Source of the DNA: Bugula neritina
Lineage: Eukaryota > Animalia > Bryozoa
Assembly: GCA_964035545.1 (NCBI GenBank)
Contig: OZ037765.1
Span: 5,962,698-6,026,697 of the forward strand
Reading direction: 5' to 3'
DNA length: 64,000 nt
The notes under the pieces were generated by a model, which was not told the DNA's origin, ran no database searches, and saw only the letters and a program-made list of their open reading frames with translations. Positions within the stretch are counted from its first letter, which is position 1. The number at the start of each line of letters is the position of its first letter. This document shows, piece by piece, positions 1 through 64,000 of the stretch. Made by a program: the position numbers and the translations under genes.

Positions 1-675
1 GAAAATTTCATGGTAGCTTTAGAAAACAAAAGTAGAAATAACCTAATAAATTAGTAAAAACAGTTAATGGATAATAAAATAATGGAGGATCAAACTAGCG
101 GAAAAAAACTTGTTTCAGTGTTTAGGAACCAGACAGGCTTATTATGAAAGCCTGGACATCTGCCTTAAGGTTTAACATGTTAGTATTGACTTGGGTTTAA
201 GAACAAAACAACGAATGAATATTAAAACCATATGTATGCCTTCTTTTTTTAAATAGTCTACATATTTAAAATTTCCCAGCTCACAATCTGCTATTTGAGA
301 TCCAATTGGATTTTAAACTTCTCATTTTCGAAACTGGACTTTTAAATTTTGATCTGTCTGTTTAAAAATATTTTTGAAAGTCGTTTTATCCGAAACAATC
401 ATTACTCTGATAACTTTAACTTACCACCTAGAGCTGTTTGTTATTCTAAGCTTTAGATTTATATTATTAGCTTCTGAAGAATTTAAATATCAAGTAAAGC
501 ATTTTTAATGCTCAGAAGAATGCAAAGCTAGGCAATACTCTTAGCTATTTAGTAATCATATACCCCACTTTCTAAATTAATGTGAATACAGTTTAGTAGA
601 CTTTTTTCTTACCAAATGTTTGCTTCTGATACACGGGTCTACACACGTTATGTCTTATTTATATGGCTATTCTAG

Positions 676-787
676 CACACCCTCACACACCCACACACCC
701 TCACACACCCACACACACACACCCACACACACACACCCACACACACACACCCACACACACACATCCACACACACACACCCACACACA
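676..787. repeat. Imperfect (CA)n/(CACACC)n microsatellite
   Basis: Visible run cacaccctcacacacccacacac... It produces the spurious HT- and VC-repeat ORFs 620..814 and 672..881. Confidence 0.95.
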
Positions 788-2031
788 ATCTCCCTGGGGT
801 GTGTGTTTGGGTAAAACAACTACATGTCTTTTTTCCATGTAAATGTTCATGTTTTTTAATTGCAAGTGTTCTAGCAGCCATGAAAAAGGTTTTTTCTTTA
901 GATAAATCTGCTAGTCAAAACCTCAACTCTGCAAATCATAAAGGCATTGCAAAATAAAAAATTCATATAAATTGAGGTTCAACATCAGGTAATATATGCT
1001 AACTTTGTAATTTGAATGAGCATGCAACATGCTTTTTCTTGGTTATAAAAACAACCGAACAGTACTTAAACAATAACTAATTAGGGACAAAGAAAAGTAA
1101 ATGCTCCAGTTGCTTGCAGCTTCAGTTACTCTAATAACCCTACCGGGAGAAGGTTAGTAAATGGCAGACAAAGGTTTTTTTTAGAAAACTACGTGGTGTG
1201 AAATACAAGCTTCAAGTTTTATTCAACAGTACAGCAGCCGGTTAAATAACAAGTAATTGTAAGCAAGCTTACTCAGTATGCTATTTGTAAAATATAGCAG
1301 AAACAGCAATAAGTGTAAAATTATAACTATTATATTAGACTGCAATGTTTTATGCAAGACATATTTGGTGAGAGTAATTAACCTTGCTGTATAGTTCTCA
1401 AGTTATTAAATTGTCATGGAATATTTGTCTAAAGTCAATGATGACCTTGAAGGTGTTATCTATGCATCATCAGTTATTTGTTTTTTCATATGGTGTGGTG
1501 CAGCTGCCTTACAATTTAATTATTGCACTACAAATCAAATCTTTTGATATCTTGTTATTTAAAATAATATCTTTATATTTTGCAGAAAATATTTCATTAA
1601 CAAACTAAGCTATGGACTTTTAGATGTTGTAGTTATCAGCATGAGTTGAAAGTATATTATTGTAGCATACAATATAATAGTTTTGCATTATTCTAAAAAC
1701 CTCAAATTCAGTTGCAAGTCAATTATGTAACATAGTCACACACCTGCTTTAACTTTCTTTTGCAATAGTATTCCTTTTTCCTAGTTATCCTATTATACTG
1801 TACTATCATAAAAATAGTTCATTTCATATATAAGGCAGATATTAATTTAACTCTGTTTCTGGAATAAATGTTTAAAGTTATCAGTGTGTATTTCCAGATT
1901 ATTTTTATTATAAGTATGCGTTTTTCTGTGTAGTTCTATGACTTCTGTCTTGTAGACTGTAAAATATAGAGATCAACAAAGAGCCACTTTTCTTCTTTGT
2001 TATTAGATCTGTAATATAAAAAAAAGGAAAA

Positions 2032-7774
<5,743 letters not shown>

Positions 7775-8829
7775 GTAACTATATGCATGTGTGTCACTAT
7801 TGTGCATGAGGGCACAATTGTTGGACAATTCTTTCTTGACAAAAGACTAGCCAGTCTGCCTATTTCAGTAATTATGCCAACTGATGATTAGTAAAAGTAA
7901 TTTATTTATAGTTGATAATTTATTTATATATTCTGACTAACTCATCTCATGAATCTCTATCTCTTCTCTGATTGTTACATAATGCTCTTTTACAGGCACG
8001 CATAGTGTATTATTTTTATATTGGGTATACTACTTATATAAGAATAATTTTACTTGTTGTAATCTCATAATTATTTAGACAGTGTGACTGTGCGATTTTT
8101 GCTCACTTTTATTCGATTGACATCTCAATTTTATGAACAGGCAACTGTTTTCCAGCAACTTTAACTCTCGCAATGTTTTATTTAATTAATGTGAGGCTAA
8201 TTCATTCCCAATGACATTGAAAAGGGCTAGATGCCTGTGATTGGAAAATTACATCATAAAGTAAAAAAATTACTCAAGTGTTAAGCTCTTACTAATGTAC
8301 TTGATGGCTTAAACCAAAACACATTCCCTTATAAACTTTTTTATTCAGCTGAGACCAACTTTATATTCTCAATGTATTTTAATATTTGCTGATGAAAGTT
8401 GCTCTATTGTTTTTTTCTGAACGATTTTTCTTTTTACATGCCATTAATTAATAATTAGATTGAATTTTGATTTGTCACAAGTTTTAAACGGCAGTCCATA
8501 ATATTGATATCAAGTTTTTATGACATTAGAGACAAAATAGGTGGTATATTACATCAGTATAGTTTATTCAGAGTGTATTCTACTGGCAGCTCAAAATAAA
8601 TAATAATGCATGCAGACAAGTATCACTTGTTAACACATTTTCTTGCTGTCTAGTGTTTTCTATTCTATATACATTGACCTCTATTTTAATCACCAATCAC
8701 TTCTAACCATCTGCTACTTTACTAGTGCCACTCTCTTTAATATGTTGCCACACTATCTCACTTTACTATAACCACTTACCAAGAAATCTCAACTGTTAAA
8801 GTGGCTAAGTGGTCTGTCCACTGCTGCCG

Positions 8830-8870
8830 TATATAAATGGTCAGCACTTGGCTGATGCTGTCACCATTCC
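8830..8870 (+). promoter_or_regulatory. TATA box and probable initiator of the SCO-spondin-like gene
   Basis: TATATAAA at 8830-8837 and an Inr-like CCATTC about 30 bp downstream. The ATG at 8894 is in a favourable context (aaacATGG). Confidence 0.6.
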
Positions 8871-8893
8871 TTCGTTGCTCACACAGAGCAAAC

Positions 8894-11800
8894 ATGGACT
8901 GGTTGCTGTACCTCCAAGTTGTTCTGTGTGTGGGAGTATTGCCATCATTCGCACAGTCGCTAGTGTAAGTTGTAGTCTTATGTTTTACTATCTCATTTAT
9001 AATTTGTCTAAATCGAAGATTATATGCATTTACAAAAAAAATTCATCATGTTATTTGTATTATATATATGTAAAAATATTTTGAGGTTTATGTTTGAGTA
9101 TAAGTGTTTATGTATGATAATTTACTAAATAGTTTTATAAATAAAATAGTTGATCGTGCATATAATATTCAATATTGTTATGGTTACAAAATTTTCTTTT
9201 TGTACGACTGCTCCAAAAACTTATTCATATGCTGATAAATTGCCTTGCAGGAAGCATGAGTGTGTGAACACAGTGTATAACCAGGTGACTCGAAAGGAAA
9301 GCTGCTCCAACTACATCCTGTATATTCTGGAAGGGTTTCAGCTCGACCGTGATAGGACGCCTGGTCTGAGTGCTCTCTCCGACGAAGATCTGCAGAAAAA
9401 GATTTATGACTGGTCTGTTTCTCCTAAAGCCCCAGATTGCTATTTCGCAAAGTAAGTTATTTTAGAATTAATTTAAAAAACCTTGACCTTTGCAATAATA
9501 TGAGCTATAGTGTGCCATGGTGTCAATATGTCATGTGTATTGTTCTGCTGTTTGCAGATGGGTGTCTGAAGAGAAGACAGGGTGCTGTCCAGGTTATATT
9601 GGTGAAGAATGTACCCAGGGTAGGTCTACTTTGTTGTATAGTTTTGCTAAAGAAAGTTTGATTTCTGAGAAAATGCCTGAGTAGTATATTTTATGCATTA
9701 GTAGATATTGTGTTTTTTTAAATTGCAGCTGTTTGTGAACCTGAATGTGTAAACGAAGGCTTCTGCATAGAACCCAGTATCTGTAGCTGTCCCGAAGGTT
9801 ACACAGGCTATCGATGTGAAGATATTATTGCAGGTAAGAAGTTGGTTTATGAAATAAGTTAATAGCTTATTTATATGTTGTGTAACGGCAAGTATATTAA
9901 AACAATCTTCTATATATAGTAATATATTTTATATCATAACCAAATTTATATTCTTCATTTTAATTACAAAATTATGTTTTACTTAAAAAGTATTTATTTG
10001 CGATTTAGTCGTAAGAAATATTTTCAACTTGGTATGTTTGCTTCTTTTCTCAACCATCTGTTTCGTAGATGTGACTGAGGACAGGAAATACTGTTACAAG
10101 TTTCCTAAATGCTTCGGTGAGAAGGAGAGCACCAGTCAACAGAGAGTGGTTAGCTTTGAGGAGTGTTGCCAAGTCAATGGTGGTGGAAGTTGGGGTCTAG
10201 CTGATGGGGCATGCATGCCGTGTAAAGGTAAGTAATTCTAGAGTGTTGGGTGATAGTTACAGTTAGTTTTAGTTAGTTGAACTAACGAAAATATTTGTTT
10301 ATGTAAATTTTTATCGGTGTGAAGATAGCTATATTCCAATATTATGTGTTTGCACTATTCAATGATGAAAAAAAATGATTTCATACAAAGCAAGTTATTT
10401 CAATTTGAAGTTTTTGTCTAAAAACATTTTGTTATTATGTTGACAAATCTGTTGTCAACAATTTATGTAAATACTAATTGATTGCTTTAGAATGTCTTAA
10501 TGTTATGTTCATAGCCAACGTAGTTGAGAAAGAAGTAAATCTTGCCTTTTCAACTTGTCTGAACTTTGGTACAAACTACTGGAGGACATTTGACGGTTTA
10601 GAGTATCAGTTCAATGGACAGTGTAAATACATCATGGCCAAGTCTCAGCAGTGGCATGTCAATGTAAAACTAGTTGGCTGTAACAGCTTTAGAACTTGTA
10701 GGAAGGTATGTTGAAATAAGTATGTAACTCGCGGTTAGTGTAAGTTTATTGTAAATGGGGCAGTCATCTACTAAGTATAGTTCACATTATATAGTAATTT
10801 GAATTTTTATACCCTGCTGACAATTATTGCGGTTCTATATAAGCGTATTGTTTAGGGCATGATGTGATTTTACTTTACAGGAACTTGACATGGTGTTCAA
10901 TACGCTACACATTGTAGCCCAGGGGGATAGCATCTCTCAGGGAAACGGAGTCAAAATCCTAATCAATGAAACTAATGGCTTTTCATCCAATATTGGAGGT
11001 AAATGCAATTTTCACCATACAATAATGTATACTAGTTGTAATTTTAGTAGAATATCATGTTTTTAACCTTTCAGCAATTATAGATATTGTTGCCATGTTT
11101 AAATTTTTGAGAATAAGCTCATGAAATTGGTTCTAGCTTATTAATTTTCAAAATAGGGTAAGTTTAATTTAACTTTTCAACTAATTTTCTATTCATGAAA
11201 AGTGTGAATGTTAGGATGAGAACAGGCAAAAAAACCATACTCTATTATTTATACCTGTTCTCAGCTTACGTTGCAAGAGCAGATAACTACTAAAATTATT
11301 CTGCTTTCAGTTATGAATTTTACTTGAATCTGTTTTTCTTTTAGGAGTATCAATAACGAGAGCTGGTAATTATAATTGTTTGGTTGCCAGTAACAACGAA
11401 GAAGAGATCAAAGTGAAATGGGATGCAAATAACACTGTGTATGTAACAGTAACTGGAGAGCACAATGGTAAACACATCAGGGGGATGTGTGGTAATAATG
11501 ATGGTAACCCTGCAGTAACCAGTGAGTCACATTTAGTTACACATAATTTTATATCAGCGATAAAACTTATACACTTCTATTGTATATAATATGTATCATA
11601 TAATATACTTTTCATGTAAGCTTTACATATGCTCATGTTTACATTACGAAATTCATTAGATTTGCAAAATATTCTTTGATTAATTCTTTTTTATAAAAAT
11701 AGTTTTGTTTCACACATAATATTTGGTTTGTTAATTTTTTTGTGAAACAGAATCAGAACGTATTAGTTTAGAATACAATATTTGTGTATATTTGGAGTTT

Positions 11801-14800
11801 TCTTACCAGGTTCTAATTAGTATTATATACAATTTTAGATGAGTTTATTCAGCAGGTTGGCCTAATTGCCACAAACCCAGTAGCTTTTGGCAACGGGTGG
11901 GATATCACCAGTGAAGATACTAACGTATGTACTCTGAGCTTTTAATTTTGCTGACTACTCATTTTACAGTGGTAACGGTCTCAAAAAAATGTTATGCATA
12001 TTTCTTGTACATGCTACAATTGAAGAAATCTCAAAATGACTAATAGTAGCACAATAAGTCTGAGCAAATAAATATGTGTTTGAATATAGATTAAAATTGA
12101 TTTCAATAAAAGTTAAGTTAAAATTTTAAGAATCTAGGCTTTAACAACCTGCTAACTTCTGAATTATATTTTAATGTAACTTATCTATATTTTAAACATA
12201 GTTTAAATTAGTTATGTTACAATAACACTTGAGATACAAGTTACTGCTAGAAATATTAGCTGCAGTTGTCTATTTACTCTACATAACTAACTATATATTG
12301 TTCAAGTGTGCCAAGGGAACTACTGAACCCTATCATTGTAAAGATAAGGATGTGACAGAGGATGCCGAGAGAGCCTGTCAGCATTTGAAAAGTTTTACCT
12401 TTGCCCCTTGTCACTCTAAGGTGTGTTTTTAATACAGTGAATTCAAGTCAGCATATTGTACTTTTAGAGTATGCATTGTTTGTATGATAGTATGCCAATG
12501 TATTTGACAAAACGTTGATTCAAACCGAACTCTCATTTGGATGCAAGAAGTCTTAGTTAGATTCCATTATGCAAAAACATAGCACTGTTCTACTGCATAA
12601 TGAGTTCTGTTAAATTAAAAGCATCAAAAAGTTTAGTAACTTTCGGAAAAGCAAAGTATGAAACTAAATCTTGATTTATATTTTTAAAATGGTGAATAAA
12701 CCTGCTGGTGCAAGATGCATATTGAAATTTTATTGTCCGCATAAATTTATCAATACCTTGCCACTACCTGCCAACACCTGCCACTATCCTGCCAACACCT
12801 GCCAATATCCTGCCAATACCTGCCAACACCTGCCAATATCCTGCCAACACTTGCTAATATTGGCTAATAATTGTCATTATCTGAACAGGTTGATGTGAAT
12901 CACTGGTACAAAATATGTATGACAGACTACTGCTTGGCCGCGCAGACTGCAGGCGATGATCCACAGGGGGTTGTCTGCACTACACTTTCTAACTACGCCC
13001 ACCTCTGTGCTCAACGCAACACCGTAATAGAATGGAGGACTTCCTCTTTATGTCGTAAGTTTTTATGTACAATATGAGATTTACCTGCTACCGGTACACA
13101 GATGAGCAGTATGGGAGTTATCTGCTGCCGGTACACAGATAATGGACTGTAGTTGTCAGATTGATAAAATTTCTTTTGACTCTTTTATTTCTGCTAAAAA
13201 AGTTCCAGTTGAGTTTAAAAAATTTTCTTCTTTTTTTGTGAAAAAAAAGTGACTGAGAAAATTAGGTTGTTTTCCATCATTATGGCTTTCAATAATTATT
13301 TTTAATTGTAAATGCACTACATTCTAAATGTGCTATTATGTTGTTTATTCTAAATACAATAGGACATTAATTTACAAACTGGTCACATTTCCACATCACT
13401 GCATGATGTGTATGTACATGTTATTATAGCCAAGGAATGCCCAGAAGGTATGATCTATACTGAGTGTGGGTCACCATGCCCCCACACTTGCGCCAGCTTG
13501 TACATGATGGCTGTGCAGAAGTGCAGCATGGACTGTGAACCCAAGTGTATGTGCAGACCTGGCCTCTTCCTACACAATGGCCAATGCGTGGAGCGCGGTG
13601 AGTGCCCCTGCATGCACCACAGACAGGAGTACCCTCATGGGGAAGTCATCAAGATGGGCTGCAATGATTGGTATGTGTCTCGTTCTGGGAATTGATTTGC
13701 TGTTTTTAATATTATTTCTGTTTTTTTCTCAACACTTTATGTCCATGCATTGCTTTTGCCTCACTTTCCTGTTTTCTTCCTTTGCTATGATAACTGTTTG
13801 TCCTATTTGAATTAATCTGTACTTGGTTTATTTACTTAAGAGATGATACATGAATATGCTAGTATATGCATAATTTGTATTCTGCATAAAAAACAAAAGA
13901 GTATACGTTTTTCAGTTACTTATTTACTTATTGAATAATTTTATGTTATTTTGTTGATCCGCAAATTATATTGATTGCAACTCACTATGGTGCGCAAACA
14001 GGAATATTATATATACTTCAGTGAGTGTACCGAAGGCAGGTGGAACTGCACCCAAAATCCTTGTCCAGCCACATGTCAGGTTGTCGGGGCTCTTCACTAC
14101 ATCACCTTTGACTCCCTTCACTATAGTCTGGGAGGCAAGATGTGCTACTATGACCTTGTTCGGGTCAGTTGCATTTTATACTCATTTATTATCCTTGCAT
14201 TACAAATATGTGCTTTGCTATTTTAATAACACAACCGAAAAACTAAACTAAAAAATTAATACGAAAATTATTAAAAATCAATTACTGGTTGAAAATAGAT
14301 TAAAGTTCCAATGAAATTAAAAAATGCGTGCAGGTAACTGAAAGCAATATTTTTAATTTGAATTTGTTTTCTCTTTTCTATTGTAGCCAAATCCCGAATA
14401 TCAGTCGGATCCACGAATAAATCTCGTTGTCTCTGCCTTGCATGACAAGTGTTCTGGCGATGGGGGGACGAGTTTGTGTGTCAAGACTGTCAGAATTGTT
14501 TTCAGAAACATCACAATATTCCTAGAGCAGGTAACTCCTATTAAAAATTCATATACCCAGAGTGGGTAACTCCTATTAGAGTGTAGTATTCTTAGAGCAG
14601 GTAACTCCTTTTAAAAATTCATATACCAAGAGTGGGTAACTCCTATTAGAGTGTCATGCTCCAGTCTAAAAGTTGTGTCTTTGAGGTAAAATAATAAACA
14701 CCATTAAATGGATTATTTATACATGATTTCTATTTTTATGCTATATATTGTTTACAATGATTGCAATCGTATTGCTCTTATTTGTAATGTTTAGTCCGGT

Positions 14801-17800
14801 ATTGCAACATTTGATTTAAAATAAAAGTACGGTTTTATGGCTGCAATTTTATTGCGCTGAATGTAATATGCTGTTTTTCAACATTTGCTTTTTTGAAGTA
14901 AGATTGCATATTTCTTAAAAACTGTTTTAGCTTTTTTTATATTGATGGTTCTGTCTTTATCTCTGTAAAACTTTTTAATTACACCAATGTTTTACAGGGT
15001 GGTGAAGTGACCATAGATGATGAAAGCTTCACTGATATCTTACCCTACATTACTGGACATGTTCATGTTAAGAGAGCTACATCTCAGTTTGTGGCAGTAA
15101 CTGGGTTTGGTTTTTATATTCTTTGGGATGGTGTTTCTACCCTGTATATCACTCTAGACCCTTTCTTTGTAAACAAGGTTAGTGAATTCTTTCATTGATG
15201 AGACTATGAACATTTCTCTATGGCTACTTCAGTTATTCAAAAGTTGGTTGATTAAAGTTTCTCAAAAAGGTTCATCATAATTTTTATAACATTTTCATTG
15301 TACATGTATATGTATTGCTTTTGAATATGGCTACCTGTTAGATCAATAGCTCTCCAGGTCAGGAGGTGAGAATATTACTTGTGAATTTCAAGAAAAAGTG
15401 AATGCATTTTAAACAAAGGATTTACCTGTTTGTTTATTTGCAGGTGAAAGGATTGTGTGGAATGTACGACAGATTCTTGTTGAATGATTTTACCACCGAG
15501 AATGGCATCATGGAGTCCGTAGATCAGTACTTTGCTGACAACTTCCTGTCTGACCCATCTTCATGTAACAGCGACTCACTTAGTCTTCAGAGCTCACCAT
15601 GTGATGAGGACGTTGACGTAGGTGTTTGGCAGTGCTTATGTGATGGTATTGACTTGTAATTTAAGCAACATGTGACTTGCTTATTTGATATTCAATATTC
15701 AAGATTATTTACATTGATTAGACTATTTGTTCAAATGTTATTGTATATCAACTGTGTGTTTTAACACTATCTCGGTTTTAATGCGAACATCCTGTTTTTT
15801 ATAGCCTATATCATAGATAATTCTTTCATAAACGCAAGCATTTTTATATCACAAAACTACAATGCGTTATTTTATGTATTTTAAATTTTATTTCATACAT
15901 TTGTAAAATAAGCTTGCGGTAATTGGAAATATTTTAGTATTTTGTTGTTGATTTGTAGTTGAGAATAAAAGCGCTGCAAGTGTGCAAGTTGCTTGAATCG
16001 AATGCGTTTGAGGAGTGCTGGAGTGTGGCAGCCTTTGAATACTACTACGCACGTTGTATGAGGGACTACTGTATGCGAGGAGATGCCTCAGACGCACCTC
16101 TGTGTACGCACGCGGCAGCTCTGGCCAGGGAATGTGCCTTAGAGGGAATCTATATCGATTGGAGAAAGCATCCATTAGCAGTTGATAAATGCTGTAAGTT
16201 GCTGTTTAGCTTAATGTAGATGCCTTAATTTATAATAGCATTAGTGCTCCTGCCGTATCTCACTAAGCTACGGGCCCCGAAATTTCTCATTTTGTCTTTA
16301 TACACACAAATCGGAGGGGGGGGGGTTCAAGCCCTTCTCATGAGCTATAGAATTTCGTGGGGAAAGAAATTGTGAGATACTTTGGATTTTGATTCAATTA
16401 TTTCTTTTCCAGTTGTCTCTTTTTTGTTTTTACTTTTAAAGGCATATAATAACACTTCAGCATTTTGGGGTATGTGTCACGGCATTTATGTAAGTGTATC
16501 TTAAAGATGATTCAACTTTTTTGCCTGCTGCTTATAACACTTCAATTTATGGATTACTACATGCTGCAATATAATTTGTTTCTAGCTGTCGAATGCCGTC
16601 AAGGTAGTAATTACAATGAGTGTCACAATGACTGTGAAAACTCGTGTCAACACATAGAAGACAAGTCTTTCTGTCATGACACCTGTGTCAGTGGGTGTCA
16701 GTGTGACCAAGACACATATCTTGACAACGATGGTATGTGTGTAGAGAAAAAGTACTGTCCGTGCTACAGCACATATGACGGGTCTCACACGCCAATAGGT
16801 CCCGACAGCACCATTCAAATCAACTGCGCCAATTGGTTAGATTCTACATTGTCACTTTATGGATAATTTTGTCAACATGCTCATATATATTGCTACTAAT
16901 TTAAAGAAAATGTTAGAGGTAAAATTAATTGTTGAAAAAAAAGATCCAATCCTTTTGAATATATCACACGCACAGGAAGACACATGTCTGTGAAATGTCT
17001 CTGTTGCAGCACTTGTACCGATGGAAAGTTGCAGTGCGGAGAGTCGAAGTGTGATGTAGCCGTTTCCTGTCCCAACAACCAGGTGTATAGAGAAGACCTT
17101 CCCGCATGTGGCAGAACTTGTGTGGATGCCAACCGCGCAGACGTCTGCAAGGAAAAGAAAAAGTTTAAAGGATGTGGATGTGTAGATGGCTTGTTTCTAA
17201 ATGAAAAGGTTAGTTCTACTCCATTCTGTTAACAAGTTCTGGATACTTTAAAGGGAAACATAGCTGTAGCAAGCTGTAAATCTATGAGTATATTTTATGT
17301 GTAGATTCATTATTGATTGATTATGATAAACTTAGTTTAATAATTCAAATAATTTAAATAAATATTGTCTGGTCTTTACTGAATGTTTTATGATTATTTA
17401 TTGTTGCTTTGAGTTGCCACTGCTCTATTATGCCTAATGCTCCTGACACCATCTTTTCGTGACTTCAGTTTTTATATTGATTGTTGGTGCTGAATAGAAA
17501 AAGAAATCTCGCTATGTATCTGTAGGGTGTCTGTGTTGAACACTATGACTGCTCTTGTGTACACGGGGGAGAGTTCTTTGAAAAAGGAGCTACTCATAAT
17601 GTTGGCTGTAAAGAATAGTAAGTCATCCTTTTCCAGTAGCAGGAGAAGAAAAACCTTACGATGATTTATTTACCTTTGCATTTTGCTCATTTAATACTTT
17701 TTACTTGTCATTGTAGTTTTTATTGTCACAGTATTAATCTTTTACTTACTTTTGTAAATGCTGCATAACGTTGTGCTATTGTTAGTACTTGTCGAAACGG

Positions 17801-20800
17801 TTCCTGGTCAGTGAGGTCCGAGGGCTGTCCCGCAGTCTGCTGGGCCTCCGGAGATCCACACTACACGACATTTGATGGCATACACTACTCGTTCATGGGT
17901 AGCTGCAGCTATGAGCTTGTCACTCATATCAATCAGAGTTTTGCTATCACTGTTGAGAACGTGCCCTGCGGTGTCAGTGGTGTTACCTGTACAAAGGTGA
18001 GTTGTGTTACCTGTACAGAGTTACCTGTACAAAGGTGAGTAGTGTTACCTGTACAAAGGTGAGATATTTCTAAGCGAGTATACATGTAGGACAGAGTTCT
18101 AAAGAGTTTGATAATTTAACAGCAGCTGCTGCTACAATTAATCTGTCATATTAACCAATTTTTGATTATGCGTTTTATTGCCGATTCTACAAGCTGATTT
18201 GTAATAGTTAGTTCCTCATGCAGCAAACGAAATTTAGCAGTTATATTTATAAAGCTCAATCTATGAACAGTAGCTGTTCCAGTATTTAGTCTGTGGTCAA
18301 CTTAGAATAATTAATTGCTAACATAATTCTATGTAACATACACCTTCACATTAAAAGAAACTAATATTTTTACCAAAGTGTGTTAATTCCAACCAATGTG
18401 CTCAAACTATTATTTGGATCAATATGTTTGCTAATTTAAGTTTGTGAACATGATGTAGGCGGTGCATATAAAGGTGAATCAGCACCGTATTGACCTGGTC
18501 AGAGGAAAAGCTGCTACTGTGAACAACGTGACTCTTACTGAGAATGTCTATTCATCTAATGATATAAAGATAGGCCGAGCTGGGCTGTTTGTTGTGATAT
18601 ATGTGCCAGAGTATGGCATGGAAGTTATGTGGGATGAAGGTAAACACTATTTTCTTCCTCTAATTCTCACCTTTTAATAAGAAACAACTGTTTCAGTAAT
18701 TTTATGTTAACTACAATTTCATTCATTCAAATTGAATTTAAGTAAGACTGTGTTTACTGCCCGCAAATTTAAATAATAATAGTATATGTTATATCATATT
18801 AGTCTCTAAATAAGGTATGATGGTACTTAATATGATGTATTATATTGTAAAGTGATACAATATTTTATAATCTGGTATAGTACTGTACAACATTATGCCA
18901 TAGTATATAATATGGTATAATGATATTAAGGTATAATATTATACAGTATGGTATATTATTAGTAGTGATTCATCTCAATTATACAGCAAAATAAAACAGT
19001 AACTTATTAATCACACAATGTAGCATAACGCTGTTCACATATGACTTGTACATACCGCTACTGACTGCCAAATATTACCTCACAGGCACGAGAGTATACG
19101 TCATGCTAGACAGGAAGCACATGGGACAAGTACGAGGACTCTGCGGTAACTTCAATGGCCGATCGGATGATGAGTTTGCCAGTCGAACCAACTCCACTGA
19201 AAGCAGACCGTCTGTGTTTGGAGAGAGTTGGAAGTTATCCGATAGCTGTCCTAACGTCGTACAGGATGTTCCAGATGAGAACACCAGTCCTTGCGGCACT
19301 GCCAATGGAGTAAGTTGAATTATTGGTTTTCATTTCAATTTTTATAAAATATATCATTTGTGGATTTATTGAATTATAGTTCCACTAACACATGTAGAAA
19401 ATGTTCTAATCACCCTATTTGGCATAAAACCTGAATCTATTATTGCAAATTAACATAGAATGTTTACCTGTAAAAGCATTATTTTTATGATTTTATTGTA
19501 TTTATATACTAAATATAATTAATTCAAAATTTTGCAAACACAATGTTAGGCTAAGTGTATACATGGGCAGTTTATATAAGTGTGTGTCTTTAGATACCCC
19601 TAGCTCACAGAGAACCTTGGGCTAAGGCTAAGTGCGCCATTATCATGGAGGGCCCAGAGTTTGAGACGTGTCGAAGTAAATTACTTCATCCAGTATTACA
19701 ACAATTCTACATGGACTGCCTGTTTGATGCTTGCAGGTTGGTATAATATTTACATGTACACACACAAAACACACATGACACACACACGACACGCACGACA
19801 CAAACACACATGATACACACACGACATGCACGACACACGCACACATGTACTAGTTGTAGTTTGCTCAAAATATCCAACCTATTCTAGAATAATAAGAAAT
19901 GCTATACATGAAAGCAGAATATTTTAGGTTTTACATATATTTGCTACTCATTGTAAACAATTATAAGCATGGCTGAGTAAAGTGCATAGAATGCTAATCT
20001 GTTGTTGTTTAGGTGTTCTTCATATAGGAGTTATATTAAACTTTACGTTGTTATCTTAAAGATGTGACAAGGGAGGAGACTGTGAATGTTTGTGTACTGC
20101 TATTGCAAACTTTGCTGAAGAATGCACCAAACTTGGACATCCTTACAAGTGGAGACACCAGGAACTGTGCCGTGAGTCTCCAGATCTCTGTCCATTAGTC
20201 TTGTACAACAACTTATACATATAAATATATCTCTTTAATTTATCTAGCTCGATATTTCTTTTTGCGTCAAGTTTCAATGTTTTTTTAAAGTGAAACAGTT
20301 GGCTATTTGTGACACAGCCAATGTAATATGTTCGTGTATTTGATAGCTATGCAGTGCGACAATGGCTTAGTATACTCCGAGTGTGGACCACCGTGTGAAC
20401 AAACCTGTCACAACCTCGGCGAAGAGATGGAGCCTCATTGCAAGAACACCAAGTGTGTGGAGGGCTGTTTCTGCCCCCCTGGATACATTAGACATGGTAA
20501 AAGACACTCTGGCTACACATCTTATGATAGACACACCCATGTTTTCTCCAACTTTGCTGTGAGTTTGCAATGTGGTATATGCTGGTTGCAGGGGATGGAT
20601 GTATTGATGCTATTGATTGTCCATGTGAACACGAAGGAGCCCTCTACTTGCCCAACACTCAGATGTCTTACAACTGCCAGAACTGGTATGAAATAAACCA
20701 ATACTTGCATTACAGTCATATACTGGCTAATTGCTGAGTTTATTTAGTGCTATAAGGAACATTAGCCTTGTGTTTGTTTCTTGACTTGAATTCATTTAAT

Positions 20801-23800
20801 TTTTATATTTTAGAACTCCAGCTTTTATAAAAAAGGCTTTTTTTAAACAAAAATTTAATTTGTTTCACGTTTTTCACTTTTCCTTATACTGGTTGGACAT
20901 ATTCAAATTTTCTAGTTATCATTTGTAGGTCAATTTACCATATACAGTCTGAAATATGTGAATGCCTTGAGTTCTTCAATGTGAAATTAATTGTTAATTT
21001 ATGTACATGAAATCGAATATTTTCGCTGACTCCACCTGTCACCTTTGCTCCACCTCTCACACTGACTCCACCTCTCACCCTGATTTCAACTGTCACCCTT
21101 ACTCTACCTGTCGCCCTGACTCCATCTGTCACACTGACTCCACCTTTCACACTGACTCCACCTGTCACCCTGACTCCACCTGTCACCCTGACTCCACCTG
21201 TCACCCTTACTCCACCTGTCACCCTGACTCCACCTCTCACACTGACTCCACCTTTCACCCTGATTTCAACTGTCACCCTTACTCCACCTGTCACACTGAC
21301 TCCACCTGTCACACTGACTCCACCTGTCACCCTGACTCCACCTGTCACCCTGACTCCACCTGTCACCCTTACTCCACCTGTCACCCTGACTCCACCTGTC
21401 ACCCTGGCTCCACCTGTCACCCTGACTCCATCTGTCACCCTGACTCCACCTGTCACCCTGACTCCACCTGTCACCCAGACTCCACCTGTCACCCTGACTC
21501 CACCTGTCACCCAGACTCCACCTATCACCCTGACTCCACCTGTCACCCTTGCTCCATCTGTCACCCTGACTCCATCTGTCACCCTGACTCCACCTGTCAC
21601 CCTGACTCCACCTGTCACCCTGACTCCACCTGTCACCCTGACTCCACCTCTCACCCTGACTTCACCTTTCACCCTGAGCAGGTGTGGTTTAAAACTCAAA
21701 CATACTGTAATGGCAGCCACAACATTTTACTGTTGCACCCTTGGGGTAGTGCTTTTCATTTTACAGAAATGGTATATATCTGAGCACTTTTGTCTGTTTC
21801 AGTACCTGTGATCATGGAATATTTGAGTGTGTCGGGGAGTCATGTGGCCCCCTTAACTGCACAGACATGGAGTTCACTTGTAGCATTGGCAACTGTATAC
21901 CTAAGCTCTGGGTATGTGATAGCATGCCAGATTGTGAGAACGGAGAAGATGAAGAAGGCTGTGGTATGTTGGACATAACAACTTGTTCAATATGTTCACA
22001 GGCTACCTACATGTATATCATGACTCTAGAGGTGCACTTTTGTATGTCTGTTGGTTATTTGGTAGTTGGCCTCAGTTTACTTTATAATCTATTATCTGAG
22101 TGTTATTATTTCGTGGGTTGCTAGTAATAGCGTATCCACCATTCTTCTTTTACAGATTACAGCTGTGCCGAAAATGAATTCAAATGTGTAATGAGTAGTA
22201 AATGTATTCCACGATCAGATAGATGCAACGATGTGGTGGATTGTTTTGATGGCAGTGATGAGCTACTATGTGGTAGGTAACATCTTTTTCTATCAGTTTG
22301 CTTTTATAAAACCGTAAACTAGCCAATGACAATGTAACAGTGCACTCAGCTAAAATTGCTAAAGTTTTTTTCATAATTTATTCAAAGTTATTAAAATTTG
22401 TAAGTTTTGTATTTTTGTTTAAAAAATGAAAATTTTATTAGTTACGCCATGACAAGGCTAATTTTATAATTTTTGATTGGTGGGTGGAATTTTATAAACA
22501 AGGAAATCTGATAATATTATTTGTATGACTTGTATTCATATTTATTGTTAGTATTTACTGCTACAATATAATATCACATGTGGCTGTAAGTGGTGGGTTA
22601 TTCTGTACTCTGTAGACATGGAGTGCGAAAGTAACCAGCTGAAGTGTGGTAACGGCAGATGTATCATGAAAAGCTTCAAGTGTGACGGCTACCCAGACTG
22701 TGGGGCCATGGATGACACAGATGAGTCTGATTGTCCAGGTAGCTTCTGTTTGGTGCTTATAGTTTATGAGTTGTGAGACTAACCAACCTTTCTTCAGAAT
22801 CAGGCGTGTTTCTGTTTCACTGCGCTTTCAGACTTTGCATTATGGGAAAAGGTTTGTCATTTGATCAATGGGAGCAGTGTCATTGGAATAATGCCACAAC
22901 GCGGTATGGGTAAAAAAATATTTGAATAAACTGGCCATTCGCGTTCATGTGTAGTATGGGAATACAGTGATTGACTAGCGATAAATTTTGGCATTACGCT
23001 CATTTAGTCTGTAAGAGAAAAAACTTCAAAGACTCCCTTTGTGGTATTTCTCAGAACTAGAACACAAGCTTTCACTGATTTTGTTATGGCTGCATCTTCA
23101 CCATCAAGTCACACTAAATCCGTTTGATAATTTTAAGAAACTACTGTTTATCTATATTTTCAAATGTTCAGTGTGCACCAAAAACAAAATCATTTATGAG
23201 TCAAGTAAAAATGACTGAAAAGAATTTAATAGATTGCATAATACTAAATTACATTTCACTATATTTTGTATAGTCCTAATTTATAGTTTGTATGTATAGT
23301 TTGTATGTATAGTTTGTATGTATAGTTTGTATGTATAGTTTGTATGTATAGCTCATACTTATGTATTTTAGTATCAGCCTGCATACCCGGAAGAGAAATG
23401 TCTTGTATATCTAACCTTGGAGATCACATCTGTCTGCCAATTGCTCAAAAGTGTGATGGTCATGATGACTGTGGAAATGGATTGGATGAGGCCAACTGCC
23501 GTAAGTAGTATTAGCTAATCTAAACAATGCCATCTAGAAAATACTGTAAACTGTTTACATATTGACATGCTCATGTGATGAAATAACACTAGTTATACGT
23601 TGCTTTAAGCGATAAACATTAAAATTTGTTTCAGCTTAAAAATTATTTAAAGTTTGGAAGTTTTTGCATAAAAATAATCATTTTTAAAGCTGTACTTGCC
23701 TATTAGCTAAGATAACTGACAAAATCTTCATTTTCCTAATTATTTCAGCTTGCACATGTAAAGGCAACAACACTATGACATGCGATGTATGTAAATGCAT

Positions 23801-26800
23801 TGACGTGAATAAAGTGTGCGATGGGGTTGGCGACTGTTTGGACAACACGGATGAAGCCAATTGCCGTAAGTTTTACTAGTCACATGACATACCAATACAA
23901 AACACTGAACCGGATATTTCTTATTACCAAACATTGTAGCTATAGTATATGGAGTGATGAAAAAAATGTAAAAATTATGCACACTTAAACTATAAACACT
24001 ACATTTGAGATGTTGATGAGATTTGTGTATTTCTCTTACAGCATGTGGGGAAGGTTACTATATGTGTAACAACAAGACATGTATTTCTAGTCACAAAAGA
24101 TGTGATGGTGTTGAAGATTGTTCTCAGGGTGAAGATGAGATTTGTTCAACGACAACAGGTATAAGGCTTTTCACGGCAAGGCGTGTTTAAAGATATACGT
24201 TCTGCATATCTAGATTACATATAATATATTTATACATATAATATATAAAGTTACCAGATGTAGTTAGAATGTGCTATCTCTTGTCTTTTAATGTTCTGCA
24301 GCAAAAGCACAGTTTTAGCTCTATTGGTTGTCACTATTAGTTCCGTCTGTTTGAATTTACGACAAAAGATACAAAATCATTGCACAATGTTGTAGTGTTG
24401 ACTCGACACAGGTTAGCTTCACTTTGAATGATATGATTTTATAAAATATTTATAGTAAAGCCTACACCAACAACTACGGGATTACCATCTATTAGTACTA
24501 CAACCACTCCTACTACCACTGCCAGTACTAGTACTACCACCACCACCAGTACTACTACTACCACCACTCCAACCACCACCCGTACTACTCCTACTACCAC
24601 TGCCAGTACTAGTACTGGTACTACTACTGTCGAATGTGACCCAGTGAATGGAATGTCGGAGATTAATTTAATTCCTGACAGATACATAAACGTAAGTTGA
24701 CATTTGAAAAGATTTATTTGTCATACTTATACTGTTCATCTACTTAGAAAGTGTAAGCTGTGACTTTGATCTATCTGTAGCTTCAGCAAAGAGTGTAAAT
24801 GGAGTTGTTGTCTCATTTATATAGGTAAGCTCAGGTGTGAAAGAATACCTTCGCCCAGGACCTGCATTCCCTCTTCTTTGGCAAGGTGATAAAAATAATG
24901 AACAGGCAATCACAATTCAATTGAGTCAAGACCCTAGCAAAGAAATATACGTCAAGAGTGTAGTTCTTCCCGAGATAAGAAATGCAGGCTTGGTTGAAAT
25001 CATCCTTCTTGACAATTCTGAGAGAGGGTACAGCTTTAAAAGTGTTGATGAGGTAAAGTTTACACTCATTGGTCTAACAAACAACTCATCTGTAGCCAAA
25101 TCACAAATCTTTAACTATATTTTCATTAGCTGCAAATCTTTCGACGTTGAAATTGCATTAATGAGTTGTTACTGATGTTTCCTATCGGATTGTTTTGATC
25201 TACTTAATTTTGATCAATAAAAAAATGATTGTTTAAACTTATAATGCATGATGTGAGATGGTATACAGTGATATTCTACATGAGTAATATGATGTATTAA
25301 TTTGCTTCATGACGGTTGATTGACTGCTAGTAAATATTCAGTTGATTTCTAGAACATTTCATCTAGTTGTCGCAGTTTGGTCTGTTTTTTAAGTTCTGTT
25401 CATGTTCTCATATTATGTTCATGATTATGTTAGTGCAACTTCTGTAGGACCCTGAGGCCGCTGAAGACTATGCAGTAGAAGCGTACGGTTACAAGATCAT
25501 TGTTATAATGAATACTGGAGAGAAAGCTGAGGGTATCCGTATTGAAGCTAAGTTAGACATCGAGGCTTGCTTTGAGCACGTGTCACTACCAACCACAACT
25601 TTGAGAAGTAAATCTACGGCTGCTGTTGGCAAGGAAACTACCACTACCGCTGTCTATTTCAGCACATCCACGACTGAGCGTTGTGTTATGGTTGACGGGA
25701 TGTACAGCCCTGTGTTTATACCTGCTCAGTGGATACACGTGTCTTCGGGGGACAAGGAAAAGCTGAGACCAAGTCAGGCTGTTGGGTGGCAGTCACAGAG
25801 TTCTGACGATAAGCCATCTATAACAATATTCTTTCTATCGAAACCAGTTTATGTTAAAAGTCTGACTTTGATAAATACAAGAAATGTGAAGAGTTATAAT
25901 GTATATTTGACAACAGCGGTTGGAAAGATGGACTTGAAGCAGCAAGATATTGCAGTAAGTTTGAAGATTTATACTCGATAGTGTTATGAGTGTCAGGCAG
26001 CCATGGTGTAGGAAAAGCTGTTATTATATTCAGTGAGACATATGAATTTAGCATGATAATTTGTGTTCACAGTGGGTTGTGACTTTCAAAGTTGAAATTT
26101 CTTATTTTGTAACTGTTGAAGGATCCTACAGTTGGAATTGGTGCAACACTCCTTGTGGTAAAGATAGAGCTACTTCCTGTTGATGAGAGTTATTCTGTCT
26201 ACACATCCCTTTCAGTTACCGGATGCTTTGAAGAAGGTGAAGAGCTGCTTGACTAAACTATTGTACTTAATTTTTAAGTTTCATCTGGAAAAGTTATGTA
26301 TTATCTAAAGGTTGGAAGTAGCATAAGATAGGTGAAGACTGCAGGCATATACTCAGTTACTACCAGCTTGGATAATTTGTTGTCATTGGCTCTGTTTTAA
26401 CTGTTTAAAAATTGTATTTTCGAACATGTTTTGCAAGTGAGAGTTAAAATGTCACTGGATTGTGTATAATTTGAATAGATTTTGCAAGTTCTCCTGTCTT
26501 GTGTATTGCAGAACAAACAACAAGCAGCATTCAAGCTCCCACGACCACTGTGGTTCCGTCCACTGCTACCACTTCAAATATTTGTGAGCCTGTAGCTGGA
26601 ATGTCAGAACCTGGATTTATTCCTGATGAACATATACATGTACGTTTGCATTTCATCTGTCAGATGATGGGCTGTAAATAGTTCCATACACTAAATAATT
26701 AACTGAGAACAAAAAGGATATGATGCCATTGTTATTCTAACAATGTGTTTGACTTTAGAGATGTAACAATTTTTGTCATGTCCTTGACACTCAATTATTA

Positions 26801-29800
26801 GGTTAGGAGTTGTTCCCTTTGTGATGGTGCATCATTCAACCTAATAATCTAAAGCAAAAGCATAAAAGTTTCAGGGATTGGCTGATGCATGAAATCCGAA
26901 GTTTGTGACAGTAATGTTCTTAAAAAACATAGATATTTGGGTAGTGGCATAAATAATTTTATTTTGATTGATTATGTGAAAAGACTTTGTAGAAAGCTTG
27001 GAAACATATTTTTGTATTTTACTATCTAGCAGTGGTGCAGATGCGATGTTTTAGTTGTATTCTCATGTTCTAACAGTTACACTATAAAGTTCTTTTTAAA
27101 GATTATTTCAAAGGTTTGCTGCATTTACAATTTAAAAAATTAAAATCAGTAAGTTTTTGAGTTGTTTGAATTATTTGATTGACGCCAATATTTTTCAAGG
27201 GTGAACTACCCATTGTAAGTTTCTTTTTTTGTGATAAAATACTGAGGAAAAGTTGAACAATTTGAAAATAGAGAACTTCAGATGGTGCTTTAGACCTGAA
27301 TAAGATGAATGGAAACTTAATGCTTTCTACTAAAGACAAAAGTTAGGGAAAGAGATTCATGACAGAAAACATAGATTATAGAATGATTTACATATCATAT
27401 AAACCGAGTAAAAGTATGGTTCAATGTTTTGTTTTTAAGGTAGTGTGTGAATTATGCGTTGTTTCTACAGGTAAGCTCAGGGGAAGGAGAAAATCTACGC
27501 CCTGGCCCTACTTTCCCTCTCAACTGGGAAGCTGATAGTAATAAAAATCAAACAATTACAATTGAATTAAGTAAAGATCCGAAGAAAGAGATATATGTCG
27601 AGAAGTTAGTTTTCCCAGAGATTGTGGACACTGATTATGTGCAAATTATTCTGGAAGACAACTCAGAAAAAGGATATAGCTTTATAGACTTGGAGGAGGT
27701 AAGAAAATCATTAGATTGATTGGTAAAAAAAAGCTGAAGTAATATGGAACATAATTTCTTTCCCTAATCACCAGAAAATATTATTGGAAAAGGTACAAAG
27801 TGGCTGAGGATCTTGCTGCTATTCCTTGAACATGTAGAGTTACCAAACGTGATAATTTGTTGCAGGCTCCAGCGGCAGCTAAGGAGTATTATATTCAAGC
27901 TATGGGTTCAAGAATCTCTATCATAATGCACAAAGAAAACAGCGCGTGGGGGACTCATATAGAAGCAAAGCTAGAATGTTTTGCTTGCTATGAACCAATC
28001 ATAGAGCAAACCACTGTGTCTGAAACATCTCCTTCTACTGCTTCTCCAGCCACTACAACTGCTGAATCTTGTGAAATCGTCGATGCAATGAAGGAGCCTC
28101 AGTATTTGCCAACGTATCGCATTGAAACTTCACCAAGTGATAGTGAGAAAAAGAATCTGAGACCGGCAGAGTTGCTTCCATGGGTATCGAAGGTGCCCGC
28201 TGTTGGTAATGAAAAGCCGTTTGTCACGGTAACTTTGACTGATGACGGTTCATTGGCTCCAGTAGACAGACTAGAGTTCCCTGTGTTGGAGAATGTTGAT
28301 GAAGTTACAGTTAGCATTATGACGAGTCCTGATGGACCTGAGAAGATTGTGACACCTGAAGAGACATTGCCAACCACAAGCGGTTTGATTGTGAAATTGA
28401 AGTCCCAACCAGAAGCTTTGACAGTGGTCATTAGATTTTCACCAACTGATTCTTCAAAACCAGTCAAGGTGCAACTCGATGTGTTTGCTTGTTTGAAACC
28501 AATAGAGTCAACCACTAGCAAACTATCAACAACTTCAATGAGAGTCCCGACTGAAACAACAACTTCATTAAAGACAACTCCATCAACTGCTTCTCCAGCC
28601 ACTACGACTGCTATATCTTGTGAAATCGTCGATGCAATGAAGGATCCTCAGTATTTGCCAACGTATCGCATTGAAACTTCACCAAGTGATAGTGAGAAAG
28701 AGAATCTGAGACCCACAGAGGTGCTTCCATGGGTATCGAAGGTGCCCGCTGTTGGTAATGAAAAGCCGTTTGTCACAGTAACTTTGACTGATGACGGTTC
28801 ATTGGCTCCAGTAGACAGACTAGAGTTCCCTGTGTTGGAGAATGTTGATGAAGTTACAGTTAGCATTATGACGAGTCGTGATGGACCTGAGAAGATTGTG
28901 ACACCTGAAGAGACATTGCCAACCACAAGCGGTTTGATTGTGAAATTGAAGTCCCAACCAGAAGCTTTGACAGTGGTCATTAGATTTTCACCAACTGATT
29001 CTTCAAAACCAGTCAAGGTGCAACTCGATGTGTTTGCTTGTTTGAAACCAATAGAATCAACCACCAGCAAACTATCAACAACTTCAATGAGAGTCCCGAC
29101 TGAAACAACAAGTTCATTAAAGGCTACTCCATCAACTGCTTCTCCTGCCACTACGACTGCTATATCTTGTGAAATCGTCGATGCAATGAAGGATCCTCAA
29201 TATTTGCCAACGTATCGCATTGAAACTTCACCAAGTGATAGTGAGAAAGAGAATCTGAGACCGACAGAGGTGCTTCCATGGGTATCGAAGGTGCCCGCTG
29301 TTGGTAATGAAAAGCCGTTTGTCACGGTAACTTTGACTGATGACGGTTCATTGGCTCCAGTAGACAGACTAGAGTTCCCTGTGTTGGAGAATGTTGATGA
29401 GGTTACAGTTAGCATTATGACGAGTCCTGATGGGCCTGAAAAGATTGTGACACCTGAAGAGACATTGCCAACCACAAGCGGTTTGATTGTGAAATTGAAG
29501 TCCCAACCAGAAGCTCTGACAGTGGTCATTAGATTTTCACCAACTGATTCTTCAAAACCAGTCAAGGTGCAACTCGATGTGTTTGCTTGTTTGAAACCAA
29601 TAGAATCAACCACCAGCAAACTATCAACAACTTCAATGAGAGTCCAGACTGAAACAACAACTTCATTAAAGGCTACTCCATCAACTGCTTCTCCGGCCAC
29701 TACGACTGCTATATCTTGTGAAATCGTCGATGGAATGAAAGATCCACAATATTTACCAAATAATCGCATCGAAACTTCACCAAGTGATAGTGAGAAAGAG

Positions 29801-32800
29801 AATCTGAGACCGACAGAGGTGCTTCCATGGGTATCGAAGGTGCCCGCTGTTGGTAATGAAAAGCCGTTTGTCACGGTAACTTTGACTGATGACGGTTCAT
29901 TGGCTCCAGTAGACAGACTAGAGTTCCCTGTGTTGGAGAATGTTGATGAAGTTACAGTTAGCATTATGATGAGTCCTGATGGGCCTGAAAAGATTGTGAC
30001 ACCTGAAGAGACATTGCCAACCACAAGCGGTTTGATTGTGAAATTGAAGTCCCAACCAGAAGCTTTGACAGTGGTCATTAGATTTTCACCAACTGATTCT
30101 TCAAAACCAGTCAAGGTGCAACTCGATGTGTTTGCTTGTTTGAAACCAATAGAATCAACCACCAGCAAACTATCAACAACTTCAATGAGAGTCCCGACTG
30201 AAACAACAACTTCATTAAAGACAACTCCATCAACTGCTTCTCCTGCCACTACGACTGCTATATCTTGTGAAATCGTCGATGCAATGAAGGATCCTCAATA
30301 TTTGCCAACGTATCGCATCGAAACTTCACCAAGTGATAGTGAGAAAGAGAATCTGAGACCGACAGAGGTGCTTCCATGGGTATCGAAGGTGCCCGCTGTT
30401 GGTAATGAAAAGCCGTTTGTCACGGTAACTTTGACTGATGACGGTTCATTGGCTCCAGTAGACAGACTAGAGTTCCCTGTGTTGGAGAATGTTGATGAAG
30501 TTACAGTTAGCATTATGACGAGTCCTGATGGGCCTGAAGAGATTGTGACACCTGAAGAGACATTGCCAACCACAAGCGGTTTGATTGTGAAATTGAAGTC
30601 CCAACCAGAAGCTCTGACAGTGGTCATTAGATTTTCACCAATTGATTCTTCAAAACCAGTCAAGGTGCAACTCGATGTGTTTGCTTGTTTGAAACCAATA
30701 GAATCAACCACCAGCAAACTATCAACAACTTCAATGAGAGTCCCGACTGAAACAACAACTTCATTAAAGGCTACTCCATCAACTGCTTCTCCGGCCACTA
30801 CGACTGCTATATCTTGTGAAATCGTCGATGGAATGAAAGATCCACAATATTTACCAAATAATCGCATCGAAACTTCACCAAGTGATAGTGAGAAAGAGAA
30901 TCTGAGACCGACAGAGGTGCTTCCATGGGTATCGAAGGTGCCCGCTGTTGGTAATGAAAAGCCGTTTGTCACGGTAACTTTGACTGATGACGGTTCATTG
31001 GCTCCAGTAGACAGACTAGAGTTCCCTGTGTTGGAGAATGTTGATGAAGTTACAGTTAGCATTATGATGAGTCCTGATGGGCCTGAAAAGATTGTGACAC
31101 CTGAAGAGACATTGCCAACCACAAGCGGTTTGATTGTGAAATTGAAGTCCCAACCAGAAGCTTTGACAGTGGTCATTAGATTTTCACCAACTGATTCTTC
31201 AAAACCAGTCAAGGTGCAACTCGATGTGTTTGCTTGTTTGAAACCAATAGAATCAACCACCAGCAAACTATCAACAACTTCAATGAGAGTCCCGACTGAA
31301 ACAACAACTTCATTAAAGACAACTCCATCAACTGCTTCTCCTGCCACTACGACTGCTATATCTTGTGAAATCGTCGATGCAATGAAGGATCCTCAATATT
31401 TGCCAACGTATCGCATCGAAACTTCACCAAGTGATAGTGAGAAAGAGAATCTGAGACCGACAGAGGTGCTTCCATGGGTATCGAAAGTGCCCGCTGTTGG
31501 TAATGAAAAGCCGTTTGTCACGGTAACTTTGACTGATGACGGTTCATTGGCTCCAGTAGACAGACTAGAGTTCCCTGTGTTGGAGAATGTTGATGAAGTT
31601 ACAGTTAGCATTATGACGAGTCCTGATGGGCCTGAAGAGATTGTGACACCTGAAGAGACATTGCCAACCACAAGCGGTTTGATTGTGAAATTGAAGTCCC
31701 AACCAGAAGCTCTGACAGTGGTCATTAGATTTTCACCAATTGATTCTTCAAAACCAGTCAAGGTGCAACTCGATGTGTTTGCTTGTTTGAAACCAATAGA
31801 ATCAACCACCAGCAAACTATCAACAACTTCAATGAGAGTCCCGACTGAAACAACAACTTCATTAAAGAGAACTCCATCAACTGCTTCTCCTGCCACTACG
31901 ACTGCTATATCTTGTGAAATCGTCGATGCAATGAAGGATCCTCAATATTTGCCAACGTATCGCATCGAAACTTCACCAAGTGATAGTGAGAAAGAGAATC
32001 TGAGACCGACAGAGGTGCTTCCATGGGTATCGAAGGTGCCCGCTGTTGGTAATGAAAAGCCGTTTGTCACGGTAACTTTGACTGATGACGGTTCATTGGC
32101 TCCAGTAGACAGACTAGAGTTCCCTGTGTTGGAGAATGTTGATGAAGTTACAGTTAGCATTATGACGAGTCCTGATGGGCCTGAAAAGATTGTGACACCT
32201 GAAGAGACATTGCCAACCACAAGCGGTTTGATTGTGAAACTGAAGTCCCAACCAGAAGCTCTGACAGTGGTCATTAGATTTTCACCAACTGATTCTTCAA
32301 AACCAGTCAAGGTGCAACTCGATGTGTTTGCATGTTTGAAACCAATAGAATCAACCACCAGCAAACTATCAACAACTTCAATGAGAGTCCCGACTGAAAC
32401 AACAACTTCATTAAAGACAACTCCATCAACTGCTTCTCCTGCCACTACGACTGCTATATCTTGTGAAATCGTCGATGCAATGAAGGATCCTCAATATTTG
32501 CCAACGTATCGCATCGAAACTTCACCAAGTGATAGTGAGAAAGAGAATCTGAGACCGACAGAGGTGCTTCCATGGGTATCGAAGGTGCCCGCTGTTGGTA
32601 ATGAAAAGCCGTTTGTCACGGTAACTTTGACTGATGACGGTTCATTGGCTCCAGTAGACAGACTAGAGTTCCCTGTGTTGGAGAATGTTGATGAGGTTAC
32701 AATTAGCATTATGACGAGTCCTGATGGGCCTGAAGAGATTGTGACACCTGAAGAGACATTGCCAACCGCAAGCGGTTTGATTGTGAAATTGAAGTCCCAA

Positions 32801-35800
32801 CCAGAAGCATTGACAGTGGTCATTAGATTTTCACCAACTAATTCTTCAAAACCAGTCAAGGTGCAACTCGATGTGTTTGCATGTTTGAAACCAATAGAAT
32901 CAACCACCAGCAAACTATCCACAACTTCAATGAGAGTCCCGACTGAAACAACAACTTCATTAAAGACAACTCCATCAACTGCTTCTCCTGCCACTACGAC
33001 TGCTATATCTTGTGAAATCGTCGATGGAATGAAAGATCCACAATATTTACCAAATAATCGCATCGAAACTTCACCAAGTGATAGTGAGAAAGAGAATCTG
33101 AGACCGACAGAGGTGCTTCCATGGGTATCGAAGGTGCCCGCTGTTGGTAATGAAAAGCCGTTTGTCACGGTAACTTTGACTGATGACGGTTCATTGGCTC
33201 CAGTAGACAGACTAGAGTTCCCTGTGTTGGAGAATGTTGATGAAGTTACAGTTAGCATTATGACGAGTCCTGATGGGCCTGAAAAGATTGTGACACCTGA
33301 AGAGACATTGCCAACCACAAGCGGTTTGATTGTGAAATTGAAATCCCAACCAGAAGCTTTGACAGTGGTCATTAGATTTTCACCAACTGATTCTTTAAAA
33401 CCAGTCAAGGTGCAACTCGATGTGTTTGCATGTTTGAAACCAATAGAATCAACCACCAGCAAACTATCAACAACTTCAATGAGAGTCCCGACTGAAACAA
33501 CAACTTCATTAAAGACAACTCCATCAACTGCTTCTCCAGCCACTACGACTGCTATATCTTGTGAAATCGTCGATGGAATGAAAGATCCACAATACTTACG
33601 AAATAATCGCATCGAAACTTCACCAAGTGATAGTGAGAAAGAGAATCTGAGACCGACAGAGGTGCTTCCATGGGTATCGAAGGTGCCCGCTGTTGGTAAT
33701 GAAAAGCCGTTTGTCACGGTAACTTTGACTGATGACGGTTCATTGGCTCCAGTAGACAGACTAGAGTTCCCTGTGTTGGAGAATGTTGATGAAGTTACAG
33801 TTAGCATTATGACGAGTCCTGATGGGCCTGAAAAGATTGTGACACCTGAAGAGACATTGCCAACCACAAGCGGTTTGATTGTGAAATTGAAGTCCCAACC
33901 AGAAGCTCTGACAGTGGTCATTAGATTTTCACCAACTGATTCTTCAAAACCAGTCAAGGTGCAACTCGATGTGTTTGCTTGTTTGAAACCAATAGAATCA
34001 ACCACCAGCAAACTATCAACAACTTCAATGAGAGTCCCGACTGAAACAACAACTTCATTAAAGGCTACTCCATCAACTGCTTCTCCAGCCACTACGACTG
34101 CTATATCTTGTGAAATCGTCGATGGAATGAAAGATCCACAATATTTACCAAATAATCGCATCGAAACTTCACCAAGTGATAGTGAGAAAGAGAATCTGAG
34201 ACCGACAGAGGTGCTTCCATGGGTATCGAAGGTGCCCGCTGTTGGTAATGAAAAGCCGTTTGTCACGGTAACTTTGACTGATGACGGTTCATTGGCTCCA
34301 GTAGACAGACTAGAGTTTCCTGTGTTGGAGAATGTTGATGAGGTTACAGTTAGCATTATGACGAGTCCTGATGGGCCTGAAAAGATTGTGACACCTGAAG
34401 AGACATTGCCAACCACAAGCGGTTTGATTGTGAAATTGAAGTCCCAACCAGAAGCTCTGACAGTGGTCATTAGATTTTCACCAACTGATTCTTCAAAACC
34501 AGTCAAGGTGCAACTCGATGTGTTTGCTTGTTTGAAACCAATAGAATCAACCACCAGCAAACTATCAACAACTTCAATGAGAGTCCCGACTGAAACAACA
34601 ACTTCATTGAAGGCAACTCCATCAACTGCTTCTCCTGCCACTACGACTGCTATATCTTGTGAAATCGTCGATGGAATGAAAGATCCACAATATTTGCCAA
34701 CTGATCGCATTGATACTTCACCAAGTGACAGTGAGAAAGAGAATCTGAGACCCACAGAGGTGCTTCCATGGGTATCGAAGGTGCCCGCTGTTGGTAATGA
34801 AAAGCCGTTTGTCACGGTAACTTTGACTGATGACGGTTCATTGGCTCCAGTAGACAGACTAGAGTTCCCTGTGTTGGAGAATGTTGATGAGGTTACAGTT
34901 AGCATTATGACGAGTCCTGATGGGCCTGAAAAGATTGTGACACCTGAAGAGACATTGCCAACCACAAGCGGTTTGATTGTGAAATTGAAGTCCCAACCAG
35001 AAGCTCTGACAGTGGTCATTAGATTTTCACCAACTGATTCTTCAAAACCAGTCAAGGTGCAACTCGATGTGTTTGCTTGTTTGAAACCAATAGAATCAAC
35101 CACCAGCAAACTATCAACAACTTCAATGAGAGTCCCGACTGAAACAACAACTTCATTAAAGGCTACTCCATCAACTGCTTCTCCAGCCACTACGACTGCT
35201 ATATCTTGTGAAATCGTCGATGGAATGAAAGATCCACAATATTTACCAAATAATCGCATCGAAACTTCACCAAGTGATAGTGAGAAAGAGAATCTGAGAC
35301 CGACAGAGGTGCTTCCATGGGTATCGAAGGTGCCCGCTGTTGGTAATGAAAAGCCGTTTGTCACGGTAACTTTGACTGATGACGGTTCATTGGCTCCAGT
35401 AGACAGACTAGAGTTTCCTGTGTTGGAGAATGTTGATGAGGTTACAGTTAGCATTATGACGAGTCCTGATGGGCCTGAAAAGATTGTGACACCTGAAGAG
35501 ACATTGCCAACCACAAGCGGTTTGATTGTGAAATTGAAGTCCCAACCAGAAGCTCTGACAGTGGTCATTAGATTTTCACCAACTGATTCTTCAAAACCAG
35601 TCAAGGTGCAACTCGATGTGTTTGCTTGTTTGAAACCAATAGAATCAACCACCAGCAAACTATCAACAACTTCAATGAGAGTCCCGACTGAAACAACAAC
35701 TTCATTGAAGGCAACTCCATCAACTGCTTCTCCTGCCACTACGACTGCTATATCTTGTGAAATCGTCGATGGAATGAAAGATCCACAATATTTGCCAACT

Positions 35801-38800
35801 GATCGCATTGATACTTCACCAAGTGACAGTGAGAAAGAGAATCTGAGACCCACAGAGGTGCTTCCATGGGTATCGAAGGTGCCCGCTGTTGGTAATGAAA
35901 AGCCGTTTGTCACGGTAACTTTGACTGATGACGGTTCATTGGCTCCAGTAGACAGACTAGAGTTCCCTGTGTTGGAGAATGTTGATGAGGTTACAGTTAG
36001 CATTATGACGAGTCCTGATGGGCCTGAAAAGATTGTGACACCTGAAGAGACATTGCCAACCACAAGCGGTTTGATTGTGAAATTGAAATCCCAACCAGAA
36101 GCTTTGACAGTGGTCATTAGATTTTCACCAACTGATTCTTCAAAACCAGTCAAGGTGCAACTCGATGTGTTTGCATGTTTGAAACCAATAGAATCAACCA
36201 CCAGCAAACTATCAACAACTTCAATAAGAGTCCCGACTGAAACAACAACTTCATTAAAGACAACTCCATCAACTGCTTCTCCTGCCACTACGACTGCTAT
36301 ATCTTGTGAAATCGTCGATGCAATGAAGGATCCTCAATATTTGCCAACGTATCGCATTGAAACTTCACCAAGTGATAGTGAGAAAGAGAATCTGAGACCC
36401 ACAGAGGTGCTTCCATGGGTATCGAAGGTGCCCGCTGTTGGTGATGAAAAGCCGTTACTCACGGTAACTTTGACTGATGACGGTTCATTGGCTCCAGTAG
36501 ACAGACTAGAGTTCCCTGTGTTGGAGAATGTTGATGAGGTTACAGTTAGCATTATGACGAGTCCTGATGGGCCTGAAAAGATTGTGACACCTGAAGAGAC
36601 ATTGCCAACCACAAGCGGTTTGATTGTGAAATTGAAATCCCAACCAGAAGCTTTGACAGTGGTCATTAGATTTTCACCAACTGATTCTTTAAAACCAGTC
36701 AAGGTGCAACTCGATGTGTTTGCATGTTTGAAACCAATAGAATCAACCACCAGCAAACTATCAACAACTTCAATGAGAGTCCCGACTGAAACAACAACTT
36801 CATTAAAGACAACTCCATCAACTGCTTCTCCAGCCACTACGACTGCTATATCTTGTGAAATCGTCGATGGAATGAAAGATCCACAATACTTACCAAATAA
36901 TCGCATCGAAACTTCACCAAGTGATAGTGAGAAAGAGAATCTGAGACCGACAGAGGTGCTTCCATGGGTATCGAAGGTGCCCGCTGTTGGTAATGAAAAG
37001 CCGTTTGTCACGGTAACTTTGACTGATGACGGTTCATTGGCTCCAGTAGACAGACTAGAGTTTCCTGTGTTGGAGAATGTTGATGAGGTTACAGTTAGCA
37101 TTATGACGAGTCCTGATGGGCCTGAAAAGATTGTGACACCTGAAGAGACATTGCCAACCACAAGCGGTTTGATTGTGAAATTGAAGTCCCAACCAGAAGC
37201 TCTGACAGTGGTCATTAGATTTTCACCAACTGATTCTTCAAAACCAGTCAAGGTGCAACTCGATGTGTTTGCTTGTTTGAAACCAATAGAATCAACCACC
37301 AGCAAACTATCAACAACTTCAATGAGAGTCCCGACTGAAACAACAACTTCATTAAAGACAACTCCATCAACTGCTTCTCCAGCCACTACGACTGCTATAT
37401 CTTGTGAAATCGTCGATGGAATGAAAGATCTACAATATTTACCAAATAATCGCATCGAAACTTCACCAAGTGATAGTGAGAAAGAGAATCTGAGACCGAC
37501 AGAGGTGCTTCCATGGGTATCGAAGGTGCCCGCTGTTGGTAACGAAAAGCCGTTTGTCACGGTAACTTTGACTGATGACGGTTCATTGGCTCCAGTAGAC
37601 AGACTAGAGTTCCCTGTGTTGGAGAATGTTGATGAGGTTACAGTTAGCATTATGACGAGTCCTGATGGGCCTGAAAAGATTGTGACACCTGAAGAGACAT
37701 TGCCAACCACAAGCGGTTTGATTGTGAAATTGAAATCCCAACCAGAAGCTCTGACAGTGGTCATTAGATTTTCACCAACTGATTCTTCAAAACCAGTCAA
37801 GGTGCAACTCGATGTGTTTGCTTGTTTGAAACCAATAGAATCAACCACCAGCAAACTATCAACAACTTCAATGAGGGTCCCGACTGAAACAACAACTTCA
37901 TTGAAGGCAACTCCATCAACTGCTTCTCCTGCCACTACGACTGCTATATCTTGTGAAATCGTCGATGCAATGAAGGATCCTCAATATTTGCCAACGTATC
38001 GCATTGAAACTTCACCAAGTGATAGTGAGAAAGAGAATCTGAGACCGACAGAGGTGCTTCCATGGGTATCGAAGGTGCCCGCTGTTGGTAATGAAAAGCC
38101 GTTTGTCACGGTAACTTTGACTGATGACGGTTCATTGGCTCCAGTAGACAGATTAGAGTTCCCTGTGTTGGAGAATGTTGATGAGGTTACAGTTAGCATT
38201 ATGACGAGTCCTGATGGGCCTGAAAAGATTGTGACACCTGAAGAGACATTGCCAACCACAAGCGGTTTGATTGTGAAATTGAAGTCCCAACCAGAAGCAT
38301 TGACAGTGGTCATTAGATTTTCACCAACTGATTCTTCAAAACCAGTCAAGGTGCAACTCGATGTGTTTGCATGTTTGAAACCAATAGAATCAACCACCAG
38401 CAAACTATCAACAACTTCAATGAGAGTCCCGACTGAAACAACAACTTCATTAAAGACAACTCCATCAACTGCTTCTCCTGCCACTACGACTGCTATATCT
38501 TGTGAAATCGTCGATGCAATGAAGGATCCTCAATATTTGCCAACGTATCGCATTGAAACTTCACCAAGTGATAGTGAGAAAGAGAATCTGAGACCGACAG
38601 AGGTGCTTCCATGGGTATCGAAGGTGCCCGCTGTTGGTAATGAAAAGCCGTTTGTCACGGTAACTTTGACTGATGACGGTTCATTGGCTCCAGTAGACAG
38701 ACTAGAGTTCCCTGTGTTGGAGAATGTTGATGAAGTTACAGTTAGCATTATGACGAGTCCTGATGGGCCTGAAAAGATTGTGACACCTGAAGAGACATTG

Positions 38801-41800
38801 CCAACCACAAGCGGTTTGATTGTGAAATTGAAGTCCCAACCAGAAGCTCTGACAGTGGTCATTAGATTTTCACCAACTGATTCTTCAAAACCAGTCAAGG
38901 TGCAACTCGATGTGTTTGCTTGTTTGAAACCAATAGAATCAACCACCAGCAAACTATCAACAACTTCAATGAGAGTCCCGACTGAAACAACAACTTCATT
39001 AAAGGCTACTCCATCAACTGCTTCTCCAGCCACTACGACTGCTATATCTTGTGAAATCGTCGATGGAATGAAAGATCCACAATATTTACCAAATAATCGC
39101 ATCGAAACTTCACTAAGTGATAGTGAGAAAGAGAATCTGAGACCGACAGAGGTGCTTCCATGGGTATCGAAGGTGCCCGCTGTTGGTAATGAAAAGCCGT
39201 TTGTCACGGTAACTTTGACTGATGACGGTTCATTGGCTCCAGTAGACAGACTAGAGTTTCCTGTGTTGGAGAATGTTGATGAGGTTACAGTTAGCATTAT
39301 GACGAGTCCTGATGAGCCTGAAAAGATTGTGACACCTGAAGAGACATTGCCAACCACAAGCGGTTTGATTGTGAAATTGAAGTCCCAACCAGAAGCTCTG
39401 ACAGTGGTCATTAGATTTTCACCAACTGATTCTTCAAAACCAGTCAAGGTGCAACTCGATGTGTTTGCTTGTTTGAAACCAATAGAATCAACCACCAGCA
39501 AACTATCAACAACTTCAATGAGAGTCCCGACTGAAACAACAACTTCATTGAAGGCAACTCCATCAACTGCTTCTCCTGCCACTACGACTGCTATATCTTG
39601 TGAAATCGTCGATGGAATGAAAGATCCACAATATTTCCCAACTGATCGCATTGATACTTCACCAAGTGACAGTGAGAAAGAGAATCTGAGACCCACAGAG
39701 GTGCTTCCATGGGTATCGAAGGTGCCCGCTGTTGGTAATGAAAAGCCGTTTGTCACGGTAACTTTGACTGATGACGGTTCATTGGCTCCAGTAGACAGAC
39801 TAGAGTTCCCTGTGTTGGAGAATGTTGATGAGGTTACAGTTAGCATTATGACGAGTCCTGATGGGCCTGAAAAGATTGTGACACCTGAAGAGACATTGCC
39901 AACCACAAGCGGTTTGATTGTGAAATTGAAATCCCAACCAGAAGCTTTGACAGTGGTCATTAGATTTTCACCAACTGATTCTTCAAAACCAGTCAAGGTG
40001 CAACTCGATGTGTTTGCATGTTTGAAACCAATAGAATCAACCACCAGCAAACTATCAACAACTTCAATAAGAGTCCCGACTGAAACAACAACTTCATTAA
40101 AGACAACTCCATCAACTGCTTCTCCTGCCACTACGACTGCTATATCTTGTGAAATCGTCGATGCAATGAAGGATCCTCAATATTTGCCAACGTATCGCAT
40201 TGAAACTTCACCAAGTGATAGTGAGAAAGAGAATCTGAGACCGACAGAGGTGCTTCCATGGGTATCGAAGGTGCCCGCTGTTGGTAATGAAAAGCCGTTT
40301 GTCACGGTAACTTTGACTGATGACGGTTCATTGGCTCCAGTAGACAGACTAGAGTTCCCTGTGTTGGAGAATGTTGATGAAGTTACAGTTAGCATTATGA
40401 CGAGTCCTGATGGGCCTGAAAAGATTGTGACACCTGAAGAGACATTGCCAACCACAAGCGGTTTGATTGTGAAATTGAAGTCCCAACCAGAAGCTCTGAC
40501 AGTGGTCATTAGATTTTCACCAACTGATTCTTCAAAACCAGTCAAGGTGCAACTCGATGTGTTTGCTTGTTTGAAACCAATAGAATCAACCACCAGCAAA
40601 CTATCAACAACTTCAATGAGAGTCCCGACTGAAACAACAACTTCATTAAAGGCTACTCCATCAACTGCTTCTCCAGCCACTACGACTGCTATATCTTGTG
40701 AAATCGTCGATGGAATGAAAGATCCACAATATTTACCAAATAATCGCATCGAAACTTCACTAAGTGATAGTGAGAAAGAGAATCTGAGACCGACAGAGGT
40801 GCTTCCATGGGTATCGAAGGTGCCCGCTGTTGGTAATGAAAAGCCGTTTGTCACGGTAACTTTGACTGATGACGGTTCATTGGCTCCAGTAGACAGACTA
40901 GAGTTTCCTGTGTTGGAGAATGTTGATGAGGTTACAGTTAGCATTATGACGAGTCCTGATGAGCCTGAAAAGATTGTGACACCTGAAGAGACATTGCCAA
41001 CCACAAGCGGTTTGATTGTGAAATTGAAGTCCCAACCAGAAGCTCTGACAGTGGTCATTAGATTTTCACCAACTGATTCTTCAAAACCAGTCAAGGTGCA
41101 ACTCGATGTGTTTGCTTGTTTGAAACCAATAGAATCAACCACCAGCAAACTATCAACAACTTCAATGAGAGTCCCGACTGAAACAACAACTTCATTGAAG
41201 GCAACTCCATCAACTGCTTCTCCTGCCACTACGACTGCTATATCTTGTGAAATCGTCGATGGAATGAAAGATCCACAATATTTGCCAACTGATCGCATTG
41301 ATACTTCACCAAGTGACAGTGAGAAAGAGAATCTGAGACCCACAGAGGTGCTTCCATGGGTATCGAAGGTGCCCGCTGTTGGTAATGAAAAGCCGTTTGT
41401 CACGGTAACTTTGACTGATGACGGTTCATTGGCTCCAGTAGACAGACTAGAGTTCCCTGTGTTGGAGAATGTTGATGAGGTTACAGTTAGCATTATGACG
41501 AGTCCTGATGGGCCTGAAAAGATTGTGACACCTGAAGAGACATTGCCAACCACAAGCGGTTTGATTGTGAAATTGAAATCCCAACCAGAAGCTTTGACAG
41601 TGGTCATTAGATTTTCACCAACTGATTCTTCAAAACCAGTCAAGGTGCAACTCGATGTGTTTGCTTGTTTGAAACCAATAGAATCAACCACCAGCAAACT
41701 ATCAACAACTTCAATGGGAGTCCCGACTAAAACAACAACTTCATTAAAGGCAACTCCATCAACTGCTTCTCCAGCCACTACGACTGCTATATCTTGTGAG

Positions 41801-44800
41801 ATCGTCGATGGAATGAAGGATCCTCAATATTTGCCAACGTATCGCATTGAAACTTCACCAAGTGATAGTGAGAAAGAGAATCTGAGACCGACAGAGGTGC
41901 TTCCATGGGTATCGAAGGTGCCCGCTGTTGGTAATGAAAAGCCGTTTGTCACGGTAACTTTGACTGATGACGGTTCATTGGCTCCAGTAAACAGACTAGA
42001 GTTCCCTGTGTTGGAGAATGTTGATGAGGTTACAGTTAGCATTATGACGAGTCCTGATGGGCCTGAAAAGATTGTGACACCTGAAGAGACATTGCCAACC
42101 ACAAGCGGTTTGATTGTGAAATTGAAGTCCCAACCAGAAGCTCTGACAGTGGTCATTAGATTTTCACCAACTGATTCTTCAAAACCAGTCAAGGTGCAAC
42201 TCGATGTGTTTGCTTGTTTAAAACCAATAGAATCAACCACCAGCAAACTATCAACAACTTCAATGAGAGTCCCGACTGAAACAACAACTGGATATTACAG
42301 CTCAACAGTGTCTTTACAACAGCCCTTTGAAAGTAGCACAGCTTCTACTACTCCTTTTTACTCCACACCCTGCATCGTTCATAATGGTTTGTTCAATTTG
42401 ATTTTTTTATCACTATTATTTTAATAATGATTTTGTTTGTTTCCTTTATTTAAACATGTTTTCATCACTTGCTTTTTAGCAGTTTCTTCTTTTTAGTTTT
42501 TCTTTTGGCTTCTTTCAATTGTAATTTTCATTCGTTCTTCAGCTCTTTCACATTTTTTGTTATTGTTCCAGTTTGCCGTTAACCTATATAATTCTCTAGT
42601 AACCACATTTAGTTTCTTGATGCCTTTTTTATGCTTTATTTAATGACGTCCCATTGTTATTGCTGATTATGATCGTATCCTGGTGTAGCTCTGATTTCTG
42701 TGTTGTTCTCATAATCTATTTACATGTTTACAGTAATGAGAACTGGTTCCATTCCATTAACCAATATTCAAGCAACTGCTGGTTCATCATTTGATTTATT
42801 GACCGATTCTCCTGATGATTGGGTTAGTCCCGCCTCTACCGTTGCGCCAACAATTGACATTCACTTTGGTGCTACTCCTCTCTATGTCAGCCATGTCGGC
42901 GTTTTTCATGCTCAAAATGTTGACCATCTTCAACTCAACTCTGTGATTCAACTCCAGGTTTGTGTGCACCTTTTTTTCGATATCTTTTTCTTGTTAACTA
43001 TGCATCTTTTCAAGTCTAAATTTTCTCTTACCAACTGTTTGCATTTATATTTTTCGTTTGCAGGTTTTTGGCAATCGCAATGGATCTTCATTTTTGAGGT
43101 TTTACATGAATGATTTGCATCTTCAAGTTTATCCTCTTTCAACATCAGAGCCGGTTTCATTCAAACTGGCAATATTTGCATGCTTGACTGCAACTACCAC
43201 ACTAATGCCTCCAACATCTGCTAGCACCCCTGCTGGTAAGTGCTATTTACTGTTTTATGTATTGTTTTTGTTTTTTGTTTGCGTAATTGTTCTTTTAGTG
43301 GCTTCTGAATAGGCTTTGACCGTTGTCTCATAGAACTATTTTGTTGTTGTTTGTATTGTTGTTATAATAATCGCATTTTTTTGGCCACTTATTCTTTAAC
43401 TTGTGTTTTACTTTCATGGTGTATCTGTTTGTCGTTTGTCTGTCAAAGTTTTTAGATATGCCTACATAATATTATTTAATTGCTTTGAATGTCCATCTTT
43501 TACACGTGAAGTTTTGAAGGTTTTTGTCACAGTCTTCATTATACTTTCTCGAGTCCTTGCTATTCAATGTTCACAGTACATATTTCTCACACTTTCTTTG
43601 CTATGTCTGCTGTAAGTCACTGTTTCAGTTTGTCCCCTATTCTTTAGTGTAGTATCGGTTGTTTCCAGTCATTACATCTTGTTTCTAACTCCATCCATTT
43701 ATATTCTGCTGGTATATAGTAGGTTTAACGCTTATCTTTAGTGTTAGTCAGCATTCAACCTTGTTTTTTCCCTATGCAATTTATTGCTTAATGCTGACTA
43801 TATTTAGCTGTGTTTTTTTTTAATTTCACCCTTTGGTACAAGGTTTATTTTTCAGCTTTTCAAATTAGCATGCAACGTACAGTTTTTAAGCTATATATAT
43901 GTTGGCTGTGTTATGAAAACTGTTTACCGCGGTACTTAACTGTTCATTACAGCTATATCTTGTAATGCAAAAACATATTGCTTTGAAAAACTTCTTCTGA
44001 CCAATGATGTATGTCATCTAAACCATTCCCATTGTTTTACTAAACTGCATAAATTAATGTTTTTGTCTTGCAGAATACTGCATTGTCCCTACTGGCACCT
44101 TTGGCACATCTTCACCAGCTGATGAACTAGTCGGGTACATTGATGTCGACAATCAAGCTGGCTTCAATATATCTGCTGGAGATAAGCCTGTTCGTTTGGG
44201 TGACCAAGTTCCTAGTGATTTGGTAGTCAAGTCAATACTTAAATGTGAACAGTGGTGAGTCTATAATTCACATCTGTTGAGTTTAAGGTAATAACTTTAT
44301 GTAATGTAAGGTTTTCAGCTTTTCAAAGAATCTTTGACACACTACATTCATGCAGTAATAAAGTATTTATAGATACCTTAGCTATAGATGTAGATAATAG
44401 GTAAGGTGTATATGCTTAGATTAATACTGCATAAATAAAGTGTGTCCAGGATTCCTTAAAATACGTGTTTCTGTAACTTTGAACACTTAACTTGTGCCGC
44501 TTTCAACATTAGTTGCTTCGTACAATCATTTATAACTCAAAAACTAATGCAAGCTTTTTTTACAATCATTTATAACTGAGCTCTTTAATCAGCCGTATAA
44601 CTGAGCTGTGTGATTTAGATAACTCTTTAATCAGCATATTGCATCTTTTACATTTAAATTGTGTCTCTTCAGCAGTGAGCTTTGCATGTTTTTCATTTCA
44701 ACCACTTGTTTTGCAGTCAATGTGAAGGCACCTCTCTAGCCTGCTCAGAGTACACGCCATGTCCATGCAGCTGGTCCGAGTGGACTGACTACGGTGAATG

Positions 44801-47800
44801 TACAAAACCCTGTGGAGGTGGTCAACAGGAGAAAACACGGTCTGGATATGGTGTTGGTTGTGAGCTGAAAACAGAAACTAAAGTTAGAGACTGCAACATT
44901 GATAATTGCACAAGTTAGTAGCTAGTAATCAACCAGCTGCTCTTATTTATTAGTGTCATGTGGTGTTTTTTGCACAACAATAAACAATGACTGCATTTGT
45001 TTTTATAGCTTTTTTTCTAAACTTGTTGGCATACCTGTTTTAGTTGAATGTACTTGGGGACAGTGGGGTAACTGGTCTTCTTGCTCCAAGACCTGTGACG
45101 GAGGAGAGAAAGTTAGAACTAGGTCATACACACCACCTCAAGCTGAGTGTGATGGTCTGAGCAAGCAAACTAGTCCGTGCAACTTATTCTCATGCAAAGG
45201 TGATTTTCTTCTTTTGTCTGCGCACTGCGTCTTAAAAATATACTGTGTATATCTAACAGGGTGAATGTATCCATCACAACGCAAAAAGATGGTTTTTTGT
45301 TGATATTTGTTAAGTGTGACTCAATAGAGTGTGTTTGTTTTCATGCGTTTTATCTTCAAAATTTTTTAGCCATGTATGATATGTCTTTTTCTGCCAAATA
45401 TTTACAACTGATTATCTTTATAGAAAACTGCACAGATGGCTTGGAGTACAAGGATTGTGGCAGTTACTGCCCGTATACATGTCGCCATCTCAGAGGTATC
45501 GAGGGCTGTGTAACAGATGGATGCCAGCCAGGATGTCATTGTCCCAATGGACAATATCGTGACGATAATGGAGACTGCGTTCCTGTTTGCCCTTGTTACT
45601 TCAACAACGCAACTCTTGAAATCGGAGAAAAATTTCCTTCACCCACTTCAAAATGCGACATTTGGTATGCGAAAAATTATGTTGAAACAATAAGTAATAA
45701 AAGCTTCTGATAAAATAATTTTTGCAAATTTAGCAAATTCATCAACCTGCAATTATATGATAATTAGACTTTGTAAGGGTTTGCATTTTGCTTGTAATTT
45801 TTTAAGAGAAAATTTTTAATGTTGAGTTTTTCTTTGTAAATTAATTACAGACTGTGTTTTTAGTGTAAGCAACCATGCACATGGGAGATTTAGTTATAAA
45901 CTATAATCTACATAAAAACTCTTTAAATAATAAGATAGTTTTTGTATTGTAATAGCAAATAAAAGCACAGCGTGTTTAATGAAAATAGGTCTGTCCTAAG
46001 CATAATGTTGTCTCTGTTTAAGTGTCTTAAGTGAATGCGTTTCACTACAGTTTTAAAATTTGCCCTTTTATTTCAGTGAGTGCACAGAGGATGGCATCCA
46101 ATGCTCTCCTATAGAGAGTGGCTGCTCAGGTGAGGGAATAACTCCTCTTTTTTATCAATCTTTCTGTTTTCGTAACTCTTTCATGCCAAACCTCCGCTTA
46201 TGTGAATACTATTTTTGCTTCAAAACTTCTATAATTCTACGTTTTATATAGCTACATTTTATTGATAAAAAATAAAACCATACCATTTGGTAAAATTCAT
46301 TTAATTGGATGTGAATTCTAAATTGCTGTTTTACTTTTAAGCTGCTGTACAGTTTCTCTTCAGAGATTTGTCTTCTCCAGCTTACCATTGTTTAGTTCAA
46401 CCTCCATAATTTTCATTTTCTCATCTTCACAAAAGTGCTAACTTCTTTGTAAATGTTTCTAATTATATTTGCTACTTAATTCACAATTTTTTTTTTTTTG
46501 GATTTTTGTTTACATTTGTGGGTGTCATACAACATTGAACATTGTGCAGTTACTGTCAGTATGCTTTAATGTTTTATTGAAAATATTCTTTGGTTTGCAA
46601 TTTGACATTGTTTAGTCCTATTAACAAGTTATACTATAAAGTTAGAATTCAACATTCGAAATTGAAAATATTTTTGCATTTTGAAAATGGTTGAATATAA
46701 AAGCAGGTTTTTTGAGTTCCTTGATAAAATGGCAACCAGTTGTCTTCAAACAGAACAGTAAAATGTTGAGGAAACCAATTGAAAGCAACTAATCAAATTT
46801 TCTTAACCTTTAACTAAAGCAGCAAGAGTGGAGAAAAACATAAAATTATGTATTGGCCAGCCCCCCCCCCCCCCCCCCCCCGCCAACTAATACCAAAATA
46901 TTTTAATACCCTATGTAAATACGCAATAGGAAAGTGAGATACAACTGCTGTATTTGCTCTATTAATACCTTTTGTCGAGAATATTATAACTCATGCATAG
47001 TTTCTCTAGCCAAGAAGACTCGACAACTTTTTTAGACTAGCTCTGAATTTATTACTTGTGTTACTTGCAGTAAACTGTACTTATACCGAGTGGTCTGAAT
47101 ATGGTGTATGTAGTAAAACATGCGGTGAAGGAACGGCCAACAGATACAGGTATGTCTGTGTATCGATTTTTTCTTAGATTTTTTTACATTTTTGAATTAA
47201 TTTTTACTAATTGCCAAATGTTTACTCTAATGTACATACTATGGGCAATTATTTATTGGAAAGAATGCATGAACAATTACTAAATACTTTTCTTCTAAAA
47301 TATTTTGTTACACTAGAGTAGCAGAATTTAGACTTATTATGCAGTAGTTTAGTTACAGGAAGTCTATGGTTACTTTCTGATGTCCAAAAAAGTTTTAGGT
47401 ATGAAAATAAATACTTTTTTTATACCTTTTTTAAATGAGTTTCAATTTTGTTCAATGTAAAAGGTATCACTTTTAAGGTTTCTTGAACTTTTTTGAAAAC
47501 ATATCAAATTACCCACCTTTATCAGCTAACGTGATTTGTTCAGCGTAATATTAACACTAGAGACAATGAGTAATGAGGTTGAAGTTTCAAGGCATTTGCC
47601 AAATTTGCCAAGTTTTGATTTATAGTGCTTTGAGTAAAATGTGAATAGAAAAAAAGAATACAAGCACTAACTGTGCTAAGTTGAATGATGCAATAATTAG
47701 TTCAGTTAACTATGGCTCTTGTTAAGTCATGTTAAGTCATTGACTGAAAGTTATGAAAATATTGGCAAATTTTCAATTTTTGTTTGTCACAAGATTCTTT

Positions 47801-50800
47801 GCCTTTAATGTTTTATAGTTTCATGTTGTAGTATTATTGATTTAATTAAAAATTAGCTGCTTGTTTTCGCAGGAAAGTTTTGCAAGAAGCTGAGGGAGAT
47901 GGAGTGGAATGTACTGGACCATTCGTGGAGCAGACAACTTGCTCTGAGCAGCCGTGCATGGAGACGTGTCTGTATAATGGAGTCTCTTACTCAGACCACG
48001 ATGTGGTGGTGGATGAGAAGTGTCACACCTGGTGAGTCACATTTTCAATATGACGTTTTTTTGGGGCACTTTTTACAAGCTTTCAGTAACCACTTGCGCT
48101 AATTGTGATGTAATTATAGTACAGGAAAATGTCATGAGTAAGGTTCAGAAGTGGATTTTTTTTATTTTGCCTAGCCCGTCTGAACTTGAAACAAATTTAA
48201 GAATTTTAAATTCAAGTTTTGAAATAATGCCTGGCGCTTTTTTATGTGTATTAACTAATTGGGTTTGTATTAATTTTGGTTGTTCTAAGCAAAAGGTGTT
48301 TATTTTTGTAGTGTTTGTTTGAGTGGAGAAGTTGTTTGCAACAATAAAACTAAAGCACACAGTAAGACTTAGTCACTACATATTAGTTTCTGTTCAGTAG
48401 TTTAGTGGTTACACGCATGAAGTAAAACTAATTCAAGTCAATTGGAACTGCCAAGTTGAACATTTATTGAATCATTTGTGTTTTGTTCCAAAAACAATTG
48501 AATGTGTAGTTATCTCTCACAAATTATCTTTTTCACCTGAAAAATTATTCAAGATCTTTAAAGTTATTTGTGTTTATCTGATTTATAGAAAATACACTAC
48601 TGCACTGTGTACTTTTTAAAAAAAAATTCTCAGCTTTTGAAGTTGAGGAAAAATTTCATTGAAAAAGTCTGCATTGCGTTTTCAGCAAAGCTTTACATGA
48701 GCTTAAAGTATCAGAAGCAAATATTGATCTGTAATTAATTATTTAACCAGTTAGTTCTTCCACATGTAACAATAATTGGCTGAGCTAAGTATATGGAAAT
48801 TAGTAATTTAATGGGGAAAGTAAGAAAAACTTGTATTCTAAATTAAGAATGTAACGAAAGAAATTATGTTCTCTTAAAAAATTCTACCCACCATCCAAAG
48901 TTGGCAAAAATAAAACTTTAGTTTTTGGGTCATTTTTTCAATTTTGTCTTACCTGTTTTTTTTCATTTAATAAACTGTATGTAGCCCATTGCTTTCTATT
49001 TGATGCTTTAGAAAATGGAAATTGGTCTCCATGGAGTGACTATGGAGAGTGCAGTGCTAGCTGTGGTGACAGTGGTGAGATGTTCCGACACAGATCATGT
49101 TCGTGGCCTACTCCATCTTGTGATGGCAAGGAATGCGTTGGAAATATTAGCGAGTCTGAGCCTTGCAACAGGGACATCAAGTGCCCAGGTTAGTGCTGCT
49201 ATAGTAACTAAATCATTGTCATGTTTATAAATTTGGTAGGAAAAATTATATTGACTTGCTTATAGTTTGATTATATAAAAATAGCTGTAAAAAATTACGT
49301 TTTGAAGCTCTACTAAAAGTCCTCTGCTATGTTGGTATATGAGACTTCCATTTACTACCATTAACCTTATGCTGTGTTTGCAAACGTTATCTATTTTAGT
49401 TTTGCTTTTGTCACTATAGACATTTAAATTTTATTATGTAAACAGTAGATTAACAATATATTTAATATTTTGTTTTTTATATGTCAATTAGTATTTTGAC
49501 TAATTTAGAGAATGGAAATTGGTGTGACTGGCAACCTGGGAAATGTTCCAAGACATGTGGAGGCGGAACTTATGCCAGAGAACGAATCTGTAACTGCCCG
49601 CCTCCATCTGGTGGTGGCAAAACTTGCCCAGGAGAAGATGAAGAGGTTCTGTCTTGTAATGAAAAACCGTGTCCAGGTAAAACCTTTTTTTGTATTTTTA
49701 TACTGTCTTTACTCTAATTTCTGTCTTATTTTTACTTAAAATAACCACTGTTTAACAGATTATGCAATATAGCTGAGTAAGTATGAAATATTTACATAGT
49801 CGACTGTGAAATAAGTGAATGGGAAAGTTGGGGTCCTTGCTCAGTGACTTGTGGATCGGGTCAACAGGAAACAACTCGGACCATTACCCAGTTTCCTCTG
49901 TTTGGCGGAAAGGAATGCCCAGATGATTTAGAGAAGCATCGTCAATGTGAACTCGAAGACTGTGTTGGTAAGAGAGACTCTTACTGGAAGGATAACTCTT
50001 ATACCAAGTGTTAGTGACCAATTGGAAGCTTTGTAACAGGTAAAAACGGATGCATTCTCTGAATTGTAGATCATCAGTGTAATGAGACTGTTGGACTTCG
50101 TTACTATTGCAAAGATTCCTGTCCCCAAACGTGTGAGCATGTGCGAGATAACAACACTTGCATTTCTGAAACAAACTGCACACTTGGCTGTCATTGTGAA
50201 GAGGTATGTGGCTGCTTCCCGTTATTTGTTTTAAGAATATATTTTCACTTCATGGTGAGTTGTGAATTTTCACAGCATTGCTTACAATTTTCTATAAATC
50301 CTCAGCAAAACTTATGAATAGTTTTCGTGGTAATTATGTCACAGAAAAAAGAAAAACTTCTTTATAAAAGAGGTACTAAAATAATTTAATTCCCAATAAT
50401 TTCTTTAGGTTAATTGAGTTATGTGTTTTTGGAAAATATTAAAAATTAATCCCATATAATTATTGTGTTGACAATTATTGAAAAGAATATGAAGTACTTT
50501 ACATTACATTTTGTATATTTAAACTTATAAGTTGTCTTTTAGAATATTATTATGCATTGCTATATATTACATCATCTCTTTCACACTGTAGTGTTCAATC
50601 TTTAGGGAAAAGTTCTTAATGAGGAAGGATTGTGTGTCACCCCAGCTGAATGCGGGTGTGCTGTAACTATAGTTCGCCCACCATTTGGGGAGACCAAGCA
50701 AGTTCTGGGTGCTGGTGATGAGATCACTGCTGCCTGTTACACATGGTAATTGGATATTCAATACAGGAAATTTTGTTGTAAAATTGTCTTTGCAAAATAT

Positions 50801-53800
50801 GCTTTTTCACACAGAAAGCATGATATGAATTTATGGTTAAACTTTTTAGCTGACATATTTGGGAAAGTTGTGCTTACTAATTTATAACTAGCAGATGCAG
50901 AATCTATTAGTTACTCAACCTAGTGTTTAATTACAAGATAAAAATATGTAGAAAAACTTTTATGACTTCTTAGCTGTAGTAAACAAAATAAATGTACCAT
51001 TTCTTTTGCAAAAAAACGAGCAAAGCATAAATGTTTTGTTTTGAAATGTTTTTTTCTGCCTTCTAAAGCCAACAACAAATCTAAGTTTAATATTTAGATA
51101 AATACATTTTGAAGCTGTAGCTGTTTTTTCCTATTTTTATGCTAAAAATGAGACAAAACCCTGGGGCTGTTGGTTATACTTTTGCTCAATGTTTGTAGTA
51201 AATGTCCTTTCAACTCTACTGACAATCAAGCCGTCTGTACTCACGATCCCAACTGCATTGGTAAGCTCAGGCTCTCATTAACATGTCACATCTCTCAGCA
51301 TACACTTGCATACATCTGCATATTTCATAGTTAAAAGCTGAAAGCTTAATAATTTAATCATTGAGATCTTATTTCTTGATAAATTAAAAAATATTATGGA
51401 TATTTTACATGCTAGACTAGTAATCAACATTCTCTTTTTCAATAGAAAACTTGCCAAGAAATTTTTCTCTTACAAAAATATTATTTGATTCAACAAGAAG
51501 ATATTATTAGCACTTGCTATGTTTACTTTAGGGTAAGTTGTAGCTTAGTTATATTTATATATCACTAGTATATAATTCTGTACAGATGTTGGTATCACTA
51601 GTATATAATTCTGTACAGATGTTGGTCAGTGGTCTGCCTGGGGAGAATGGTCAGAATGTCCGGAGTGCTACAACGGAGAGCGACCAATCACTGTTAAGTA
51701 CGCTCAGTGCGTCTGCTCGTGGATCAAAGGACAACCAATCATTGAGTTGTCGTGCAGTTGTGTTGAGAAAGACTATATCGCCACTCGTAGTCGAGAAGAG
51801 TTCTGTCCCATTGAGCATTGTCCAGGTATGAAATGTTTTTACAATACATGTGGTGTAAATATATATGATTGCTGTTAGACTCAGATGAGACTCTGGGTAA
51901 ATAGACTAAGGACTTTATTTATAGTAGAGGCTAGTTGCATTACTAGTAGGTGGAGGCATTAAAACTGCCAAAGGTTTTTCTTAAACCTAACAGCAATCTT
52001 AAGTTTACCATTTGTGTATACAGGCGATGTATTTGTAGCATTATGCTATGAATAATGATGTTTGGTGGGCAGTAGCTTGTTGTTTTAAAATTTCTGTAAA
52101 AATATTTTTCTTATACTATAAATATAAATACTAAAGTATCTTAATGTAACACAAAATAGAGAATAAAATGTATCATTTTCATTGAAATAAACGAAAGAAA
52201 TTTAGTATATTATGGCTAAATGCATTTATGCGTAATGGTGAGTGAAGTTCAATGAGCTCGCGTTTATTTTTCTCGTTCTTCAGCTGATCTAGTAGAGCAG
52301 TAGGTATATCTTGTCGCATTCGTTATTCAGTGGAAACTCAATTATGTAGAGCTAGTGTAGAATACTAAGATTGATATATACAAGTTGTATACTTCCAGTG
52401 GACTGTGAACATTCACTGTGGAGTCAGTGGACCGACTGCTCCGTGACGTGTGGATCCGGTACCCAGGTTAGAAGAAGATCCGTGGAGACAGAAGCCTCAT
52501 ATGGGGGGTACGACTGCTCCGGGCCTGTCCTCGATTCTCGACCTTGTAGCCGTGACTCTTGTAATGGTATGTGTCTCAGTCTATCTCACAGAGTTTTCTT
52601 AATCTATGTAGTAGCTGGAACTCTTATTGCTATTATCATTAAAATGTGTTTGTTTTAGCTACAAAACAATAAAACTCGTTCATAACTTTTTTTAATAACT
52701 ATCTTTTGTTTTATATTATATTGCATTTCACATTTCTTATACAAAAATAGTTGTGGCAGTTTCTTGGAAAAATATATTTCAAGTCTCTTTATGGGGCAAC
52801 TTATAGAATGGTTTTATGTTACTACGGTGACCCAAAACAAGCGTATTACATTTTTACAACATAAATAATTAGGACAGTTTTTTATGTTGACAACGGATAC
52901 TCTGAACTTTTCATCGGGCAGCTTGTAGGGTGGTTTTAGGTTGTCATGGTGATTCAAAACAAATATTTTGTACTTCCTGTTTAGAAACTGTCTGTGAGAA
53001 AGAGAACATGGTATTTGCCGACTGCGCCAAACCTTGCCCGAGAACTTGTGCTGAGATTAGCTATGATGTCACGTGTGAGGAGCCGAACCCGGAAGAGTGT
53101 GTGCCGGACTGCGTCTGTGCTAATGATACGTACATACAAGATGGTTGGTGTCTACATGCCCATATACTTGTAATCGAGTGTATAGTTACATATTGACATA
53201 GAACAAGATTGATATCGAGAAGTTTGATTTGTTGTGTAATACTTGACTATATATAGAATTTTGTGAAATTAAGTAAAATATTGATTCTAAATATAACTCC
53301 TTTTATAGCTGAGTTTTATAAGCGTATTTTGCAATACCACTTAATTCAATCTCAGGAGTTGGAATAATTTAAAACGTATGAAAATGTTGTATATCCTTGT
53401 TTGTAAAACGCAGTCAAAGTGATTTACAGGGTTAGCCTAATTTTTGCTTAAAATGTATGTAATGTAGTAACTAAAATTCTAACACTCTCATTACATGTTT
53501 TCCTGATATGATTTACTTTTAATAACTGTTGATATGTATTAATAGGAGAATGTGTTGAGAAGTCAGGGTGTAAGTGCACAGTGTCAGTGACTACTTCTAA
53601 TGGAACTCAAGAAGTAAGACTCCAAGAGCCAGGAGATGTGTGGCAAGAAAAGTGTAACTTGTGGTGAGTGATGGTTGCTATCTCTTTGTTATACACTAAG
53701 TTATAATTATATAATATACTGAATTATAACTATATAACATGCTAAATATATTTGTGACTAATTTTGATGCCCTGTTGTAATATATAATATAATGTATTAT

Positions 53801-56800
53801 AATATTTAGCAACAAAAACATCATATATACAATGAAAAGGTGCTTGTTTATGATGTTAGATTCTAGTTGGTTGCGTACACTTACATTGACACACAACTTG
53901 TAGCACTTGTGAAAAGGGCAAAGCTCACTGCAGCAACAATGTTTGCGAGCACTGGTCGCCATGGGAACCGTACAGTGATTGTAACGTCAAATGTGGTGAA
54001 GGAATCAGAATATCTACCAGGGAGTGTCTCTATAACGACACAACCGACAACTATGAAGGCTGTCCTGGGCTCCGTGAAAGGGTTGAGGCTTGCAAATTGG
54101 ATCCGTGTGAAGGTAGCCTATACCACTATTCTGCATTCTGCACTTTCTTTATAATTGAGCTCTGTTGGTTGTGTTTGGATATTTTGTTATTTGCTATTTT
54201 GGACATTTATCCATGAACTAGTATAATATAATATTACAATAACAGTAGTGGTAAATTGTGGCCAATATTAAAAGCCCTCTACCACTTCTGACCTATTATA
54301 TTACTGAAGTCAAAATTTACTAAACACTAGAGCTACCAAGTTTAAAGATGCCTGTATTATAGAATTAACTTTGTATATAGGAAATTTCCCCAATTTAGAT
54401 TGCCACATATTGGCACATAAATATATATTTCTAAATTTCCAATGAAAGTTTCATCGTCACACAGGATAGAATGTATGTTTGCAGTGTTTGAGAAACCAAG
54501 TTGAAAAATATGAGTAATTTTCAATTTATTCCAGAAGTGTTAGGTGACCTCAAGAGAATATTTATCAGAGATATTATATGTCCACCATTTTATATATCAT
54601 TCAGTTGAATGTGAGTGGACTCCGTGGGGAGATTGGAGTGATTGTTCCAAAACATGTGGCACGGGAGAAAAAACTCAATCTCGTCAAACCGTTCCAGTTG
54701 TCGGTAGTGAAGAGTGCGATGGCGTTACTGAAAACTCGACTATGACATGCAACACTCAGCCTTGTCAAGAAGGTACATGAATATTTTGCTTCACCAAACT
54801 CTTCAAGTCACTGTAAAATCACATAATTTCCGCTATTCAAAAGCCTAAATCATGTATTATCTACAACCATCTCGTGTTACTTCTGTGGTGCCCATGATTT
54901 ATACCCACAATAAACTTGAATATTGCACCTAGTGGGAAACATGGCTTAAGTTGTATCTAAATATTCCTTCATTCCATCTTCTTGTTCGTTTACATGTTGA
55001 TCACAATGTTGTTTTCTTCTTGCAGTATGTGAAGACGGCAAAGTTGCAGATTCATGTGCGAATGAATGTAACACAACTTGTAAAGAGAGAAGTTTGGACT
55101 CTTGCCAATCCTCAGGACTGTGCGAAGCTGGCTGCAAGTGCAAAGAGGATGAGGTGAGTCATAGCTGGGCAAATAAATATATATTGTATAGTATAATGAG
55201 TTGAATTTTGATCTCAATGCATCTTAAAGGCTCAATAAGAAGGCAATTATTTATTTTTTTTTAAATTTTAAACTTGATTTTCAAACTTTTTTGCTGTTAT
55301 ATTACAGCTTACTCACCATTCATGATGCATTGTGTTGGTAAATGCTAGTCACCATGTTTATCCAGTAGCCTAGAGTGTTTAGTCGCAGTAATTTATGTTT
55401 CGAATGAGCTTAATCTATTATTCTAGAGAGTTGGTTTACTTTAGAACAATATTTCAAACTAAATTTTCATGTTCACTTATGTGTTGGTTAAACTTGCTGT
55501 CTTTAAAAATGTTGCTAAAGACTTTTCTGTAATAATTTACACTATTTAATAACCTTTAGTTCTGTCAAGCTAACCGTGTTATAGAGGCTATAGTTATTGT
55601 CTGTTATGTTTACTCTAGCTCCTTGAGGACGGGAAATGTGTTCCAATTTCTGAGTGCCACTGTTACTGGGATCCCAACCGCTTCATCGGAATTCCCCAAT
55701 TAACCGATGAGCAGGGAAATCTCAAAGAGAGGTTTGAAAATGGAGAAATCTTCCGACATGAGTGCAATGTATGGTGAGTAGATAAATACATATTGAATGC
55801 AGGTTCTTATTGTTGGAAGGGTTTAAAGCTGTTATCTTAGCCTAAAGAAAGAGTAAGTGTATAAAGTAAATTTAAATGCTCTTTACTTCATATAAAATGG
55901 TTTGTTTTGTTTGCAGTACTTGTGTGGAGGGGTTGTTTGAATGTACAGAAGAGGAGTGTGACAAGGACTGTGAAATCAGTGAATACATTCCTGGGAACTG
56001 CTCAGTGACCTGTGGCTTTGGAACTGTTATTGAGAAAGCGGAGATTAAAGTTCAACCGGAATACAATGGCCGACCATGCCCTCCTCTAGAGAGAGAGGGA
56101 GGGGAGTGCTATGCTGGAGATTGTGGTTAGTTGAAATGAAAAAATATGCAAAGTTTTTCTCTTTGATTTTTTGTAATTTGTGAAAGAACAGCTTGTTTCA
56201 GCATTATACAATTGTTTTTCAAAACAATTATTGTTAGTTTTTTAGTTTATATTTAATGAAGTTGAAGATGCACTAAAAATGTACATATGTGAATATTGTA
56301 GAATGTGGAGAGAATGAAGTATATACTAACACTACTGAGTGTGAGCATAGATGTGAGCATTTGAATGGTGAGCTGATAAAAACAGAGGCGTGCATTATGA
56401 AAACCAACGACTGCTATTGTAAGCCCAACACATACAGGAATGCATCTGGAATTTGCGTCTCTGCAGAAGAATGCGGTTGTGTCACTCTGGAAGGAATTAA
56501 AAAGGTGACATTCACTGATGTTATGTTGTATCATACTAGTTGCTGAATCTTTGACTAAAAGCTAACCAACACACAATAGTATGTCTTGTTGGAAGATTTT
56601 CTACATAGAATGGTGATTCTGTAACATTCGCAGTATGAATACTAAGATTGTACTTTATACAGTTCATAATTGATATTAAATTAAAATTTATGTAATGGAT
56701 TTAATTGTTTAACAGCATTTAACATTTGATTTTTGTTGTAAAATTTAAAGAAAAACTTAAAATGGTTTTAGCTGCTAGCAAGTTGGAAGTCAACATGAGA

Positions 56801-58102
56801 TTAGGTTTTATAGATTCGTGTATATGAATTATTGATATACACTACTTATAATTATGCAATGTTGTGCTTTTACTAGTTTATTGTAGGCTAAAATAATAAA
56901 CTGGGCATATTTGCTTTAGGTTGGGGAACAGTGGCCCTCCCTAACCAAGGAGTGTGAGACATGTGAGTGTAGACTGGGTGACAGTGAGCCATTCTGCTCG
57001 GCTGACTGCAAGGAGGTTCCTGAAGTTGACGAGATGCATACTTTGGAATATTTGCCTGGAGAATGCTGCCCTATTATTGTTCCACGCAATGGTTAGTGCT
57101 GACCTATAAACAGGCTGTAGATTAGCATACATTCTGCAGTTTGAAATATCTCATGATCTTATTAATGGTTGGTCTAAATTAGTTTGCTGAACAATTTCAT
57201 CGCCAGCTCATAAGAATTTTCAAAAAGTCATTTACTGAAGCTTAAAGTTGAAGGTGAATTGAAAAGTTTTCAAAGTTGATTTTAATCCGACTGTAAGAGT
57301 TTTTATAATTGTAAGAATGTTTATTTGCGCAATTGAAATCTATCTAAGCTTTTATGTAAAAATACTATTTGCATGTTAGAAGTAAAATATATAACTATGA
57401 ACATTTTTATTCTCAAAGGAAAACCTGCACTTTCAATTTGAATTAAACTCAAAGGAACTTTGCTCAACAAATTAAACTAATAAACAGGCAGCTGTTAAGT
57501 TGAAAGTGTTGTTTACTTTTATAATATGTTATACCAGAATCAACCTGTCAACTGAAAAGAAGAATGGAACTTCTCTCTGATGGTAAGGGGTGCGTGTCAC
57601 GAAGTGCTGTCGAGTTGACTTGGTGTGCCGGACATTGTGGTGAATCAAAGGATGTACCAGAGCTGGTTGCCTCTCAGGGAGAAGTCTATAGTACCAACAC
57701 TTGTAAATGCTGCACAGGAGAACCAGGTTAGCATTGATATTCAGCTGTGTCATCATCATGTGTTCATTCCTAACTTGTTACAACGTTAGCTGTAAATATA
57801 ATCTGCCATATCAAGTTATAAATGCAGACAAATAAGACTTGATCCTTTTTCAAAGACATGCTTTACTAACTAGCAACTTATGAGCAGATAGTATTGATTT
57901 GTCAAAACTGTTATACATTCCTGTAAAGCTAATTAAAAAAATGCATGTGTTTTAATATTCATGTCAACTACTTTTCAGAGATAAATAAAGTTTGAAATAT
58001 ATGATTGTAGAGACTAAAAAGGTGGTAGCTGACTGCGGAGATACCAGCAGAACCATGTATTACTCCCAGTTCAAGAGCTGTATTTGTAATACATGTGCAT
58101 AG
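8894..58102 (+). CDS. SSPO: Giant SCO-spondin-like (VWF/mucin/hemolectin superfamily) secreted glycoprotein, about 69 exons, about 8,500 aa
   Basis: Exon 1 (8894-8964) encodes a signal peptide, [20 protein letters not shown]. Then: EMI-like region ending CCPGY (9251-9619), EGF (9729-9833), three VWD-C8-TIL assemblies (TFDG and GxCG motifs; [15 protein letters not shown]...WRHQELCP), six LDLa, the central repeat array, about 11 TSP1 with TIL/VWC modules, and a cystine knot ending at TAG 58100-58102. The domain order matches SCO-spondin. The symbol denotes family-level similarity; orthology was not tested. Confidence 0.88.
12757..12868. repeat. Intronic 10-11 bp tandem repeat (cctgccaacac / cctgccaatat)
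   Basis: About 10 degenerate copies, ending about 20 bp before the acceptor at 12888. Confidence 0.85.
14515..14654. repeat. 70-bp tandem duplication (two ~35-bp subunits) spanning a 5' splice site
   Basis: tagagcagGTAACTCCT..aaaaattcatatacc.agagtggGTAACTCCTattagagtgt occurs twice. The real donor follows 14530. Confidence 0.9.
17980..18062. repeat. Tandem duplication of an exon end plus donor site
   Basis: gttacctgtacaaagGTGAG occurs three times (donors after 17996, 18034 and 18058), plus one partial copy. Confidence 0.9.
19757..19845. repeat. Degenerate CA/CACGA-rich microsatellite, intronic
   Basis: acacacacaaaacacacatgacacacacacgacacgcacgac... Confidence 0.8.
21026..21677. repeat. Intronic 18-bp minisatellite (ctgactccacctgtcacc), about 36 copies
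   Basis: Visible directly. It lies in the intron between exons 20592-20685 and 21803-21963 and produces the stop-free HPDSTC / VRVTGG ORFs on both strands. Confidence 0.95.
21803..24158 (+). other. Six LDL-receptor class A repeats, one per exon
   Basis: Exons 21803-21963, 22156-22272, 22616-22738, 23372-23500, 23749-23865 and 24042-24158. Each has a C..C..CI(L)....CD(N)...DC...DE..C pattern, e.g. [23 protein letters not shown] and [23 protein letters not shown]. Confidence 0.93.
23282..23351. repeat. 13-bp tandem repeat (tatagtttgtatg), about 5 copies
   Basis: Visible directly; ends 20 bp before the acceptor at 23371. Confidence 0.92.
24456..27698 (+). other. Thr-rich mucin-like segment followed by three divergent, intron-split discoidin-like modules
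   Basis: Exons 24456-24691, 24825-25052, 25448-25954, 26122-26236, 26512-26639 and 27471-27698. Modules begin CDPVNGM, CVMVDGM and CEPVAGM, share VSSG..E.LRP...W, and end IEAC, VTGC and (in the next exon) CFAC. Confidence 0.8.
27866..42386 (+). CDS. Single 14,521-bp coding exon of the SCO-spondin-like gene
   Basis: Acceptor ttgcag|GCT at 27865/27866 (phase 0, matching the donor after 27698). Donor AATG|gtttg at 42386 (phase 1, matching acceptor cag|TA at 42734). The frame is uninterrupted (ORF 27857..42424). Confidence 0.9.
28070..42289 (+). repeat. Coding tandem array: 26 x 549 bp (183 aa) near-identical units
   Basis: The TGT of CEIVD recurs at 28070, 28619 ... 41795, exactly 25 x 549 apart, so there are no net indels. 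Each unit is a 141-aa Cys-to-Cys domain plus a 42-aa linker in which 22 of 42 residues are Ser/Thr. Confidence 0.97.
42734..43235 (+). other. Final divergent discoidin-like module (exons 42734-42957 and 43064-43235)
   Basis: Spliced translation [21 protein letters not shown]...DWVS...PTIDIHF...NVDHLQL...VFGNRNG...VYP...[10 protein letters not shown]. It parallels the array unit and the F5/8C consensus. Confidence 0.75.
46860..46881. repeat. Poly-C homopolymer (about 21 nt), intronic
   Basis: Visible directly. Confidence 0.9.
51558..51626. repeat. 33-bp perfect tandem duplication spanning a 3' splice site
   Basis: atcactagtatataattctgtacAGatgttggt occurs twice; the acceptor AGs end at 51585 and 51618. 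Confidence 0.93.
57538..58102 (+). other. C-terminal cystine knot (CTCK), exons 57538-57726 and 58011-58102
   Basis: ESTCQL...GCVS...WCAGHC...TCKCCTGEP|ETKKVVADC...KSCICNTCA*. It contains the CxGxC, CxCC and CxC patterns of VWF/mucin/SSPO cystine knots. Confidence 0.9.
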
Positions 58103-60903
58103 AGATTAGGCTGATGGCGTAACTGATCTATGAAAAGTTTTATTTTCTCATTATTATTTATATTTTCTTTATTTAGCTGAGAGCTATTTTTGTTGGGAAT
58201 GTCATGTATTATTAGACAGCTAGTAATTATATCAAAGACTCTTCTAAAATGGTGAAATATTGAAGTGAATAATGTTGCTATACTGATGCTGGGAGCAAAA
58301 GATGTTAGCAACGATGGAAGATATATTTTATTCTAATAATATTTATAGGATTATATGCTAACTATATTTTATGCAGTAGGACAGAGTATATTATGATACT
58401 AAAATTAGCTTTTGTATGGTTGGAATAAGAATGGAAGCTAGAAACATTTTATGCTAACTGTTTGAGCTTACAACAGTACGGAGAATGAGATGGGAAAGCT
58501 AGTTTTTGTGGATGTAGTCTATGCATCTGTCATTATTTAGTTCAAATACAATGTTATTGAAATGCATCACAATATTATATATATATAAACTTATATTATA
58601 CTGCACAGTATGATAATAGTTTCGACATACATAAATATACCACAAAAAATAATGCTTGTAAAATGAAAAGTATAAAATACTATAACAAAGTGACAGAGAG
58701 ATATTTGAGCCAATCTAATTGTTTAAGCATAAACGTCTTTTATTTCATAACATTCGGAGTTCAATCTGATTCAACAAATAAACCAAATAATTTTTAATTA
58801 GATCGAAACCATGTTTTTTATCACAGTAATTCTCTAATCCTCAAGCAATATAAAATGTAATTCATGTGATTTCATTTAGACTACATATACTTGTTATGCA
58901 GCTCCTTTCAGAGTTATCATATTAACCTGTATTTACTTGTATCCTACTCTTCTTGACTTGAAAGAGTGAGCTAAGGGGAGAAAGCCACTGTCTTATGTAA
59001 TGTAGCATGCATTATTATTGTTGTTGACTGCTTTATGTTTATTATGCAAACCACAATATTGTTTTCTGAACATTCATGACTTGCTATGTCAAATGAGGAA
59101 GCAAATAATATGTACACCTTTGCTTCATGATGCATGCCAATGGTGTAGCTAATAACATAATTTCAAATTTTATGTTAAATGTAAAGTTCCGAAAATGGAA
59201 GAGAGTTGCTTCCATATTGTACTGGGGTATTTCTAAAAGAAAACTTAAAAATTAACAGTCATGCAAAACCATCTGAAGTATATCAATGGCTGTCTATTTG
59301 AAACAGTACTATATAGTCTAATATATTTGTTGCTGTTTTTATAGCCTTGCATAAATTTGTTACCATTAATTATTTTGATGGATGGCAAAATAGGATACAG
59401 GCAATTATAATATGGGTCTCCAAGTTACAATCAGTAAGTGGAACTGATGCCATGCAATGCTCTTTATTTTTTCAAATTTTGTTTTGAATAAAGCGATGTA
59501 TTTCTGCCCAAATATTTTTATTTATAGTTCTACAAGCATATTGAACACTGTCAGCTAAATTAAATTTAGTGGTTTGTTGCTTTTTCACAAAATTAGGATT
59601 TATAACCCATTTTCTAAAGAGGGCATACTTCTTGCTGAGATTTTTCACCAGTACTTGGCTCTTTTCTCCATTTTTTTCCCTCTTTTTTTGTATTGGCTTT
59701 AATTGTGGCAGGTTTTAATTCAGTATAAATTATACTGTATATACTGCATTGAAACTAGTGGACAAAAAGTGATTTTAGATTTACATTATTATTATTGTGT
59801 TGAAAAAAAACCAGCATGAAGCAAAAATGTTGAAGTTGTCATCTCAAAATTAGTTTTGTTAGAGAGAAGATAACTTTTAGTATAAAATAAAAGCTTTCGC
59901 AGATGAGATGTGTTTTTCGTTGGTTTGATGGTTTAACAAGTAGTAGTAACGATGCTCAGATGGCCTACTTCTTCTGCATAGTACACTACAATTACAATAA
60001 CGGTGATAGCAAATCCTCACTTTTATTACTACTAGTACCATCAGCATCGTTGTGATGATACAAACTTATGATAATATTTATTAGTTTCTACGTCTAATGG
60101 TTGCCTCTTGCAAAGTCTGTGTAGGTATTAATAAATATTCCTAATAATTAAAACTTATGGCTAATAATTATTATTGATATTATAATTATTTAATTTTATA
60201 AAATTACTAAATAATATTTTAATTTATATTGGTATTATTAAATAATCTTAGTCTTACTATAAGTATAAATATAACAATACTCTATCTATTGCATTAAATT
60301 TGGTTTTACAACTTACAGTTGTCATACTAACCCACACAGTTATTCATATTCATATTGAGTTGCAGTTTGAGTTACACCTACAGTTACACTTACTGTTACT
60401 GTTAGTGCTAGGCCTAGTGTTAGTAAGTTAGTTTTACTGACTACAAATTTACTCTCATGTCTCACAGCTAATCTCAGACTGGTGTAACACTAACAGTACA
60501 GTAATGACTAATGACGATGAATAATGACTAATGTAAATGTAAAATTAAATTTGTAATATCAAGTCTAATAACTATGTATGCTATCAGTATCTATAGTGAT
60601 ACTCACTATGATTATGATACTGATGGTATATAAGTAAAACTGCAACATTAAGTTAATAAGTATAAGTAATTAAATAAGTTACTAAGAGTAATACTAAGAG
60701 TTAAAGTAAGCCCTAACTCTGAGAGTAACTGTAACTCAAACTGAAACTCAAACTGCAAATCAAAGTGTAAATAACATCTAAATAATACTAAATATAGTAA
60801 TATAAATATGCCAAGTTATAAATAATAATTATAGTAGTAATTGACTAGTAGTTAATTTAATGCTATTATTATTAAATTTAGCTATTACTATTATTGTTAT
60901 CTA

Positions 60904-60915
60904 GGTCACATGACC
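60904..60915. promoter_or_regulatory. Near-palindromic extended E-box (GGTCACATGACC; USF/MiT-TFE type) upstream of RSU1
   Basis: Located about 180 bp 5' of the RSU1 ATG and reads GTCATGTGAC on the minus strand. The 10-mer core also occurs in an intron near 23879, so a chance match is possible. Confidence 0.4.
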
Positions 60916-61094
60916 ACACTCAATTATGTTATTTTTAATTGCGAAAATATAGATATATAATATTGTGAATCGTTCAATCACTTTTTAATTTTTGAGAACA
61001 AGTGCAACACAATAATATATATACTATGAAATTAATTTACTACATAATTAATGTTGACATGTTTTTTATCTTCAGGTAGAAAAATAAAACTAGT

Positions 61095-63505
61095 ATGTCA
61101 GCCAAAGCTAAAAAGTTAGTGGAGGAATGTGCGGCAGAAAAGCACAAAACGTTAGATTTGGTTGATAGGAGCATATCTAACATTATTGACCTACCTGGTT
61201 TCCGTAAGTGAGAAATACTCTCATCAAATAAAATCTTGAAAATTATTATGTTATCTTAAATAAATTTTTTTTTCTCACTTATAAAATTTTTTGGTGTTGA
61301 AAATAAGCTTAGTAAATAGAGTCTTCGATGGAGAAATACGTTTTTAGTTCATCAGAAAGTCAAATCTAAGTTTTTCCTCTTATAGTAGGTGTGAAGTGTT
61401 ATCCGCATAAAGTTATGTCCTACTGTCTGTCTGTCTTTTTAGTAAACCTTCAACATGTTACATCCATCACGTTGGCTCACAACAAGCTCTCCTGTGAGTA
61501 TATTCAATCACTAAAGTACATTTGATTACATCTAAAAGAGGTTATGACTTTAAATGAAATAGATAGTCCCAATGATGGTCTCCGTTTGAATGTCAGGGTT
61601 AACTAATTAGCTGGTGAATCTATGCAATCACAGTTTAATATTTCGTATGAAATAAAATTTACTGTAGAAAGTATTTTTCATATGAATTTTAAAGGAATTT
61701 TATCACAATCACATTAAATGTTCAATAAATAACTCTTCCTAATATATATAACTTTTTGTGTTTCATATTCGAATCAGACACCATTTGCGTAAACAATTCT
61801 ATTCCATGGAAAGGTTGGGGTGCGAATAAACTCTATATTTCAATTAAAGGTCTCATGCAAGACACGTTACAGCAGGTGCCTGGTACTTGCTAAGCGCATG
61901 TTTACCAGGGTACAAGGCTGTCATATGATTTGTATTAGTCTCACTACTCTGTACTATGTAGACTTACTCCAGTGGTGTTATGTCATGCCTTGTCTGGTAA
62001 ATTGTGTTTTAGCTCTGCCAGCGAGTATTGCTAATTTGGTCAACTTAGAAGTATTGAATCTCTTCAATAACCAGTTAGAGGTATGTGAAACAGTAGCTAA
62101 ATACTCTTTACCTGAACAGCATGAATATGCTGATGTTGAATCTACTTTAATATAGCAAATATTTAATTACTATTTTACCTGTAAAAATATACATTAAAGG
62201 TTACATCACTTTGCCTCAGCCTGTTGATTTTTGACTATTGAAAGCAAGACTTTCATCTATTGGTAAAATTTAAATATTGTTGTTGATTCTTTTCTGTCTA
62301 CTTAATAGTAGCTTTCAAACCAAAGCGCTAGCAAAATATATTACATTTTAGTTTCTTGTTATTTCTAAAAATATGCACAAAACATTAGATTTATATTGAT
62401 TAACTTTTGTTGTTATAGGAATTGCCCACATCCCTGAGTTCTATGCCGTGCTTAAAACGTTTGAATGTTGGGTAAGATGCAGATATATTGTCTTTAAAGC
62501 AGCTAATGAATAGTTTACTGCTATTACTTGCCGTGGATTGCAACTACTAATATTTGTACCGCCATGTTCTATTCCAGCATGAATCGGTTAAACTCGCTAC
62601 CCCGAGGTTTTGGTGGTTTTCTGGCTTTAGAAGTTCTTGATCTGACTTACAATAATCTCAATGAAAAGTCTCTTCCTGGTAACTTCTGCCAACTGGGTAA
62701 GCTACAAGTGGTGTACATACTGTTTAGGTTGTCTCTGAAATCATATCCGGGTGTCTGGTTTTTACTGTAAGCTAATTTTATTCTGTCTACCTTGTAGAAA
62801 CATTGAGAGCCTTGTATATGGCAGATAATGACTTTGAATATTTACCTACAGAAATTGGACAACTCCAAAATCTACAAATAGTGAGTTTATCTATATTTGT
62901 ATTCCATTAGTAGGATATCGAGTTTTAATCTACGAATATCTTATAGATTCCTGATATAGCTGGCAGCAACAATGCCTAACTAAACATTAAAGTCACCATG
63001 CTAGCTTTTAGTTATTCGCATAGAATAAGAGTATTTGTTACAAGGTTGCGTTTGTACTCGAGTGGTATCAGATATTTGCATGCGGTGTGTTCAATAATAT
63101 CACAGATCTTTGTATTTACTCATGCAGCTGGTACTAAGGGACAACGAGCTTGTAGCACTGCCCAAAGAGATTGGGGACTTGATTCGTCTCAGAGAACTGC
63201 ACATTCAAGGCAACCGTCTCACTGTTCTTCCACCAGAGTTCGGTGGGTCACATCATCATGAGTGTAGACAGTCTCTCTTATCAATTCTGTTTACTTATTC
63301 TTGGTATCAGTAGTATCAGTAGTGTTTACTGTCTCTGCCATGTTGAAGCATTCTATTTGCTCTCTTTCACAGCCAATCTGGATCTGATGGGAACTAAAAA
63401 TGTATTCAAGTACGAGGGGAATCCTTGGGCTCCCCCAATAATGGAGCAGCTGAAAAAGGGACTCGCCAACATGTTTGATTATATAAAGTCTGACACTTAT
63501 AAATA
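61095..63505 (+). CDS. RSU1: Ras suppressor protein 1 (LRR protein), 8 exons; 3'-partial, with the last exon beyond the window
   Basis: Exons 61095-61203, 61443-61493, 62013-62080, 62419-62471, 62578-62696, 62798-62880, 63128-63242 and 63373-63505. Translation MSAKAKKLVEEC...HNKLS...LEVLNLFNNQLEELP...MNRLNSLPRGFG...LEVLDLTYNNLNEKSLPGNF...LRALYMADNDFE...LPKEIG...LHIQGNRLTVLPPE...NPW...YIKSDTYK closely matches RSU1 as I recall it. Confidence 0.96.
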
Positions 63506-64000
63506 GTGAGTTGATTAAACATTATATTTGGAGTGGCAATGTATGCTAGGTCAATCTAAGTCTGTCAATGTAGCACCTGAGCTCAGTGTAGACATGATGT
63601 TTAGCATTCGTATTCCGCTTTTGCAAAATCTAAGCCGAGATAACAAGTTTATCTGCATAGGTTTTATCACTGGCTCAATTGGCCATATGTAAGAAATATA
63701 ATTGACGGTGTCTAACTTCTAGAGCACTTGAATCAAATCCTTTAAATAATTTAGATTTTTATGGTTTTCAGGAGCTCAGGCTTGGCTCCAAGCTATTATT
63801 AGTATGAGCAGACAGTTCCTACCTAATAAAAATGTTAATGAAAAATCCCACAAGACCTGGTGATCAAAAGTCCAAGTTTATGTCTTGAATATTTTTTCAA
63901 ATATAGTATGTTGACAGGTTTATTTTTTTTAATTTTTCAAGTATGTTTATTGAGCAAATCATATTATTGTGATAAGGAGATTATAGATCTAGGCTATGTT

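Follow-up and report, generated by a model that had tools for sequence, protein, structure and literature searches.

The locus considered here raises the question of what a giant protein with SCO-spondin-like ends may do with a long repetitive core, and of what the repeated modules are. We analysed a window of 64,000 nt from the bryozoan Bugula neritina (contig OZ037765.1, positions 5,962,698 to 6,026,697 of the forward strand). Judged from its domains, the region forms the core of a single, very large gene for a secreted protein on the SCO-spondin plan, and analogy with known proteins suggests a fibre or glue protein of huge size.

Domain layout of the gene

The features are collected in Table 1. 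The gene order runs from EGF and VWD-C8-TIL exons through a cluster of LDLa exons to 30 modules of predicted discoidin fold, and then through TSP1/TIL exons to a VWC and a cystine-knot match, both weak. The EMI-like exon at 9511-9681 carries the CCPGY..C motif alone and had no Pfam match; the expressed exon at 44074-44254 had no Pfam match either.

Our domain profile placed three intron-split divergent units (D1 to D3) upstream of the array and one (D4) downstream, and a pattern scan counted 26 units between them, which agrees with the 3 + 26 + 1 = 30 modules of a preliminary description of this DNA. The modules make up ~5,500 aa of a protein estimated, without an assembled spliced model, at roughly 8,500-9,000 aa. 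On this estimate, the array does exceed half of the protein, as had been claimed for a length of ~8,500 aa. The exons of D1 to D3 have GT/AG sites and compatible phases; the middle exons of D1 and D3 are equal in length (228 nt) and phase, and the phase-1 junction of exons 26122-26236 and 26512-26639 restores a Glu codon. The limits 24456-43235 that had been proposed are real splice sites (AG at 24454-24455, GT at 43236-43237), the latter used in RNA-derived contigs.

The 18-nt tandem repeat upstream of the LDLa cluster has a GC content of 0.44, like the array exon, and no Pfam match. Two of its + frames are open and give two distinct repeat peptides, and a 261-aa ORF on the - strand overlaps it. 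Because one + frame reads as Thr/Pro-rich TPPVTL, the repeat may represent a second, short exon of mucin-like type.

Table 1. Features of the array gene, in positions of the window.
Feature	Position	Strand	Evidence and content
N-terminal exons of array gene	9511-20693	+	EMI-like CCPGY motif exon, EGF, 3 VWD starts, C8, 3 TIL (Pfam, single exons)
EGF	9722-9859	+	Pfam
VWD starts	10478-10711, 13975-14223, 17769-18035	+	Pfam
C8	15959-16216	+	Pfam
TIL	13363-13692, 16453-16863, 20313-20693	+	Pfam
18-nt tandem repeat, 36 copies	21026-21677	+	TRF; TPPVTL peptide (Thr/Pro-rich) in one + frame
6 LDL-receptor class A (LDLa) exons	21750-24187	+	Pfam PF00057, E 3.5e-12 to 1.6e-4
Exon: ~60-aa Thr/Pro/Ser-rich linker and first ~20 residues of D1	24456-24691	+	Acceptor AG 24454-24455, donor GT 24692; profile positions 1-21
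D1	24635-25570	+	Domain profile
D1 middle exon, 228 nt	24825-25052	+	Profile E 1.8e-8; AG/GT sites
Exon: D1 C-terminal part, linker, D2 positions 1-84	25448-25954	+	Profile E 6.7e-20; genome search E 9.3e-16; splice sites
D2	25682-26226	+	Domain profile; shortened module, ~126 aa
D2 C-terminal exon	26122-26236	+	Profile positions 112-138; splice sites, phase
Exon: linker, D3 positions 1-20	26512-26639	+	Profile; splice sites
D3	26583-27988	+	Domain profile
D3 middle exon, 228 nt	27471-27698	+	Profile E 2.8e-10; splice sites
Giant exon, 14,521 nt	27866-42386	+	Acceptor AG 27864-27865, donor GT 42387-42388
D4	about 42372-43183	+	Domain profile
D4 middle exon	42734-42957	+	Joint in run X3 contig; profile positions 13-79, E 4.9e-4; splice sites
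D4 C-terminal exon and short Thr/Pro linker	43064-43235	+	Joints in X1, X3 contigs; profile positions 116-138
60-aa expressed exon between D4 and first TSP1	44074-44254	+	RNA-derived contigs, GT..AG joints on both sides
C-terminal region: ~11 TSP1-like exons with 5 or more TIL exons among them	44717-56543	+	Pfam; W..W..C motifs
Weak VWC exon	56920-57093	+	Pfam E 0.0088, below curated cut-off
Cystine-knot exon, first half, weak	57525-57728	+	Pfam E 0.019, below curated cut-off

The array exon and its transcripts

The array lies in an open frame of 4864 aa (27830-42421, + strand), in which our pattern scan found 26 units at an exact spacing of 183 aa (549 nt), with domain starts at 28070 + 549n. 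The giant exon holds the C-terminal part of D3, the 26 units, and the first six residues of D4. TRF overlooked the array because its longest period was 500. Each unit consists of a 141-aa domain, whose only two Cys residues sit at positions 1 and 141 throughout the 26 copies, and a 42-aa linker with Ser/Thr at 21 of 42 residues (50%) and Pro at 3 of 42. This bears out the earlier picture of a ~141-aa domain bounded by cysteines and followed by a ~42-aa Ser/Thr/Pro linker. The domain contains no N-glycosylation sequon. It is acidic (pI 4.4), which counts against an adhesive reading of the flatworm ap2 kind, Tmed-ap2 having 22.5% Lys (PMC9229212).

The units are each 96-99% identical to their consensus, with zero indels, and are homogenised rather than diversified. 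Their few differences are non-random and concentrated in residues 6-19. The 26 modules arose recently from one unit, within a single 14.5-kb exon, by duplication or conversion of two- and three-unit blocks.

Evidence of expression came from bulk RNA-derived contigs. A 1,290-nt contig from run X3 joins 42251-42360, 42733-42954, 43061-43234, 44073-44253, 44716-44913, 45044-45197, and 45422-45589; of these six joints, five show GT..AG. Joints in the TSP1/TIL region connect 44913 to 45044, 45199 to 45424, and 47146 to 47870. The contigs of run X1 contain exons only; the DNA-like run X16 is colinear with the genome. Thus, the gene is transcribed, and its array exon is spliced to the last unit (D4) and to the TSP1/TIL exons. 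Of the proposed joining to both VWD and TSP1 exons, the TSP1 side is therefore confirmed by RNA-derived contigs, whereas on the upstream side we infer splicing to the LDLa and VWD exons.

Relatives of the unit, 30-38% identical and set within the same LDLa...TSP1 context, occur in at least two other organisms, with 6-8 divergent units that fall into several conserved sub-types. The order LDLa...array...TIL/TSP1 is common to two other organisms and the GenBank assembly of B. neritina. Such divergent units in a matching gene context indicate that a multi-unit array is old, being ancestral, and that Bugula amplified only its central class, and they leave the proposal that a single discoidin slot became the array unsupported. 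Our database and literature searches found no characterised orthologue, in keeping with the claim of an undescribed protein.

The independent GenBank assembly of B. neritina carries a matching array at 97% identity, which is shorter (about 10.8 kb, roughly 20 units); its annotation splits the locus into five unnamed models and breaks the array across three. Since the two assemblies differ in array length, copy number is either variable or assembly-dependent. It may be that the count of 26 is partly an assembly artefact and that the actual array has fewer or more units, as the shorter, three-model GenBank array and several identical units (4 = 6, 12 = 14, 20 = 23, 21 = 24) would allow. However, the 4,864-aa frame is open with zero indels, most units have substitutions of their own, arranged in a structured way, and a long array is present in two independent assemblies regardless. 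We think an artefact unlikely.

Predicted fold of the module

An AlphaFold2 model of the unit, built on a 19-sequence family alignment, reached a pLDDT of 95.7 and a pTM of 0.89. Structural comparison by VIA-align against 48,161 chains matched it best to discoidin domains of animals: DDR1 (Z 15.0, with 134 residues aligned at an rmsd of 2.7), factor VIII C (Z 14.8), DDR2 (14.6), neuropilin-1 b1 (14.4), factor V C2 (14.2), and the CASPR2 discoidin domain (14.1), and all of these discoidin matches cover model residues 1-141, from Cys to Cys. Neuropilin-1 b1 was the top match in Foldseek (E 1.7e-5), where discoidin matches had a probability of 1.00 and TM 0.65-0.73; the top Atlas matches were DDR2 (TM 0.78) and a lactadherin-like structure (0.76). 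The language-model neighbours of the unit carry PF00754. The AlphaFold and Foldseek check that the preliminary description had called for thus returned a discoidin fold.

In the relatives, as in the 26 units, the domain both begins and ends with Cys. Model residues 1/141 align with 274/424 of NRP1, 30/185 of DDR1, and 2020/2169 of FVIII, which we take to be at or next to bonded cysteines. The model therefore supports a Cys pair at the positions of the canonical discoidin terminal disulfide.

The profile searches gave a different picture. Neither the unit nor the exon-encoded parts of D1-D4 nor a single one of the 19 family members matched Pfam at E ≤ 10, and a six-frame search of the whole genome with PF00754 gave 37 exon matches, with 0 in the window. 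The hhalign probability was 0.2% against two FA58C alignments, these alignments being narrow (Neff 1.8-2.6), and the top PDB profile match was a CBM32 at E 0.49. Taken as predicted structure, the modules are supported as having a discoidin (F5/8 type C-like) fold and would be a previously unrecognised domain. The claim that they are highly diverged discoidin domains stands for the fold and the terminal Cys positions of the predicted model, and fails for a sequence link to PF00754 in the Pfam and genome searches. Without that link, the argument for descent from the SCO-spondin discoidin domain is limited to fold, terminal cysteines, and position.

Proposed function and known systems

We consider it probable that this SCO-spondin-plan protein with 30 discoidin beads forms a disulfide-multimerised, glycosylated fibre or gel with multivalent binding, as an adhesive, mucus, or cuticle matrix. 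The VWD/C8/TIL head and the cystine-knot tail would make disulfide multimers, a behaviour known from von Willebrand factor, gel-forming mucins, and SCO-spondin. We predict O-glycosylation of the linkers, which would keep the chain extended and hydrated, and the beads would offer a long multivalent surface that binds its ligand (a glycan, matrix, or substrate) with low affinity. For this fouling animal, the resulting fibre or gel is a candidate adhesive, mucus, or cuticle matrix. We infer an adhesive or matrix function from architecture, by analogy with flatworm Mlig-ap2 and limpet SCO-spondin-like mucus proteins.

The beads may instead be inert, rigid, protease-resistant spacers in a mucin-like chain, like CysD, the product being a hydrated mucus or cuticle polymer and not a lectin or glue. 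The unit is shorter (141 aa) than the single-domain discoidin chains that it matched (about 150-160), its copies are homogenised, and it had zero lectin-family profile matches. The residues conserved in the family (LRP, PW, GM, NV) resemble core motifs of the discoidin structure and are therefore uninformative on a binding site. However, most solved discoidin/CBM32 top matches bind ligand through loops (as judged from structure titles), the differences between units cluster in residues 6-19, and the fold appears to be kept across species in several sub-types. We regard this explanation as possible, if doubtful.

Two further readings would give the protein a role taken from its relatives. The order of domains is that of SCO-spondin, so that the gene might be a bryozoan orthologue that keeps a developmental or neural role as an extracellular fibre, and the array a lineage-specific, non-adhesive elaboration. 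This appears rather unlikely, since we know of no central canal or Reissner fibre in bryozoans, the PF00754 search found no canonical FA58C in the window, and the alternative of a mucus role has precedent. Lophotrochozoan SCO-spondin-like proteins studied to date occur in adhesive mucus (PMC7333891). It is quite improbable that the protein is a clotting or immune agglutinin of hemolectin/hemocytin type, coming from coelomocytes to trap microbes or seal inter-zooid wounds, with the beads as pattern-recognition lectins. VWD, TIL, and discoidin domains are combined in hemolectin/hemocytin, and discoidin/CBM32 folds bind sugars; however, LDLa and about 11 TSP1 modules are not known in that plan.

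Among known systems, the glycoprotein of the chordate Reissner fibre, SCO-spondin (SSPO), is likewise a giant secreted protein and resembles the Bugula protein in threefold VWD-C8-TIL, an LDLa cluster, a mid discoidin-fold element, TSP1/TIL, VWC, and a cystine knot. Pfam found three VWD starts, a C8, and three TIL followed by six LDLa in Bugula; TSP1/TIL alternation is present, and VWC and Cys_knot are weak, below their cut-offs. For the N-terminal EMI domain of SCO-spondin, Bugula offers a match at the level of the CCPGY..C motif. SSPO carries a single canonical F5/8 type C domain, whereas in its place Bugula has 30 cryptic modules of predicted discoidin fold, missed by PF00754, which are spaced by mucin-like linkers and make up about 60% of the protein; the PF00754 search gave no canonical domain in the window.

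Insect hemolectin/hemocytin shares VWD, TIL, and discoidin in a large multimerising secreted protein, with two canonical discoidin domains and no known LDLa cluster or TSP1 series. Gel-forming mucins share the VWD-C8-TIL head, the cystine-knot tail, and disulfide-closed CysD beads that interrupt O-glycosylated Ser/Thr/Pro. In Bugula, however, the beads dominate (141 aa against 42-aa linkers) and are of predicted discoidin fold rather than CysD, and LDLa and TSP1 are present. The sea-star footprint protein Sfp1 is a large adhesive protein with VWD and discoidin-type lectin domains; it differs in having few canonical discoidin domains and no known tandem array or TSP1/LDLa frame. Sfp1 is cited as a homologue in PMC7333891.

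In the limpet, P-vulgata_3 is SCO-spondin-like and occurs in pedal mucus, and in situ hybridisation labels the sole (PMC7333891). It comprises the N-terminal third (VWD x3, C8, TIL, LDLa x5), and P-vulgata_6 comprises TSP1 x4 and a cystine knot; both are in adhesive mucus, and unlike the Bugula protein they were reported as separate incomplete transcripts without a central array (PMC7333891). We speculate that they could be two ends of one repeat-broken gene, as in the GenBank annotation of Bugula.

The flatworm protein Mlig-ap2 has VWD/TIL/LDLa, 46 central repeats, and TSP1; it is O-glycosylated, and adhesion is lost upon its knockdown by RNAi (PMC6410801). In Mlig-ap2, Mile-ap2, and Tmed-ap2, 20-46 central repeats occupy about two thirds of the sequence and are encoded by a giant exon, 15 kb or more in length (PMC6410801, PMC9229212). 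The Bugula protein shares the VWD/TIL/LDLa head, the giant array in a giant exon, and the TSP1/TIL tail, so that the suggested likeness to Mlig-ap2 holds for the layout. The ap2 units, however, are 221-330 aa long and Lys-rich, with no reported fold, whereas the Bugula unit is 183 aa, acidic, and of predicted discoidin fold. An exhaustive phmmer search of 1.84 billion representatives, a library that possibly leaves Mlig-ap2 outside, gave no flatworm protein match to the unit. There is a small chance that arrays of cryptic discoidin beads and O-glycosylated linkers make up the hitherto unrecognised core of an ancient spiralian family of adhesive fibres derived from SCO-spondin, with a matching fold hidden in the flatworm ap2 repeats and in the gap between P-vulgata_3 and P-vulgata_6. 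In that case, the Bugula protein would be a larval or rhizoid cement whose unit number is tuned by rapid block duplication, that is, the cement of a major fouling species.

Fold of the repeat unit

A pattern scan located 26 units spaced at exactly 183 aa. In each, a 141-aa domain with cysteines only at residues 1 and 141 precedes a 42-aa linker. With a pI of 4.4 the domain is acidic, and it lacks N-glycosylation sequons; the linker is 50% Ser/Thr without acidic bias. The units are 96–99% identical to their own consensus and contain no indel.

We searched for relatives of the unit by sequence. No Pfam match was found for the array unit (none at E ≤ 10), for the exon pieces or for any family member, and phmmer of the unit against the PDB gave only noise (best Raf1, E 0.03). 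Exhaustive phmmer against 1.84 billion representatives recovered nine real relatives with 30–38% identity, all of them fragments sharing the domain-plus-linker layout. Homologue search with the family alignment found none at E ≤ 0.001 among proteins of 78–247 aa.

The single-sequence AlphaFold2 model of the unit had a pLDDT of 54.8 and was left out of the fold searches; with a 19-sequence single-domain family alignment the pLDDT rose to 95.7 (pTM 0.89). In a VIA-align structural search of 48,161 chains, animal discoidin domains ranked first. The Z scores were 15.0 for DDR1 (rmsd 2.7, 134 aligned), 14.8 for Factor VIII C, 14.6 for DDR2, 14.4 for Neuropilin-1 b1, 14.2 for Factor V C2, 14.1 for the CASPR2 discoidin domain, 14.0 for IFT25, 13.7 for Discoidin I and 12.3–13.5 for CBM32 modules. 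Foldseek, the ESM Atlas and language-model neighbours concurred. Model residues 1 to 141 align onto neuropilin 274–424, DDR1 30–185 and FVIII 2020–2169, end positions that we take to lie at or beside the cysteine pair that forms the canonical N-to-C disulfide. The preliminary description had proposed a discoidin fold with a terminal cysteine pair; the model and its structural matches bear out the predicted fold, and the end-to-end alignments put the pair at the canonical disulfide positions. The Bugula module represents a new sequence-orphan domain family, absent from Pfam, with a confidently predicted discoidin fold.

At the sequence level, we found no link between this family and PF00754, the Pfam F5/8 type C (FA58C) domain. 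PF00754 had 0 matches in the window versus 37 exon matches elsewhere in the genome. When the family was compared by hhalign with two narrow FA58C alignments (the genome's own discoidin genes plus relatives), the probability was 0.2%, and its best PDB profile match was a CBM32 (E 0.49). Over the whole genome, the family profile matched only the SCO-spondin-like gene and no canonical FA58C exon, so that no paralogues exist in the genome. By eye, the unit pattern I-x-[ST]-S...L-R-P...P-W...hydrophobic strand...N-V...A-C presumably parallels the canonical ITASS...ARL...AW...WLQVDL...YGC. Fold and position suggest that the ancestral module may derive from the discoidin domain of SCO-spondin.

A separate gene of the Bugula genome (L036) encodes another discoidin-plus-repeat protein, in which an extended run of Gly/Pro/Thr-rich repeats, each of roughly 29 aa (GRPDGVSTGRPGINENPD...), follows a canonical discoidin C-terminus.

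Coordinates of the features discussed
Sequence	Position	Strand	Feature
Window	14517-14654		Tandem pair of a 70-nt sequence, 95% matches, in a stretch separating coding exons of the VWD region
Window	21026-21677		18-nt tandem repeat, 36 copies, between third TIL exon and first LDLa exon
Window	24456-43235	+	All discoidin-fold modules; acceptor directly before, donor directly after
Window	27866-42386	+	Giant exon
Window	28099-41778	-	Open reading frames of 167, 350, 533 and 1265 aa
Window	42250-48249		Region to which public runs were aligned
Window	44074-44254	+	60-aa exon between last discoidin-fold module and first TSP1; in RNA-derived contigs, GT..AG on both sides
L047 (relative's contig)	7174-7599, 7738-8163		Last two central modules
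VXIV02001558.1 (GCA_010799875.2)	104627-133747		GenBank B. neritina locus (L050), five consecutive same-strand models
Bugula genome	G000:C2:16802474-16805608		Separate discoidin-plus-repeat gene (L036)

Gene frame and transcripts

The window consists of AT-rich animal DNA: its GC content is 0.29–0.40 outside both repeat regions and rises to 0.43–0.44 in the 28–42 kb block, which forms one plus-strand open frame of 4,864 aa. Four long minus-strand open reading frames within it were rejected as a gene; they follow the 549-nt period and arise because the repeat contains no stops in that frame.

All searches were made on single exons or on the intronless unit, and the divergent modules and flanking domains were taken exon by exon. 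Pfam identified EGF, three VWD starts, C8, three TIL and six LDLa upstream of the array, and TSP1 and TIL exons downstream, about 11 of them TSP1-like as counted from the frame list. TSP1/TIL are succeeded by a weak VWC match and then by one to the first half of a cystine knot, both scoring below the curated cut-offs. An EMI domain was unconfirmed by Pfam on single exons. Judged from these matches, the domain order is the SCO-spondin plan. From this exon-by-exon analysis we estimate the total protein length at about 8,500–9,000 aa.

The family-built profile places three additional intron-split modules upstream of the array (D1–D3) and one downstream (D4). The layout of 3 + 26 + 1 modules described earlier is thereby upheld, and the limits then assigned to it coincide with true exon limits. 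From LDLa through D1–D3 to the giant exon, every junction checked in the genomic sequence shows canonical GT/AG and phases that fit together, which is compatible with splicing of the LDLa side to the array exon.

Public sequencing runs, all available as contigs and therefore uninformative on expression level, were aligned downstream. Coverage of the runs X1 and X3 was confined to exons. A 1,290-nt X3 contig leads from the end of the giant exon through two D4 exons, the 60-aa exon, which has no Pfam match, and two TSP1 exons to a TIL exon, with GT..AG at five of its six joints, and several of these joints were also found in X1. The predicted splicing of the array to the TSP1 exons is thus confirmed by RNA-derived joints. 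The DNA-like run X16 was colinear with the window and identical to it. The RNA contigs of X1, X3 and X14 (an oligo-dT metatranscriptome labelled biofilm) share substitutions against the window that amount to a few percent in exons, and hence they represent another haplotype or, within the B. neritina complex, a sibling or cryptic lineage.

Two further repeats were observed. The 18-nt tandem repeat has two open plus-strand frames, with the repeat peptides TPPVTL or DSTCHP, is overlapped by a 261-aa minus-strand open reading frame and resembles the coding array in GC content; it may be a second, short mucin-like exon. The other is the tandem pair in the VWD region.

Origin and growth of the array

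Two relatives are represented on longer contigs, L047 (ENA) and L048/L049 (Logan), with about eight and at least six modules. C8/TIL/LDLa lie upstream of the modules in both, and TIL/TSP1 downstream in L047, the only contig reaching that far. Their outer modules carry introns at the D1–D4 profile positions (after about 20 and about 85–93), and their central modules are intronless within one exon. In a module tree, which is indicative only because it was built on 67 shared columns, modules cluster by position and not by species: D4 pairs with the last module of L047 at a support of 0.90, D2 joins the class of L048 U1/U5 and P0005_c, and the array units fall inside the central intronless class of other organisms. 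The like context and the position-wise grouping argue that a multi-module array is older than Bugula, in which one central module seems to have been amplified to 26 copies. A single discoidin slot had originally been thought to have become the array; however, relatives already hold 6–8 divergent modules in the same context. The last two central modules of L047 have identical profile scores, with the same sequence in the protein P0015, and look like an independent recent unit duplication.

Within Bugula, the units differ by 0–26 nt per 549, excluding unit 26 (40–50 differences, divergent linker). Units 4 and 6, 12 and 14, 20 and 23, and 21 and 24 are identical, and units 15 and 22 are 1 nt apart, which points to recent duplication or conversion of blocks of two and three units. 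Three B. neritina 'hypothetical proteins' (EB796_009846-8) match the unit at 97% identity, and the array is therefore present in an independent assembly. Its models comprise TIL+LDLa, 153 aa, 312 aa, 2,921 aa of array, and TIL/TSP1. The array is about 10.8 kb long there versus 14.5 kb in OZ037765.1; the copy number may be variable or assembly-dependent.

Possible function and known counterparts

The Bugula gene encodes a giant secreted protein of SCO-spondin/ap2 type, at whose core stands a new sequence-orphan module of discoidin fold. In von Willebrand factor, mucins and SCO-spondin, polymers linked by disulfides are assembled through VWD-C8-TIL heads and cystine-knot tails, and Ser/Thr/Pro linkers of such composition are typical O-glycosylation substrates. 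Among the top structural matches, the majority of solved discoidin domains and CBM32 modules are loop-type ligand binders according to their structure titles. On these grounds we rank first a polymerising adhesive, mucus or matrix fibre with multivalent discoidin beads. The head and tail would link chains into a disulfide polymer, the linkers would be O-glycosylated, and the beads would bind ligand multivalently through their loops. Taken whole, this statement seems to us reasonably probable, its structural parts being much more certain than its functional ones.

The modules might instead be inert spacer beads. Alternatively, the protein might keep a conserved SCO-spondin-type developmental role, or it might be a hemolectin-like agglutinin. 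We place these readings below the adhesive or matrix fibre. No bryozoan SCO-spondin-like, adhesive or matrix protein of such kind was found in the literature searched.

The locus resolves the passage from an SCO-spondin-type gene to a bead-and-linker polymer, more than half of it from one amplified module, and relatives preserve intermediate states with 6–8 divergent units. Bugula neritina serves as a model of fouling, and because the gene is divided among five unnamed models in the current annotation, settlement proteomics and transcriptomics of bryozoans would miss its product.

The fibre hypothesis joins SCO-spondin with limpet mucus proteins and flatworm ap2 (adhesion protein 2) adhesives; by architecture, Mlig-ap2 and the limpet proteins are the closest functional precedents. 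Two separate fragments occur in limpet pedal mucus, one N-terminal and SCO-spondin-like, the other with TSP1 and a cystine knot (PMC7333891). In Mlig-ap2, VWD/TIL/LDLa precede 46 central repeats of 221–255 aa, which are followed by TSP1; the protein bears Gal-beta1,3-GalNAc, and adhesion depends on it (PMC6410801). The giant exons of related flatworm ap2 genes measure at least 15 kb; however, their repeats are Lys-rich (PMC9229212), whereas the Bugula unit is acidic.
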